A DNA stretch of 64,000 nucleotides, taken from assembly GCA_965221125.1 (NCBI GenBank), contig CBDCRW010000003.1:256001-320000 (forward strand). Direction: 5' to 3'. Below the pieces are notes generated by a model that saw nothing but the letters and a program-made list of their open reading frames with translations, had not been told where the DNA came from and made no database searches. The position numbers and the translations under genes are program-made. Source of the DNA: Alphaproteobacteria bacterium. GTDB lineage: Bacteria; Pseudomonadota; Alphaproteobacteria; UBA828. This document shows positions 1 to 64,000 of the stretch, one piece after another (the first letter of the stretch is position 1; the number at the start of each line of letters is the position of its first letter).

Positions 1-208
1 CGCAGGCCTCGACCCCGTGGGACTTCGCCTCGGCGACCAGGTCGCTCGCCGCATCGGGAAAGCCGACCTCGGCATCGAATTCCGACGTGTGATTGATCGC
101 CACGTCGGCGCCGTGCTCGGCCAGCGCCAATGCGATGGCGCGGCCGATGCCCCGGCTCGCGCCCGTGACGAATGCGGCTCGGCCCGAAACGTCAAATCGG
201 TCGTTCAC
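1..208 (-). CDS. Short-chain dehydrogenase/reductase, N-terminal part (runs off the window)
   Basis: Manual translation from GTG at 208 with RBS GAGGAGGAGA gives MNDRFDVSGRAAFVTGASRGIGRAIALALAEHGADVAIN, containing the TGxxxGIG Rossmann motif. Not in the ORF track. Confidence 0.85.
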   Translation of the reverse strand, partial: MNDRFDVSGRAAFVTGASRGIGRAIALALAEHGADVAINHTSEFDAEVGFPDAASDLVAEAKSHGVEAC

Positions 209-365
209 GCTCTCCTCCTCTCCGCAGAGCCCGGACAAGCGCCACTATGCCACACCGTCCGCGCCATGAAGCAACGGCCTGGCCGCACATCCGGCCCATC
301 GGAGCGATGGTATACTGCCGCTGCCGCGAAGATTCGGTGCCGGGCTTCCATCGAGGGGGTCGAGG

Positions 366-2144
366 ATGCAATCGCTTGATCTCGCCATCATCGGGAACTG
401 CACCTATGCGGGCCTGCTCGATTCGCGGGCACGCCTGGTGTGGGCGTGCATGCCCCGCTTCGACGGCAACCCGGTGTTCTGCGATCTGCTGCAGCCGATC
501 GAGCCCGTCGGCTTCTACGAAGTCGAGCTCGACGGCTTCGCCACCAGCGAGCAGCGTTACCTGCCGAACACGGCGATCGTGGAGACGACGCTGCGCAGCA
601 AGTCCGGCGATGCGCTCAAGGTCCAGGACTTCGCACCGCGCTTCAAGCGGCACGGCCGCCTCGCGCGCCCCTTGACCATGATACGGCGGCTGATCCCGCT
701 TTCCGGCAACCCGCTTGTCCGGGTGAGGCTGCGACCGGCCGGGAACTACGGCGCCGAGCGGCCGACCGTCACGCGCGGCAGCAATCACCTGCGTTACGTC
801 CTGCCGGACCACGTGCTGCGACTCACCACCAACGTGCCGGTTTCCTTCGTGCTGGAGGAGAAGGCGTTCCTGCTGAACCGCCCGTTCGACCTCATTCTCG
901 GCCCCGACGACTCCATTGAGCGGGACATCGCGGAGCTTTGCCGCGAGTTCATCGAGAGGACGGAAGACTATTGGCGGGAATGGGTCCGTTACCTCGCGCT
1001 GCCCTTCGAATGGCAGAGCGAGGTGATCCGCGCGGCCATCACGCTGAAGCTGTGCGAGGTCGAAGAGACCGGCGCCATGGTGGCCGCCATCACCACGTCC
1101 ATCCCCGAGGCGAACGGGACCTCCCGCACCTGGGACTACCGCTTCTGCTGGCTGCGCGATTCCTATTTCGTCGTCCGCGCGTTCAATCGCCTGGGCATCA
1201 CCCGCACCATGGAGGAGTATCTCAACTACATCCTGAACATCGTCGCCGCGAGCGCCGACGGCACGCTCCAGCCGGTGTTCGGCATCAACATGGAGACCCA
1301 GCTCAAGGAGCGCGAGATCGCCACACTCCGGGGCTATCGCGAGCACCAGCCCGTGCGGGCCGGCAATCTGGCCTACGTCCAGACCCAGAACGACGTCTAC
1401 GGCAACGTCATCCTGGCCTGCGCACAGGTGTTCTTCGACGAGCGAATCGACCTGCAGGGAGACGAGAGCCTGTTCCGCGTGCTGGAGCGGGTCGGCGAAG
1501 CGGCGTTCCGGCTCTACGACAAGGAGGACGCGGGATTGTGGGAGCTTCGCGGCAGCGAGCGCGTCCACACCTTCTCGGTCCTCATGTGCTGGGCGGCCTG
1601 CGACCGTCTCGGGCTCATCGCGCGGCGCCTCGGACTCGAGGATCGCGCCCGGCTGTGGGAAGAGCGCGCCGAAACGATCCGGGAGTGCATCGAGCGCGAG
1701 GCCTGGAACGAGGAAAAGCAGAGCTATGTGAGCGCATTCGGAGGCAGCGAAATCGACGCGGCGCTGCTGCTCATGCACGAGATTTCCTATTGCAGCGCCT
1801 GGTATCCGCGTTTCAGCGGCACCGTGGCGGCGGTCGAGCGCGAGCTGCGGCGCGGCGATCACGTGTTTCGCTATGTCGAGACGGACGACTTCGGGGCGCC
1901 GGAGAATGCGTTCAACGTCTGCACGTTCTGGTACATCGATGCCATCGCGGCGCTGGGCAGGCGGGACGAGGCGCGGCGGCTGTTCGAAAACATGCTCGCC
2001 TCGTGCAACCCGATGGGCCTCCTGTCGGAAGACCTCGATCCGAAGACGGGAGAGTTGTGGGGGAACTTCCCGCAGACCTACAGCATGGTCGGGTTGATCA
2101 CCTCGGCGATCAAGCTCTCCCAGCCGTGGGAGGATGCCTTCTGA
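366..2144 (+). CDS. Glycoside hydrolase family 15 (trehalase/glucoamylase-like)
   Basis: LAIIGNC N-terminus, WDYRFCWLRD, GLWELRG, GLLSED...GNFPQTYS motifs; adjacent to otsA. Confidence 0.9.
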   Translation: MQSLDLAIIGNCTYAGLLDSRARLVWACMPRFDGNPVFCDLLQPIEPVGFYEVELDGFATSEQRYLPNTAIVETTLRSKSGDALKVQDFAPRFKRHGRLARPLTMIRRLIPLSGNPLVRVRLRPAGNYGAERPTVTRGSNHLRYVLPDHVLRLTTNVPVSFVLEEKAFLLNRPFDLILGPDDSIERDIAELCREFIERTEDYWREWVRYLALPFEWQSEVIRAAITLKLCEVEETGAMVAAITTSIPEANGTSRTWDYRFCWLRDSYFVVRAFNRLGITRTMEEYLNYILNIVAASADGTLQPVFGINMETQLKEREIATLRGYREHQPVRAGNLAYVQTQNDVYGNVILACAQVFFDERIDLQGDESLFRVLERVGEAAFRLYDKEDAGLWELRGSERVHTFSVLMCWAACDRLGLIARRLGLEDRARLWEERAETIRECIEREAWNEEKQSYVSAFGGSEIDAALLLMHEISYCSAWYPRFSGTVAAVERELRRGDHVFRYVETDDFGAPENAFNVCTFWYIDAIAALGRRDEARRLFENMLASCNPMGLLSEDLDPKTGELWGNFPQTYSMVGLITSAIKLSQPWEDAF

Positions 2145-2228
2145 TGGTATGAGTCCGGCGCTTGGCCCGCCGCGATTCCGTCGTCGGGCTACGCCGATGG
2201 AATCCGTTCGTCGGGTGACAGGGAACCC

Positions 2229-3611
2229 ATGACGAATCGCATTGTCATCGTCTCCAACCGGGTCGCGCCGGTCAACGAGGGCAAGACCGCTGCGGGCGGC
2301 CTGGCCGTCGCCGTGCTTGCGGCCTTGCGGCGCTCAGGCGGCGTCTGGTTCGGCTGGAGCGGCGAGGTGGTCGACGCGCCCGACGAGAGCGTGACCGTGA
2401 CCGAGAGCGGACAGCTTGCCCGCGCCACCGTCGATCTCAGCGAACGCGACCACGAGGAGTATTACAACCGCTTCGCCAACGCCACGCTCTGGCCGCTCTT
2501 TCACTACCGCGTCGATCTCGTCAACTTCGACCGCGTGAACTACGCCGGCTATCGGCGCGTCAACGCGGCGTTCGCCCGCCGGCTGGCCGGCCTGCTGCGG
2601 CCCGACGACCTGATCTGGGTCCACGACTACCACCTGATTCCGCTTGGCCAGGAGTTGCGCCGGCTCGGGGTACGGAACCGCCTGGGTCTGTTTCTGCACA
2701 CACCCCTGCCGCCGCGGGAACTGCTGGCGACGCTGCCGGTGCACAAGGCGCTCATGCGCTGCTTCTCCCACTTCGACCTTGTCGGCTTCCAGACCGAGAC
2801 GGACCGCGGCCACCTTCTCGACTATCTGGAGCGCGAGGCGGGAGCACGGGTGGAGGAGCGAGAGGGAGGCGCCGTCGTTCGCGCTTACCGCCGGGTTTTC
2901 AGGGTCGAGACCCATCCCATCGGTATCGACACCCGCTACGTCGAGCGCAACGCCGCGAAGGCCGAGAGCAGCCGGGAATACGAGCGCCTTCGCGTCAGCC
3001 TCGGGGGCCGCCGGCTGATCGTCGGCGTGGACCGGCTCGACTATTCGAAGGGACTGGTGCAGCGCTTCGACGCGTTCGCGCATTTCCTGCGGGCCCATCC
3101 CCGCCACCGCAACCGTGTCTCCCTGATGCAGGTGGCACCCCCCAGCCGCGGCGGCATCGCCGAGTATTCCGAGATCCGGCGAACGCTGGAGACCCTCGCC
3201 GGGCACGTGAACGGCGAGTTCGCGGAGGTCGACTGGGTGCCGATCCGCTACCTGAACAAGAGTTTTGGTCGACGTTCCCTGTTCGGCTTCCTGCGCCACG
3301 CGCAGGTCGGCCTGGTCACACCGCTCCGCGACGGCATGAACCTCGTCGCCATGGAGTATCTGGCGTCCCAGCGGCCGGACGATCCGGGGGTTCTCGTGCT
3401 TTCGCGCTTCGCCGGCGCGGCCGAATACCTGCCGGACGCGTTGATCGTGAATCCCTACGACGTGGAAGGTGTCGCCAAGACCATCCAGGCGGCGCTCACG
3501 ATGCCTCTAGAGGAGCGACAGGAACGCTGGCGGAGATCGATGCACGTTCTCCGCTCGAACAGCGTGGAGGCCTGGTACGAGCGGTTCGTCGCCCGGCTCT
3601 CCGAGGAATGA
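2229..3611 (+). CDS. otsA: Trehalose-6-phosphate synthase (GT20)
   Basis: [43 protein letters not shown] motifs. Confidence 0.95.
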
Positions 3612-3618
3612 GCTGGGC

Positions 3619-4383
3619 TCAGGAGGGTACGCGCACGCCGCCGGCCACCCGCGCCAGCCAGTCCCGTAATTCTGCGACCGTACCGACCTGCACGGCCGCC
3701 CGCGTGGCCGCGCCTTCGCCAACGCGGATGCTCACGCCGCCCCGCGCGTTGACGACCGCGAATCCGTCTTCGTCGGTGACATCGTCGCCGCAGAACACCG
3801 GCGTCCGCCCGAGGAACGGCGCTTCGCCCATGAACGCGTCGATGGCCGTGCCCTTGGTGGGCCCGCGCGGTCTGATTTCGAACACGCCCTTGCCTTCGAC
3901 GACCTGCCAGCCCGGCGGGATGTCCTCAAGGGCGGCGTCCACGACATCCCTGCAGTCATCCTGCAGCGACGGGGCGAGGCGGTAGTGCAGGGCAAGAGTG
4001 TGCGTCTTGTCTTCGACGAGAACGCCCGGACGCTCCGCCGCGAACGCCTGCAGCAGCGCGCGGGCAGCGCGCAGGTTTTTCGGCGGCACGGGAGGACGCA
4101 CGATCCCGCCATCCACCGTGCGCCGTTCGAGCCCGTGCAACCCGGCGACGGCCGGGACGGCAGCGCCCAAGAACCCGTCGATCTGCTCGATGGGCCGGCC
4201 CGTGACGATCGCGACGGCGCCGCCCAACGCCGCGCGCGACGCGACCAGCAGCGGAGGCAGGCAGTCGGGCACGTCGACGGCCTCGGGCGTTGGCGCGATA
4301 TCGACGATGCAGCCGTCGAAGTCGAGAAACAGTGCCCAATCCAGGCACGGCTCGGGCAGTTTCCCGGCGTTCACGGCAGCCAC
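3619..4383 (-). CDS. otsB: Trehalose-6-phosphate phosphatase (HAD)
   Basis: FLDFDG, LHYR, GKGVFEIRP, GDDVTDEDGF motifs. Confidence 0.92.
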   Translation of the reverse strand: MAAVNAGKLPEPCLDWALFLDFDGCIVDIAPTPEAVDVPDCLPPLLVASRAALGGAVAIVTGRPIEQIDGFLGAAVPAVAGLHGLERRTVDGGIVRPPVPPKNLRAARALLQAFAAERPGVLVEDKTHTLALHYRLAPSLQDDCRDVVDAALEDIPPGWQVVEGKGVFEIRPRGPTKGTAIDAFMGEAPFLGRTPVFCGDDVTDEDGFAVVNARGGVSIRVGEGAATRAAVQVGTVAELRDWLARVAGGVRVPS

Positions 4384-4406
4384 TCACCCAGGGTCGCCCC
4401 ACGGCG

Positions 4407-4700
4407 TCATTCGACACCCTCGACCACCCGGAAGTCGCGCTCCACCGCTCCGTCGAGCTTCGCGGCCGCGGCCTGATAGGCGTCGCTCCGATAGGCAGCG
4501 AGCGCCTGCTCGAAGCTCGGGAATTCGACGACGACGGTGCGCCCGCCAATGCCATCGTCGAACGCCTCGACCCGGCCGCCGCGCGCCAGGAACGTGCCGC
4601 CGCTGGCCAGGATCGCAGGCCCTGCGGACTTGGCGTATTCCGCCAGCGCGTCCGGATCCTTGATCTCCCGGTAACAGCTTACCCAGTAACCCTTCGCCAT
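4407..4700 (-). CDS. DUF1330-family small protein
   Basis: KGYW...Y...GGTFLARGG...VVEFPS...AYRSDAYQ pattern; RBS GGAGGA. Confidence 0.8.
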   Translation of the reverse strand: MAKGYWVSCYREIKDPDALAEYAKSAGPAILASGGTFLARGGRVEAFDDGIGGRTVVVEFPSFEQALAAYRSDAYQAAAAKLDGAVERDFRVVEGVE

Positions 4701-5075
4701 TGCGTCCTCCTTGAAGGCAATCGGTCCGACGCTCTCCAGGCCGTCGGCACATCGACAGCCTACATGCCCTGCCCCTCGAGCGCTCGTGCCCGCATTACGG
4801 CGAGCCGACTCATGCTTTCAGCGCTGCCCGCATTGCTTGAGGTGGCCTCGCCTTTCCGGGCTGCGTGGCGGCTGGCTCAGGGTCGACAGGCGCGACTCGT
4901 CGGGCGTCGGGTTCTCGGAGGGCGTGTCGGGCGGTCCGCGTTGCTGTGCCGGCGGCGGACGATCAGGCAAAATGATCCCACGCAAACTGCGGCCGCAGGG
5001 TGTATGTATGCCGCTTGCGACCTAATGCTTTCCTGAGATGGTTCGTACCGTCCTCCTGACCGAGGGAGAACCGCG

Positions 5076-8000
5076 ATGGCGGAACGAGACAAGCCGTGCG
5101 CTCGAGCCGACGACGCATGCCCTCCTGACGAGGGTCGCGCGCCGGAAGTCTCCGGGTCGAACGAGCCCGTGGCGATCGTCGGCATGGCCTGCCGCTTCCC
5201 CGGTGCGGACGACATCCACGCCTTCTGGCGCCTGCTCGAAGAGGGCGGCAACGCCGTGCAAGAGGGCGTGCTTGGCTCGGGCATCGGGCGCATCGGCGCG
5301 CTCTTCCCCGACGACACGGGGCAGATCCCGGCCTGCCGCTTCGGCGCCTACCTCGACGAGATCGACCAGTTCGACGCTGCCTTCTTCCGCATTTCGCCGG
5401 TCGAGGCGCGGCTGCTCGACCCGCAGCAGCGGCTGATCCTGGAGACGAGCTGGCGGGCGCTCGAAGACGCGGGCATCGATCCCGACCTGCTGAAGGAGAG
5501 CCGCACCGGCGTCTATGCGGGGATCAGCAACAACGACTACCGAGGGCTGATCCTGGAGGCGGGCGAGAACGCGGGGGCCGCCGAGCCCGCCGCCAGCCTC
5601 TATGCGGTCACGGGCACGTCCCTCAACACGGCCATCGGCCGGGTCGCGTTCGCGCTCGGCCTCGGCGGGCCGGCGATGGCGGTGGACACCGCCTGCTCGT
5701 CATCCCTGGTCGCGACGCACCAGGCGGTCTCGGGCCTGCAGCGGGGCGACGCGGACCTCGCGCTCGCCGGCGGGGTGAACATCATTCTCTCCGGCCGGCT
5801 TCTGGAGTTTCGCGCCAACGCGGGGATGCTGTCGCCGGACGGCCAGTGCAAGACCTTCGATGCCTCCGCCAACGGGTACGTGCGCGGCGAGGGCTGCGGG
5901 ATTCTGGTCCTGAAGCGGCTTGCCGAGGCGGAGGCCGACGGCGACCGTATCTGGGGGGTCATCCGGGGCACGGCGCTGAACCAGGACGGGGCGAGCCAGG
6001 GCCTCACGGTTCCCAACGGGGCGGCGCAGGAGCGCGTGATCCAGGCAGCGCTCGAGCGGGCCGGGGTCCAGCCATCGGATATCGACTATCTGGAGGCGCA
6101 CGGCACCGGCACCGAGGTGGGCGATCCCATCGAGATCAATGCGACCGCGGCGGTCTACGGGCGCGATCGGGACGCGGGCCGCCCGCTGCTGATCGGCTCC
6201 GTGAAAACCAACATCGGCCACCTGGAATCCGCGGCAGGCGTCGCGGGACTGGTCAAGACCGTGCTCGCGATGAACCGGGGGCTCATCCCGAGGCACCTGC
6301 ATTTCCGCACACCCAATCCGGAGATGGACTGGGAGCGGATGCCGTTGCAGGTGACGTCCGAGCCTGCGCCGTGGCCCGCCCGCGCAGACCGCCCGCCGCT
6401 GGCGGGTGTGAGCGGCTTCGGCTGGTCGGGTACGAACGCCCATGTCGTGCTGGAGGGGTACGGCGGGCCGAACGGCGCCGAGGGGGCCACGGGCGCCGCG
6501 CGGCCGGTCGCGGTCTCGCTGCCGGCGTCGGTCGCCGGGCAGGCGCAGGCGGAAGGCGGGCTCGCCCCACGCGGAACCCGCCTTCTGCCGCTCTCGGGCA
6601 GGACGGCGGACGCGCTTCGCGCACAGGCGGCGGGCTATCTCGAATGGCTCGGCGAGCGGAAGGCGGCCCTCGTGGCCGAGGGTGCGGCGTCCGATCCCCT
6701 GCTGTCCGACATGGCATGGTCGGCCGGCACCGGCCGGAGCCATTTCGGGCACCGCGCGGGCGTGGTGTTCCACGACGCGGGCTCCCTGCGCGACGGCCTG
6801 ACGACGCTTGCGGACGGAGAGGCCGAGATGGCTTCGGCGGCAGGTGCGCCCACCGGAGCGAAGGTGGCCTTCGCCTACACCGGGCAGGCCAGCCAGTGGC
6901 TCGGCATGGGCGCGGCGCTCTATGCGAGCGAGCCCGTGGTCCGCGCCGTGCTGGACCACTGCGATGCCGTGCTTGCGGAAGAGCGCGGCGGCGCCTCGCT
7001 GCTTGACGTGATGTTCGGCCGCGCCGGGGCGGCGGGCGACCTCGACGATCCGCAGTGGAAGCAGCCCGCGATCTATGCGCTGGAGTGCGCGCTCGCGGCG
7101 CTCTGGGAGAGCATCGGGATCAGGCCGGACGTGGTGATCGGCCACAGCCTGGGCGAGATCGCGGCCGCCCAGACGGCCGGCGTGTTCAGCCTGGAGGAAG
7201 GGCTGCGCTTCGCCGCAGCGCGGGGTGCGTTGCTCGGCGCGCTTCCCGGCGAGGGCGCGATGGCGGCGGTCTTCGCGCCGGCACCCCGCGTGGCCGAAGC
7301 CGTGGACGAGCTGAACGCCGCCTCCGCCGGGCCGGGTCTCAGCGTCGCGGCGGACAACGGCGCCCACCAGGTGGTGAGCGGCCCCAAGGCGGACGTGGAG
7401 GCGTTGCTCGCGCGCTTCGAGGCGGAGGAGATCCGCGTCGCGCGGCTGCGCAGGAGCCCGGCCTACCACAGCGCCATGATCGAGCCGGCACTGGGCGATC
7501 TCGAAGCCGCCATCTCGACGATCCGCTTCACGCCGCCGAGCCTCACCTTCGTCAGCAACCTGACCGGCCGGGCGCTGGAGCCGGGCGAGGCGCCGGATGC
7601 GGCCTATTGGCGCCGCCAGACGCGCGAGAAGGTGGCCTTCCGCGCCTGCATCGAGACGCTGGCGGAGCTCGGCGTCGATGCGGTCATCGAGATCGGCCCC
7701 CACGCCGTGCTGGGGCCGATGACGACCATGGCCTGGCCGGCGTCCGCCGGGGCGCCGCCGGCGGTGATGTCGAGCCTGATTCGGCCGGCGAAGGACGAAG
7801 AGCCGCCGGCACCGGGCTCAGGCGGCGGCTTCGTCGCGGCGGTGGCCGGCGCCTACGAAGCCGGGCTCCCGCTCCGTTACGACGGGCTCTTCGCCGGCGA
7901 GGCGCGGCGGCGCATCGCGCTGCCGGGCTATCCCTTCCAGCGCGAGCGCCACTGGGTCGAGGCGCCGAAGCGGCGGCGGCAGGCGAGCGACCACCCGTTG

Positions 8001-11000
8001 CTGGGCAGCCGCCACGAGTCCGCGAGCGGGGAGATCGCCTTCGACACCGAAATCTTCCCCTCCGATCCCGCGTGGCTCGCCGACCATCGCGTCTTCGGCC
8101 GCCTGATCGCGCCGGGCGCGCTCTATGGCGCCATGGCGGCGGCGGCCTGCCGTGCCGAGGGCGACGACGCGGCGGCCGTCGAGGATTTCCGGATGCAGAC
8201 CGCGCTGGTCTTCCCCAAGGAGGATGCAGAGGACGCGGGCCGGCGGATGCAGGTGCTGCTCGACGATGGCGAGGAGGGCGCGTCTCGCCGGGTCCGGGTC
8301 CTCAGCCGGGGCGAGGGCGAGGACGGCTGGACGCTGCACGCGGAGGGGCAGGTCTCGAGCGGTGCGGCCGGCGCGCCGCCGGCCGTGCCGCCGCTCGATG
8401 TCGACGGCTGCAAGGCCGCGCTCTCGCCGGTGGACCTGCCCGCCTACTACCGCGCCAAGTCCGCGGTCGGGATCGACCTCGGCCCTTCCTTCCGCACGTT
8501 GGCGGCCCTCTGGGCGCGGGATGGCGAGGCGCTCGGCGAGGTGATGCTGCCCGCCGGGGTGGAGCAGGGCCCGCTCGACGTGCATCCGCTCATGCTCGAC
8601 GGCTGCTTTCAGATCATGGCGGCGGCGCGCGATCCGGACGGAACCGAGGACGGGATCACCTACCTGCCGTTCGCCTGGGAGCGGCTCTGGCTGAGCGACG
8701 GGCTGCCGGATCGACTCTTCTGCCACGTGACCATGCGGGAAAGCCCGCGCGATGTGGCGGCCGATGGCGAGGACGGCGGGGCGCTGGAGGTTCGCGCGGC
8801 GGACATGCGCCTCCATGGCGAGAGCGGGGCGCTTCTCGGCGAGCTCGCCGGCTTCACCGTCAAGCGGGCGACGCGGAGCGCCATGCTTGCCGCGGTGGAG
8901 GGGGTCGACGAGCTGCTCTACGAGGTTGTCTGGCGCGACCGCGCCCTGCCGCCCGGAATGCTGCCGGCGGACTTCCTGCCGAGTCCCACGGCCGCGGCGT
9001 CCCGCGCGCAGCCGTTCTCGCGCTACCTGACCGACGAGGGAGTCGACGTCGCGGACGAGACCGACCTGCAAGGGGAGATGGGGCGCGCCTCGTGGTGCTA
9101 CGCGCTCGCGGCGCTGGAGGCGCTCGGGTGGGAGCGGAGCGCAGGCGCGGTCGTGGATTCGGAAGAGCAGCGCGAGCGCCTCGAAGTTCTGCCCGAGCAC
9201 GCGAATCTGTTCCGCCGAATGCTGGAGATCCTGGCCCGCTCGGGCATGCTGCAGGCGAAGGACGAGGGCTTCGTCGTGACGGTCGGAGCCGATGACCCGT
9301 TGCCGGATGACATGCCGCGCGATTCCGAGGCGTTCCTGGATGAGGTGACGGCGCGCTTCCCCCACGCGGCGAACGAGATCGGGCTGTTTCGGCGCTGCGC
9401 CGGCGCGCTATCCGAGGTGCTGCGCGGCAACGAGGACCCGCTGTCGCTGCTGTTCGGCGATGCCGAGCCGACGGCCGGCGATCTGTATCGGCTGGCGCCG
9501 GTCTGGCGGGCCGCGAACCGGATGATCGGTGAGGTGGTTCGCTCGCTCGTGGACGACGTGCCGGACGGGCGGCGGCTGCGCGTGCTGGAGGTGGGCGCCG
9601 GCATCGGCTCGGCGACCGAAACCATCCTGCCCGAGCTTGCCGCCGGGCAGTTCGACTACATGTACACCGACATCTCCGCAGGCTTCTTCGCGGAGGCGGA
9701 GTCGCGCTTCGGCGGCGCCGAGGCGTCGATCGACTACCGGGTGCTGGATATCGAGAAGGACCCGGTGGAGCAGGGCTTCGACCCCCACGCTTACGACATG
9801 GTCATCGCGGCCAACGTGCTGCACGCCACGCGCCATCTGGACGAGACGCTTGCCCACTGCCGGGCGCTGCTCGCGCCGTCCGGGCTGCTGGTGGCGCTGG
9901 AGAACCAGCGCGGCCGGGGCTGGATGGACCTGATCTTCGGCCAGCTGGACGGGTGGTGGCGCTTCGCCGATCGCTACCGCGCGGATCACGCCCTCGCGGG
10001 GCCCGACGTGTGGCGTCAGGCGCTCGCCGATACCGGGTTCACGGAGTCCGAAGTGCTCGGCGTGGATCGGTCGGCCGCGGCCGGCCTGCCGGATCGAGGG
10101 GTGATCGTGGCGCAGGCACCGGCAGAGATCGCCTTGCCGGAGGGCGTCTGGATCCTGGCGGCCGACCGGGGCGGCACGGCGGCGGCGCTGGCGGCGCAGC
10201 TCGCGGCCCAGAACCAGCGGGTGGTGCTGGCGGGCGACGATCCGCACGCCACCGGCGCCGCGGCAGAGAGCGAGGCCGGGATCGTCGCGGCATCGGTCGA
10301 GATGGAGCGCCGCGAGTCTTGGGCGTCGCTCGTCGAAAACCTGCCCCCGGATGTGCCCTTCGCCGGCGCGGTGCATCTCGTCGCGCAGGACGGCCACGGC
10401 CCGGAGGCCACGACCGCAGACATGGCGGCGGACGCGAAACGCGCGGCGGCTAGCGCGCTCGCGCTCGTGCAAGGCATCGCCGACGCCGACGCCGCGCCCG
10501 AGAAGGGCCTCTGGTTCGTCACCCGGGGCGCGCAGGTGCTGGAGCGGGAGCGGGCCGGGCAGCTGGCCGGCGCCGCGCTCTGGGGCCTGGGCAGGGTGGT
10601 GGCGCGGGAGGCGCCCCAGCTGCAATCGCGGATGCTCGATCTCGACCCCGAGGCAGCCGAGCCGCAGGCTGTCCTCGCGGATGAGCTGCTGTTCCCGGAT
10701 TCGGAGAACCACATCGCGCATCGCCGGGGGCGCCGCCAGGCGGCCCGGCTGGTTCGGGCGGGTTCCGGTGCGAACAGTCTTGCTTTGCCGGAGGAGGCCG
10801 ACTGGGTGCTGGCGCCGGACGAGGGCGGCGCGATCGAGACGCTGCGGGTGCAGCGGCAGCCGGCGCGTGCCCTGGAGCGGGGGGAGGTGCGCGTCGCGGT
10901 CGAAGCCTGCGGGCTCAACTTCCTGGACGTGTTCCGCGCCATGGGTCTGGTCGAGGAGGGACTGCTCGGCGAGGAATTCTGCGGCCGGATCGTCGAAACC

Positions 11001-14000
11001 GGCTCGGACGTCGCGACTGTCACGGTGGGCGACCGCGTGGCCGGCTTCGCCTTCGGCACGTTCGGGCCGGAGGTGGTGACGCGGGAGGAACTGGTCGCGC
11101 TCGCGCCGCCGGACGTGTCGGCGACGGCGCTCGCCACGATCCCCTCGGTGTTCGTGACATGCGTGCTCTCGTACGAGCTTGCCGGACTCAAGGCCGGGGA
11201 CCGCGTGCTGATTCATGCCGGCGCGGGCGGCGTCGGGCTCGCCGCCATCCAGCTCGCGCAAGCTGCGGGCGCGGAGGTGTTCGCCACGGCGAGCGCGCCC
11301 AAGCAGGCCTACCTCCGCTCGCTCGGCGTGGACCACGTGTTCGACAGCCGCTCGACCGCCTTCGGCCAGGACATCCTCGCGGCCACGGGTGGCGCCGGGG
11401 TCGACGTCGTGCTGAACAGCCTGACCGGCGAGGGCTTCATCGAGGCGAGCCTCGCCTGCCTCGCGGACGGCGGTCGCTTCGTGGAGCTTGCCCGGCGGGA
11501 CATCCTGAGCGAGGACGAGATGGCGGCGCTGCGGCCGGACGTCGCCTATTCGATCCTCGATCTCTACACCCTGAAGCAGCATGACCCGGCGCGGCCGGGC
11601 GCGGCTCTACGAGACGTGCTGGCGCGCATCGAGGCGGGCGAGCTTGCGCCGCTCAGGCACACCACATGGCCGTTGGCGGAGACGAGCACCGCGATGGGCT
11701 TCATGCGCGCGGCACGCCACATCGGCAAGATCGTGCTGACGACGCCGCCGTTCAGGACGGGCCGGCTGCGGCAGGACGGAACCTACCTGGTGACCGGCGG
11801 GCTCGGCGGCATCGGCTGCGCGCTCGCCGAATGGCTTGCCGAGCGCGGCGCGGGCACGGTGGTGCTGAACGGCCGCAGGCCGCCCGACGCGGCGGCGGAA
11901 CAGGCGATCGAGACGCTGCGCGCCCGCGGCTTCAGGGTCGAGGTCGAGATTGCGGACGTGACGGACACGGCCGCGCTCGATGCGATGCTGGCGCGGATGG
12001 ACCGGGAGCTTCCGCCGCTTGCCGGCGTGATCCACAGCGTCGGCGTGCTGGCGGACGCCGCCCTCGGCAATCAGAGCTGGGAGAGCTTCGAGACCGTGCT
12101 GTGGCCGAAGATGCTGGGGGCCTGGCACCTTCACCGGGCGACGGCGGAGCGCGATATCGACCTCTTCGTCATCTTCTCCAGCGTGGCCGGCGTTCTGGGC
12201 AATCCGGGCCAGGCCAACCACGCGGCGGCCAACGCCTTCCTCGATCAGCTTGCCGCCCACCGGCGCGCGCTGGGCCTCCCCGGACAGGCCATTGCCTGGG
12301 GTGCCTGGTCGGAGCTGGGCGAGGCGGAGGAGCAGCGCGAGCGGATCGCCGGGCGCAGGCAGGCATCGGGCACCGGCTGGTTCACGCCGGAGCAGGGTTT
12401 TAGGGCGCTCGACCGCCTGCTGCGCCAGGATGCGGCGGGCGCCGCGGTGGCGGCGGTGGACTGGCCGGTGTTCGGGGAGGCCGTCGGCGGCCGTCCGCCC
12501 CTGCTGGAGGATCTGCTCGCGGTTGCTGCGGAGGACGGCGACGGCTCGTCCCTGTCGGAAGACCTGCTTGCACGGCTCGCTTCGACCCCAGCGGCGGGGC
12601 GCGAGGACCTGCTGGTGTCCTTCCTCCAGGAGGAGGTGCAAGCGGTGCTCAGGCTGCCGTCCGCGCCGGCGTCCTCGGTCGGCTTCTTCGATCTGGGGAT
12701 GGACTCGCTGATGGCGGTCGAGCTGCGCAACCGCCTCAACCGGGCCTTCTCCGAAGCCTACGCGGCGCCGAACACGCTGGTGTTCGACTATCCGACCATC
12801 GCCGATCTGGCGCGTCATCTGGTGGGGGAGCTTGGCGAGGAGATCGCCGCACCGGCCCCGGACGCGGCGGCCGAACCGGGCCGGCAGGCGCCGGTGCGGA
12901 GCGAAGTCGATGGCATCGCCATCGTGGGCATGGCCTGCCGCTTCCCCGGTGCGCCGGACATCGCCACCTATTGGCGCCAGCTCGAGACCGGCCACGATGC
13001 GGTGGCGGACGCGCGGCAGGATAACGGGTCCTGGGCCGGCGTCGCGGGCGACCCCGCAAACGCGGACAGCATCTGGGCACGCGGCGGCTTCGTCGACGGG
13101 ATCGACCGCTTCGATGCGCGCTTCTTCGGCATGTCTCCCATCGGCGCGCGGATGGCGGACCCGCAGCAGCGGCTGCTCCTGGAGACGACCTGGCAGGCGC
13201 TCGAGGACGCGGGAATCGATCCGGATCGCCTGCGGGGCAGCCGCACCGGCGTCTATGCCGGCGTCTCCACCAGCGAGTACCGCGACCTGATGATGCTGGC
13301 CGGCAGCGAGACCCTCAGCTACCTCGGTACCGCCAGCAGCACCGCAGTCGGCGGCGTCGCGTTCAAGCTGGGCCTCATGGGGCCGACGAGTCCGGTGATG
13401 CTGAACTGCGCGGCGTCGCTGGTCGCGGTGCAGCAGGCGGTCGCCGGCCTGCGGCAGGGCGAGGTGGATCTGGCGCTGGTGGGCGGCGTGAACGCCGTTC
13501 TCTCGCCCGGACTGACCGTCGAGATGGCGGCTCTCGGCATGCTGTCGCGGCGCGGCCGCTGCAGCACCTTCGATGCTGCGGCGGACGGCTTCGTGCGGAG
13601 CGACGGCTGCGGCATGGTGGTCCTCAAGCGGCTCGCCGAGGCCGAGGCCGACGGCGATCGCATCTGGGCGGTCATCCGCGGCGCGGCGGTCAACCAGAAC
13701 GGGGCGAGCGCAGGGCCGACCGTGCCGAACGGCCCGGCGCAGGAGCGGGTGATCGAGGACGCGCTCTCGCAAGCGGGCGTTTCGCCGGCGGACATCGACT
13801 ATCTGGAGGCCCACGGCGCCGGTTCGGAACTGGGCGATCCCATTGAGGTGCAGGCGGCAGCGGCGGTCTACGGCAAGGAGCGCGCGGCCGACCGCCCGCT
13901 GCTGATGGGCTCGGTCAAGACCAACGTCGGCCACCTGGAATCGGCGGCGGGGGTCGCCGGCCTGATCAAGGTCGTGCTGGCGATGCGGCACGGTGCAATC

Positions 14001-15461
14001 CCGAAGAACCTGCACTTCCATGAGCCCAATCCGCACCTGGAGTGGGATCGGCTGCCGGTGCGGGTGGTGTCGGAGATGACGGACTGGCCGGACACGCTTG
14101 ACCGTCCTCCGAGGGCAGGGGTCAGCGCCTTCGGGATTTCGGGCGTGAACGCGCACGTCGTCGTGGAGGGGTACGGGCCGGTGAATGGCGCCTCGGCTGA
14201 AGGCGATGGAGGAAACTCCCATGCTGGCGCTCCGCAGCGGGTCGCGGCGACCCTGCCGGAGCCGGTCGCGAGTCTGCCGCCGTCCGAGGAAGCGTTCTCC
14301 GCGCGCGAGACGCGGGTGCTGCCGCTCTCGGCCAAGTCCGACGAGGCGCTCCGGGCGCTGGCCGGGCGATATCTCTTCTGGCTCGATGAGCATGCCGATG
14401 AAATGACGATGAGCGGTGATGCCTCCGCTCCCCTGCTCTCAGACATGGCGTGGACCGCCGCCGTCAGCCGGAGCCACTTCGATCTTCGCGCGGGCGTGTT
14501 GTTCCAGGACGCAGCGTCGCTGCGACAGGGTCTCACCGCGCACGCGAATGCCGACGCGGGGCCTGGGCCGAAGACGGCGACGAAGGTGGCATTCGTCTAC
14601 ACCGGCGAGGCCAGCCGGTGGGTCGGCATGGGCGAGGCCCTCTATGCGCGCGAGCCGGTGGTGCGCGCCGTGCTCGACCGTTGCGACGAAGTGCTGCGCG
14701 AATCGGGTCGGCCGTCCCTGCTGGATGTCATGTTCGGCCGGCCGGGGGCGGCCGGCGACGTGGACAACCCGCAGTGGGCGCAGCCCGCGACCTATGCGCT
14801 CGGGTGCGCGCTCACCGCGCTGTGGGCGAGCGTCGCCATCCGGCCGAGCGTGGTGGCAGGGCAGGGCGCAGGCGAGATCGCGGCGGCGCAGGCCGCCGGC
14901 GTGCTCGGTCTGGAGGATGGCTTGCGGCTCGCGGCATCCCCCGGCGATCCTGAGGCGGCGCTGGAGGGGATCGCAATCGCCGCGCCGTCGCTCGCCCTGG
15001 TAAGCAGCCTCACCGGCCGCGTGACGGACCCGGATCAGGCCCTGGATGGGTCGTACTGGCAACGCCAGGCAGATGGCGCTCCACTCGCAATCGACGGCTG
15101 CGCCGAGACCCTGGCTGCCCTCGGCGTCGACGTCGTCATCGAGATCGGCCCTGATGCCGCGTTGGCGCCGCTGCTGGCAGAGGCCTGGCCGAAGACCGGG
15201 GAAAACGCAGCGGCGCCACTGCTGTTGTCGAGCATGCGGCGGCCGTCGGGCGGCGAGGATGCGGCGGAGGGAGGTGCCGACGCTGACTTCGTGGAGGCAG
15301 TCGCCCGGGCTTACGAGGCGGGGCTCGGCGTGTCCTTCGCGGGTCTCTTCGCGGGCGAGACGCGGCGTCGTATCTCGCTGCCGGGCTATCCCTTCCAGCG
15401 CCGGCGCTTCTGGCTGCCGAAGCCCGGCCAGCGCGCGCCCGCGTCGGATCGAGCGCTCTAA
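5076..15461 (+). CDS. supA: Type I PKS/FAS with SupA-like architecture KS-AT-DH-cMT-ER-KR-ACP-KS-AT0 (methyl-branched fatty acid synthase type)
   Basis: KS1 DTACSSS/EAHGTG/NIGH; AT1 GHSLG; DH HRVFGRLIAP; MT LEVGAGIG; ER HAGAGGVG; KR TGGLGGIG; ACP GMDSL; KS2 MLNCAAS/EAHGAG/NVGH; shortened AT2 with GQGAG (no Ser). The domain order matches sponge-symbiont SupA as recalled. Confidence 0.85.
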   Translation: MAERDKPCARADDACPPDEGRAPEVSGSNEPVAIVGMACRFPGADDIHAFWRLLEEGGNAVQEGVLGSGIGRIGALFPDDTGQIPACRFGAYLDEIDQFDAAFFRISPVEARLLDPQQRLILETSWRALEDAGIDPDLLKESRTGVYAGISNNDYRGLILEAGENAGAAEPAASLYAVTGTSLNTAIGRVAFALGLGGPAMAVDTACSSSLVATHQAVSGLQRGDADLALAGGVNIILSGRLLEFRANAGMLSPDGQCKTFDASANGYVRGEGCGILVLKRLAEAEADGDRIWGVIRGTALNQDGASQGLTVPNGAAQERVIQAALERAGVQPSDIDYLEAHGTGTEVGDPIEINATAAVYGRDRDAGRPLLIGSVKTNIGHLESAAGVAGLVKTVLAMNRGLIPRHLHFRTPNPEMDWERMPLQVTSEPAPWPARADRPPLAGVSGFGWSGTNAHVVLEGYGGPNGAEGATGAARPVAVSLPASVAGQAQAEGGLAPRGTRLLPLSGRTADALRAQAAGYLEWLGERKAALVAEGAASDPLLSDMAWSAGTGRSHFGHRAGVVFHDAGSLRDGLTTLADGEAEMASAAGAPTGAKVAFAYTGQASQWLGMGAALYASEPVVRAVLDHCDAVLAEERGGASLLDVMFGRAGAAGDLDDPQWKQPAIYALECALAALWESIGIRPDVVIGHSLGEIAAAQTAGVFSLEEGLRFAAARGALLGALPGEGAMAAVFAPAPRVAEAVDELNAASAGPGLSVAADNGAHQVVSGPKADVEALLARFEAEEIRVARLRRSPAYHSAMIEPALGDLEAAISTIRFTPPSLTFVSNLTGRALEPGEAPDAAYWRRQTREKVAFRACIETLAELGVDAVIEIGPHAVLGPMTTMAWPASAGAPPAVMSSLIRPAKDEEPPAPGSGGGFVAAVAGAYEAGLPLRYDGLFAGEARRRIALPGYPFQRERHWVEAPKRRRQASDHPLLGSRHESASGEIAFDTEIFPSDPAWLADHRVFGRLIAPGALYGAMAAAACRAEGDDAAAVEDFRMQTALVFPKEDAEDAGRRMQVLLDDGEEGASRRVRVLSRGEGEDGWTLHAEGQVSSGAAGAPPAVPPLDVDGCKAALSPVDLPAYYRAKSAVGIDLGPSFRTLAALWARDGEALGEVMLPAGVEQGPLDVHPLMLDGCFQIMAAARDPDGTEDGITYLPFAWERLWLSDGLPDRLFCHVTMRESPRDVAADGEDGGALEVRAADMRLHGESGALLGELAGFTVKRATRSAMLAAVEGVDELLYEVVWRDRALPPGMLPADFLPSPTAAASRAQPFSRYLTDEGVDVADETDLQGEMGRASWCYALAALEALGWERSAGAVVDSEEQRERLEVLPEHANLFRRMLEILARSGMLQAKDEGFVVTVGADDPLPDDMPRDSEAFLDEVTARFPHAANEIGLFRRCAGALSEVLRGNEDPLSLLFGDAEPTAGDLYRLAPVWRAANRMIGEVVRSLVDDVPDGRRLRVLEVGAGIGSATETILPELAAGQFDYMYTDISAGFFAEAESRFGGAEASIDYRVLDIEKDPVEQGFDPHAYDMVIAANVLHATRHLDETLAHCRALLAPSGLLVALENQRGRGWMDLIFGQLDGWWRFADRYRADHALAGPDVWRQALADTGFTESEVLGVDRSAAAGLPDRGVIVAQAPAEIALPEGVWILAADRGGTAAALAAQLAAQNQRVVLAGDDPHATGAAAESEAGIVAASVEMERRESWASLVENLPPDVPFAGAVHLVAQDGHGPEATTADMAADAKRAAASALALVQGIADADAAPEKGLWFVTRGAQVLERERAGQLAGAALWGLGRVVAREAPQLQSRMLDLDPEAAEPQAVLADELLFPDSENHIAHRRGRRQAARLVRAGSGANSLALPEEADWVLAPDEGGAIETLRVQRQPARALERGEVRVAVEACGLNFLDVFRAMGLVEEGLLGEEFCGRIVETGSDVATVTVGDRVAGFAFGTFGPEVVTREELVALAPPDVSATALATIPSVFVTCVLSYELAGLKAGDRVLIHAGAGGVGLAAIQLAQAAGAEVFATASAPKQAYLRSLGVDHVFDSRSTAFGQDILAATGGAGVDVVLNSLTGEGFIEASLACLADGGRFVELARRDILSEDEMAALRPDVAYSILDLYTLKQHDPARPGAALRDVLARIEAGELAPLRHTTWPLAETSTAMGFMRAARHIGKIVLTTPPFRTGRLRQDGTYLVTGGLGGIGCALAEWLAERGAGTVVLNGRRPPDAAAEQAIETLRARGFRVEVEIADVTDTAALDAMLARMDRELPPLAGVIHSVGVLADAALGNQSWESFETVLWPKMLGAWHLHRATAERDIDLFVIFSSVAGVLGNPGQANHAAANAFLDQLAAHRRALGLPGQAIAWGAWSELGEAEEQRERIAGRRQASGTGWFTPEQGFRALDRLLRQDAAGAAVAAVDWPVFGEAVGGRPPLLEDLLAVAAEDGDGSSLSEDLLARLASTPAAGREDLLVSFLQEEVQAVLRLPSAPASSVGFFDLGMDSLMAVELRNRLNRAFSEAYAAPNTLVFDYPTIADLARHLVGELGEEIAAPAPDAAAEPGRQAPVRSEVDGIAIVGMACRFPGAPDIATYWRQLETGHDAVADARQDNGSWAGVAGDPANADSIWARGGFVDGIDRFDARFFGMSPIGARMADPQQRLLLETTWQALEDAGIDPDRLRGSRTGVYAGVSTSEYRDLMMLAGSETLSYLGTASSTAVGGVAFKLGLMGPTSPVMLNCAASLVAVQQAVAGLRQGEVDLALVGGVNAVLSPGLTVEMAALGMLSRRGRCSTFDAAADGFVRSDGCGMVVLKRLAEAEADGDRIWAVIRGAAVNQNGASAGPTVPNGPAQERVIEDALSQAGVSPADIDYLEAHGAGSELGDPIEVQAAAAVYGKERAADRPLLMGSVKTNVGHLESAAGVAGLIKVVLAMRHGAIPKNLHFHEPNPHLEWDRLPVRVVSEMTDWPDTLDRPPRAGVSAFGISGVNAHVVVEGYGPVNGASAEGDGGNSHAGAPQRVAATLPEPVASLPPSEEAFSARETRVLPLSAKSDEALRALAGRYLFWLDEHADEMTMSGDASAPLLSDMAWTAAVSRSHFDLRAGVLFQDAASLRQGLTAHANADAGPGPKTATKVAFVYTGEASRWVGMGEALYAREPVVRAVLDRCDEVLRESGRPSLLDVMFGRPGAAGDVDNPQWAQPATYALGCALTALWASVAIRPSVVAGQGAGEIAAAQAAGVLGLEDGLRLAASPGDPEAALEGIAIAAPSLALVSSLTGRVTDPDQALDGSYWQRQADGAPLAIDGCAETLAALGVDVVIEIGPDAALAPLLAEAWPKTGENAAAPLLLSSMRRPSGGEDAAEGGADADFVEAVARAYEAGLGVSFAGLFAGETRRRISLPGYPFQRRRFWLPKPGQRAPASDRAL

Positions 15462-16357
15462 GCGAGGCCGTGGCGCTCCAGGAAGGCGCGGGTCACGGCG
15501 GCGCACTCCGCAGGCTTCTCCAGCTGCAGGAAATGCGTCGCCTCGGGGATGAAATCGTAGTCCATGGCCGAGACAATTCGCTGGTCGAGCGTCGGCAGGT
15601 ACGCATGCGGCAGGGTGGGGTCGGCGCCGATGATCTTCGCGGGGCAGGAGACCAGATCGAGGTCCAGCAGCGGGAAGAAGCTCCGCACGTAATCCATCAT
15701 CTGCGCCTCGTAGTCGCGGGGGCAGCGAAGCTCATAGCCTTCTCCGTTCGCGGCCTCCCGGAGCGTCGTCCGGGCCATGAGCTCGTGTACGCCGGGAACG
15801 GCCCGCTTGAAGGTGGGGAAGATCCCCAGAATCTCGATAAAGTCTTCGCGTCTCCTGAAGTGGTGTCCCCGCCGGCGGATCTGGGCCGCCCCGCGCTCGG
15901 CAGCGTCGTGAAGTTCCGTGTGACTCGCGCCGGCTCTGGTCAGGGGCGGGTCGAACAGGACCAGCGCCGAATAGAGTTTGCTGAACGAGAGCAGCGTCAC
16001 GACCGTGGTGAGCGAGTGAAAGATGCCGACGGTCGGCTTGCTACCAAAGGTGCGGTCCACGGCCTCGAGAATGATGTCGTGGTCGCGGATCATGGTCGGA
16101 ACGTTGTGGTCCGTCTGGGCGCCGACGCCGTTCCAGCCGTGGTTCCTGAGGTCGTAGACCGCAAGGTCGTAGTTGTCCGCGAGCAGCGACCAGAACGGAT
16201 AGTAGAGATCGGCGGCGAGGCCGCTGCCGTGGCTCAGGACGATCCTGGGGCCCGACGGATTGCCGTGCCGCCGCACGGTGGTGACGGTAGCGGCGTCGAG
16301 GCGGACATCCAGCGTCGAAAGGGGCTGGGGTATCTCCCAGACCACGTCTGTCGTCAT
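15458..16357 (-). CDS. Alpha/beta-hydrolase fold protein (sup-associated, candidate thioesterase/transferase)
   Basis: SHGSG, YDLRNHG, degenerate nucleophile elbow FHSLT, C-terminal HFLQLE; its stop overlaps the PKS stop. Confidence 0.8.
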   Translation of the reverse strand: MTTDVVWEIPQPLSTLDVRLDAATVTTVRRHGNPSGPRIVLSHGSGLAADLYYPFWSLLADNYDLAVYDLRNHGWNGVGAQTDHNVPTMIRDHDIILEAVDRTFGSKPTVGIFHSLTTVVTLLSFSKLYSALVLFDPPLTRAGASHTELHDAAERGAAQIRRRGHHFRRREDFIEILGIFPTFKRAVPGVHELMARTTLREAANGEGYELRCPRDYEAQMMDYVRSFFPLLDLDLVSCPAKIIGADPTLPHAYLPTLDQRIVSAMDYDFIPEATHFLQLEKPAECAAVTRAFLERHGLA

Positions 16358-16500
16358 GGCGGAGGGTCGGGGCTCCTCCCGGCGCCGGGCTTCGGGCGGG
16401 GCCTCACCATGGGCCGGATCCGGCTGCGGCCGGTGCCGGAATTGCCGACCGCCCCCGCATTCGGAGGCGGCCGGCCGTGCTCACGTGGCGCCGGGGAGCA

Positions 16501-16731
16501 TCACCCGGCGCGGGCATCGATATAGGTCACGAGCTCGCGCAAGGTGTTGAACTGCAGGCAGTCCTCCGCGACCATGTTCAGGCCGAACTCCTGATTGACC
16601 GTCTTGTAGAACGCGACCGCATCCACCGAAGAGACTCCGGCGTCACTGAACGCCCGATCGAAATCCGGATCGTGGTCCAGGTCGAAGCTGTCGCTGATGA
16701 TTGTCCGCAGGCGGGCTTCCGTTGACGACAT
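16501..16731 (-). CDS. Stand-alone acyl carrier protein (SupB-like)
   Basis: 76 aa from ATG 16731 with RBS AGGGAG; DAGVSSVDAV phosphopantetheine-site-like motif; TLRELVTYID C-terminus. Confidence 0.8.
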   Translation of the reverse strand: MSSTEARLRTIISDSFDLDHDPDFDRAFSDAGVSSVDAVAFYKTVNQEFGLNMVAEDCLQFNTLRELVTYIDARAG

Positions 16732-17051
16732 GCGTATGGTCTCCCTAATCTTCAAGGGTTCGAAGTGAGGCCTCTCACAGGGTTTGGGCGCTTACGGGCC
16801 CGGTCACACGAACGCCACCGCGGAGGCGGGAGGCGCTGCGCAACAACTGCGAGCCATTAGGCATCGACTATGCCGATCCGGTCAAGTCTCGCCATGGCGT
16901 GTTGTTCGGCGCCCAGTTTTGACCCTGCGGGGTCACTCTAAATCAACGAGTTAGCACGCCGATCCGCGTCCAAATTACGCGCCGATCAATATCCCCCCGC
17001 GAACTCGTTGAATTCCCTCGACAGCGGGCGCGCGCCGCTGCACTAGCGCCG

Positions 17052-19328
17052 TTACAGCGGGCGGGCGAAGCGATCGTCTTCCCTGTCCATAGCGTGAGCC
17101 ACGGCTTCGAGGATCATGAGGAGGTCTTGAGGCGAAAGCGTCCCGGCTTCGCGCAGCATCCCGAGCAGGACCTGCCGGGCGACGGGGTGGCGGCGACAGG
17201 CCTGGTTCAGGGTGTCCGTGAAGCCGCCCTCCACGATCGTCTTCATGGCCTGTTCGAAGAGGGCGCCTTGCCCGCACCCTGCGACGCCGTCGAGAGCTGC
17301 GCCACGCACCGATGCCGAGGGATCGCGCAAGCCGCCGACGGTCCTTTCGGGATGAGTTGTGGCCACCGCCTTCAACGCAGCGGCACGCACGCCGTCGTCG
17401 GGATCATCGAGCAGCGGAGCGAGGTGGAGACCCGCGTCTCCCCGTGCGGAGAGCGCGCGCGCGGCGGCCGCCCGCACAGACGGATCGCCGTCCTGCAATG
17501 CCTCGACGGCAATTTCGGTCAGATCGGATGAGAGGGGCATCGCGGCGGCGCGCCGGGCGATTGCCTCGAAGGCGGCGGTGCGCAACGCGGGTACCGTCGA
17601 GGCCGCCGCCTCCAGCAGCGCCTCCTCGATCCCGTCGCCTGCGCATTCGGCCGTCAGTCGCAGCGCGACCACTCGAAGGTCCTGGCTGAAGTGGTCGGGT
17701 CCCTCGACCGCCACTCGTCCGGGGCGAATTTTCGGCGCGGGCTTGGACGGCCGTCCGCCATCGTCCGAGGGGGCCGCCGCGGCACCGGGCTGGGCTGGCG
17801 AAAGCACACGCCCGCCGATCGCATCGAGGGTCGAACGGGGATACGCCGGCTCCGTCTCATCAGTGCCCGAAGCCTCGTCATCGGGGCCGGAGGACGGCGG
17901 CGTCAGAGTGGGGGATGTCCCGTCGTCCGGCGCCGCGGCTTCCGCCTTTCCATCGTGGTGCCTCGCAGCCACCTCGGGCGCGGGCGTGCCGTCGCGCCCG
18001 TTGCTTGCCTCCTCAGACGGCTCAGGCACGAGAGACCCGCGCACGGCATCGGTCAACACCGCGCGCGATCGATCCGCCACATCCCCCGCTGCGCTTCCGC
18101 TCAGCTCGACAAGCGCGGCGAGCGCCGCAAGCCTCACCTGCCGGGCGCGATCCACGGCCGCGCGGCTGAGCGCGTCGACACTCTCTTGCGTCTCGATCCC
18201 GCCCAGGGAGCGCAGGGCGGCAATCCTGACCTCGGGGTGCCGCTCGGTGTCCTCGGCCGCCTCGCAGAGCGCACTCTGAGAACGTGTGCCGGCCAGCGTC
18301 GGCAGCACCGCCGCGCAAACCGTCGCCAGGGGAGCAGCGGCGGTGCGCAGCCATGCCTCCACGTTGGCGACGAGATCGGGCTCGTCACTGCCCGCAGGTT
18401 CGCTTCCGCGCGCTTCCAGCGCAGGTTCGCTTCCGCGCGCTTCCAGCGCAGGTTCGCTTCCGCGCGCTTCCAGCGCGACGGCGCGCACCGCCTCGTCCGG
18501 GTCGCGGAGGGCGGATCGCCAGACGTCCGCGCGTACCGGCGCGGCCCGCGCCAGCGCGGCGCAGCGCACGGCGGCGTCCGGATCGTTCGACGCAAGGGCG
18601 GCGAGCGTCTCGTCGCCTTCGTCGAAGCAATCGATGGCGAGGCGGCGCACGTCCGGGCTCGGGTCTCGAACCAGCGCCTCGCGCAAGGGTGCCAGCGCGT
18701 CGCGCCCGACGGTGGACAATGCAGCCAGGGCGCGCTCGCGGACGCGCGCCCCTTTGTGCTCAAGGAAGCCGTGCAGCGCCGGAACGCCGCGTGCCGGCAG
18801 TCGCGCGAGCGTGGAGAACACGACGTGGTCCAGGTCCTGGCCCTCCTCGTCCTCCCGAATTTCGATCAGATCGTCGACCGCCTCGTCTGCACCGATGGCG
18901 CCGAGCGCCTCGATCGCGGCCACCTGCACATCGAGCCAGTCGTCCCATCCACCGTCCAGCTCCTCCCAAGCAACCTCTGCTTCGCACCGGCTCCGCGCCA
19001 GCGCACGCAGGAGCCCGACCGAAGACACGTCCTTCAGCCGGGCCAGCGCCCGAATGGCCGCCATCTTGACCTCTCCCACGGGGTCGCCCGCGAGCGAGCG
19101 GCGGATGGCGGGCGCGTCCTCAGGCCGGGCGCAGCGCGCGAGCGCGTCCATCGCGTCCGCGCGGAGGTCCGGGTCCGGGTCGCTGAGCACGCCCACCAGC
19201 GACGCCGCGGCGCTCTCACCGCCCAGCGCACCGAGCGCGCGCGCGGCGGCGCAGCGGACGACGTCGTCCGACGCGGCGAGGTAGGGCGCGATGGTCTGTG
19301 CGGGATCGATGTCGGAGGCCGCGCGCGC
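17052..19328 (-). CDS. HEAT/PBS-lyase repeat protein (start uncertain; first canonical start is GTG 19196)
   Basis: Repeated D-P-D-x-x-V-R-x-A-A-x-x-A-L units; the frame is open right up to the idrA stop codon. Confidence 0.8.
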   Translation of the reverse strand, partial: ARAASDIDPAQTIAPYLAASDDVVRCAAARALGALGGESAAASLVGVLSDPDPDLRADAMDALARCARPEDAPAIRRSLAGDPVGEVKMAAIRALARLKDVSSVGLLRALARSRCEAEVAWEELDGGWDDWLDVQVAAIEALGAIGADEAVDDLIEIREDEEGQDLDHVVFSTLARLPARGVPALHGFLEHKGARVRERALAALSTVGRDALAPLREALVRDPSPDVRRLAIDCFDEGDETLAALASNDPDAAVRCAALARAAPVRADVWRSALRDPDEAVRAVALEARGSEPALEARGSEPALEARGSEPAGSDEPDLVANVEAWLRTAAAPLATVCAAVLPTLAGTRSQSALCEAAEDTERHPEVRIAALRSLGGIETQESVDALSRAAVDRARQVRLAALAALVELSGSAAGDVADRSRAVLTDAVRGSLVPEPSEEASNGRDGTPAPEVAARHHDGKAEAAAPDDGTSPTLTPPSSGPDDEASGTDETEPAYPRSTLDAIGGRVLSPAQPGAAAAPSDDGGRPSKPAPKIRPGRVAVEGPDHFSQDLRVVALRLTAECAGDGIEEALLEAAASTVPALRTAAFEAIARRAAAMPLSSDLTEIAVEALQDGDPSVRAAAARALSARGDAGLHLAPLLDDPDDGVRAAALKAVATTHPERTVGGLRDPSASVRGAALDGVAGCGQGALFEQAMKTIVEGGFTDTLNQACRRHPVARQVLLGMLREAGTLSPQDLLMILEAVAHAMDREDDRFARPL
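18394..18474. repeat. 27-bp tandem repeat x3 (encodes LEARGSEPA x3)
   Basis: GCAGGTTCGCTTCCGCGCGCTTCCAGC at 18394, 18421 and 18448. Confidence 0.95.
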
Positions 19329-19618
19329 TCAGGCGATGTCGCGGCGCGCGAACGACATGGAGCGGTACTGGCGCTTGTAGGGGCTTTCGCCCAGACGCCG
19401 GACCCGTCCCACGCCCATCTTGTAGTTGTAGTTGCCGCTGATCCAGTCGACCACGCGGCCCACTAGCGAGTTTGCCGGCTGGCTGGTGTGCAGGAAGTCC
19501 ATGTAGCCGACGCCCTTCTTGATCGCCGGCGTGACGATGGCGACGGCGGTGATCGCCGCGCGCGTCAACTCGATATGTCCGTCGCGCAGCAGCGAGGCAA
19601 AATCGAAGTCGTCGCCTT
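19329..19618 (-). pseudogene. idrA: 3' fragment of idrA, separated by the transposon
   Basis: Removing the element and one CCTT copy gives the in-frame join ...TIIGVEG-DDFDFASLLRDGHIELTRAAITAVA...NYKMGVGRV...RRDIA*. Confidence 0.9.
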
Positions 19619-19764
19619 TGTTGTTTTCCGGTCTAGCCGGATAGAAGCACGGGTTTTTTTCTCACTTTGATTGGTTGGTGGATTTCCCGGGATGGTGGCC
19701 GAGTGCGGGAAGGACGCTGCCTGCGGCATTTTTTTGATCCTCAGCAGAATCCTCATTGCTGTTG

Positions 19765-19898
19765 AAGCTGTGGAGCGGTGGGCGCGAGATCGGCGAGTGT
19801 GGTCAGGCGGTGGGCAAGCGCCAGCTTGTCCACGGGCTGTCCACACGGTCCGCAGGACGCCGATCGGTCCGCAGGACGCGTCCACGGCTCCACAGCTT
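19765..19898. repeat. 134-nt nested imperfect inverted repeat in the transposon left end (also 54616-54749)
   Basis: Outer arms AAGCTGTGGAGCGGTGGGCGCG / CGCGTCCACGGCTCCACAGCTT (20 of 22 Watson-Crick); inner pairs GATCGGCG/CGCCGATC, GTGTGG/CCACAC, GTGGGCAAG/CTTGTCCAC. Confidence 0.85.
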
Positions 19899-19987
19899 GG
19901 CGGCGGCGGGGAGCGTCCGTAATCTTGGCCTCTCACTGAACGACAAAGAGAGGCCCGGGGGACGGAACTCCCGCCGGGCCAGGGCCG

Positions 19988-20623
19988 GTGCAGCTTCGCT
20001 ACGAAACGGGGCTCACCAGCGAGGAATACGTTAAGACCGAGGCGTGGCGCGACGCAAGGCTTGAGCGCTGCCCGAATCACCCGCACGGCGGATGTTCTGT
20101 GGCAAGCCACGGCACCTACGAGCGGAAGACCCCGCCCGGCGCAAGGGTTCCTCGCTGGTATTGCCGTGAGAGCCATACGACCATCGGCCTGCTGGCCGAC
20201 TGTCTGGCGGCGCGGCTGCCGGGCACGCTCGATGCGCTGGAAGCGGTTGTTGTCGTGGCGGAGGAGGCCGGCAGCCTGGAGGAGGCAGCGGACGAGGTGC
20301 GCTGCCCCGAGGACGAGGACGCCATCGAGCTTCCCGGCGCCGTGCGTTGGATCCGCCGCAGGCTGAAGCTTGTGCACGACGCGCTTGTGCGCGTCATCGG
20401 CCTGATCCCCGACCTGCTCGCGGGCTGCGCGCCCACCATGAGCGCGGTGCGCGAGCGTCTGAAGAGCGACAGCGCGTTGATGGAACTGCGCGGCCTGGTC
20501 GCCGGGCAGCTCCGGACGCTACCCGCGCCTCTGGGCTTCCAACCCCACGGCATCGACGTGGGGAATCGCAAACCGCAGTTCCAACAACGGGCGGGGCCGG
20601 ACCCGCCGCCGGAGAGTTCGTAG
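19988..20623 (+). CDS. Transposon ORF1, Zn-ribbon/HTH accessory protein (DUF6431-like)
   Basis: GTG start; CPNHPHGGC...HGTYERK...RWYC...H metal-binding pattern; first gene of the element. Confidence 0.65.
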   Translation: MQLRYETGLTSEEYVKTEAWRDARLERCPNHPHGGCSVASHGTYERKTPPGARVPRWYCRESHTTIGLLADCLAARLPGTLDALEAVVVVAEEAGSLEEAADEVRCPEDEDAIELPGAVRWIRRRLKLVHDALVRVIGLIPDLLAGCAPTMSAVRERLKSDSALMELRGLVAGQLRTLPAPLGFQPHGIDVGNRKPQFQQRAGPDPPPESS

Positions 20624-20668
20624 CGTGACGATCCCGGGGCCAGGGAGTCCCTGAACGAGGATCGCACC

Positions 20669-21997
20669 ATGAACAGCTCAGACGACGACCTTCGCCAACA
20701 GATCGCGCTCTTCCGATACGACGTCATCGCCGATCTGGTGCATCTGCCCGTGGGTGCACCGGGTGCCGGCGCGATGATGCGCGCCAAAGCCGAGAAGACC
20801 TACACGATCCCCGGAACCACCAGGACCCGGGTCGCCGCCGAGACCATGCGGCGCTGGATCAAGGACTACCGCTACGGCGGCTTCGACGCGCTCTACCCCA
20901 AGCCCCGCACCGACCGGGGGAAGCCCCGGCGGCTGCCGCCCGAGGTCGCCGAGCGCCTCATCGCGCTGAAGACCGAGAACGACGCATTGTCGGTTCGCGC
21001 CATCATCCAGAAGGTCAAGGAGGAGGGTATCGACCACCCGCTCGCCTCGTCCACCGTGCACCGCCTCTTCAGCCGCGAGGGCCTGTTCGACAAGAAGCCG
21101 CCCGACGGGGCGGATCGCCGCCGCTTCGCCTTCCGGCATGCCGGCGAGATGTGGATGAGCGACGTCATGCACGGACCCAAGGTCCGGCACGGCCGAACCC
21201 GGCGCAAGACCTACCTGATCGCCTTCATCGACGACGCCACCCGCGTCATCCCGTTCGCCGCCTTCGCCATGGCGGAGAACACTGCGGCGTTCCTGCCGGT
21301 GTTCAAGGACGCGCTGATCCGGCGCGGCCTCCCGGCCCGCTTGTACGTCGACAACGGAAGCGCCTACCGCTCCCGTCATCTCTCCCTGGTCTGCGCCAGG
21401 CTCGGCGTTGCGTTGATTCACGCAAGGGCGTTCCAGCCAGCGGGAAAGGGTAAGATCGAGCGCTTCTTCCGCACCCTCCGGGCCGGCTGGCTCCGCCACC
21501 TCGGCGATGACGTCGACAGCCTGGAGGCGCTCAACCGCAGCCTCTGGGCCTGGATCGAGGGGGAGTATCACAACAGCCCGCATCGTGGCCTCGACGAGGG
21601 GCGCACCCCGCTTGAGCAGTGGGCGCTGGCCTCGGCCGGCGTGCGCTATCCCGACGCCACCATGGACCTCGACGATCTGTTCCTCTTCGAGGCCAGGCGC
21701 CGTGTCTACAAGGACCGCACCGTTAGTCTGAACGGCCGCGTCTACGAGGTCGACGCCCTCCTGGTGGGTCAGAACGTCATCCTGCGCTACGACCCGGCCG
21801 CGCCGCCCTCGCGCCCTCTCGACGTGGTCCATGACGGCAAGCCGGCCGGCAAGGCCAGCCCTCTCGACGCCTACGCCAATACCGCCGTCAGGCGCACCTA
21901 CCCGGCCAGGGAGATCGAGGCCGAAGATCCGGCGCCCGAGCCTCCGCCCTCGCCGCTGGCCATGCGCAACCTCAAGGACAAGAAGGAGGACGAGTGA
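20669..21997 (+). CDS. DDE transposase/integrase (rve core, Mu-type C-terminal domain)
   Basis: N-terminal HTH (TMRRWIKDYRYGGFDAL); catalytic WMSD, YVDNGSAY, GKGKIERFF; RRVYKDRTVSLNG...LRYDP. Confidence 0.93.
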   Translation: MNSSDDDLRQQIALFRYDVIADLVHLPVGAPGAGAMMRAKAEKTYTIPGTTRTRVAAETMRRWIKDYRYGGFDALYPKPRTDRGKPRRLPPEVAERLIALKTENDALSVRAIIQKVKEEGIDHPLASSTVHRLFSREGLFDKKPPDGADRRRFAFRHAGEMWMSDVMHGPKVRHGRTRRKTYLIAFIDDATRVIPFAAFAMAENTAAFLPVFKDALIRRGLPARLYVDNGSAYRSRHLSLVCARLGVALIHARAFQPAGKGKIERFFRTLRAGWLRHLGDDVDSLEALNRSLWAWIEGEYHNSPHRGLDEGRTPLEQWALASAGVRYPDATMDLDDLFLFEARRRVYKDRTVSLNGRVYEVDALLVGQNVILRYDPAAPPSRPLDVVHDGKPAGKASPLDAYANTAVRRTYPAREIEAEDPAPEPPPSPLAMRNLKDKKEDE

Positions 21998-22797
21998 TGT
22001 ACCTGCGCCACTTCGCCTTCACCCGCCTGCCCTTCGAGACCCCGGCAGAGACCGACGAGCTGTTCGAGTCCAACGCGCGCCGCGAGGCCGAGGCCAGGCT
22101 CGGCCACCTCATCGACCTGCGCGGCATCGGCCTGCTCACCGGCGAGGTGGGCTCCGGCAAGACCACCGTGTGCCGGCATCTGACCGCGCAGCTTCATCCA
22201 GGCCTCTACCGGGTCCACTACGTCTCGCTGACCACGGGCAACGTGCTCGACATGTACAAGGCGATCGCGTGGGAGATCGGCCTGCCCATCGAGCGCTCCC
22301 GCGCCTCGGCCTATCAGGCCATCCGAAACGAGATCTCCCGCCTCGTCACCGAGGCCAAGCAGCTGCCGGTCCTCGTCATCGACGAGGCCCATCATCTGCG
22401 CAACGACGTCCTTGAGGACCTGCGCCTGCTCACCAACTTCGCCATGGATGCAGAGCAGCGCCTGTGCCTCGTCCTCGTCGGTCTGACCGAGCTCAGGCGC
22501 CGCCTGGCCATGGCCATGCACGAATCCCTCAGCCAGCGCCTCGTCGTCCGCCACCACCTGAGCGGTCTCGACCGCGACGAGGTCGACGCTTACATCAAGC
22601 ACCGCCTCAGGCTCGCGGGATGCGAACTGCCGCTGTTCGAAGAGCCCGCCGTCGAGGCCCTGTTCCAGGGCGCGCGCGGCCTGCCGCGCCAGATCAACCG
22701 CATCGCCCACTACGCGCTCTCCGCCGCCGCTCTCGACGAGGCGAGGACCGTCAGTGCCGACCACCTGCAGCACGCGCTCGAGGAACTGCGGCCATGA
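21994..22797 (+). CDS. ExeA-family AAA+ ATPase (transposition helper, MuB/IstB/TnsC-like role)
   Basis: Walker A GEVGSGKT, Walker B VIDEAH, GLPRQIN; overlaps the transposase stop. Confidence 0.9.
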   Translation: MMYLRHFAFTRLPFETPAETDELFESNARREAEARLGHLIDLRGIGLLTGEVGSGKTTVCRHLTAQLHPGLYRVHYVSLTTGNVLDMYKAIAWEIGLPIERSRASAYQAIRNEISRLVTEAKQLPVLVIDEAHHLRNDVLEDLRLLTNFAMDAEQRLCLVLVGLTELRRRLAMAMHESLSQRLVVRHHLSGLDRDEVDAYIKHRLRLAGCELPLFEEPAVEALFQGARGLPRQINRIAHYALSAAALDEARTVSADHLQHALEELRP

Positions 22798-23834
22798 CCG
22801 GCTTCCCGACCCGCGCCCCGATCGAGCTGGAGGAGCGGCCGCGCGAGCAGCAATGGCTGGTGGACACGCTATGGGGCGAGCAGGCCGTCGGCATCGTCGG
22901 CGGCGAGCCGAAGTGCGGCAAGTCCATCCTGGCGCTGGACCTCGCGGTCGCAGTCGCCGCCGGCGTCCCATGCCTGCGGCACTTCGCCCCGGCCCGGCCT
23001 GGCCCGGTCCTGCTGTTCGCCGCAGAAGACGCCGGCCACCTCGTGCGCAAGCGCCTGCAGGGGATCGCCCGCGCCGCAGGCGCCCGCTTCGAGACCCTCG
23101 ACATCGCCGTCATCGACGTGCCCACACTGCGCCTCGACCATCTCGACGACCGCCGCCGCCTGCAGCAGACCGTGGAGCGCATCGCACCGCGCCTCGTGGT
23201 CCTCGACCCCCTGGTCCGCCTGCACGGCGTGGACGAGAACACGGTTGCGGACGTCGCCCCGATCCTCGGCTTCCTGCGCGACCTGCAACGCCGCTTCGAG
23301 ACCGCCGTCCTCCTCGTCCACCACGCCCGCAAGAGCGGGGCCACGAGGCCGGGGCAGGCCCTGCGGGGCAGCAGTGAGCTGCACGCCTGGGGGGACTCGA
23401 ACCTCTACCTGCGCCGCCGGGACCGGCAGACCCTCATGACCGTCGAGCATCGCGCCGCACGCGGTCTCGACGACATCGAGATCGAGCTCAAGGAAGACGG
23501 AGAGGAGCCCTCCTTCCGGCTGCGCCAGCCGCCCACGGCCGGCGGCGGGGCGCCTCAGCCCGAAACACCCGAATGCCGCGTTCTCAAGGCGCTCGCCGAC
23601 GCCGGGGCGCCGCTCTCGCAACGCCAGATCCGGGAACGCGCCGCGACCCGGCACAAGACCGTCGGCGTAATCTTGCAAAAGCTCGTCCAGGAGGGTCGCG
23701 TCGCGCGCAACGCCGAGGGCGGCTACAGCGTCGTCGCAGGCGCAGCGGACAAGCGGGCGGCGGCCGCCGCCGCCAACGGCAGCAGTCGGCCGCAGGCCCC
23801 GCGGTTCCCGGAGCCCGGTTCCGCCAACGCCTAG
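22794..23834 (+). CDS. AAA_25/RepA-type (SF4, RecA-fold) helicase-like ATPase with C-terminal winged HTH
   Basis: ATGA overlap start at 22794; GGEPKCGKS, VLLFAAED, VVLDPLVRLH, VLLVHHARK, LRGSSEL; C-terminal LSQRQIRE...TVGVILQKLVQEGRV. Confidence 0.82.
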   Translation: MTGFPTRAPIELEERPREQQWLVDTLWGEQAVGIVGGEPKCGKSILALDLAVAVAAGVPCLRHFAPARPGPVLLFAAEDAGHLVRKRLQGIARAAGARFETLDIAVIDVPTLRLDHLDDRRRLQQTVERIAPRLVVLDPLVRLHGVDENTVADVAPILGFLRDLQRRFETAVLLVHHARKSGATRPGQALRGSSELHAWGDSNLYLRRRDRQTLMTVEHRAARGLDDIEIELKEDGEEPSFRLRQPPTAGGGAPQPETPECRVLKALADAGAPLSQRQIRERAATRHKTVGVILQKLVQEGRVARNAEGGYSVVAGAADKRAAAAAANGSSRPQAPRFPEPGSANA

Positions 23835-23864
23835 GGGTTCGAGCCGGAACCGCCGTCGGGAACC
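23803..23864. repeat. Origin-like inverted iteron array at the 3' end of the helicase gene (also 58654-58715)
   Basis: GGTTCCCG(23803), CGGTTCCG(23816), CCTAGG(23830), CGGAACCG(23845), CGGGAACC(23857). Confidence 0.65.
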
Positions 23865-24165
23865 ACCCTTCCCCAACGGTCCGGAAGGCGCTGCGCCTCC
23901 ACCGGGATACTACGTCAGGTGAGCGGCCAGTCCGTGGCCGGAAGCTTGCTTCAGGCCATGGCAGCACTTCGTCGTGTGGACGGTGGCGAGTCACCCGAAG
24001 GGCCGAAGCGAAGCGCAGGAGCGGCGCAGCCGCTTGACGCGCCGACGGCCGCGCGACACCTCGTCAGCTCTCCTCAAGCACCAGTCCAAACCTCAATCAG
24101 ACAGCGACCCCGGACCGCCCGCAGAGACCATGAGCTCCTACGCTTCGATCCGGAAAAGACCGAGC

Positions 24166-24225
24166 AATCTGGGAAATCAGGGCAGCGATCACGTCAAATA
24201 ATCTGGGAGATTCGGCGTCAAATAA
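24166..24225. repeat. Subterminal repeats of the transposon right end (putative transposase-binding sites)
   Basis: AATCTGGGA at 24166 and 24200; CGTCAAATAA at 24192 and 24216; degenerate inverted counterpart GATTTCCCGGGAT at 19681. Confidence 0.7.
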
Positions 24226-24239
24226 CGTGCGAAACAACA

Positions 24240-26629
24240 CCTTCGACACCGATGATGGTGTTTGTCTGTACCGGAACGCGGTCGGAATAGATCATCACGT
24301 AGTCGCCGGACTCGATGCCGCGGGCTGCGGCGTCGTCCGGGTGAAGCTCGATCCAGTTCTCGGGCCAGCGCTGCACGATATACGGGCGGCGGCGGTCGTC
24401 GTAGCCGGACTGCCAGCGCTCGTTGATACGCCCCGAGGTGACCCAGATCTCGTCCTCGCGCGGCTTCATCCACTCCCAGTAGCTGGAGAACAGGCTCCAC
24501 GGCGCCTTCTGCAGGTTGCACTTGCCGGTCTGCGTGTTGAAGTGCGTGAGCTTCTTGTTGAACACCGTGCCGCCGGCGGGGCCGTCCTCCGGGAGTACCC
24601 GGTTCACGTCGTGGAGGCGCTTGGTCTCCTCCAGCGTGCCGTCGGCGCGCATGAGCACCGGGCCCTGGATGCCGTTGGTCCCGAACTCGCGGAGCTTGTC
24701 GTGCAGCGTCTTGCCCTCGCGCTGGGCCGCCACCTTGACCATGAAGAAATCCTTGCGCGAGCCGCGGGAGAAGCGCGCGCCTTCCTCCAGCACCTCGTTG
24801 GAGTCCTTCCAGTCGAAGCCCTCGAAGCCCATCCTCCTGGCGAGTTGGGCAACGATCCACCAGTCGGGCTTCGCGTCGCCGGGCGCGTCGTAGAACTTGG
24901 GATAGAGACGGATGCGCCGCTCGCCGTTGGCGCGGGTGAAGGTCTCCTCGCCCCAGCCGGCCGCGGGGAAGATGATGTCGGCGTAGCGCGCGCCGATGGG
25001 GTCGACCAGGTAGATGTCCTGGTTCCACACCACCATGCCGCCAGAATCGACCCGCCGCTTCAACGTGTCGACGATGTCGGCGGGGTCGAAGCTCTGCACC
25101 TGGTGCGGGTTCTGCGTGGTCAGCTCGTCGAATTTCGCCTGCAGCGACTGCGAGCCGCACATCGCCTGCACCCAGGTCGTGCCGATAACGTGGGCGAGCC
25201 GCGTGTGGCCGCTCATCAGGTAGCGGTCGGTATCGAGCGCCCGGCGCCGGCGACCGGGCAGCTTCTCCGGGCTCTTGTTGCGAGGGTAGCCGCCGCCCCG
25301 CAAGCCCCCGCGCTGGTGCCCGCCGGCGCGGCCGATCACCTGGCCGGGGCGGCCGCCGCAGCCGCAGATGATGCCCAACGAGGAGATGGCGTTGGTGTTG
25401 CCGGTGTTGTTGGACCAGTAGAAGCCCTTCTCGATCATGATCGAGGTCTTGGGCCGGGACCCGTCGGCGCGCGGCTTCGCCATCCACTCGGCGGCGGTGT
25501 AGATCTTCTGGACGTCGATCTGGGCGATCTCGGCCGCCTTCTCCGGCACCGCGTAGTCCTGGGCCAGCAGCCACGCCTTCCAGTCCTCGAAGCCGTCGGT
25601 CTGGAACTTGCCCCAGGTGGTGCGCCACTGCCACGGGGTGTTACGGGTGCCCTGCCCGAAGCCGGACGAGCTCTCCCACTTGTTGTTGACCCAGTCGCGG
25701 ATCCACGCCGAGTCCTCCCACCCGTTCTCGACGATCACGCGGGCGATCGCGAGCACGACGGGCAGGTCGGTACCGGGCTGGATGTCGATCATCATCCCGC
25801 CGTTGGCCTCGGCGTAAGCCACGCCGCCGGTGCGGCGCGGCAGCAAAAAGATCGCGCGCTGCCCGTTCTGGATGCCGGGCATGATCCAGTCGGTGAACAG
25901 GATGGTCTTGGATTCGTAAGGGTCGGTGCCGCACATCAGCAGGACTTCGGCATCGCGCCAGTCCTCGTAGGACGGTCCGAAATTGTCGAAGCCCGCATCG
26001 CGGAAGCCGGGCGTGGACGTCACGTCCGAGGGCGTGTCGTGGAAGGTGAAGTTCGCCGTGCGCACGTTGCGGAGCGCGTACTTGGTGATGGCGTAGGTGT
26101 TCTCCATGTAGCCGTAAGAGAACGTCTTGACGCAGTAGGCGTTGGTGCCGTGCGCATCGAGCACGTGATTGCCCACCTCGGCCGCGATATCGAGCGCGAA
26201 GTCCCACGGCACCGGCATCAGAACGCCGAACATGCGCACCAGCGGCGAGCTCAGCCGGTCGCGCGTCGGCGTCTCCGGGTTGTAGACCTTCTGCGCGATG
26301 GCGCCGCCCCGGATCGAGGAGTTGCCGGAGTAGTTGACGAAGTCGGTGTCCTTGTCCGGGATGATGACGACGTGGTGGGGCTCGCCGTCGTGCAGCACGA
26401 TGTTGTGCTGATTGGGCGCGACCCAGGCGCCCAGAGGCTCGACCGGGAAGTCGGCGTCCAGCGCGTTCTGATCGGCGGTCGGCCCGCCCGTCTTGCCGCC
26501 CCGCACCGGCCAGCGGTAGACCTTGTAGCCGCAGGCGACGATGCAATAGTCGCAGGCGGTCGAGATGACCTCCGCGTCCGGCGGCGGCAGCGGCACGCTC
26601 TCTTCGGGGACGTAGTAGGGAGTGGACAT
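24240..26629 (-). pseudogene. idrA: Molybdopterin oxidoreductase large subunit, AioA/IdrA family (iodate-reductase type), transposon-interrupted; 891 aa when restored
   Basis: TACDYCIVACGY [3Fe-4S] motif, SIRGGAIA, RAGGHQRG, TRANGERRIR, SGRINERWQSGYDD; gene order CcP-CcP-Rieske-Mo subunit. Confidence 0.8.
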
Positions 26630-26641
26630 GCCTCTGCCTCC

Positions 26642-27226
26642 TCAGCCCTGAAGATTGTCGAAGCGGCCGTAGATCAGGCCGAACATGCCGGTGGCGTAGA
26701 TGTCGTCGCCCTCCAGTTCCAGCAGCACTTGCGGCAGCGACTGGTAGGCCTGACCCGAGATGAAGATGCCGTGGCGCACCAGGTCGAAGGTCGTCAGGTG
26801 CAGCGGGCAAGGGCCGAGCGCCTTGTCCTGCGGCTTGTAGGTGCCGTAGAGCGGCCCACCCTGGTGCGTGCAAGTGTAGTTGAAGGCCACCACGTCCCGC
26901 TCGGGCCCGATGCCGCCGCCCGCCTCGGTCCCGAGCTTCACCAGCATCGAGTCCGAGTACTCGCCCCCGTCGGGATAGGTGAAGTCCACCGGCTCGTCGA
27001 CGATCAGCGATGAGAGCCTGGCGATGAATTTCTTCGGATACGTGGACACCACGGCCGGCGTCTCCGCCTGCGCGAGGCCGGGAACGCCGACCATGACCAC
27101 GGCGGTGGTGAGCCCGCCCAGCAGCAGGAAGCTGCGCCGGGTCATCAGGCAGGGCGTGCCGCCGGTCTCCTCGGGGCCGCCGCCGGGGCCGTTCACGGCT
27201 GCAGCGATGCGACTGTCGATCGTCAT
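26642..27226 (-). CDS. idrB: Tat-exported Rieske small subunit (AioB/IdrB family)
   Basis: TRRSFLL Tat signal; CTHQG...CPLH Rieske ligands; GQAYQSLPQ. Confidence 0.8.
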   Translation of the reverse strand: MTIDSRIAAAVNGPGGGPEETGGTPCLMTRRSFLLLGGLTTAVVMVGVPGLAQAETPAVVSTYPKKFIARLSSLIVDEPVDFTYPDGGEYSDSMLVKLGTEAGGGIGPERDVVAFNYTCTHQGGPLYGTYKPQDKALGPCPLHLTTFDLVRHGIFISGQAYQSLPQVLLELEGDDIYATGMFGLIYGRFDNLQG

Positions 27227-27238
27227 GACGCAGGCCTC

Positions 27239-28423
27239 TCAGTCTTGCGCGGCGAGCGGGAGCGGCTCCATCTCGGGCAGCTCCGGCTCTTCCATCAGGA
27301 TTTCCTCCCCCGAGAGGCTCTCGAGGAAGGCCACCAGGTCGTCCATCTCGGCTTCCGAGAGGCCGAGCGGCTGGATCAGGGAGGTCTTTGTTTCTGCGAA
27401 CTCGTTCTCGCCGCCGCCGGCGTTGTAGAACGCGACCACGTCCTCCAGCGTCTCCAGCATGCCGTTGTGCATGTAGGGCGCGGTGTACCTGGTGTAGCGC
27501 AGGCTTGGCGTGCGGAACTTGCCCAGATGCGCCTTCTCCTTGGTGCGGAAGTAGAGGCCGGGGTCGTCCTTGGTGGCACGGTAGAAGGCCTCGGTCGAGC
27601 CCTTGGCGTAGAGCTCGAAGCGGAAGGTGATCTGCGCGTACTCGTCGTCCTCCCAGCCGTCGTAGGGTGGCACGCCGAGGTTGTAGTACTGCTCGTCCGT
27701 GAGCAACGGCCCGTTGTGGCAGGTCGTACAGTTCGCCTTGCCGTCGAAGAGCGCGAGCCCGCGCTTCTGTGCGGCGCTCAGCGCGTTGTCGTCGCCCCGC
27801 ATGTAGCGGTCGAACGGCGTGTCGGTCTGCACCAGCGTGCGCTCGAACGCCGCGATCGCCATGTAGGCGTGGCGGATGTTGGGCCAGTCGTCGCCGAACA
27901 CGCTACGGAAGCGCGCGCGGTATTCCGGCACGAAGGCGAGCCGCGCCTCCATCATGTCGTCCTCGCCGTTGCCGGCGACGGCGCCGCGCGCGGCCGAGCG
28001 CGCCTGCGCCTCCAGGGACCTGGATGCGCCGGCCCAGAAGAGCTTCCCGTAGTAGGCGGAGTTGATGATGGTCTGGCTGTTGCGCCAGTGAATGCTGCCG
28101 GGATAGCCGATGCTGACCGCTGCGGGAACTGACCAGCCGTCCTCCGGCAGATGACAGGCCACGCACGGCATGGAGGCGTTGCCGGAGAGGATCGGGTCGA
28201 AGAACAGCATCTTGCCGAGCTCGACCTTCTCTGCCGACATGGGGTTGTCCGCCGGGATCGGCGGCGGCCCGAGCGGCGCAAGGCTTTCGGGTCGCAGGTC
28301 GCCCGCCACCGCGGGCGCGGCGAAAAGGACCGCCGCCGCGGGCGCGGCGAAGAGAGCCGCCGTCGCGGGCGCGGCGAGCAGGGCTGCGGTGGCGACGGCA
28401 AGCAGGGTGCGGGGCAGGGTCAC
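27239..28423 (-). CDS. Di-haem cytochrome c peroxidase-like protein (IdrP type)
   Basis: GTG start at 28423 with RBS AGGGGA; signal peptide; CVACH and CTTCH; FRTPSLR, APYMHNG. Confidence 0.88.
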   Translation of the reverse strand: MTLPRTLLAVATAALLAAPATAALFAAPAAAVLFAAPAVAGDLRPESLAPLGPPPIPADNPMSAEKVELGKMLFFDPILSGNASMPCVACHLPEDGWSVPAAVSIGYPGSIHWRNSQTIINSAYYGKLFWAGASRSLEAQARSAARGAVAGNGEDDMMEARLAFVPEYRARFRSVFGDDWPNIRHAYMAIAAFERTLVQTDTPFDRYMRGDDNALSAAQKRGLALFDGKANCTTCHNGPLLTDEQYYNLGVPPYDGWEDDEYAQITFRFELYAKGSTEAFYRATKDDPGLYFRTKEKAHLGKFRTPSLRYTRYTAPYMHNGMLETLEDVVAFYNAGGGENEFAETKTSLIQPLGLSEAEMDDLVAFLESLSGEEILMEEPELPEMEPLPLAAQD

Positions 28424-28434
28424 GGCGGCTTCCC

Positions 28435-29523
28435 CTAGTTCGGCTCGTTGCGCCAGTTCTCGATCGGCGCGTAGTCGTAGTCGTCCGCGCGCCACGCGTA
28501 TTCGTCGGTGTCGAAGGTCTCGCCGCTCAGCGCCTCGAGGAAGGCGATGAGGTCGGCCTTCTCGCTCGGCACCAGCCCGAGCGGCTTGAGCTGCGGGTCC
28601 TTCAGCGGGTCGTCTCCGCCGCCGGCATCGTAGAAGTCCACGACCTCGTCGAGGGTCTCGAACACCCCGTTGTGCATGTAGGGCGCGGTCCACGCGAGCT
28701 CGCGGAGCGTCGGCGTGAGGAAGCTGCGCTTGTCCTCGTCCCGGTGCGCACGCACGTAGGCGCCGAGGTCCTCGCGCAGGTTCATGTAGTTCTCGATGCC
28801 CATGAACTTGGCGAAGGTCACGAAGGTCGAGTGCCGTTCGGGATCGGCCCAGATTTCGGGGTTGTCGGGCACGCCGGTGTTGTGCGGGCGGTCGTCGGTG
28901 AAGCGGGCGCCCGTGTGGCAGCGTACGCAGCCGGCGCGGCCCTCGAAGAGCAGCGCACCGCGCCGCGCCGGCGACGACATGGTGCCGCTGTCCGCGGCAG
29001 CGCCGCGCGAGACGATGGTGCCGACGAAGGCGGCGATCGCCTTGCGGGCGCCGCCGTTGGAGGGCTCGCCCAGGCCGGCGGCGCCGAACATTGCGACGTA
29101 GACAGGGTCCTGCTTCAGGCGCTCCTGCATCAGCCGCATGTCCATGTTCATGAGGTACGTCTCGGTGATCATCTCGCGCGTGACGTCGTTGAGGTTCGTG
29201 CCGAGACGGCCGTCGTGCATCCAGGCGGCACGGTGGCCGGCATTGGCGAGCGTCGGCGTGTTGCGGAAATGACCGGCGCCCGTGTAGGCGGCGGACAGCG
29301 CCTCGCCGTCGGTGAACGCGCGCTCCGGCTGGTGGCAGCTCGCGCAGGCGAGCGAGGTGTCGCCGGAGAGGCGCTCGTCATAGAAGAGGCGCTTGCCCAG
29401 CTCGGCGAGTGCGGGGGGCGCCTCCTTCGGCGCGATGGCTCCACCCGTATCGGCCAACGCCGGGCCGCCGGTGACGATCAGCCCGAGCATGCCGGCGACG
29501 ATCAGCCCGAATATCCGTGTCAT
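28435..29523 (-). CDS. Di-haem cytochrome c peroxidase-like protein (IdrP type)
   Basis: Signal peptide; CASCH and CVRCH; FLTPTLR, APYMHNG. Confidence 0.88.
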   Translation of the reverse strand: MTRIFGLIVAGMLGLIVTGGPALADTGGAIAPKEAPPALAELGKRLFYDERLSGDTSLACASCHQPERAFTDGEALSAAYTGAGHFRNTPTLANAGHRAAWMHDGRLGTNLNDVTREMITETYLMNMDMRLMQERLKQDPVYVAMFGAAGLGEPSNGGARKAIAAFVGTIVSRGAAADSGTMSSPARRGALLFEGRAGCVRCHTGARFTDDRPHNTGVPDNPEIWADPERHSTFVTFAKFMGIENYMNLREDLGAYVRAHRDEDKRSFLTPTLRELAWTAPYMHNGVFETLDEVVDFYDAGGGDDPLKDPQLKPLGLVPSEKADLIAFLEALSGETFDTDEYAWRADDYDYAPIENWRNEPN

Positions 29524-29706
29524 CGACCCCCTCGCTGCAATCCGAGCCTCACAGTCGCGGCCCGCCGTGCCGATCCACCAGTCCCATCGTGCGCATCTCG
29601 ATCACGAAACGCGCTTCCCCACCACGCACGACCGATATCAAATGTTAGCGTCATCCCAACCGTGGTTGCGTTGAACAAGTGTTGCACGCGACGGGCGGCA
29701 GGCAGC

Positions 29707-29720
29707 TTGACCCATGTCAA
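29707..29720. promoter_or_regulatory. FNR/FixK/Dnr-type box upstream of the idr operon
   Basis: Perfect palindrome TTGAC-CCAT-GTCAA (family consensus TTGAT-N4-ATCAA), about 185 bp upstream of the first idr gene. Confidence 0.6.
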
Positions 29721-29850
29721 AGGATGAGTGGCAGGGAGCAGCCCCGCTCATCTGGCCCCGATCTGGGGGGCCGCGGGCTCTGGGGGGGTTGGAGCGGCCC
29801 GGAGTTTTATTAGCGGTGGATACTGGGTGGTTATTTTCCTCGGGCTGGCG

Positions 29851-30567
29851 TCAGGCCGCCGCCGCGCCCTGCCCTTCGCCCAGCAGGCGGATAATCTCCG
29901 CCGTGGGCTTCACGTGACAGAAGTTGCCGTCGAGGTACTCGACCGCGTTGGCGTGGCCGCTCGGCGACATGGTGGCACAGGAATCCTCGGGCATCAGGCA
30001 GCGGAAATCGAGGTCGCCCGCGAGCCGGATCGTCCCTTCGACGCAGCTGTTGGTGAAGATGCCGCTCACCACGATGGTGGTGATCCCCTTCACGCGCAGC
30101 AGATGCTCGCAGTTGGTGGAGGGGAAGACCGCCGAGCCGCTCTTGGTCAGCATGATGTCGCCGTCCTCGGGCGCGAGCGGCGCGAGGATTTGCGCGTCCT
30201 TCGAATCGACGGTGGTCACCACGCCGAAATGGCGGTGGCGCCAGGTCTGGTCCGAGCCGTCGCCCACCAGCGAGGCGCAGCGCGTGTAGATCACCGGCGT
30301 GCCCGCGCTGCGGCAGGCCGCGATGAGCTTCACGAGATTGGGCACCACCACGCGGTCGATCCGGTCGAGGTAGTAGGAGAGGTCGTCCTCGAGGCCCGCC
30401 TCGATGATCCGCTTGCAGAGGCCGTAGTCGCGGTGGGCCTGCTGGTAGGTCATGTCGATCACGATGAGCGCGGTCTTGTCCGCCTCGACCGGGAACTCGG
30501 GGATGCGCGCGAAGCTCCACCAGGCGCTCCATCCCTCCTTGACGTTGCTCCTATCGCTCTCGCCCAT
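29851..30567 (-). CDS. Isochorismatase-family cysteine hydrolase
   Basis: TALIVIDM, LTKSGSAVF, SGIFTNSCVEGT; ATG 30567 with RBS GAGGTG. Confidence 0.85.
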   Translation of the reverse strand: MGESDRSNVKEGWSAWWSFARIPEFPVEADKTALIVIDMTYQQAHRDYGLCKRIIEAGLEDDLSYYLDRIDRVVVPNLVKLIAACRSAGTPVIYTRCASLVGDGSDQTWRHRHFGVVTTVDSKDAQILAPLAPEDGDIMLTKSGSAVFPSTNCEHLLRVKGITTIVVSGIFTNSCVEGTIRLAGDLDFRCLMPEDSCATMSPSGHANAVEYLDGNFCHVKPTAEIIRLLGEGQGAAAA

Positions 30568-30661
30568 CGCGCACCTCACCTGCCGGCCGACGAATTCCAC
30601 ACCGGCACCATAGCGCGCCGGCCGCGCTCGCGCAGCCGCGCCGGCATCCGGGCAGCAGCGC

Positions 30662-31084
30662 TCAATCGCTGACCCAGGGATCAGCGATCTCGATACCCAT
30701 GCCTGCAAAATCCCGCACATTGCGCGTGGCTAGTGCCAGGCCATGCACATGAGCGATCGCCGCGATCTGGCAATCGGCCTGCGACACCGGCCGGCCGGCG
30801 CTGCGGCGGGCGGCGGCAATCTCGGCGTAGGCCCGCGCCGCCGCGCTATCGAACGGCAGCACCCGGCCCGCGAAGTCTTCGCGCACCAGGCCGTCGACCG
30901 CGGCTGCGAGTGTCTCTCGCCGCCGCCCTGCCGGCATGATCGCCACGCCGTAGCGAAGCTCCGCTTCGCCGATGCTCGAAAAATACAGGTGCATCGCCCG
31001 GTGCTTGACCACCCAGGCTTCGACGCAGGGCTCGGGCGCCGGTCGCATCAGTTCCGAAACGACATTCGTGTCCAGGACGTACAT
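30662..31084 (-). CDS. PIN-domain toxin (VapC/FitB-like)
   Basis: VLDTNVVSE, ADCQIAAIA, LATRNVRDF. Confidence 0.9.
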   Translation of the reverse strand: MYVLDTNVVSELMRPAPEPCVEAWVVKHRAMHLYFSSIGEAELRYGVAIMPAGRRRETLAAAVDGLVREDFAGRVLPFDSAAARAYAEIAAARRSAGRPVSQADCQIAAIAHVHGLALATRNVRDFAGMGIEIADPWVSD

Positions 31085-31093
31085 GGACAGCCG

Positions 31094-31336
31094 TCAGTCG
31101 AATTTCGGGGGGGCCCGCGCCGGCTCGCGCGGCGGAAGCTCCAGCTCGACCCCGCCGAAAGGAGCAAAACGCGCGCGAATGGCGGCGGCGAGGTTGTCCG
31201 GCCCGGCGCCGGACGCGACCGCCTCCCGCAAGATGACCCGCGCCTCCTCTTCCATCGAGCGGCCGTTCTCGGCTGCACGCAGACGCAGCCGCGTCTTCAC
31301 GCCGTCGTCGAGCCTGCGGATCGTGATGCTCGCCAT
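31094..31336 (-). CDS. FitA/Arc-like RHH antitoxin
   Basis: MASITIRRLDD...LRLRAAENGRSMEEEARVIL; directly upstream of the PIN toxin. Confidence 0.88.
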   Translation of the reverse strand: MASITIRRLDDGVKTRLRLRAAENGRSMEEEARVILREAVASGAGPDNLAAAIRARFAPFGGVELELPPREPARAPPKFD

Positions 31337-31569
31337 TGCGCCAGTTCCATCCCGTCAACCCGTGTGCAGCCTACGCAATGATTGCAATGCAATCAACTGT
31401 GTGGCGCAAGCGGACGCCCTCGGCATATCCCCTTCCCCCAATTCGTCCCGGTTCGTGTCATAGTGACCGCGTGCCGGCGCCCGCGGCGCCGGGCGCATCG
31501 TCACCCTCCCCCGGCCATCGTTCGCTGGCCGGCCTTCCCGACACCATCGCCCCACAAGAGCCGCCATCG

Positions 31570-32802
31570 ATGATCCTGCCGCGCCGGTTGACCGAGCTAC
31601 TGGGCGATCGCCGCTTCCTGCGGCTCTGGCTCATCGGCCTCTTCAGCATGGGCTCGCGCTGGCTGGAGATGCTGGTGGTCGGCATCTTCGCCGTGAAGAC
31701 GACGGGCTCGCCGGTACTGGTCGCGCTGCTCGTCATCCTGCGCATGCTGCCGCTCGCCGTGTTCGGCTCCATCGTCGGCACCTTCGCCGACCGCCTGGCC
31801 CCGCGCTTCATGCTCTCTTCCTCGCTCCTCGTTGCGACGATGGTCTCGCTCGCCGTCCTCGCTCTCGCCCTCTCCGGCGTCGCGGCCTATTGGCACGTGG
31901 CGCTCGGGACCTTCCTCTCGGGCGTCGTCTGGACCACGGACATGCCGGTCCGGCGGCGGCTGATCGGCGACGTCGCCGGAACCGCGCGCATCGCCTCCGC
32001 CATGAGCCTCGACAGCGCGACGAGCAACGCGATGCGCCTGATCGGCCCGTTGTTCGGCGGGTTGCTCTACCAGTGGCTCGGTCTTGCCGGCGCCTTCGGC
32101 CTGGCGGCGGCGCTCTACGCGCTCTGTCTGCTGCTCACGCCGGGCCTGCCCAGGGCGTTCGCCGCCTCCGGCGTTGGCCAGCGCTCCGCCCGGCTGCTGG
32201 GCGATCTCGGCGACGGCTTCCGCTACCTGGCCAGGGATGCCGAGATCCGCCGCGTCCTCTACGTCACGGTGATCTTCAACATCTGGGGCTTTCCCTTCGT
32301 CGCGATGATCCCGGTCATCGGCACGGAGAAACTCGGCCTGAGCGCCGCGGCCATCGGCGGCCTCGCCGCCTTGGAAGGCGGCGGCGCCTTCGCCGGCGCC
32401 CTGCTGATCGCCGCCATCGGCGCGAGGCCGCACTGGTATCGCCGCCTCTACTTCTTCGGGACCGCCAGCTACTCCGCCTTCGCCTTCGTCGTCGGCTGGA
32501 TGACGGAGACCGCGCCCCTGGCCGTGGTCATCTTCATGGCCGGCCTGGCCGCAGCCGGCTTCTCGACCATGCAGACCACGCTGATCTACGGCATCGCGCC
32601 GCCCGAGATGCGGGGCCGCATGCTCGGTATCCTCTCGCTCACGATCGGCGCGGGCGTGATCGGCTTCACCAACATCGGCCTCATGGGCGAGCTTTTCGGC
32701 GGTGCCAACGCGGTGCGCATCGTCGCGGCGGAGGGGCTGGTCGCCGCTCTCGTGCTCGGCCTCCGCTGGCCGAGACTGTGGCGCGACGGCGACGGTTCGT
32801 GA
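31570..32802 (+). CDS. MFS transporter
   Basis: About 12 hydrophobic segments; GTFADRL and PEMRGRM motifs; ATG at 31570. Confidence 0.85.
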   Translation: MILPRRLTELLGDRRFLRLWLIGLFSMGSRWLEMLVVGIFAVKTTGSPVLVALLVILRMLPLAVFGSIVGTFADRLAPRFMLSSSLLVATMVSLAVLALALSGVAAYWHVALGTFLSGVVWTTDMPVRRRLIGDVAGTARIASAMSLDSATSNAMRLIGPLFGGLLYQWLGLAGAFGLAAALYALCLLLTPGLPRAFAASGVGQRSARLLGDLGDGFRYLARDAEIRRVLYVTVIFNIWGFPFVAMIPVIGTEKLGLSAAAIGGLAALEGGGAFAGALLIAAIGARPHWYRRLYFFGTASYSAFAFVVGWMTETAPLAVVIFMAGLAAAGFSTMQTTLIYGIAPPEMRGRMLGILSLTIGAGVIGFTNIGLMGELFGGANAVRIVAAEGLVAALVLGLRWPRLWRDGDGS

Positions 32803-32889
32803 CCGTTGCAGAAACGGATGCGAACAGCGTATGGTTGCTGCGCTCGCGTGGATGTGCGCGGGAGGCCCAAAGCGGAAGGCGAGGCCGCG

Positions 32890-33225
32890 ATGGAGATCGG
32901 GGAACGGACAGAGGGAGCGGCGGTCGTCGTCTCCCTGAACGGGCGGCTCGACGGCGTGACCGGGCCGGACCTGGAGGCGAGAGTCGGCGCGATCGTCGAG
33001 CGCGGCGACGTGCGCGTGGTGCTGGAGTGCGGCGAGATGAGCTACGTCAGCAGCGCCGGCCTGCGCGTGCTGCTGATCAGCGCCAGGAAGTGCCAGCAGG
33101 GCGGCGGGAAGCTGGCCCTCGCAGCCCTGAAGCCCGAGTGTCTGTCTGTCCTGGAAATGAGCGGTTTTCTGTCGATCATCGATTGCCACGAAACGAGCGA
33201 GGCTGCGCTCGCCGCAGTCGCTTGA
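32890..33225 (+). CDS. STAS-domain anti-sigma-factor antagonist
   Basis: GRLD...SYVSSAGLRVLL...VLEMSGF. Confidence 0.88.
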   Translation: MEIGERTEGAAVVVSLNGRLDGVTGPDLEARVGAIVERGDVRVVLECGEMSYVSSAGLRVLLISARKCQQGGGKLALAALKPECLSVLEMSGFLSIIDCHETSEAALAAVA

Positions 33226-33276
33226 AGCGCGGCCCCTTGAGCGGCCGGCCCTCTTCCTGACCTCGGGAATCGGTTC

Positions 33277-33945
33277 ATGCTGACATTCTACGAAGAGATC
33301 ATGGTGCTCCTTCTCCATGACGAGAACGGCACCTTCCTGCCGGTCAGCGAGCACACCCTGAACCGGGCGCTCACGGGCGCGGTCCTCATGGATCTGGCGT
33401 TCGCCAACCGCATCGATACCGACCCCGAACGGATGGTGGTGATCGATTCCACCCCGACGGGCGATCCCCTGCTCGACCGCACGCTGGCGCGGATCGCGGG
33501 CGAATCCGCGACCACCGACAGCCGGACGTGGATCGAGACGCTGTCTGCCGAGGAGGCTTCGGCGGACCAGGGTACGACGATCCGCTGGACCGCGCTCGAC
33601 AAGCTGGTGGAACGCGGCGTCCTGGAACGGCGCGAAGAAAAGTTCCTCTGGGTCTTCCGCTCGCGCCGCTACCCGACCATCGACGGCAAGGTCGAGCAGG
33701 AGGCGAAGAAGCGCATCGCCGACGTGCTGTTCACGGAAGAGATCCCGGACCCCAGGGACGTCGCGCTCATCTGTCTCGTGGACAGCTGCAACATCCTGCC
33801 GACGATCTTCTCGAAGCGGGAGATCGACCGGGTCGAGTCGCGCATCGAGCAGCTCAGGAAGATGGACCTGATCGGCCGCGAGATGGCCGGCGCCATCGCC
33901 GATATCGAGCGCGCGATCGCCATCGCGGCGGCGCACACGTTCTAG
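33277..33945 (+). CDS. GPP34/GOLPH3-family protein
   Basis: EEIMVLLLHD...GAVLMDLAFANRI...PTGDPLLD...LVERGVL...RRYP...PDPRDVALI pattern. Confidence 0.75.
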   Translation: MLTFYEEIMVLLLHDENGTFLPVSEHTLNRALTGAVLMDLAFANRIDTDPERMVVIDSTPTGDPLLDRTLARIAGESATTDSRTWIETLSAEEASADQGTTIRWTALDKLVERGVLERREEKFLWVFRSRRYPTIDGKVEQEAKKRIADVLFTEEIPDPRDVALICLVDSCNILPTIFSKREIDRVESRIEQLRKMDLIGREMAGAIADIERAIAIAAAHTF

Positions 33946-34199
33946 CGCGCCATCCGACCTTACGAGATCACCGCGGCACGAGTTTTCCCACCTATCCCTA
34001 TCCCCCCGCCCCGCAAAAGCGCGAAGGCAACGGCGTACCCGATCCTGGCAGGCTTGACTCGCCCGCGCCGCGTGGGCGGTAATGCCGCCAACGAACGAGT
34101 CGCCAGTGGGCCGCAAGGCCGATCGGCGGCATGGGGCCGAGAGAACGAGCCTCGGCGAGGTGGGCTCTCGCGGCATCGGACTTGAAGGGAGGGAGTCAT

Positions 34200-35639
34200 A
34201 TGAGCATCAAGATCAACACGAGCAACTACGGGCAGCTCCCGGCCATGAGCCGGCGCAGCTTCCTCAAGGGCACCGCAGCCGGTGCGGCGGGGCTCGCCGC
34301 CGCCGGCGCCATGGGCGGCATGCCCGCGCTGGCGCAGGACATGGACCCGCTGGTCTTCTCGTTCTGGCCGTGGGGCAGCGAGATCGTGACGTCGAACGCC
34401 GATCTCTTCATGGCCGAGCAGAACGAGCAGGTCGACCTCCAGCCGATCCCCGGCGACTATCCGGCGGTGCTGGAGACCAAGCTCGCCTCCGGCGCTGCTC
34501 TCGACATGTTCTATGCCCAGCGCGGCCAGGCATCGCGCTGGCACGCCGCCGGCTGGATCAGGCCGGTCGACGACATGCCGGGGCTGGAGCAGATCCGCAG
34601 CGAGATGATCCCCGGCCTCGATCAGGACACCATCGCCTACAACGGCGACTATCTCGGCCTCACCTATTACAACGGCGGGCCGTTCTGCACCTTCCTCAAC
34701 CTCAAGCATCTCGAGGCGTGGGGGTTCGAGGCGACCGACAACGCCAGCGACTATCCGCAGACCTGGGACGAGGTGGCGAACATCTCGCGCGAGATGAAGG
34801 CCAAGGGCATCTGCGACGCGCCGATCCTGCCGGCCTGGTACAACGCCTGGTCGGGCATGCCCTGGGCGCTGATCGCGCAATGCTTCTCGGAGGGCGAGTA
34901 TTTCGTCGACGCCGATCTCACGGCGACCTACAGCAACGACACGCCGATCCTCAAGGTGCTCACCGACTGGAAACAGTGGTGGGATGAGGGGCTGATCCCC
35001 AAGGGCGTGCTGACCACCCAGGAATCCACGATGATCGACCTGTGGGTCACCGGGGACCACGCCTTCCACTCGTACATGGACTACTGCCACTTCATCTACG
35101 GCGACCGCGCCAACAAGCAGATCGCCGACTGGAACATGATGAACCCGGTGATGCCGGGCGCCACGCACGAAACCGTGCTGGTCGGCCACGCGCTGCTCTG
35201 CACCGGCACGCACGAGCGCAGCCACGAGGACGTGCTGCGGGCGTGGGAGCTGATGAAGTTCTACGGCCACAAGAACGGCGCCGGCGAGTACCACACCCAC
35301 AAGCGCTGGGCGCTCAAGGCCAACCTGCCGATCCCCTACCAGGCGGTCTACGAGGACCCGGAGGTGAGGGCGGCGCTGCTCGCGTGGATGCACGCCGATC
35401 TCGGCGAGTCCCAGTTCAAGTGGCAGGCCGAAGGGCGCGCCAACTCGCTCGGCCCGCACCTGCTCAAGTCGCCCTGGCACCAGGAGTGGGACACCTACAC
35501 TTGGGACATGATCGCCAACGACCTGATCGTCAATGGCGACGTGACGCCCAAGGAGGTCGTCGAGAAGACGCGCAAGCGCTGGGACAAGCTGCAGAAGAAG
35601 TACACCCAGCGCGACCGCACGACCCACTACGTCGCCTGA
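34200..35639 (+). CDS. Tat-exported ABC substrate-binding protein (CUT1 type)
   Basis: SRRSFLK Tat motif; PQTWDE; ATG 34200 with RBS GGGAG; upstream TTGACT-N18-GGTAAT. Confidence 0.85.
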   Translation: MSIKINTSNYGQLPAMSRRSFLKGTAAGAAGLAAAGAMGGMPALAQDMDPLVFSFWPWGSEIVTSNADLFMAEQNEQVDLQPIPGDYPAVLETKLASGAALDMFYAQRGQASRWHAAGWIRPVDDMPGLEQIRSEMIPGLDQDTIAYNGDYLGLTYYNGGPFCTFLNLKHLEAWGFEATDNASDYPQTWDEVANISREMKAKGICDAPILPAWYNAWSGMPWALIAQCFSEGEYFVDADLTATYSNDTPILKVLTDWKQWWDEGLIPKGVLTTQESTMIDLWVTGDHAFHSYMDYCHFIYGDRANKQIADWNMMNPVMPGATHETVLVGHALLCTGTHERSHEDVLRAWELMKFYGHKNGAGEYHTHKRWALKANLPIPYQAVYEDPEVRAALLAWMHADLGESQFKWQAEGRANSLGPHLLKSPWHQEWDTYTWDMIANDLIVNGDVTPKEVVEKTRKRWDKLQKKYTQRDRTTHYVA

Positions 35640-35688
35640 GGGCGCAGGGCCGATCTAGCGCTACTCGGCGCAGAATGGGGAGGGGCGC

Positions 35689-36801
<1,113 letters not shown>

Positions 36802-36846
36802 CGCCCGGCGCAGGGCGCGGCCGCCGGCCTTGCGGAGCATGTGCGC

Positions 36847-37812
36847 ATGACCGCGCTCCAGCGCGTCGCGGCGTTCCGGCGCGGGGTCGCCCCGCTCACC
36901 GACGCCCAGTTCGCGCTCACCATCGTCATCGGCGTCCTGCTCTTCCACATCATCATCATCATCGTGCCGCTGGCCTATTCCTTCTGGCTCAGCCTGCACG
37001 AGACCAACGTCATCCTGCGCTCGCGGGAGTACGTCGGCTTCGACCTGTGGGCGGAGGTGCTGTTCGAGGAGGAGACCCAGACGGCGACGCTGAAGAGCCT
37101 CTACTTCGCCGGCGTCTCGGTGGTTCTCTCGCTCGTGCTCTCTCTCGGCATGGCGCTCGTGCTGAATCAGGAGTTCCCCGGCCGGGGCATCCTGCGCGCG
37201 CTGATCCTGCTGCCGTGGGCGGTCTCCGAAGTCGTCACCGCCACCATGTGGACCGTGATGCTGGAGCCGGCCTGGGGCTTCTTCAACGGCGCGCTGGAGC
37301 CGCTCGGCATCGTCGATCAGAACCACGTCTGGCTCAACAAGGACTGGGCGCTGTTCTGGCTCGCGGTGGCCTTCACCTGGCACATCGCGCCGCTCGGCAC
37401 CTTCTTCTTCCTCGCCGCGCTGCAGACGATTCCGCAGGACCTCTACAACGCCGCGCGGATCGACCGGGCCGGCGTCATCTCGCGCTTCTATCACGTGACC
37501 CTGCCGCACATCCGCTACGCCGTGCTGATCGTCCTCGTGGTGGTGACCGTCGAAGCCTTCCGACAGTTCGATCTGGTCTTCGCCATGACCAGCGGCGGCC
37601 CCGGCACGACGACGCAGATCCTCCCGCTGCTCATCTTCCGCTACAATTTCCAGTTCTCGCAGTACGGACTCGCGTCGGCGGCGTCGTTCATCCTGATCAT
37701 CATCGCGACCATTCTCGCGGTCGCCTACTTCGTGCTGATGACCCGGCGCAGCAAGCAGAGCCGCGTGGCTGCGGCGCAGCGGCGGGCGGCAGCCAAGGCC
37801 GAGGCCTCCTGA
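36847..37812 (+). CDS. ABC permease (MalF type)
   Basis: LQTIPQDLYNAARIDRA EAA-like loop; MTSGGPG. Confidence 0.88.
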   Translation: MTALQRVAAFRRGVAPLTDAQFALTIVIGVLLFHIIIIIVPLAYSFWLSLHETNVILRSREYVGFDLWAEVLFEEETQTATLKSLYFAGVSVVLSLVLSLGMALVLNQEFPGRGILRALILLPWAVSEVVTATMWTVMLEPAWGFFNGALEPLGIVDQNHVWLNKDWALFWLAVAFTWHIAPLGTFFFLAALQTIPQDLYNAARIDRAGVISRFYHVTLPHIRYAVLIVLVVVTVEAFRQFDLVFAMTSGGPGTTTQILPLLIFRYNFQFSQYGLASAASFILIIIATILAVAYFVLMTRRSKQSRVAAAQRRAAAKAEAS

Positions 37813-37819
37813 GGTCACC

Positions 37820-38695
37820 GTGGGACGCGAGGCCAACCTCAAGCTGTTCGTGACGCTCTCGGTGCTGTTCGTCCTGCTGTGGACGATGGTGCCCTTCTTC
37901 TGGATGCTCTGGGCCTCGTTCATGACCGATTCGGAACTCTCCGAAGGCATCGTCCAGGCAATCGACGAGCCCACCCTCGAGCACTACAAGCGCATCTTCG
38001 GCCATGCCGACAAGGAGGCGATCTTCGGCGGCCAGACGAAGCTGATCGGCCAGGGCTTCCTCAACAGCCTGATCGTGGCACTCCCGGTCGCCATCATCGG
38101 CACCGCCATCGCGACGCTCGCGGGCTACGCCTTCGGGCGCTTCCACTTCCCGGCCAAGACCGGGCTGCTGTTCGGTCTGCTGCTGACCCGGGTGCTGCCG
38201 CCGGTCGCCATCCTGATCCCCTACTTCACGATGTTCCGGACCGTGGGAATGGTCGGCGACCCGGGCGGACTGATCCTGACCTACCTCACCGGCATCATCC
38301 CGCTGCTTTCCTGGGTGCTGATGGGCTATTTCGCGACGCTGCCGCTGGAGGTCGAGCGCGCGGCCCGCATCGACGGCTGCAGCCGGCTCAAGGTGCTCTG
38401 GTACGTCATCATCCCGATGGCGGCGCCCGGCATCAGCGCCGCCTTCATCATCGCCTTCCTCTTCGCCTGGAACGAGCTCCTGTTCGGCATCATCCTGGTG
38501 GGCGGCACGCAGTGGCAGACCCTCTCGCCGGCCCTGCTCGCGATCTCGCCGCTGACCGCCGTGGGCTACTCGCCGATCGCGCTCTTCTCGGCGGCGAGCG
38601 CGCTCTCCATCGCGCCCCCGCTGATCCTCGCGCTCATCTTCCAGCGCTACATCACGCGCCTCAATATCGTCGACCCGGTCACCGTCCGCGACTAA
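37820..38695 (+). CDS. ABC permease (MalG type), paralog 1
   Basis: FLNSLIVA, LAGYAFGR, LPLEVERAARIDG, FAWNE. Confidence 0.88.
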   Translation: MGREANLKLFVTLSVLFVLLWTMVPFFWMLWASFMTDSELSEGIVQAIDEPTLEHYKRIFGHADKEAIFGGQTKLIGQGFLNSLIVALPVAIIGTAIATLAGYAFGRFHFPAKTGLLFGLLLTRVLPPVAILIPYFTMFRTVGMVGDPGGLILTYLTGIIPLLSWVLMGYFATLPLEVERAARIDGCSRLKVLWYVIIPMAAPGISAAFIIAFLFAWNELLFGIILVGGTQWQTLSPALLAISPLTAVGYSPIALFSAASALSIAPPLILALIFQRYITRLNIVDPVTVRD

Positions 38696-38750
38696 AGCGA
38701 ATTCCGACCTCACCCCATCACGGGAGCCGAACCTTGCCCACCTCCCCCTG

Positions 38751-38828
38751 TCCCCCTCCCCCCGGAGGGCGGAGGGGGAACGCAAGCGGCACCGTCCGTT
38801 CTCCCTCTCCTCCCTGGGGAGGAGAGGG
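38751..38828. repeat. REP-like palindromes between the two permease paralogs
   Basis: TCCCCCTCC...GGAGGGGGA (38751-38779) and CCCTCTCCTCCC-TG-GGGAGGAGAGGG (38803-38828). Confidence 0.7.
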
Positions 38829-38873
38829 CCGAGGTGAGGAGGGGGTTCCCCGAACTGCGGCGAGGGCGACGCC

Positions 38874-39791
38874 GTGAGCTTCGTGCGCCGCCTCCGCGCC
38901 CGCTGGCGCGCGGCCTCCGGTCACGAGCGGCTCCAGATGATGGTGATCGGCACCGCCGTGCTCGTGCTGATCTGGTCGATCCTGCCCTTCCTCATGATGT
39001 TCTGGGCGTCGCTGATGACCGAGTCCGAGCTGGTCGAAGGCGTCATCCAGATCATGGACGACCCCACCGTCGAGCACTACGAGCGCATCTTCGGCCTGGC
39101 CGAGACCGAGGCGGTGTTCGGCGGGCAGACGAAAAGGATCGCCCTCGGCTTCCTCAACAGCCTGATCGTCTCGTTGCCGGCCGCGTTCATCGCGACGGTG
39201 ATCGCGACGCTCGCGGGCTACGCCTTCGGGCGCTTCACCTTCCCCGGCCGCATGGGGCTGCTCTTCGCGCTCCTGCTGACCCGCGTCCTGCCGCCCATCG
39301 CCGTGCTGATTCCCTACTTCACGCTCTTCCAGACGGTCGGCCTGGTGAACACCCACACCGGGCTGCTGCTGACCTACCTCACCGGCATCACGCCGCTGCT
39401 CTCGTGGATCCTGATGGGCTACTTCGCGACGCTGCCGATCGAGGTCGAGCGCGCCGCGCGGATGGACGGCTGCAGCCGGCTCCAGGTGCTCTGGCACGTG
39501 ATCGTGCCGATGGCGATGCCCGGCATCAGCGCGGCCTTCATCATCGCCTTCCTGTTCTGCTGGAACGAGCTTCTGTTCGGGATCATCCTGGTCGGCGGCA
39601 CCAACGCGCAGACGCTGTCGCCGGCCCTGCTCGCGATCTCGCCGCTCGGCTCCATCGGCGCCACGCCCATGGTTCTCTTCGCCGCGGCGAGCACGCTCTC
39701 CATCGTGCCCCCGCTGGTGCTCGCGCTGATCTTCCAGCGCTTCATCACCCGCCTCAACATCGTCGACCCCATCACCACGCGGGACGTCTGA
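38874..39791 (+). CDS. ABC permease (MalG type), paralog 2
   Basis: Collinear with paralog 1 (FLNSLIV, LPIEVERAARMDG, RLNIVDP). Confidence 0.88.
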   Translation: MSFVRRLRARWRAASGHERLQMMVIGTAVLVLIWSILPFLMMFWASLMTESELVEGVIQIMDDPTVEHYERIFGLAETEAVFGGQTKRIALGFLNSLIVSLPAAFIATVIATLAGYAFGRFTFPGRMGLLFALLLTRVLPPIAVLIPYFTLFQTVGLVNTHTGLLLTYLTGITPLLSWILMGYFATLPIEVERAARMDGCSRLQVLWHVIVPMAMPGISAAFIIAFLFCWNELLFGIILVGGTNAQTLSPALLAISPLGSIGATPMVLFAAASTLSIVPPLVLALIFQRFITRLNIVDPITTRDV

Positions 39792-39875
39792 CGCGCCGGT
39801 GTTGCGGCAGGTCCTCGCCCACATATGGCGTGATCGCCCGTCCGACCCCGGCGCGGCCTGCCCCCGGAGAGCGCC

Positions 39876-41054
39876 CTACCCGGCTCCGTCGATGACAGAG
39901 AGCGCCGCCTCGACGCCCGCGCCCACGTCGGCCTTGCCGCCCAGTGCCGCGATGGCGCCGCCGAGCGCGGTGACGGCGACGACGGCGTAGATCGGCCGGG
40001 CCACCGGCCCCATGTGGCCGATGCGCACCAGCTTGCCCATGAGCGAGCCGCGGCCCGCCGAGAACACCACGCCGTAGCGCCCGCGCGCCTCCCGCCGGAT
40101 CGCGTCGTCCGCGAGCCCCTCCGGCACCCGCACCGTCGTCGCGGTATCAGCGCAGATGGCCGCGCGCACCGGCCAGAGGTCGAGGCCGAGCGCACGGACG
40201 CCCGCGCGGCAGGCCCGCGCCGTCAGCGCGTGGCGCGCCCACACCGCCTCCGGCCCTTCGTCGAGGTAGTTCTGCACGGCCGCCTCCAGCGCATGGACCT
40301 CGGAGACGGACGGCGTGAAGGGGAACAGCACGTCCGCGCGCCAGGCGTCGCGCCAGTCCTTGAGGCTCAGCACGGAGGCCGTGGGCGCGGCGGGGTTGGC
40401 GTCGATCTTCGCCCAGGCGCACTCGCTCACGTGGACGATGGAGAGGCCGGTGCTGCCGCCCAGGCACTTGCTGGGGCTGGTCACGAAGACGTCGGCGTTC
40501 ACGTCTTCCGGGTGAATGTCCATGCCGCCAAAGGAGGAGACCGCGTCCACGATGGTGAGCACGTCGCGCTCGCGGCACAGCGCCCCGATCTCGCGCACCG
40601 GGTTGACGGTGCCGGACGGCGTATCGTGGTGGCAGACGGAGAGGATGCGGATGTCGGGCCGGGCCGCCAGCATCTGAGCCACCGCATCGGGATCGATGGC
40701 GTCGTCGTAGGGCACCTCGATCTCGAGCAGCTCGCGGCAATGGCGCGCGGCCCAGAAGCCGAACCCCTTGCCGTACTCGCCGGACGCCAGGTTCAGCACC
40801 ACGTCGTCGCCTGCGATCAGGGCGGCGGCGGCGGCTTCGAGGGCGAGCACCGGCTCGCCCTGCAGAATCACCGGCGGGCGCGCCGTCCGCAGCGCTTCGG
40901 CGGTCTTGAGAACGGTCGATTCGTAGAACCGCTGGAAGGAGGGATCGAAGTCGTAGGTGACCGGCCGCGCGAGCGCCCGCAGGACCGCGGGATAGGCGTC
41001 GACCGGGCCTGCGCTCAGCGTGATGACCGGGGGATCGTCGTCTGAATTTCGCAT
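39876..41054 (-). CDS. ppaT: Pyridoxamine-pyruvate aminotransferase-like class V aminotransferase
   Basis: ITLSAGPVDAYP, GEPVLALEAAAA, CHHDTPSGT, DAVSSFGG, SKCLG, FPFTPSVSE; close to the Mesorhizobium PPAT sequence as recalled; ATG 41054. Confidence 0.8.
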   Translation of the reverse strand: MRNSDDDPPVITLSAGPVDAYPAVLRALARPVTYDFDPSFQRFYESTVLKTAEALRTARPPVILQGEPVLALEAAAAALIAGDDVVLNLASGEYGKGFGFWAARHCRELLEIEVPYDDAIDPDAVAQMLAARPDIRILSVCHHDTPSGTVNPVREIGALCRERDVLTIVDAVSSFGGMDIHPEDVNADVFVTSPSKCLGGSTGLSIVHVSECAWAKIDANPAAPTASVLSLKDWRDAWRADVLFPFTPSVSEVHALEAAVQNYLDEGPEAVWARHALTARACRAGVRALGLDLWPVRAAICADTATTVRVPEGLADDAIRREARGRYGVVFSAGRGSLMGKLVRIGHMGPVARPIYAVVAVTALGGAIAALGGKADVGAGVEAALSVIDGAG

Positions 41055-41302
41055 TTTCCAGGCGCACTCAAGGGCTTGCACGGAGGCATCAGAATACCCC
41101 GGCGGATTGCCTTCCCCAAGGCGGTCCAAAGGTGCAATTATGACACCGGAGACGGGCCCGATTCGCGGGCACGCCGCCATGACGGCGGGGTATGAGAGGT
41201 CGTTTGACGCGCATGCCCTTTGTAGTACGTTTGTCATGCTGGTCTCGTGAGATTCAGGTCGCGCGACGGGCCGAAACGGTGAGCCGCCACGGAGAATGAG
41301 CC

Positions 41303-43216
41303 ATGCCGGAGACGCCGCATCTGGATCGCGTAAAGAGCCCGGAAGACCTACGCAACCTCTCCGTCAAGGAGCTGAAGAAGGTTGCCGAGGAGCTTCGGGC
41401 CGAGACGGTCGACGCGGTCTCGGTCACCGGCGGCCACCTGGGCGCCGGCCTTGGCGTGGTCGAGCTGACGGTGGCCCTCCACCACGTCTTCGACACGCCC
41501 CGCGACCGCCTGATCTGGGACGTGGGCCACCAGTCCTACCCGCACAAGATCATCACCGGCCGGCGTGACAAGATCCGCACCATCCGCCAGCCGGGTGGGC
41601 TCTACGGCTTCACCAAGCGGACCGAGAGCGACTACGACCCCTTCGGCGCGGCGCACTCGTCGACCTCGATCTCGGCCGGCCTCGGCATGGCGGTGGCGAG
41701 CGGGCTCACGGGCGAGCAGCGCAACGTCATCTGCGTCATCGGCGACGGCGCCATGTCCGGCGGCATGGCCTACGAGGCGATGAACAACGCGGGCTCCATG
41801 CTGCCGCGCCTCATCGTCATCCTCAACGACAACGAGATGTCGATCGCGCCGGCGGTGGGCGCGCTCAACGCCTATCTCTCGCGGCTGCTGTCGAGCCACC
41901 AGTTCCGCAGCCTGCGCGAGCTCGGCAAGCAGTGGGCGCGCCGGCTGCCCAAGGCGATGGGCGACGCCGCCATGCGGGCCGAGGAATATTCTCGCGGCAT
42001 GGTCACCGGCGGCACCCTCTTCGAGGAGCTGGGCTTCTTCTACATCGGGCCGATCGACGGCCATAACCTCGATCACCTCGTGCCGGTATTGCGCAACGTG
42101 CGCAAGGACGAGACGCCGGGGCCGGTGCTGCTCCACGTCGTCACCAGCAAGGGCAAGGGCTACGAGCCGGCCGAGAGCGCGCCGGACCGCGGCCACGCGC
42201 TCGGCAAGTTCGACGTGGTGACGGGCGAGCAGAAGAAGGGAACGCCCAAGGCGCCGAGCTACACCAGCGTGTTCGCCCAGAGCCTGATCAAGGAGGCGGA
42301 CCGCGACGAGAAGATCGTGGCGCTCACCGCCGCCATGCCGTCGGGCACTGGACTCGACAAGTTCGCGAAGGCGCACCCCGACCGCTGCTTCGACGTCGGC
42401 ATCGCCGAGCAGCACTGCGTCACCTTCGCGGCGGGGATGGCGACGGAAGGGCTCAGGCCCTTCGCGGCGATCTATTCGACCTTCCTCCAGCGGGCCTACG
42501 ACCAGATCGTGCACGACGTCGCGATCCAGAAGCTGCCGGTCCGCTTCGCCATCGACCGTGCGGGCCTCGTCGGCGCGGACGGGCCGACGCACGCGGGCAG
42601 CTTCGACATCACCTATCTCGCGACCCTGCCGGGCTTCGTCGTCATGGCGGCGGCCGACGAGGTCGAACTCGTCCACATGGTGCACACGGCGGCGAAGATC
42701 GACGACCGCCCGAGCGCCTTCCGCTACCCGCGCGGCGAGGGCGTCGGCGTGCCGCTGCCGGAGACGCCGAAGGAGCTCCCCATCGGCAAGGGGCGGATCG
42801 TCCGCGAGGGCACGGCGATCGCGATCCTCTCCCTCGGCGGCCGGCTGCAGGAGGCGCTCGGCGCGGCGGAGGAGCTGCAGACGCGGGGGCTGACCACGAC
42901 GGTCGCGGACGCCCGCTTCGCCAAGCCGCTCGACGAGGACCTCATCCGCCGGCTCGCGCGGGAGCACGAGGTGCTGATCACCATCGAGGAAGGCTCGATC
43001 GGCGGCTTCGGCGCGCACGTCATGCAGTTCCTCGCCACCGCGGGCTTCCTCGACGCCGGCCTCAGGATCAGGCCGATGCTGCTGCCTGACCGCTTCGTGG
43101 CCCACGGCACGCCCGCCGGCATGTACGAGGACGCAGGGCTGACCGCGGACAATATCGTCGACACGGCGCTCGCGGCGCTCGGCAGCAACTCGGCCACCCT
43201 GCCGCGCCGCGCCTGA
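41303..43216 (+). CDS. dxs: 1-deoxy-D-xylulose-5-phosphate synthase
   Basis: [29 protein letters not shown]...[19 protein letters not shown]. Confidence 0.97.
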
Positions 43217-43223
43217 CTCGCCC

Positions 43224-45215
43224 ATGGAGCTTGCACACGCCGGCGCAGACCGGCGAAGTGAGACCATCGCCCGCGAAGCGCCGGGCACCGTAGACGGCAC
43301 TATTCCCGCTCCCGCCCTGGAAGAGGTCATCGACGACGCGGCTGCCGGCCTGCGCGGGCTCCAGCGCGACGACGGCCACTGGGTGTTCGAGCTCGAGGCC
43401 GACGCGACCATTCCGGCCGAGTACATCCTCCTCAACCACTTCCTGGACGAGGTCGATCCCGAGACCGAAGCGCGGCTCGGCAATTACATCCGCAGCCGGC
43501 AGGGCGAAGACGGCGGCTGGCCGCTCTTCCACGGCGGCGCGTTCGACGTGAGCTGCACCGTCAAGGCCTACTACGCGCTGAAGCTGATCGGCGACGACCC
43601 GGACGCGCCGCACATGGCCCGCGCGCGCAACGCGGTGCTCGCCGCCGGCGGGGCGGCGCGGTGCAACGTGTTCACGCGGATCTGCCTCGCCCTCTTCGGC
43701 CAGGTGCCGTGGCGGGCCGTGCCGGCGATGCCGGTCGAGATCATGCTGCTGCCGCGCTGGTTCCCCTTCCACCTGAGCAAGGTCTCCTACTGGTCGCGCA
43801 CCACCATCGTGCCGCTCTCGATCCTGCTCGCGCTCAAGCCCCGGGCGAGAAATCCGCGCGGCGTCGGCATCGCGGAGCTGTTCACCACCCCGGCGGAGCG
43901 GGAATGGCACTACTTCCCGAGGCGCACCGTCACCGAGTGGATGTTCCTCACCCTCGACCGGGCGATCGCGCTCAGCGAGGGGCTGATGCCACGCGCGCTG
44001 CGCCGGAGGGCCATCGACAAGGCGCTCGACTGGTGCATGACGCGGCTCAACGGCGAGGACGGGCTCGGCGCGATCTTCCCGCCGATGGCCAACCTGCTCA
44101 TGGCCTTAGACACGCTGGGCTACCCGGCGGAGCATCCGGCGCGCCAGACCGCCCGGCGCGCTTTGGACCTCCTGCTGGTCGATCCGGTCAACGGCAGCCA
44201 GTATTGCCAGCCCTGCGTCTCGCCGGTCTGGGATACCGGCCTTGCCGCGCTCAGCCTGATGGAGTGCCGCACGGAGGACGAGCAGCGGGCGGCGGAGACC
44301 TCGCTTCCCTGGCTCGCCGACCTCCAGGTCCTCGATGTCGAAGGGGACTGGACGGCGGAGCGGCCCGACACGCCGTCGGGGGGCTGGGCCTTTCAGTATC
44401 GCAACGACCACTACCCGGACGTGGACGACACGGCGGTCGTGGGCATGGCGCTCCACCGCGCCGATCCGCAAGCGCACGGGGAGGCGATCGACCGGGCGGC
44501 CGCCTGGATCGTCGGCATGCAGAACGAGAACGGCGGCTGGGGCGCCTTCGACGCCGAGAACGAGCACTTCTACCTCAACCGAATCCCCTTCGCCGATCAC
44601 GGCGCGCTCCTCGACCCCGCCACCGCGGACGTGAGCGCCCGCTGCGTGAGCTTCCTCTGCCAGATCGGCTATGCGCGCGAGCACGACACGGTGGCGCGGG
44701 GCGTCGCCTATCTCCTCGCCGAGCAGGAGGAGGACGGCTCCTGGTTCGGCCGCTGGGGAACCAACTACATCTACGGCACCTGGTCGGTGCTCTGCGCGCT
44801 GAACGCCGCCGGCGTCGACCCGTCATCGTCGGCCATCCGCAAGGCGGTGGCCTGGCTCGAAGCCAGGCAGCGCGCCGACGGCGGCTGGGGCGAGACCGGC
44901 GACAGCTACTACGGCGAGCGCATCGAGAACTCCTTCGACGTGTGCTCGACCCCGTCGCAGACCGCGTGGGCCGTGCTCGCCCTGATGGCCGTGGGCGAAG
45001 TCGGGAGCGACGCGGTGCGGCGCGGCGTCACTTACCTCTGCAATGCGGAGCGGCAGGGGGCGAAGTGGCTGGAAGACGAGTTCACCGCAGTCGGCTTCCC
45101 ACGCGTCTTCTACCTCCGCTACCACGGCTACAGCGCCTACTTCCCGCTCTGGGCGCTGGCGCGTTACCGCGCGCTGGCGAGCGGCAACGATCACCGCCCG
45201 CGCTACGGCATGTAG
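43224..45215 (+). CDS. shc: Squalene-hopene cyclase
   Basis: YPDVDDTA, multiple QW repeats, SPVWDT, RWGTNYIYGT, GFPRVFYLRYHGY. Confidence 0.96.
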   Translation: MELAHAGADRRSETIAREAPGTVDGTIPAPALEEVIDDAAAGLRGLQRDDGHWVFELEADATIPAEYILLNHFLDEVDPETEARLGNYIRSRQGEDGGWPLFHGGAFDVSCTVKAYYALKLIGDDPDAPHMARARNAVLAAGGAARCNVFTRICLALFGQVPWRAVPAMPVEIMLLPRWFPFHLSKVSYWSRTTIVPLSILLALKPRARNPRGVGIAELFTTPAEREWHYFPRRTVTEWMFLTLDRAIALSEGLMPRALRRRAIDKALDWCMTRLNGEDGLGAIFPPMANLLMALDTLGYPAEHPARQTARRALDLLLVDPVNGSQYCQPCVSPVWDTGLAALSLMECRTEDEQRAAETSLPWLADLQVLDVEGDWTAERPDTPSGGWAFQYRNDHYPDVDDTAVVGMALHRADPQAHGEAIDRAAAWIVGMQNENGGWGAFDAENEHFYLNRIPFADHGALLDPATADVSARCVSFLCQIGYAREHDTVARGVAYLLAEQEEDGSWFGRWGTNYIYGTWSVLCALNAAGVDPSSSAIRKAVAWLEARQRADGGWGETGDSYYGERIENSFDVCSTPSQTAWAVLALMAVGEVGSDAVRRGVTYLCNAERQGAKWLEDEFTAVGFPRVFYLRYHGYSAYFPLWALARYRALASGNDHRPRYGM

Positions 45216-45241
45216 CCACAAGGCTGCTGACCGGGCGCGCG

Positions 45242-46024
45242 ATGGCTGACCGGCCCCGCATCGGCGTCATCACGGGGCTGGCCGCGGAGGCCGCGACACT
45301 TCCCGAGGACTCTTTCCAGATCGCGGTCTCCGCCGCCAATTCCGCACGTGCCGAACAGGCGGCCGAGGCCATGATCGCGGGCGGTGCTGCGCTTCTGGTG
45401 AGCTACGGCTTCGCCGCCGGGCTCGACCCGCGCTTAGGCCCCGGCGCCCTGCTGCTGCCCGAGGCGGTGATCGCCCACGAAGGCAAGGTCGAGACGCCGG
45501 ATCGCGGCGGCGTGCGCGACCAGCTGAGCCGGATGACCTCCTTCAAGCCGAGGGAGGGGCCGGGGGCGCCGGAGCCGCCCCCGCCAGAAGCCTATATGGC
45601 GGTGGACGCGCACGTCCGCGACAGGCTGAGCCGGGGCCTGGACATGCGGGTCGAAGGCGGCGCGATCGCCGGCGTCGACCGGCCGCTGGTGCGCCCCGAC
45701 GAGAAGCTCGCGCTCTTCGCGCAGACCCGTGCCAAGGCCGCGGACATGGAGAGCCACGTCGTCGCCCGCACTGCTGCGGCGGCCGGCGTGCCCTTCGTGG
45801 TGATCCGCGCCATCAGCGACCCGAGCAACCGGGCGCTTCCGCGCGCCGCCGTGGTCGGGATCACGCAAGAGGGCCGGATCGACGCCGGTGCGGTCGCGGT
45901 CGCGCTGCTGAGAAGCCCGTGGGAATGTACCGACATGCTGACGCTCGCGCTCGACGGGGCGCAGGCGATGCACCGGCTACGCCGCGTTGGTCGCCGGGCG
46001 GCGCCCCTTCTCTTGCGCCTCTGA
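45242..46024 (+). CDS. hpnG: Hopanoid-associated nucleosidase/phosphorylase
   Basis: ATG 45242; GLAAEA, SYGFAAGLDP, ADMESH, IRAISDP; directly after shc. Confidence 0.8.
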   Translation: MADRPRIGVITGLAAEAATLPEDSFQIAVSAANSARAEQAAEAMIAGGAALLVSYGFAAGLDPRLGPGALLLPEAVIAHEGKVETPDRGGVRDQLSRMTSFKPREGPGAPEPPPPEAYMAVDAHVRDRLSRGLDMRVEGGAIAGVDRPLVRPDEKLALFAQTRAKAADMESHVVARTAAAAGVPFVVIRAISDPSNRALPRAAVVGITQEGRIDAGAVAVALLRSPWECTDMLTLALDGAQAMHRLRRVGRRAAPLLLRL

Positions 46025-47149
46025 CGCGGCTTCCTCGGCGAGGCGGATTTCGCGCAGCTTCTCCTGCACGTGCCGGTCGAACATGTACTGGGCCGGACGG
46101 GCCTTGCCGAGGTCGATCTCCGGCACCATCGGGCCGGTCGTCCTGATCCCGCGCAGCTTCACCAGCAGGGCCGCCCAGGGCCGGGCGAGCGAATGCTCCG
46201 CCGCCGTCGGCTCGTAGCCGCAGTGGACCATGCAGTCCGCGCACTTCTCGTAGCGCCCGGTGCCGTAGGAGTCCCAGTCGGTCTCCTCCATGAGCGCGCG
46301 GAAGCTGCCGGCATACCCCTCGCCGATCAGGTAGCAGGGCTTCTGCCAGCCGAAGACGTTGCGGGTGGGGTTGCCCCAGGGCGTGCACTGGAAATCCTGG
46401 TTCCCGGCGAGGAAGTCGAGGAAGAGGCTCGACTGGCTGAAGCGCCACTTCTTGCCCGCGCCGCGTGCGAAGATGTCGCGGAACAGCTCCTTGGTCTTGG
46501 TGCGGTTGAGGAAGTGCTGCTGGTCGGGCGCGCGCTCGTAGGAGTAGCCGGGCGAGACCGTGATCGCCTCGACGCCGAGCTCGTCCGTCGCGAAGTCGAA
46601 GAACGCCGCGAGCCGCTCCGCCGGGTGGCCGTCGAACACGGTGGCGTTGACGTTGACGCGGAAGCCCCGCCTCCGCGCCTCCTTGATCGCCGCCACCGCG
46701 CGCTTGAATGTGCCGGGCTGATCGACCGCGTGGTCGTGCTCCTCCTCCAGCCCGTCGAGGTGGACCGAGAAGGTCAGGTACTTCGTCGGTGTGAAGAGAT
46801 CGAGCTTCTTCTTGAGCAGCAGCGCGTTCGTGCAGAGATAGACGAACTTCTTGCGCGCGATGATTTCGGCGACGATCTCGCCGATCTCCGGATGGATCAG
46901 AGGCTCGCCGCCGGGGATCGAGACCATCGGTGCGCCGCATTCGTCCACTGCCTCGAGGCACTCGGCCACGCTCAGGCGCTGGTTCAGGATCTCGGGCGGG
47001 TAGTCGATCTTGCCGCATCCGGGGCAGGCGAGGTTGCAGCGGAAGAGCGGCTCCAGCATCAGCACCAGGGGATAGCGCTTCTCGCCCGCGAGCTTCCTGC
47101 CGACGATGTAGGCGCCGACGCGTATCTTCTGGATCAGCGGGACGGACAC
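45977..47149 (-). CDS. hpnH: Adenosylhopane-forming radical SAM enzyme
   Basis: LMLEPLFRCNLACPGCGKI, CTPWGNPTRNVFGWQKPCY, KCADCMVHCGYE. Confidence 0.93.
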   Translation of the reverse strand: MSVPLIQKIRVGAYIVGRKLAGEKRYPLVLMLEPLFRCNLACPGCGKIDYPPEILNQRLSVAECLEAVDECGAPMVSIPGGEPLIHPEIGEIVAEIIARKKFVYLCTNALLLKKKLDLFTPTKYLTFSVHLDGLEEEHDHAVDQPGTFKRAVAAIKEARRRGFRVNVNATVFDGHPAERLAAFFDFATDELGVEAITVSPGYSYERAPDQQHFLNRTKTKELFRDIFARGAGKKWRFSQSSLFLDFLAGNQDFQCTPWGNPTRNVFGWQKPCYLIGEGYAGSFRALMEETDWDSYGTGRYEKCADCMVHCGYEPTAAEHSLARPWAALLVKLRGIRTTGPMVPEIDLGKARPAQYMFDRHVQEKLREIRLAEEAASEAQEKGRRPATNAA

Positions 47150-47179
47150 GATGCCACTCTCACCCGCGGGCCCGGACCC

Positions 47180-48160
47180 TCAGCCACCGGATGCGCTGGC
47201 CTCGACCAGCTCGGCCGGCAGCTTGAAGCGCACGCGCTCCTGGATCCCGTCCTGGATCTGGAGCTCGACCGTGTTGATCTCCCGCAGCCGGGCGACCAGG
47301 TCCTGCACCAGCTCCTCCGGCGCCGATGCGCCGGCGGTCACGCCCACGCGGCGCACGCCGTCGAACCACGTGGGGTCGAGGTCGCGGGCATCGTCGATCA
47401 GGTGGGTCGGCACGCCCATCTCCTCGCCGATCTCCCGCAGCCGGTTGGAATTCGAGCTGTTGCGCGCGCCCACCACGAGGATCAACTCGACCTCCTCGGC
47501 GAGCTTGCGCACCGAGGCTTGCCGGTTCTGCGTCGCGTAGCAGATGTCCTTCACGTCGGGGCCGGAGATGCTCGGGAAGCGCGAGGTCAGCGCCTCGATC
47601 ACGTCGCGGGTGTCGTCGACGCTGAGCGTGGTCTGCGTGACGTAGGCGACCTTCTCGGGGTTCGCCACCTCGAGCCTGGAGACGTCGTCCGGCGTGGCGA
47701 CGATGTGGACGCCGTTCTTCACGCGCCCGCTGGTGCCCTCCACCTCGGGATGGCCGTCGTGGCCGATGAGGATGATCTCGCGCCCCTCGCGCTCGTAGCG
47801 CCGCGCCTCGATGTGGACCTTGGCGACCAGCGGGCAGGTCGCGTCGATCACCGGCAGGTTGCGGTGCCCGGCCTCGCTCTCCACCTTCTCCGAGACGCCG
47901 TGGGCGCTGAAGATGGTGACGGCGCCTTCGGGCACCTCGTCGATCTCCTCGACGAAGACCGCGCCCTTCTTGCGCAGGTCGTCGACCACCCGCTTGTTGT
48001 GCACGATCTCGTGGCGGACGTAGACCGGCGGCCCGAAAACTTCAAGCGCGCGCTCGACGATCTCGATGGCTCGCTCGACGCCGGCGCAGAAGCCCCGGGG
48101 CTCCGCCAGAATGACCTGCATGCTGCCCTTCTCGCCCACGCCAGGCTCCTGCTCCATCAT
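47180..48160 (-). CDS. ispH: 4-hydroxy-3-methylbut-2-enyl diphosphate reductase (alternative start 48121)
   Basis: [48 protein letters not shown]. Confidence 0.96.
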
Positions 48161-48282
48161 GGGGTTACTCCGGGCGGGACGGTCGACTCCGCGCCTGGAG
48201 CACGCGCCTCACCCTATCGCAGACGCGCGACTCCGGCAACAATCCGCTTCCGTGTCCCAGCGACGAACGAGGTCGGAGGCTC

Positions 48283-48624
48283 ATGTCCCACGTCGCCGTC
48301 TGCGTGACCGCGCCGAGCCAGGCCGAAGCCGAGGCCATCGGGCGCGCCGTGGTGGAGGCGCGGCTTGCGGCATCGGTCAACATCGTGCCGGGCGTCTCCT
48401 CCCTCTACTGGTGGGAAGGAGCGGTGCGCGAAGCCGGCGAAGCCATGCTCTGGATGAAGACCCGCGCCGATCTCGTCGCGCCGCTCACGGCCAGGGTCAA
48501 GGCGCTGCACAGCTACGCCTGCCCCTGCGTGATCGCGCTCCCCATCACGGGCGGCAACGCCGACTACCTCGCCTGGATCGACGCCGAGACCGGGCCTGCA
48601 CCGCTCGAACCTGACCCTGAGTGA
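48283..48624 (+). CDS. cutA: Divalent-cation tolerance protein CutA
   Basis: RLAASVNI, SLYWWEG, HSYACP, YLAWI. Confidence 0.9.
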   Translation: MSHVAVCVTAPSQAEAEAIGRAVVEARLAASVNIVPGVSSLYWWEGAVREAGEAMLWMKTRADLVAPLTARVKALHSYACPCVIALPITGGNADYLAWIDAETGPAPLEPDPE

Positions 48625-48643
48625 CGCTGGGCTGGCAGGCCCA

Positions 48644-49021
48644 TCACCATTGCCGGTCCACAGCGATGGCGTCGAACACCTCGTCGACCGAGACCAGCGG
48701 GCAGTTCTCCAGCCGGGACTGGGCCGCGAGGAGTCGGTCCCACGGGTCGCGGTGCGCCCAATCGAGCTGCGCCGCATACTCGGCGTGCTCGTGGGTGATG
48801 GGGAGGTCCTCGACCGCGTTGCGCCTGAGCGCGGCGCGCAACTCCTGCGGCGGCAGGGCGATGCGGCTGCGCTGCGCCTTCCACTCAAGCTCGTAGATGG
48901 AGACGGCGCTGACGAGCACGGCGTTCCCGCGATCGAGAATCAGTCCCCTGGCGGTCGCGGACAGTCTCCGGCTGCCCGCGACCCACCAGTAGACGGCATG
49001 GCTGTCGAGAAGCAGCCTCAC
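48644..49021 (-). CDS. PIN-domain toxin (VapC-like)
   Basis: LLLDSHAVYW, SAVSIYE, HRDPWDRLLAAQ. Confidence 0.88.
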   Translation of the reverse strand: MRLLLDSHAVYWWVAGSRRLSATARGLILDRGNAVLVSAVSIYELEWKAQRSRIALPPQELRAALRRNAVEDLPITHEHAEYAAQLDWAHRDPWDRLLAAQSRLENCPLVSVDEVFDAIAVDRQW

Positions 49022-49299
49022 GAAGCCTTCGGCGGACCCCGCCAGATGCCCAGCGCGTCGCTGAATTCGCCGGCGTCGATTGCGGCCTGCTCCGGATCCT
49101 CGTGGTCGAAGAGGTCATCCGGCAGGTTGAGGTGCTTGAGCGGCGCGGCTTCGCGTTGCGCAGCCTCGGCCGGCGGGACGATGCGCGCCTGTGGTTCGCT
49201 ACCCTTGGTGATCATGATTTCCTCGCCCTCTTTCGCGCGCGCCAGCAAGCTCGAGAAGCTGGCGCGGGCTTCGGCAACCTTGAAAATCTTGGTCGGCAT
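49018..49299 (-). CDS. Phd/YefM-family antitoxin
   Basis: ATG 49299; VAEARASFSSLLARAKEGEEIMITK...ARIVP; overlaps the toxin start. Confidence 0.85.
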   Translation of the reverse strand: MPTKIFKVAEARASFSSLLARAKEGEEIMITKGSEPQARIVPPAEAAQREAAPLKHLNLPDDLFDHEDPEQAAIDAGEFSDALGIWRGPPKAS

Positions 49300-49476
49300 G
49301 CTCCGATTCCCCTCGTGCGCGCCGGGACCGACGACGGCGCCCGCTCCATTCCCACCTCTATGTACAACATAGTTGGTCATATTCCAAGCACAATCGGCAA
49401 GACCCTCTCCGGCGCACGCAGATTGACGGCGGCGGCTGGGTAATCATGATGCCACGGCAAGCAGCGCGGGGGCGGC

Positions 49477-50349
49477 ATGATCTACGACGAGCCGGTGTTC
49501 AGGACGCTGGGCGACACCGCCATCAACGTCGAGTTCGGCGACGAGACCAGCATCCCGCTCAACTTCCGCATCCTGGCGCTCGACTTCGCGCTACGCGAGC
49601 ACGCGCCCGAGGGGCTGGTCGAGACCAACCCGCAGGTGCGCACCCTCGGCCTCGTCTTCGACCCGCTCAGCACCACGCGCGCTCGCATCGTCGCCCACGT
49701 GAAGGAACTCATCGCCGCTCAGGGGACGGTCTCGACGCTGCCGAGCCGGCGCGTCATCATCCCGGCGCTCTACGACGACCCCTGGTCGCGGGAATGCGCC
49801 GAAGCCTTCGGCGTCCGCAACAACATCGAGTACATCGCCGCGTTCAACGGCATGACGGTCGCGCAAGTGATCGAGACCCACACGGCCTGCGACTACTGGG
49901 TCACCGGCGTGGGCTTCGTCCCCGGCGCCTTCATGTCCTACGCCATGGAGCCCGAAAAACGCTTCGGCGCACCGCTCTACCGCACGCCCCGCACCTGGAC
50001 CCACGCGAGGCTGCTCAACTTCGGCGGCGCCACGTCGACCATCTATCCGATCCGCGTGCCGGGCGGCGGCCAGCTCTTCGGCCGCACGCCGATCGAGATC
50101 TTCGATCCGAGGGAGCTGAGCCCCGCCTTCGCCGACGGCCCAGTGCTCGCACGCGCGGGCGACCGCCACCGCTACGAATCCATCGGGCGGGAGGAGTACG
50201 ACGCGATCCGCGCAGAGGTCGGGGCCGGCACCTACGAATACCGGGTCGAGGAGGGAACCTTCGACTGCGCGGGCTACGTCGATTGGCTGGCCGGGATCGG
50301 GGAGCCGGCCGAGAAGCGCGACCCCGAGAGCACGTGGGGGCCGGCCTGA
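49477..50349 (+). CDS. Carboxyltransferase CT_C_D domain protein (PxpB/allophanate hydrolase subunit 1-like)
   Basis: LGDTAINVEFG, GFVPG, PRTWT, IYPIRVPGGGQLFGRTP. Confidence 0.8.
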   Translation: MIYDEPVFRTLGDTAINVEFGDETSIPLNFRILALDFALREHAPEGLVETNPQVRTLGLVFDPLSTTRARIVAHVKELIAAQGTVSTLPSRRVIIPALYDDPWSRECAEAFGVRNNIEYIAAFNGMTVAQVIETHTACDYWVTGVGFVPGAFMSYAMEPEKRFGAPLYRTPRTWTHARLLNFGGATSTIYPIRVPGGGQLFGRTPIEIFDPRELSPAFADGPVLARAGDRHRYESIGREEYDAIRAEVGAGTYEYRVEEGTFDCAGYVDWLAGIGEPAEKRDPESTWGPA

Positions 50350-51362
50350 TGCTGGAGGTGCTGGAAGGCGGCCTGCGCACCACGATCCAGGACATGGGAC
50401 GGCGCGGCGGGCAGGCGCTGGGCATTCCGCCCTCCGGCGCGCAGGACGGGTTCGCGCTCAGGATCGCCAATTTGCTCGTCGGCAACCCGCCGGGCGGGCC
50501 GCTGGTGCTGCGCGACGATCCCGGCGCGGCCGGCCTCGAAATCACCCTCGGCCGGCTGAAGCTGAGGGCGCTGGAGGACCACACCGTGGCGCTCGCCGGC
50601 GCCGACACGGGCGCCACGGTGGACGGCGACGCGGCGCCCGTCTGGTCCAGCTTCGTCCTCCGCCGGGGCCAGACCCTCGCCTGCGGCCTCGCGCGGCGCG
50701 GCGCGCGCGCCTATCTCGCGGTCCACGGCGGGATCGACGTGCCGCTCTACCGGGGCAGCCGCGCCACCCACGTGAGCGGCGGCTTCGGCGGGCTGGAGGG
50801 GCGCCCGCTCGCGGCCGGCGACCGCCTGCCGGTGGGTGCGGCCAGCGCGCCGGCCGACGACCTCGCCGGGCGCCGGCTGCGGCCTGACCTCGTGCCCCGC
50901 TACGTGCCGCCCGCAGAGGTGCGCGTGGTCGCAGGCCCCGAGGCGCATCACTTCACGGCGGACAGCGTCGAGGCCTTCTTTGCCACCGCGTGGAAACTCA
51001 ACCCCAAGGCGGACCGCACGGGCATGCGCTTCATCGGCCCGCAGCTCTCCTTCAGGCCGGGGCGGCCGCGCTACCTGGTCGAGGACGCGGGCGTCGACCC
51101 CTCCAACATCGTCATCGACCCCGGTGCGCCGGTGGGCACGATCCAGGTGCCCTCGGGCGTGGAGCCCATCGTGCTCTGCGTCGATTCGCCGAGCATCGGC
51201 GGCTACGCGCGGATCGCCGTCGTGATCTCCACCGACATGGCGCGCCTCGGCCAGATCCGCCCCTTCGAGGAGACCCGCTTCGTCCGCATCTCCCACGAGG
51301 ATGCGGTGGCGATCCTCGCCGCGCAGGAAGCACTGATCGCGGACCCGGCCATCATCGTGTAA
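50349..51362 (+). CDS. Carboxyltransferase CT_A_B domain protein (PxpC/allophanate hydrolase subunit 2-like)
   Basis: ATG 50349; TTIQDMGR, GIPPSGAQD, ANLLVGN, GARAYLAV, GTIQVP, SIGGYARIA. Confidence 0.82.
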   Translation: MLEVLEGGLRTTIQDMGRRGGQALGIPPSGAQDGFALRIANLLVGNPPGGPLVLRDDPGAAGLEITLGRLKLRALEDHTVALAGADTGATVDGDAAPVWSSFVLRRGQTLACGLARRGARAYLAVHGGIDVPLYRGSRATHVSGGFGGLEGRPLAAGDRLPVGAASAPADDLAGRRLRPDLVPRYVPPAEVRVVAGPEAHHFTADSVEAFFATAWKLNPKADRTGMRFIGPQLSFRPGRPRYLVEDAGVDPSNIVIDPGAPVGTIQVPSGVEPIVLCVDSPSIGGYARIAVVISTDMARLGQIRPFEETRFVRISHEDAVAILAAQEALIADPAIIV

Positions 51363-51380
51363 GCGGCGCCCGCGCGGCCC

Positions 51381-51411
51381 TTGACAGAGAGCATTTCGGA
51401 CCCGCCATAAT
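51381..51411 (+). promoter_or_regulatory. Putative sigma70 promoter of the RiPP maturase operon
   Basis: TTGACA (51381) with a 19-nt spacer to CATAAT (51406); the spacer is longer than optimal. Confidence 0.4.
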
Positions 51412-51482
51412 CGTCGGGCTTGCGCACGTTTTTCTGCCAGACAGTCTCGTTTAGTCGGAACTTGCGAGAATGGTGAACATCG

Positions 51483-52784
51483 ATGAACAAACACATTAGT
51501 ACCGAAGAATTTCTCTTGAAAAAAGCAGGAGAAGATACCGAATTTCGCGCGCGTCTCCTCGCCAGACCCAAAGAAACGATCGAAAGCGAGTTCGGCGTAA
51601 CGCTGGACAAGAACCACACGATTTGCGTGCACGAAGAAAGCGATACCGCGACGCATCTGGTACTTCCGCCGCGCAGCAAGCTCGGCGAGGAAGAACGGGA
51701 AGCCACGAGAACCGGCGCCGCATCGCTCGCGTTCCTTCGCAAGACGCTCCACGACCCCGCGCCGCCGCTTCGCCCTCCCGCCCCTCGGCGTGCGCGCGCC
51801 CCAACGAGCGCTGCGACCCCCGCAGCACTTGCAAGAGCGGGCCGAGACAGCATCCGCCGCGCTCTCGAATTCCTGGAAACCACAATTGACGAGAACGGGG
51901 CCTGGCACTGCATCCGCTTCAACATGGCCGACCCGGACATACCCCGGCATTTCGAACGACCCGCCTTCGTTTCCGCTCTCTGTGTGCTTGCCCTGGAATG
52001 TTGCGGCGACGCGCGGGCCAAGGCCATGTGCACCGCCGCAAAGGCGTATCTCGCTGATACCATCGAATATCCGGGGCTGTGGCGCTACTACCGCCATCTG
52101 CCCCAAGACCTCGACAGCACGACGCTCTGTTCGCTTGTTATCGGCACCCATCCCTGGATTTTTCTGGGACGAAACGTGCCAACAATCTTGGCGAACCGCG
52201 ACGAGAACGGGCTGTTCAGAACCTGGGTGCTGGCGGAAGGCGAACCCGACGTCGTGGCGCCCTTTCGCATCGAAGCCGACCCCGTCGTCAATGCGAACGT
52301 CATCGCCTATCTCGGCGACCGCCCCGAAACGAGGGATGCCCAGCGGTGGCTGGAAGGCTTGATTGCCGAAGGCAGCCTGGAGGGCTCCTCCAAGTGGTAT
52401 CCCGACGCGGTCGCGATCTGCTACGCAATCGCCCGCGCCATGATCCGCGCGGCGCCTGCCCTCGAACACTCACGCCCGGTCCTCGCGGAGCGCATCCTGA
52501 ACCTGCGCGACGAAGACGGAGGGTTTGGCAACATCCTCAAGACCGCGCAGGCCGTCTCGTCGCTATACAACGTCGGACGCCTTGAAAGCCTCGACGCGAA
52601 ACGCACGGTGGAAGAGTTCACAAGTACGCAGCGAGAGGACGGAAGCTGGCCTGAGCTTCTCGCGTTTGGCGATCAGTACCTGAAGTGGGGAGCGGTGGGG
52701 CAAATCGGGCATGGCTCCGAAGCCGTAACCTCTGCCTTTTGTATCGAAGCTCTGGAACGCCTTGTAGAACTATTGGAGTCCTGA
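51483..52784 (+). CDS. NHLP-leader domain fused to a squalene-cyclase/prenyltransferase (alpha/alpha barrel)-like domain
   Basis: Residues 1-78 parallel the precursor leader (EFRARLLARPK..IE.EFG..L...I.VHEES....HLVLPP...LGEEERE); later PQDLDSTT, DPVVNANV, RDEDGGFG, QREDGSW. Confidence 0.7.
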   Translation: MNKHISTEEFLLKKAGEDTEFRARLLARPKETIESEFGVTLDKNHTICVHEESDTATHLVLPPRSKLGEEEREATRTGAASLAFLRKTLHDPAPPLRPPAPRRARAPTSAATPAALARAGRDSIRRALEFLETTIDENGAWHCIRFNMADPDIPRHFERPAFVSALCVLALECCGDARAKAMCTAAKAYLADTIEYPGLWRYYRHLPQDLDSTTLCSLVIGTHPWIFLGRNVPTILANRDENGLFRTWVLAEGEPDVVAPFRIEADPVVNANVIAYLGDRPETRDAQRWLEGLIAEGSLEGSSKWYPDAVAICYAIARAMIRAAPALEHSRPVLAERILNLRDEDGGFGNILKTAQAVSSLYNVGRLESLDAKRTVEEFTSTQREDGSWPELLAFGDQYLKWGAVGQIGHGSEAVTSAFCIEALERLVELLES

Positions 52785-52861
52785 AGGATTTACAGGCTGC
52801 GTTACTCGGTGGTAACATGAATTTCACGACGATCTATCTCTAGTCCATTAGAGAAGCTGCC

Positions 52862-54469
52862 ATGCCGCAAGACACGGCCGTTGGCGGTGACATGGCCCCG
52901 AACAAGGCTGAAGTCACGCGGCACGTTGCGCCGTCGTTTCTCAACGCCCTGCCGCACTATCTGCCACTGGGCATATTCCCGCTGATCGTGATTGCCGCGC
53001 TCTACGGCGGCTGGTGGTTGTTGCCGGCCTTCGTGTTCATGGGCGTCGCGGGGCCGCTCGATAGGGCGCTCGGCCTCGACGGGCGCAACATGGACCCGGC
53101 GATGACGTCGGAACGGCGCCTCTTCTGGCACAATCTGCCGGTCTGGGTCTGGGCGTTTCTCTGGCCAGCGACGCTGATCTTCGCCATGTGGCAAATCCTC
53201 GTCGCGGATCAGTTCGCCCTTTGGGAAGACGTGCTGCTGGCGATCATTCTGACCATGGAAGCGCAGGCCGTGTTCGTGGTCGGTCACGAGCTGGTTCATC
53301 GCCGCGCGACCTGGGAAAGGCGGCTCGGAGAATTCCTGCTCGCCTCCGCCTCCTATCCGCAATACGCCACGGAGCATGTCTATATCCACCATGCCAAGGT
53401 CGGCACGCCGCACGACGTAGGCTCCGCGCCCAAGGGGGAAAGTTTCTGGCGATATTTCCCCAGGGAAGTCGCAAGCAACCTCACCAACTCCTGGAAAGTC
53501 GCCGGCGAGCGCCTGGCACGGCGCCGGTTGCCCGTGTGGCATTACAGCAATCCGTTCTGGCGCTACGGCATCGCCCTCGCGTGCTGGTACGGGCTGGTGT
53601 TCTGGATGAGCGGCGGCTGGGCGGTGCCGGTCTTCGCCTTCCTCGGGCTCTGCTGCGTCTTTTCCATGAAGATCAGCAATTATTTTCAGCACTACGGGCT
53701 GCGCCGCATCCGTCTGCCCAACGGCCGGTGGGAGAAGGTATTGCCGCGCCATTCCTGGAGCGCCGACTGGAAGTTCAGCAACTGGATGTTCTTCAACATG
53801 CAGCGCCATGCGGATCACCATGCCGCCGCATCCCGCCACTACCCCCTGCTCCAGGCTCTCGGCTCCGACGAATCGCCGGTCCTTCCGGGAACATATGCCG
53901 ACATGATGAACATCGTGCTGCGGCCCAAGCGCTGGTTCGCGAAGATGGATCCGCTGGTCGATCAATGGCGCGCGCACTTCTACCCGCAGATCGACGACTG
54001 GAGCGCCTACGACAGCCGCCTTTCCGCCGCGCGGCCCGACGCCTTCGAGGCGATCGTCGAGATCTTCGGCGCGGCCCCGCGGCTTGCGGCGTGGATCGAA
54101 CGCAATTCGGAGCTCCTGGATAACCTGCAGGACCGCGAGTTCACCGACCTCGACCTGCCGAAGGGATTCGGACCGGACCAGGAATACGAAACCATCGCGC
54201 GGCGCGGGCTCGCGCGACTCTATTGGACGCACGAAATGGGCGTCCCGGACCTGAAGGACCGGGTCTCCGAATTGCCGATGGCCGATGCCAGGGAAGCCGC
54301 CGAGATCGTGCGGAACTGGTCGAACGACAAGGCGTTCCAGATCGGCATGCACGTGGTGCGCGGAAATCTTTCTCCGGCCGAGGCACAGATCGCGCTCTCC
54401 AACCTGGCCGAGGCGGCAGTCTCCACCGTGCTGGCTGCCGTCGCTGCGGATCGCGTCGACCGCGCCGGG
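52862..54469 (+). pseudogene. 5' part of an AlkB-type di-iron membrane hydroxylase/desaturase fused to a GlnE-like domain, transposon-interrupted (808 aa when restored)
   Basis: His boxes HELVH, EHVYIHH, NYFQHYG, QRHADHH; frame restored as ...DRAG-PLRGGG... after removing the element and one CCGGG. Confidence 0.82.
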
Positions 54470-54838
54470 TGTTGTTTTCCGGTCTAGCCGGATAGAAGCA
54501 CGGGTTTTTTTCTCACTTTGATTGGTTGGTGGATTTCCCGGGATGGTGGCCGAGTGCGGGAAGGACGCTGCCTGCGGCATTTTTTTGATCCTCAGCAGAA
54601 TCCTCATTGCTGTTGAAGCTGTGGAGCGGTGGGCGCGAGATCGGCGAGTGTGGTCAGGCGGTGGGCAAGCGCCAGCTTGTCCACGGGCTGTCCACACGGT
54701 CCGCAGGACGCCGATCGGTCCGCAGGACGCGTCCACGGCTCCACAGCTTGGCGGCGGCGGGGAGCGTCCGTAATCTTGGCCTCTCACTGAACGACAAAGA
54801 GAGGCCCGGGGGACGGAACTCCCGCCGGGCCAGGGCCG

Positions 54839-55474
54839 GTGCAGCTTCGCTACGAAACGGGGCTCACCAGCGAGGAATACGTTAAGACCGAGGCGTGGCG
54901 CGACGCAAGGCTTGAGCGCTGCCCGAATCACCCGCACGGCGGATGTTCTGTGGCAAGCCACGGCACCTACGAGCGGAAGACCCCGCCCGGCGCAAGGGTT
55001 CCTCGCTGGTATTGCCGTGAGAGCCATACGACCATCGGCCTGCTGGCCGACTGTCTGGCGGCGCGGCTGCCGGGCACGCTCGATGCGCTGGAAGCGGTTG
55101 TTGTCGTGGCGGAGGAGGCCGGCAGCCTGGAGGAGGCAGCGGACGAGGTGCGCTGCCCCGAGGACGAGGACGCCATCGAGCTTCCCGGCGCCGTGCGTTG
55201 GATCCGCCGCAGGCTGAAGCTTGTGCACGACGCGCTTGTGCGCGTCATCGGCCTGATCCCCGACCTGCTCGCGGGCTGCGCGCCCACCATGAGCGCGGTG
55301 CGCGAGCGTCTGAAGAGCGACAGCGCGTTGATGGAACTGCGCGGCCTGGTCGCCGGGCAGCTCCGGACGCTACCCGCGCCTCTGGGCTTCCAACCCCACG
55401 GCATCGACGTGGGGAATCGCAAACCGCAGTTCCAACAACGGGCGGGGCCGGACCCGCCGCCGGAGAGTTCGTAG
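54839..55474 (+). CDS. Transposon ORF1 (copy 2)
   Basis: Translation identical to 19988-20623. Confidence 0.65.
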   Translation: MQLRYETGLTSEEYVKTEAWRDARLERCPNHPHGGCSVASHGTYERKTPPGARVPRWYCRESHTTIGLLADCLAARLPGTLDALEAVVVVAEEAGSLEEAADEVRCPEDEDAIELPGAVRWIRRRLKLVHDALVRVIGLIPDLLAGCAPTMSAVRERLKSDSALMELRGLVAGQLRTLPAPLGFQPHGIDVGNRKPQFQQRAGPDPPPESS

Positions 55475-55519
55475 CGTGACGATCCCGGGGCCAGGGAGTC
55501 CCTGAACGAGGATCGCACC

Positions 55520-56848
55520 ATGAACAGCTCAGACGACGACCTTCGCCAACAGATCGCGCTCTTCCGATACGACGTCATCGCCGATCTGGTGCATCTGCCC
55601 GTGGGTGCACCGGGTGCCGGCGCGATGATGCGCGCCAAAGCCGAGAAGACCTACACGATCCCCGGAACCACCAGGACCCGGGTCGCCGCCGAGACCATGC
55701 GGCGCTGGATCAAGGACTACCGCTACGGCGGCTTCGACGCGCTCTACCCCAAGCCCCGCACCGACCGGGGGAAGCCCCGGCGGCTGCCGCCCGAGGTCGC
55801 CGAGCGCCTCATCGCGCTGAAGACCGAGAACGACGCATTGTCGGTTCGCGCCATCATCCAGAAGGTCAAGGAGGAGGGTATCGACCACCCGCTCGCCTCG
55901 TCCACCGTGCACCGCCTCTTCAGCCGCGAGGGCCTGTTCGACAAGAAGCCGCCCGACGGGGCGGATCGCCGCCGCTTCGCCTTCCGGCATGCCGGCGAGA
56001 TGTGGATGAGCGACGTCATGCACGGACCCAAGGTCCGGCACGGCCGAACCCGGCGCAAGACCTACCTGATCGCCTTCATCGACGACGCCACCCGCGTCAT
56101 CCCGTTCGCCGCCTTCGCCATGGCGGAGAACACTGCGGCGTTCCTGCCGGTGTTCAAGGACGCGCTGATCCGGCGCGGCCTCCCGGCCCGCTTGTACGTC
56201 GACAACGGAAGCGCCTACCGCTCCCGTCATCTCTCCCTGGTCTGCGCCAGGCTCGGCGTTGCGTTGATTCACGCAAGGGCGTTCCAGCCAGCGGGAAAGG
56301 GTAAGATCGAGCGCTTCTTCCGCACCCTCCGGGCCGGCTGGCTCCGCCACCTCGGCGATGACGTCGACAGCCTGGAGGCGCTCAACCGCAGCCTCTGGGC
56401 CTGGATCGAGGGGGAGTATCACAACAGCCCGCATCGTGGCCTCGACGAGGGGCGCACCCCGCTTGAGCAGTGGGCGCTGGCCTCGGCCGGCGTGCGCTAT
56501 CCCGACGCCACCATGGACCTCGACGATCTGTTCCTCTTCGAGGCCAGGCGCCGTGTCTACAAGGACCGCACCGTTAGTCTGAACGGCCGCGTCTACGAGG
56601 TCGACGCCCTCCTGGTGGGTCAGAACGTCATCCTGCGCTACGACCCGGCCGCGCCGCCCTCGCGCCCTCTCGACGTGGTCCATGACGGCAAGCCGGCCGG
56701 CAAGGCCAGCCCTCTCGACGCCTACGCCAATACCGCCGTCAGGCGCACCTACCCGGCCAGGGAGATCGAGGCCGAAGATCCGGCGCCCGAGCCTCCGCCC
56801 TCGCCGCTGGCCATGCGCAACCTCAAGGACAAGAAGGAGGACGAGTGA
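55520..56848 (+). CDS. DDE transposase (copy 2)
   Basis: Translation identical to 20669-21997. Confidence 0.93.
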   Translation: MNSSDDDLRQQIALFRYDVIADLVHLPVGAPGAGAMMRAKAEKTYTIPGTTRTRVAAETMRRWIKDYRYGGFDALYPKPRTDRGKPRRLPPEVAERLIALKTENDALSVRAIIQKVKEEGIDHPLASSTVHRLFSREGLFDKKPPDGADRRRFAFRHAGEMWMSDVMHGPKVRHGRTRRKTYLIAFIDDATRVIPFAAFAMAENTAAFLPVFKDALIRRGLPARLYVDNGSAYRSRHLSLVCARLGVALIHARAFQPAGKGKIERFFRTLRAGWLRHLGDDVDSLEALNRSLWAWIEGEYHNSPHRGLDEGRTPLEQWALASAGVRYPDATMDLDDLFLFEARRRVYKDRTVSLNGRVYEVDALLVGQNVILRYDPAAPPSRPLDVVHDGKPAGKASPLDAYANTAVRRTYPAREIEAEDPAPEPPPSPLAMRNLKDKKEDE

Positions 56849-57648
56849 TGTACCTGCGCCACTTCGCCTTCACCCGCCTGCCCTTCGAGACCCCGGCAGA
56901 GACCGACGAGCTGTTCGAGTCCAACGCGCGCCGCGAGGCCGAGGCCAGGCTCGGCCACCTCATCGACCTGCGCGGCATCGGCCTGCTCACCGGCGAGGTG
57001 GGCTCCGGCAAGACCACCGTGTGCCGGCATCTGACCGCGCAGCTTCATCCAGGCCTCTACCGGGTCCACTACGTCTCGCTGACCACGGGCAACGTGCTCG
57101 ACATGTACAAGGCGATCGCGTGGGAGATCGGCCTGCCCATCGAGCGCTCCCGCGCCTCGGCCTATCAGGCCATCCGAAACGAGATCTCCCGCCTCGTCAC
57201 CGAGGCCAAGCAGCTGCCGGTCCTCGTCATCGACGAGGCCCATCATCTGCGCAACGACGTCCTTGAGGACCTGCGCCTGCTCACCAACTTCGCCATGGAT
57301 GCAGAGCAGCGCCTGTGCCTCGTCCTCGTCGGTCTGACCGAGCTCAGGCGCCGCCTGGCCATGGCCATGCACGAATCCCTCAGCCAGCGCCTCGTCGTCC
57401 GCCACCACCTGAGCGGTCTCGACCGCGACGAGGTCGACGCTTACATCAAGCACCGCCTCAGGCTCGCGGGATGCGAACTGCCGCTGTTCGAAGAGCCCGC
57501 CGTCGAGGCCCTGTTCCAGGGCGCGCGCGGCCTGCCGCGCCAGATCAACCGCATCGCCCACTACGCGCTCTCCGCCGCCGCTCTCGACGAGGCGAGGACC
57601 GTCAGTGCCGACCACCTGCAGCACGCGCTCGAGGAACTGCGGCCATGA
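56845..57648 (+). CDS. ExeA-family AAA+ ATPase (copy 2)
   Basis: Translation identical to 21994-22797. Confidence 0.9.
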   Translation: MMYLRHFAFTRLPFETPAETDELFESNARREAEARLGHLIDLRGIGLLTGEVGSGKTTVCRHLTAQLHPGLYRVHYVSLTTGNVLDMYKAIAWEIGLPIERSRASAYQAIRNEISRLVTEAKQLPVLVIDEAHHLRNDVLEDLRLLTNFAMDAEQRLCLVLVGLTELRRRLAMAMHESLSQRLVVRHHLSGLDRDEVDAYIKHRLRLAGCELPLFEEPAVEALFQGARGLPRQINRIAHYALSAAALDEARTVSADHLQHALEELRP

Positions 57649-58685
57649 CCGGCTTCCCGACCCGCGCCCCGATCGAGCTGGAGGAGCGGCCGCGCGAGCA
57701 GCAATGGCTGGTGGACACGCTATGGGGCGAGCAGGCCGTCGGCATCGTCGGCGGCGAGCCGAAGTGCGGCAAGTCCATCCTGGCGCTGGACCTCGCGGTC
57801 GCAGTCGCCGCCGGCGTCCCATGCCTGCGGCACTTCGCCCCGGCCCGGCCTGGCCCGGTCCTGCTGTTCGCCGCAGAAGACGCCGGCCACCTCGTGCGCA
57901 AGCGCCTGCAGGGGATCGCCCGCGCCGCAGGCGCCCGCTTCGAGACCCTCGACATCGCCGTCATCGACGTGCCCACACTGCGCCTCGACCATCTCGACGA
58001 CCGCCGCCGCCTGCAGCAGACCGTGGAGCGCATCGCACCGCGCCTCGTGGTCCTCGACCCCCTGGTCCGCCTGCACGGCGTGGACGAGAACACGGTTGCG
58101 GACGTCGCCCCGATCCTCGGCTTCCTGCGCGACCTGCAACGCCGCTTCGAGACCGCCGTCCTCCTCGTCCACCACGCCCGCAAGAGCGGGGCCACGAGGC
58201 CGGGGCAGGCCCTGCGGGGCAGCAGTGAGCTGCACGCCTGGGGGGACTCGAACCTCTACCTGCGCCGCCGGGACCGGCAGACCCTCATGACCGTCGAGCA
58301 TCGCGCCGCACGCGGTCTCGACGACATCGAGATCGAGCTCAAGGAAGACGGAGAGGAGCCCTCCTTCCGGCTGCGCCAGCCGCCCACGGCCGGCGGCGGG
58401 GCGCCTCAGCCCGAAACACCCGAATGCCGCGTTCTCAAGGCGCTCGCCGACGCCGGGGCGCCGCTCTCGCAACGCCAGATCCGGGAACGCGCCGCGACCC
58501 GGCACAAGACCGTCGGCGTAATCTTGCAAAAGCTCGTCCAGGAGGGTCGCGTCGCGCGCAACGCCGAGGGCGGCTACAGCGTCGTCGCAGGCGCAGCGGA
58601 CAAGCGGGCGGCGGCCGCCGCCGCCAACGGCAGCAGTCGGCCGCAGGCCCCGCGGTTCCCGGAGCCCGGTTCCGCCAACGCCTAG
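57645..58685 (+). CDS. AAA_25/RepA-type helicase-like ATPase with wHTH (copy 2)
   Basis: Translation identical to 22794-23834. Confidence 0.82.
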   Translation: MTGFPTRAPIELEERPREQQWLVDTLWGEQAVGIVGGEPKCGKSILALDLAVAVAAGVPCLRHFAPARPGPVLLFAAEDAGHLVRKRLQGIARAAGARFETLDIAVIDVPTLRLDHLDDRRRLQQTVERIAPRLVVLDPLVRLHGVDENTVADVAPILGFLRDLQRRFETAVLLVHHARKSGATRPGQALRGSSELHAWGDSNLYLRRRDRQTLMTVEHRAARGLDDIEIELKEDGEEPSFRLRQPPTAGGGAPQPETPECRVLKALADAGAPLSQRQIRERAATRHKTVGVILQKLVQEGRVARNAEGGYSVVAGAADKRAAAAAANGSSRPQAPRFPEPGSANA

Positions 58686-59090
58686 GGGTTCGAGCCGGAA
58701 CCGCCGTCGGGAACCACCCTTCCCCAACGGTCCGGAAGGCGCTGCGCCTCCACCGGGATACTACGTCAGGTGAGCGGCCAGTCCGTGGCCGGAAGCTTGC
58801 TTCAGGCCATGGCAGCACTTCGTCGTGTGGACGGTGGCGAGTCACCCGAAGGGCCGAAGCGAAGCGCAGGAGCGGCGCAGCCGCTTGACGCGCCGACGGC
58901 CGCGCGACACCTCGTCAGCTCTCCTCAAGCACCAGTCCAAACCTCAATCAGACAGCGACCCCGGACCGCCCGCAGAGACCATGAGCTCCTACGCTTCGAT
59001 CCGGAAAAGACCGAGCAATCTGGGAAATCAGGGCAGCGATCACGTCAAATAATCTGGGAGATTCGGCGTCAAATAACGTGCGAAACAACA

Positions 59091-59914
59091 CCGGGCCGCT
59101 GCGGGGCGGCGGGATCGCCGCGGTATTCCTCGGCGATCTCGCGAGCCGGGAGGCGTACCCCGGCGTTGCCATCGACATGCTGTTCGTCCACGACGGCCCG
59201 GAAATCGGCGAGAATGAACGCCTGTGTCGGCGCTTCCGAAAATCTCTCACCGCTCTCGCGCGCGACAGTCTGTTGTTCTCCCCGGTTCCGCCCCGCGCGC
59301 AGGCCCTTCCCGCGCTGCCGCTTTCCGAGCTGGCCGAGCGTTGTAGCGATCTTTCTGCCGACGGAATTCCCGTCCTCACCAGGGCACGCTGCGTGTTCGC
59401 GTGCGGCGATTCCGATATCGGCCGCCGCTTCGGCGAAGCGCGGGGCGAAGCGCTGGCCGCGTGCGTGGCAGACGAGTCCCTGATCGCCCAGCTTCGTGCG
59501 CGGCGCGAAGACCCGGCCGCAACGGGCGTCTCCAACTACGCCCGCATGCGCGGCGGCCTGGAGGATGTCGAGAGGGCCGCGCGAACCCTGCAGGTGACGA
59601 ATGCCGACGCCGCCGTCCCCGACCCGGCGCCGAGCGCTGCGGCGGTGCTCGATGCCGCCGGTGCCCAGGACCTGGCGCAGGCTGCGGCCTTGTGGCGGGA
59701 CCTGCAGGGCATCACGCGCCTCGTCGGCGATGAAAAATTCGACGCGGCCGAGGCGCGGCCCAGGGTCAGGTCTCTCGTTGCGAGCGCGTGCGGGCACGAG
59801 GATTTCGACGCGCTGACGGCGGCGGTCACTGATACCGCATCCCGCGCCGCCGCCCGGATCGACTCGCTTGGTCTCGCGGGCGCCAAGGACGCGCCCGCTC
59901 TTTCGCGCACCTGA
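59091..59914 (+). pseudogene. 3' part (GlnE nucleotidyltransferase-like, degenerate) of the interrupted AlkB fusion
   Basis: AAVFLGDLASREAYPGVAIDMLFVHD resembles GlnE AVIAMGKLGGxELxxxSDxDLIF; RGGLEDVE resembles GlnE GGxxDIEF. Confidence 0.65.
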
Positions 59915-59946
59915 ACGCGCCGGCCGATCCGGCCCGAAAAACCTGA

Positions 59947-62265
59947 ATGCCGGCGCAGACGGACACGCAGCCCCCGCGCGGGATACTGACCAGAACGACG
60001 CTTGCGGACCGGGGCGCCGTCACGCTCCCCGCGCTCGCCCCGCACCTGCAGTTCCGCGATATCGGCGAGCGGCAGACGCTGCTGGTCTCGGAATCGTTCA
60101 ACACGCTGCTGCACGGCGCGCTCCACTGCGATCTGCTGCCCCTGCTCGATGGCCGGCGCCCGCAGGACGAGATCGTCGCGGCGCTGGAGGGCGCCCACGC
60201 CGCGGCGGACGTTCGTGCGGCCATCACCGCGCTCGCCGCCAAGGGCTATGTCGTCTCCGCCGATCACGGCATGGAGCGGTGCCGGGCGGCCTACTGGTCG
60301 TCGCTCGGCGCATCGCCGCGCTGGGTCGAGGAGCGGCTCGCGGAATCGCGCGTCACGGTGGAAGGCGACGACGGCCGCCTGGTCCGCCATCTGCGAGAGA
60401 GCGGCGCCAGCGTGGGGGCTGGCGACCCGACGCTCACCGTCGTCGTCTGCGACGACTATCTCGACGCCCGCCTCGCGGACGTGAACCGGCGGCAACTCGA
60501 GGCGCGAGCGCCGTGGACGCTGCTGCGGCCGCGCGGCATGGAAGCGTTGTTCGGCCCCGTCTTTCGTGCGGACGGACAAGGCCCCTGCTGGGATTGCCTG
60601 GCGAGCCGCCTGCGCGGCCACCAGGAAGTCCACAGCTTCTTGCGCACCATTGCCGGCGAAGATGCCGCCTTCAAGCCGTTCGCGGCTCAGCCCGCGGTGC
60701 TGGAGGCGCTCTGCGGTTTGATCGCGGCGGAGATCGTCAAGTGGCTGTTGCTGGACGACGCGGCCCCCCTCCACGAACACGCGATCACGATGAACGTCGG
60801 CACGTTCGCAAGCGCGCAGCATCCGGTGATGCGCCGGCCGCAGTGCCTCGCCTGCGGCGACGACGCGTTGCATCGCCCGGACCGCCCGCCGGCGCCGCTC
60901 GCTCTGAAGGCGAGCCCCAAGACCCATCGCAACAGCGGCGGCGCGCGCACCGTGGCGCCGGAGGTCACGCTCGCGAAATACCGCCACCTGGTGAGCCCGG
61001 TCAGCGGTGTCGTGACCTGGCTGTCGCGCACGACCGACGAGACCGATCCCTGGCTGCACGTCTACTGGGCCGGGAGCAATCTCGGCATGAGAAGCCGGAG
61101 CCTGAGTTCGCTCAGGCGGAGCCTCCGCAGCAAGAGCGCGGGCAAGGGCAGCACGCGGGAGCAGTCGAAGGTCAGCGCGCTGTGCGAGGCGGTCGAGCGC
61201 TACTCGGGCGCGCGTCATGGCGACGAGATCCGCGTCCGCAGGCGATTCACGGAGTTCGCCGGGAGCGACGAGACGATCCATCCGAACGACGTGCAGCTCT
61301 TCAGCGCCGCTCAGCTCGACAACGCGAAGGCCATCAACGCGAAGGGCCACCCGTACAACGTCGTGCCTGCGCGCTTCGACCCCGACGCCGAGCGCGACTG
61401 GACGCCGGTGTGGTCGCTCACCCGGCAGCGGCATCGCTACCTGCCGACCTCGATGCTCTACAGCATGCCGGCCGAGCAGCGCGGCCCGGCGGACCTGATC
61501 GCCGATTCCAACGGCTGCGCCGCGGGCAACACGCTGGAAGAGGCCATCCTCCAGGGCTTCTACGAGCTGGTCGAGCGCGATGCGTTCGCCATCTGGTGGT
61601 ACAACCGGCTGCGCGTGCCGGCGGTCGACCTCGCCGGCTTCGACGACGCGTACCTCGCGTCCGCCCCGCAACAATACGCCCGCTACGAGCGCGCGCTCTG
61701 GCTGCTCGACGTCACCTCGGACATCGGCATTCCCGCGTTCGTCGCGCTCTCGCGCCGCACGCACGCCCGGACCGAGGACATCATCTACGGCGCCGGCGCC
61801 CACGCCGACCCGCGGTTGGCCGCGCTCCGCGCGCTCTGCGAGCTGAACCAGTGCCTCACCTGGCTGCCGCGCCCCGGCAAGGGCGACGGCCGGCCCATGA
61901 TCGACGATCCGCTGGCGCTCCGGTGGTGGAAGACCGCGCGGCTCGCCGATTGCTCGTGGCTGGCGCCGGCGGAGGACGCGCCGCTCCGCACGGCGTCGCA
62001 CTATCCGGCGATCGAGACGACGGACACGCGCGACGACGTGGAGCTGTGCCGCGCGCTCGTCGAAGCCAGGGGCATGGAGTTCCTGGTGCTGGATCAGACC
62101 CGGCCCGACATCGGCATGCCCGTGGCGCGCGTCATCGTGCCGGGCATGCGCCACTTCTGGGCGCGGTTCGCGCCGGGGCGCCTCTACGACGTGCCCGTCG
62201 GCATGGGCAGGCGCGCCCGCCCTCTCGCCGAAGCCGAACTGAACCCCGCACCCGTGATCGCGTGA
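59947..62265 (+). CDS. srpC: Fused leader-binding/E1-like plus YcaO cyclodehydratase (azoline-forming)
   Basis: GPCWDCL and RPQCLACG; SAGKG, CEAVERYS, SNGCAAGNTLEEAILQGFYELVERDA; Pro-rich C-terminus NPAPVIA. The symbol is recalled from sponge srp clusters. Confidence 0.88.
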   Translation: MPAQTDTQPPRGILTRTTLADRGAVTLPALAPHLQFRDIGERQTLLVSESFNTLLHGALHCDLLPLLDGRRPQDEIVAALEGAHAAADVRAAITALAAKGYVVSADHGMERCRAAYWSSLGASPRWVEERLAESRVTVEGDDGRLVRHLRESGASVGAGDPTLTVVVCDDYLDARLADVNRRQLEARAPWTLLRPRGMEALFGPVFRADGQGPCWDCLASRLRGHQEVHSFLRTIAGEDAAFKPFAAQPAVLEALCGLIAAEIVKWLLLDDAAPLHEHAITMNVGTFASAQHPVMRRPQCLACGDDALHRPDRPPAPLALKASPKTHRNSGGARTVAPEVTLAKYRHLVSPVSGVVTWLSRTTDETDPWLHVYWAGSNLGMRSRSLSSLRRSLRSKSAGKGSTREQSKVSALCEAVERYSGARHGDEIRVRRRFTEFAGSDETIHPNDVQLFSAAQLDNAKAINAKGHPYNVVPARFDPDAERDWTPVWSLTRQRHRYLPTSMLYSMPAEQRGPADLIADSNGCAAGNTLEEAILQGFYELVERDAFAIWWYNRLRVPAVDLAGFDDAYLASAPQQYARYERALWLLDVTSDIGIPAFVALSRRTHARTEDIIYGAGAHADPRLAALRALCELNQCLTWLPRPGKGDGRPMIDDPLALRWWKTARLADCSWLAPAEDAPLRTASHYPAIETTDTRDDVELCRALVEARGMEFLVLDQTRPDIGMPVARVIVPGMRHFWARFAPGRLYDVPVGMGRRARPLAEAELNPAPVIA

Positions 62266-62273
62266 GGACACCT

Positions 62274-63392
62274 ATGGACATTGACGAGGCAGTCGCGCGC
62301 ACTCAGGACCGTCTCGCCGAGGAAGGCGGCACCATGGGCGATCTGCTCGGGCACTTCCGCAGCAGGGTTTCGACGGCGCTTGTGGGCGATGCGGAATGGC
62401 AGCGCGTACTCGACTGCGCCGGCACGCTTCCCATCACGATGGGGGCTCTTCCCTTCGGCTTCGAGCTGCCGCTGCACGAACGCGAGCCGCAGGCGGATTT
62501 CGGCGTCTCGCTCGCGAGCGGCACCCGGCCGGCTGCGCATTTCCTGGAGCGCGCCCTCGCCGACAAGACGGATGAGACCGCGCTGGCAATCGCCCGGCTG
62601 TTCGGCCGGATGGAAAGCGAAGACTCGCCGCTGCGCGACATCGTCGGCCGCAAGCTGATGCTGGAATACGACATCGGCTCGGCAGAGGGCGGCGAACGTT
62701 CGTTGCCGGGACTGTTTCTGCGGCCCGGCGAGCGCCCGATCATGGGCGGCTGCGCTCAGGCGGACGATGTCGCCACGGTGGTCGACGCGCTCGTATCCTG
62801 CCTGGGCTGGGAGACGAACGATGCGGCGCGGGAGAACGTCAGGCGCGTTTACCTGGCGCAGCCGGAGGACACGCGCATGGATTCGTTCGGCGTGTTTCCG
62901 TCCCGTTCACGGGCAATCCGGCTCGCGATCATGGGCTTCAAGTCGGGGCGGGAAACGTGTTCCTATCTCGAAGACACGGGCTGGCCGGGCGAGACCTCGG
63001 CCGTGGCCTCCGTGATCGCCCGCTTCAGGGAGCGCGCGAACATTGTCAGGGTCGGGGTGAATATCGACGTGCACGAAGAGGGCGTCGGCCCGACGCTCGG
63101 CCTCACGCTCATCGTCAAGCAGAGATACACGAAAGAGTCGCGCTACTGGCTGGACGGCCTGACCGATTGGGACCCGTTCCTCAAGGCGCTCAGCCACGAG
63201 GACCTCGTCGTTCCGGAGAAGCTCGAAGCGCTGGCCGACTGGGTTTCGAAACCGACGCCGTTGTTTGCGAAGTCCGGGCGCTACGTGCTGCTGCGCGGCA
63301 TTCACCACATGAAGCTGGTCGTAGCCGACAATCGGCTCCGAAAGGCGAAGGCCTACGTGTTCATGGTGCTTTCCGCAGCAGCTTCCGCCTAA
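62274..63392 (+). CDS. Uncharacterised 372-aa RiPP-associated protein, putative ABBA-fold prenyltransferase
   Basis: ATG 62274 with RBS GAGGA; FGFELPL..PQADF, LMLEYD, YLEDTGWPG, VGPTLGL, HHMKL...KAKAYV alternating strand pattern. Confidence 0.5.
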   Translation: MDIDEAVARTQDRLAEEGGTMGDLLGHFRSRVSTALVGDAEWQRVLDCAGTLPITMGALPFGFELPLHEREPQADFGVSLASGTRPAAHFLERALADKTDETALAIARLFGRMESEDSPLRDIVGRKLMLEYDIGSAEGGERSLPGLFLRPGERPIMGGCAQADDVATVVDALVSCLGWETNDAARENVRRVYLAQPEDTRMDSFGVFPSRSRAIRLAIMGFKSGRETCSYLEDTGWPGETSAVASVIARFRERANIVRVGVNIDVHEEGVGPTLGLTLIVKQRYTKESRYWLDGLTDWDPFLKALSHEDLVVPEKLEALADWVSKPTPLFAKSGRYVLLRGIHHMKLVVADNRLRKAKAYVFMVLSAAASA

Positions 63393-63412
63393 AATCGGCC
63401 TCGAAAGAACGA

Positions 63413-63439
63413 ACCCCCCTTCGGTCTGGGAAGGGGGGT
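63413..63439. terminator. Stem-loop between the convergent maturase operon and the precursor gene
   Basis: ACCCCCCTTC-GGTCTGG-GAAGGGGGGT 10-bp stem. Confidence 0.65.
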
Positions 63440-63511
63440 CAGTTCAGGTCGTCAAAGGTCGCGGACTCGGATTGGCCCGCTTCGTGACCGGCTGCGCGCC
63501 GGCCACCCGGC

Positions 63512-63763
63512 CTACCAGCAGCAGCAGAGACCGGCCGAGATGGCTTCGAGCTGCTCTTCGGTAATGTTCGGGTCCGGCGGCAACGCCAGATGCACCGTCT
63601 GCATGTCGCTCTCGTGGACCTTGATGGTCATCGATTCCGGAATCGTGATGCCCAATTCCTCGCTGATGGTGTTCTTCGGGTCCGCGAGAAGCTGTTGCCT
63701 GAAGTCCGAATCCAGAGAGGACTTCTCGACAATGTGTTGCAGCATTTCATCGCCACTTCTCAT
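63512..63763 (-). CDS. srpE: NHLP (proteusin) RiPP precursor with core LCCCW
   Basis: DFRQQLLADPK..I.EELG..IP....IKVHE....HLALPP..ITEEQLEAISAG followed by LCCCW*; RBS GGAGG. The core matches sponge SrpE as recalled. Confidence 0.9.
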   Translation of the reverse strand: MRSGDEMLQHIVEKSSLDSDFRQQLLADPKNTISEELGITIPESMTIKVHESDMQTVHLALPPDPNITEEQLEAISAGLCCCW

Positions 63764-63835
63764 GGCAATCCTCCATAGTTCCGGGCGGCGGGCGGCTCCC
63801 TTGGGCGGGCACCGATATCACTAGCATGTCACCAA

Positions 63836-63874
63836 ATCAAGCATTCAGGATATATCTCACAAGATCAAGCATTC
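63836..63874. promoter_or_regulatory. 11-bp direct repeat upstream of the precursor gene
   Basis: ATCAAGCATTC at 63836 and 63864 in an AT-rich intergenic region. Confidence 0.55.
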
Positions 63875-64000
63875 GGGTTAAACAAAATAATTATGGCGGC
63901 AGTAAGTAATTGTTATGGGTTCAGGGAATCCTGGTTTGGCGCGTCGACTCCTTGCTCGCGTTCGAGGGTCGGCTTCGAAGATTTCCGGTCGAGCGCAGTC

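Follow-up and report, generated by a model that had tools for sequence, protein, structure and literature searches.

Why should an enzyme that resembles a class II terpene cyclase begin with what looks like the leader of a peptide precursor? The question is raised by a 433-residue protein encoded in the window, by which we mean the whole stretch of 64,000 nucleotides that was analysed and within which all positions are numbered. The original prediction described the protein as a leader-like domain joined by a linker to a class II cyclase-like barrel, and this architecture is borne out by homology and by the predicted model. Its parts are as follows.

51483..52784, plus strand: the target gene, 433 aa, with an NHLP-like domain, a linker and a class II terpene-cyclase-like barrel (open reading frame; profile matches)
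51483..51716, plus strand: NHLP-like (leader-like) domain, residues 1-78, ending at the invariant Gly78, which holds the position of the AG cleavage site in the precursor (BLASTP, TIGR03793, 8tb1_A)
51717..51779, plus strand: conserved segment after the pseudo-cleavage Gly, residues 79-99, with S81, L85, D91-P92-A93-P94 and R97 (column counts; dN/dS 0.12)
51780..51836, plus strand: variable Pro/Ala/Arg linker, residues 100-118 (mean pairwise identity 0.31; dN/dS 0.78)
51837..52781, plus strand: single (alpha/alpha) barrel with the class II terpene-cyclase fold, residues 119-433 (AF2, Foldseek, PDB profile search)
52107..52121, plus strand: D209-L-D211-S-T213, a variant of the class II DxDD acid motif (D209, L210, D211 and S212 in 81/81 sequences)
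52629..52649, plus strand: Q383-R-E-D-G-S-W389, the best-kept QW-type repeat (G387 invariant; Q383 and W389 in at least 90% of 80 sequences)

The fusion is far from unique to this genome, being present in 99 species-level genomes, at 62-87% identity in the 80 orthologues compared, and an ATG stands at the position aligned with the start codon in 63/80 of them. Contigs of one metatranscriptome library, from relatives of 88-95% similarity, map to parts of the target (52210-52414, for example) and of the next gene, a coverage that falls short of proving transcription of the target itself.

The surroundings place the protein in a known pathway. The srp cluster, already published from sponge microbiomes, lies in the window, and the target opens it. 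The target is probably the gene named srpA, a name that we derive from gene order. A connection with a YcaO and precursor cluster had been proposed and holds; membership of the srp family goes beyond that proposal. The rest of the cluster reads as follows.

52862..54469, plus strand: 5' part (536 codons) of the second cluster gene, with a membrane fatty-acid-desaturase/alkane-hydroxylase-like domain and the start of a GlnE-like domain (Pfam FA_desaturase 2.6e-28, GlnE 1.6e-4)
54470..59090, unstranded: mobile insertion of about 4.6 kb inside the second cluster gene (blastn against the related locus L001)
59091..59914, plus strand: 3' part of the second cluster gene (tblastn, and blastn collinearity with the related locus L001)
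59947..62265, plus strand: YcaO cyclodehydratase with a fused leader-binding/E1-like part, SrpC-type (PF02624 1.7e-95; TIGR03604, TIGR03882)
62274..63392, plus strand: 372-aa protein with a predicted ABBA aromatic-prenyltransferase fold, the probable partner of the cyclase (AF2 and Foldseek)
63512..63763, minus strand: 83-aa NHLP precursor with the core LCCCW after ...ITEEQLEAISAG, SrpE-type (TIGR03793 70 bits)

A Trp halogenase lies just beyond the window end (L081 11387-12661), genes for MMPL/sterol-sensing, LolA-like and C39-ABC (PCAT) transporter proteins adjoin, and the bacteria are sponge-associated, as the record titles name sponge taxa. The SAGLCCCW ending is kept in 65/66 precursor orthologues. 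As far as the citing papers portray the srp clusters of Nguyen et al. (J Am Chem Soc 2021, doi 10.1021/jacs.1c03474), the window shares with them the 252-bp NHLP precursor gene, the LCCCW core, ITEEQL before the cleavage site, the YcaO and the Trp halogenase, and a distribution over many phyla of sponge-associated bacteria. The precursor likewise agrees with the portion seen of the description in bioRxiv 10.1101/2023.06.09.544420, and srp clusters are reportedly drawn in Supplementary Fig. 1 of PMC10858898. At cluster level the one difference from the published members, so far as those excerpts go, is the second gene, which is split here and uninterrupted in the related locus L001 and in most loci. 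The insertion has 8-bp terminal inverted repeats, a direct CCGGG at both sides, and genes of rve/Mu-transposase_C, AAA_22/TniB-like and AAA_25+MarR type; since a transposon breaks this gene, the pathway may be incomplete in this genome. According to the part consulted of a 2025 review (PMC12426817), the srp cluster is exceptionally abundant in sponge microbiomes and cryptic, with product and role still unclear.

The N-terminal domain of the target is a relative of the leader of this precursor. The first 78 or so residues had been said to parallel it, and residues 9-78 indeed align with the precursor (63512-63763, minus strand) at 41% identity over 70 aa, ungapped, with an E value of 3e-17 in BLASTP. 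An NHLP profile match is found as well (TIGR03793 leader_NHLP, E 2.7e-11), although its 43.2 bits are under the curated cut-off of 50.9, which the neighbouring true precursor passes at 70.0. The solved NHLP leader 8tb1_A is matched at E 3.9e-4, and the AF2 model has three N-terminal helices at pLDDT 83-90. With the leaders of proteusin precursors (SrpE, MprE7; PDB 8tb1; TIGR03793) the domain shares the fold, the signature residues DxxFRxxLLxxPK, HVHE and HLxLPP, and the length up to the Gly. Unlike those leaders, it scores below the family cut-off, is devoid of L(X)4L and has a Thr/Ala-Gly in place of the double-Gly-type (Gly-Gly or Ala-Gly) site; a 355-residue enzyme part, not a short core, comes after the Gly. 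The degenerate motif quoted earlier is present as stated, EEREATRTG in the target against EQLEAISAG in the precursor (residues 70-78 of each). Both Arg72, which replaces the second Leu of L(X)4L, and Gly78 occur in 81/81 sequences, and position -2 of the pseudo-cleavage site is Thr in 65/81, where the precursor has Ala. Among the orthologues helix 1 varies, and it does not resemble the helix 1 of the precursor. The idea of an uncleaved leader mimic, which is not itself a precursor, thus receives support.

The leader-like domain is under purifying selection. The dN/dS amounts to 0.27 over residues 5-78 and falls to 0.12 over residues 79-99, as against 0.78 for the linker, and these low values argue that the domain is functional; the barrel stands at 0.175, above the value of segment 79-99. 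This segment occupies the place where the precursor core would be, and in the AF2 model it reaches pLDDT 55 at residues 81-90 and 85 at residues 91-100. The Pro/Ala linker was correctly recognized, the stretch rich in these residues extending over residues 90 to 118 or so. Laboratory constructs that attach a leader to its usual partner enzyme, and so activate that enzyme, are familiar for lanthipeptide synthetases and cyanobactin heterocyclases. The target is likewise a leader covalently placed on a RiPP enzyme, but it is natural and has lost the known binding motif. A search for longer proteins containing the precursor leader gave 10 matches among 41 candidates and no further leader-enzyme fusion, a result that is weak either way; the seven strongest have 81-92% identity to the precursor along its whole length, so they look like over-long gene calls of the precursor.

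The C-terminal half is modelled as an alpha/alpha barrel, which among solved structures comes closest to class II cyclases of monodomain or HAD-fused type (AsDMS, MstE). It passes Pfam SQHop_cyclase_C at 29.5 bits (cut-off 26.1), and its pLDDT is mostly above 90 in ten-residue blocks from residue 111 on, with three blocks at 58-81 and 86.8 for the whole model. The PDB profile search returned AsDMS (E 8.7e-26), SHC (2e-25), the single-domain cyclases 8paj/8pak (1e-19) and AstC (5e-18), and the best Foldseek matches to the AF2 model are AsDMS (3e-12), 8pak, MstE, 6ij1, SsDMS and SHC, with ranks 1-38 all terpene cyclases. With MstE, AsDMS/SsDMS and AstC (PDB 6sbb, 9mhs/9m7d, 7xq4, 22ty) the barrel shares the fold and the position of the acid motif; those enzymes have small-molecule substrates and no leader-like domain, and their identity to the target in structural alignments is only 16-22%. 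The QW-like repeats were found where expected, as DENGAW 136-141, DENGLF 240-245, DEDGGF 343-348 and QREDGSW 383-389, and within these Gly-x-Trp/Phe repeats G139, G243, F245, Q383, G387 and W389 are invariant or nearly so.

The acid motif deserves separate treatment, as the original prediction took its alteration for a sign of non-canonical chemistry. The motif is indeed DLDST (residues 209-213) where squalene-hopene cyclase has DVDDT, as does the genuine squalene-hopene cyclase within the window (43224-45215). In the profile alignment, however, DLDST superposes on D-L-D-T-T of the drimenol synthase AsDMS, and D211 aligns with the AsDMS residue that is Asn in the D333N entries and with the middle Asp of the SHC DVDDT; the wider family of the barrel has DLDDT. 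DLDST is therefore an ordinary variant of the motif, and the inference of unusual chemistry is unsupported. By the barrel fold and a DxDD-type motif with its central acid Asp, the target would be assigned to the class II cyclases of the MstE/AsDMS kind on sequence and model.

Other identities for the barrel were considered. A protein prenyltransferase beta subunit (PF00432) is rejected, with Prenyltrans at 11.9 bits against a cut-off of 26.5 and none among the structural matches listed. A LanC-like cyclase is rejected as well, with no LanC family among the Pfam and structural matches listed, and a glycoside hydrolase is rejected on Pfam and structural matches. A tie to the hopanoid genes 6 kb upstream is rejected because these genes are missing from the conserved block of related loci.

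If the barrel is a cyclase, what provides its substrate? The 372-aa neighbour is the candidate. It matched no Pfam family under E 0.09 and nothing in NCBIfam, and it is predicted to fold as an ABBA prenyltransferase: the AF2 model (pLDDT 89.8) has repeated helix-strand-strand-helix units, and 37/37 Foldseek matches listed are ABBA prenyltransferases, the best at E 3.5e-6, with modest TM-scores of 0.36-0.55. Its Atlas lead is Trp_DMAT, score 0.90. Synteny ties it closely to the target. In 66 loci the sequence extends 8 kb or more past the target, and of these a prenyltransferase-like gene is found in 64, the LCCCW precursor in 64 and YcaO in 58. The gene directly after the target is prenyltransferase-like in 17/80 loci, where target, prenyltransferase-like gene and precursor form a compact block; 6 of these 17 have no YcaO in the fetched locus. 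A same-genus genome (L082) groups three such genes: one for an unfused barrel (40% identity, DLDS too), one for a protein homologous to the 372-aa neighbour (30%, E 1e-35), and one for an NHLP precursor with a Trp-ending core. The N-terminal half of a 698-aa barrel homologue shows a weak Trp_DMAT match. When the 372-aa protein was compared by BLASTP with two longer fusion homologues of the barrel, no match emerged, nor did one when the 372-aa family and the 698-aa fusion were compared as profiles. A complex prediction that combined the target with the 372-aa protein and the precursor scored 0.42 (one control 0.29), which speaks neither for nor against binding.

A precedent for such a pair exists in NctPC/ChrPC (Hubrich et al., Chem 2024, doi 10.1016/j.chempr.2024.07.026), known here through portions of the review PMC13290415. 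NctPC is described there as an ABBA transferase domain with an MstE-like cyclase domain; the enzyme attaches a geranylgeranyl chain to a peptide Trp and afterwards cyclises that chain. The likeness to the target would lie in an MstE-like monodomain class II cyclase together with a prenyltransferase in a RiPP pathway with Trp as acceptor, and the ABBA barrel of the transferase part is the fold predicted for the 372-aa neighbour. Unlike in NctPC/ChrPC, the predicted transferase and cyclase are separate proteins in srp, the comparison being one by description only, and the srp cyclase bears a leader-like domain of which there is none on NctPC/ChrPC as the excerpted review describes them. By analogy, the target and the 372-aa protein look like a split form of the NctPC-type peptide prenyltransferase-cyclase fusions, and such a pair predicts a terpenylated C-terminal Trp.

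From these observations we infer a pathway in which the target, as first gene of srp, is a cyclase working with the 372-aa prenyltransferase on the precursor and keeping its leader copy as a docking module, a reading to which we give even chances. The ABBA-fold protein would attach an isoprenoid chain to the precursor; the acceptor is a guess, most likely the C-terminal Trp of LCCCW. The barrel of the target would then cyclise the attached chain through double-bond protonation. Published work provides the remaining steps, by which the YcaO would turn the three Cys into thiazolines and the halogenase would brominate the Trp. The predicted end product would be a small terpenylated lipopeptide, which fits the MMPL and LolA-like export genes beside the PCAT transporter. 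The N-terminal 99 residues may be a fossil copy of the precursor, consisting of the leader and the start of the core, that lost the cleavage and L(X)4L recognition signals and was presumably retained by purifying selection as a protein-protein docking module. As for the docking partner, the linkage of the genes points to the prenyltransferase or the precursor more than to the YcaO.

Docking on the YcaO was nevertheless part of the original prediction. The leader-like domain would fill the YcaO leader-binding (RRE) site and thereby tether the cyclase or activate the YcaO in trans. The 41% identity to the true leader is compatible with this, as are the 18/80 loci in which YcaO directly follows the target and the 5/5 searched genomes that have no YcaO in the local block and carry one elsewhere. 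In the part seen of PMC10286304, SrpC is reportedly poorly active and hard to purify alone, as if a partner were missing. Against this stands a related NHLP/YcaO pair, for which the portion consulted of PMC12455567 reports that RRE binding depends on leader helix 1 as well as on the two Leu of L(X)4L. The invariant Arg72 and the unconserved helix 1 therefore argue against leader-like docking on the YcaO, as do the six target/prenyltransferase loci without a local YcaO and the unfused cluster of L082, where no YcaO match was found in 20 kb. We consider YcaO docking doubtful and give it a low probability.

The order of the steps could also be reversed, with the barrel converting free farnesyl or geranylgeranyl diphosphate into a cyclic terpenyl diphosphate in the manner of drimenyl diphosphate synthases, the ABBA enzyme transferring the cyclic group to the peptide and the leader-like domain only holding the enzymes together. 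The nearest solved relatives, AsDMS and SsDMS, use free FPP, so cyclisation could precede transfer or bypass the peptide. However, the published fusions prenylate first and cyclise second, going by the excerpted review (PMC13290415), and MstE, whose substrate chain is already bound to an aromatic ring, resembles the barrel just as closely in structure. Cyclisation before transfer is, in our estimate, improbable to the same degree as YcaO docking.

Far less credible is a working leader that would make the protein itself a client of the machinery encoded by the cluster. Cleavage behind Gly78 and secretion through the C39 ABC transporter, for instance, would let the barrel work beyond the cytoplasm. 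Gly78 is invariant and such a C39 peptidase transporter is in the cluster, but the residues used by C39 domains and other leader readers are gone (Arg at the second Leu, Thr at -2 in most sequences), the literature, as far as seen, ties L(X)4L to C39 binding, and the segment past Gly78 is as conserved as the enzyme. Equally remote is a non-catalytic barrel that binds, carries or protects against a hydrophobic product, for although the fold also occurs in binding proteins, relatives give weak TED_complement matches and catalysis is only predicted, the two Asp of the acid motif never vary and the dN/dS of the barrel is low.

We return to the proposed cyclase working with a prenyltransferase on the precursor. 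What is new here, beyond srp membership and the 372-aa neighbour as a prenyltransferase-like partner, comprises the closest solved relatives of the barrel with the alignment of D211, the predicted ABBA fold of the neighbour and the putative split NctPC-like pairing. Our full-text literature search found no paper connecting NHLP or proteusins with a fused terpene cyclase, and no report of prenylation of srp products was found in the accessible literature; the primary srp and NctPC/ChrPC papers lay outside the scope of the search, so the architecture or the prenyltransferase reading may have been published before.

The srp product may be a terpene-peptide hybrid, namely a thiazoline pentapeptide with a brominated C-terminal Trp bearing a cyclised isoprenoid, in which case the in-cis leader copy of the cyclase would be a built-in adaptor; this is a tentative proposal, which we think less likely to be right than wrong. 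As far as the portion seen of PMC10286304 goes, published reconstitutions used precursor, YcaO and halogenase only, and the split pair might explain their partial products. The split prenyltransferase/cyclase reading of two unexplained genes could thus lead to the real srp product, which is hinted to bear a cyclised lipid. If the proposal is true, the cyclase would be the first RiPP tailoring enzyme of natural origin to carry in cis a copy of its own substrate's leader, a copy that would pair with the structured leader of the substrate or nucleate a prenyltransferase-cyclase(-YcaO) complex. A natural enzyme with a degenerate leader copy of its substrate would represent a new way to organise RiPP pathways and a ready-made design for leader-guided enzyme recruitment.

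The fusion protein is encoded by an open reading frame that is intact in this genome, and lies on the same strand as the YcaO and 372-aa genes.

51483-52784, + strand: fusion gene, 433 residues (NHLP-like domain, linker and terpene-cyclase-like barrel)
54470-59090: mobile element of 4.6 kb; its ends are 8-bp inverted repeats (TGTTGTTT / AAACAACA) and CCGGG is duplicated
59947-62265, + strand: YcaO with a fused leader-binding part, from family searches
62274-63392, + strand: gene of the 372-aa protein
63512-63763, - strand: precursor gene (252 bp, 83 aa)

Residues 9-78 of the fusion protein align without gaps to the precursor on the opposite strand, at 41% identity (E 3e-17). The NHLP leader model TIGR03793 recognizes the N-terminus at E 2.7e-11 and 43.2 bits, under the curated cut-off of 50.9 bits, which the true precursor exceeds at 70 bits. 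A single-sequence query also matches the solved NHLP leader 8tb1_A (E 3.9e-4). A leader-like N-terminus fused to a barrel, as the original prediction had it, is thus borne out; the strings it quoted are there, as are the Pro/Ala stretch and, at residues 209-213, DLDST. The leader-like domain is not decaying; median dN/dS, over 115-130 of 130 sequence pairs at 78-93% identity, is lowest in residues 79-99 (0.12), followed by the barrel (0.175) and residues 5-78 (0.27), and reaches 0.78 in the linker (100-118).

The N-terminus retains the NHLP-fold signature residues, and all 81 sequences share Glu71 and Gly78, but its helix 1 varies and differs from that of the precursor. At the I/L-x4-L site of the precursor, position 67 is hydrophobic in 76 of 81 sequences and position 72, the second Leu, is Arg in all 81. 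In a related NHLP/YcaO pair, leader binding to the RRE of the YcaO is reported to require helix 1 and both Leu residues (PMC12455567), and halogenase and C39 domains are reported to use the same Leu pair (PMC12537861; PMC12715784). Since helix 1 is variable and Arg72 replaces a Leu, both being needed in the related pair, it is unlikely, judging from sequence, that the N-terminus uses the RRE, halogenase or C39 sites as a leader does. Docking on the YcaO leader-binding domain, originally proposed from the likeness to the leader, is improbable on the same grounds. Residues 50-90 are conserved, yet modelled with low confidence (AF2 pLDDT ~55), a pattern typical of a segment that would become ordered on a partner.

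The C-terminal domain is modelled as an alpha/alpha barrel of the class II terpene cyclase type. Among solved proteins, a profile of 80 sequences matches AsDMS, a drimenol synthase, at E 8.7e-26 and squalene-hopene cyclase at 2e-25, then two single-domain cyclases of 360 aa (1e-19), along with AstC, SsDMS, 6ij1 and MstE. The AF2 model (pLDDT 86.8, pTM 0.79; barrel mostly >90) retrieves the same set with Foldseek, ranks 1-38 being exclusively terpene cyclases. All 81 sequences have D209, L210, D211 and S212. The wider family consists mostly of free-standing 300-340-aa barrels (27-45% identity) with the motif DLDDT, AsDMS aligns D-L-D-T-T with D-L-D-S-T, and its D333N crystal entries place Asn exactly opposite D211. 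DLDST therefore reads as a normal variant that retains the acid Asp, which we take to be equivalent to Asp376 of the Alicyclobacillus enzyme, and the non-canonical chemistry once proposed from the altered motif finds no footing. Other fusions in the family (P0189, P0267, P0222) carry DUF2332 N-terminal or a sulfotransferase-like domain C-terminal to the barrel. A genuine squalene-hopene cyclase (43224-45215, 663 aa), reading DVDDT, is located 6 kb upstream; after it, minus-strand ORFs (45977-47149 and 47180-48160) resemble, by eye, hopanoid radical-SAM HpnH and IspH. All three lie outside the conserved srp block.

The fusion is widespread and mobile, rather than confined to a single genome. 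At least 120 near-full-length relatives (72-92% identity, all 431-503 aa) stand among the protein matches listed. In one-genome-per-species contigs, 139 stretches match and 99 encode a relative; 80 of these loci (62-87% identity) were fetched. Their hosts are Alpha- and Gammaproteobacteria, Nitrospirales, Nitrospinota, Gemmatimonadota, Acidobacteria, Chloroflexota and Latescibacterota, and several record titles name sponge taxa. A full-length copy was found in 3/20 other species of the genus, and in 0/20 genomes of the same family, order or class that belong to other genera.

The cluster, ordered as fusion gene, second gene, YcaO, 372-aa gene and precursor, is by sequence identified as the 'srp' cluster of sponge microbiomes, in which the YcaO SrpC is reported to form three thiazolines and SrpI to brominate the C-terminal Trp (bioRxiv 10.1101/2023.06.09.544420; PMC10286304). 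The precursor ends in ...ITEEQLEAISAG-LCCCW. Directly beyond the end of the window there are three transporter genes (MMPL, ABC and C39-peptidase ABC), together with genes of a LolA-like protein and a Trp halogenase. Since the YcaO corresponds to SrpC and the precursor to SrpE, the probable names from gene order are 'srpA' for the fusion gene and 'srpD' for the 372-aa gene. The second gene (desaturase-like and GlnE-like) is interrupted after codon 536 by the mobile element, which carries genes of an rve/Mu-transposase_C protein, an AAA_22 ATPase of TniB-like type and a single protein combining AAA_25 with MarR, as well as a 211-aa ORF without family. Elsewhere, two small overlapping ORFs (48644-49380, - strand; 125 and 120 aa) resemble by eye a PIN-domain toxin and antitoxin. 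The G+C content is 61.6% for the fusion gene and 56.3% for the precursor gene, well below the genome (68.8%); the YcaO (71.5%) is not.

Synteny was scored in the 66 loci that extend at least 8 kb past the fusion gene, counting tblastn matches of E 1e-10 or better that also cleared floors of identity and coverage. The 372-aa gene and the LCCCW precursor are each present in 64/66, the C39 transporter in 62/66, the YcaO in 58/66, the second gene in 53/66 and the halogenase in 48/66. Across 80 loci, the next gene is the second gene (43), the YcaO (18), the 372-aa gene (17) or none recognized (2). In split clusters, the fusion gene, 372-aa gene and precursor remain together, and the YcaO is located elsewhere in 5/5 such genomes searched. 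One locus (L079) carries two copies of the 372-aa gene in tandem (11337-12452 and 12670-13767, with 51% and 55% identity to the copy in the window), and a single precursor orthologue of 66 (L070, 17427-17675) reads LCCSW. A second NHLP precursor type, 52-56% identical and 2.4-3.7 kb past the first, occurs in 7/80 loci; its core begins MCCC or WCCC after EEQLEAISAG, the same as in the LCCCW precursor.

L014: 18603-18848
L022: 18420-18665
L025: 20371-20616
L035: 19664-19909
L041: 19664-19909
L049: 19864-20109
L056: 15432-15677

The 372-aa protein is about as conserved as the fusion protein; it matches no NCBIfam model, and no Pfam family reaches an E-value below 0.09. Its model (pLDDT 89.8) consists of helix-strand-strand-helix units, and all 37 Foldseek matches listed are ABBA aromatic prenyltransferases (best E 3.5e-6; TM-scores 0.36-0.55), including EpzP, NphB/Orf2, FamD1, TleC, CymD, DMATS1 and PagF. 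Atlas leads are Trp_DMAT and PTase_Orf2 clusters, and a 698-aa barrel homologue has a weak Trp_DMAT match N-terminal to its barrel. A review describes NctPC as an ABBA transferase domain with an MstE-like cyclase domain, geranylgeranylating a peptide Trp before the chain is cyclised, and ChrPC as having like activity through another transferase fold (PMC13290415). With this precedent, the predicted ABBA fold of the neighbour and the 698-aa homologue, the srp pair resembles a split prenyltransferase-cyclase (P/C) system, whose likely acceptor is the C-terminal Trp; as the review presents NctPC, transferase and cyclase form one fusion there, whereas in srp they are separate proteins. The reverse order, a free diphosphate cyclised before transfer to the peptide, would suit a barrel matching drimenol synthase; set against the NctPC sequence of events, we give it little chance.

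An unfused relative occurs in a same-genus genome (L082, G021:C1:1968001-1988000; genes at 8410-9555, 16111-17265 and 17259-17564). It encodes a barrel that lacks the leader domain (40% identity, likewise with DLDS), a homologue of the 372-aa protein (30% identity, E 1e-35) and a 101-aa NHLP precursor with a 19-residue core ending in Trp, with transporters between these genes; a YcaO match was not found within 20 kb. Residues 9-85 of the fusion protein share 45% identity with this precursor. The likeness and the triad support a fusion N-terminus that would derive from a precursor, and a putative functional triad of cyclase, transferase and precursor. A true leader sending the enzyme to the transporter would suit the invariant Gly78 and the C39 transporter of the cluster, and is very improbable beside Arg72; a barrel serving as a non-catalytic binder is hardly credible beside its retained acid Asp. 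We read the fusion protein as the cyclase in a split P/C pair, with chemistry that we infer, and its N-terminus as a retained docking module.
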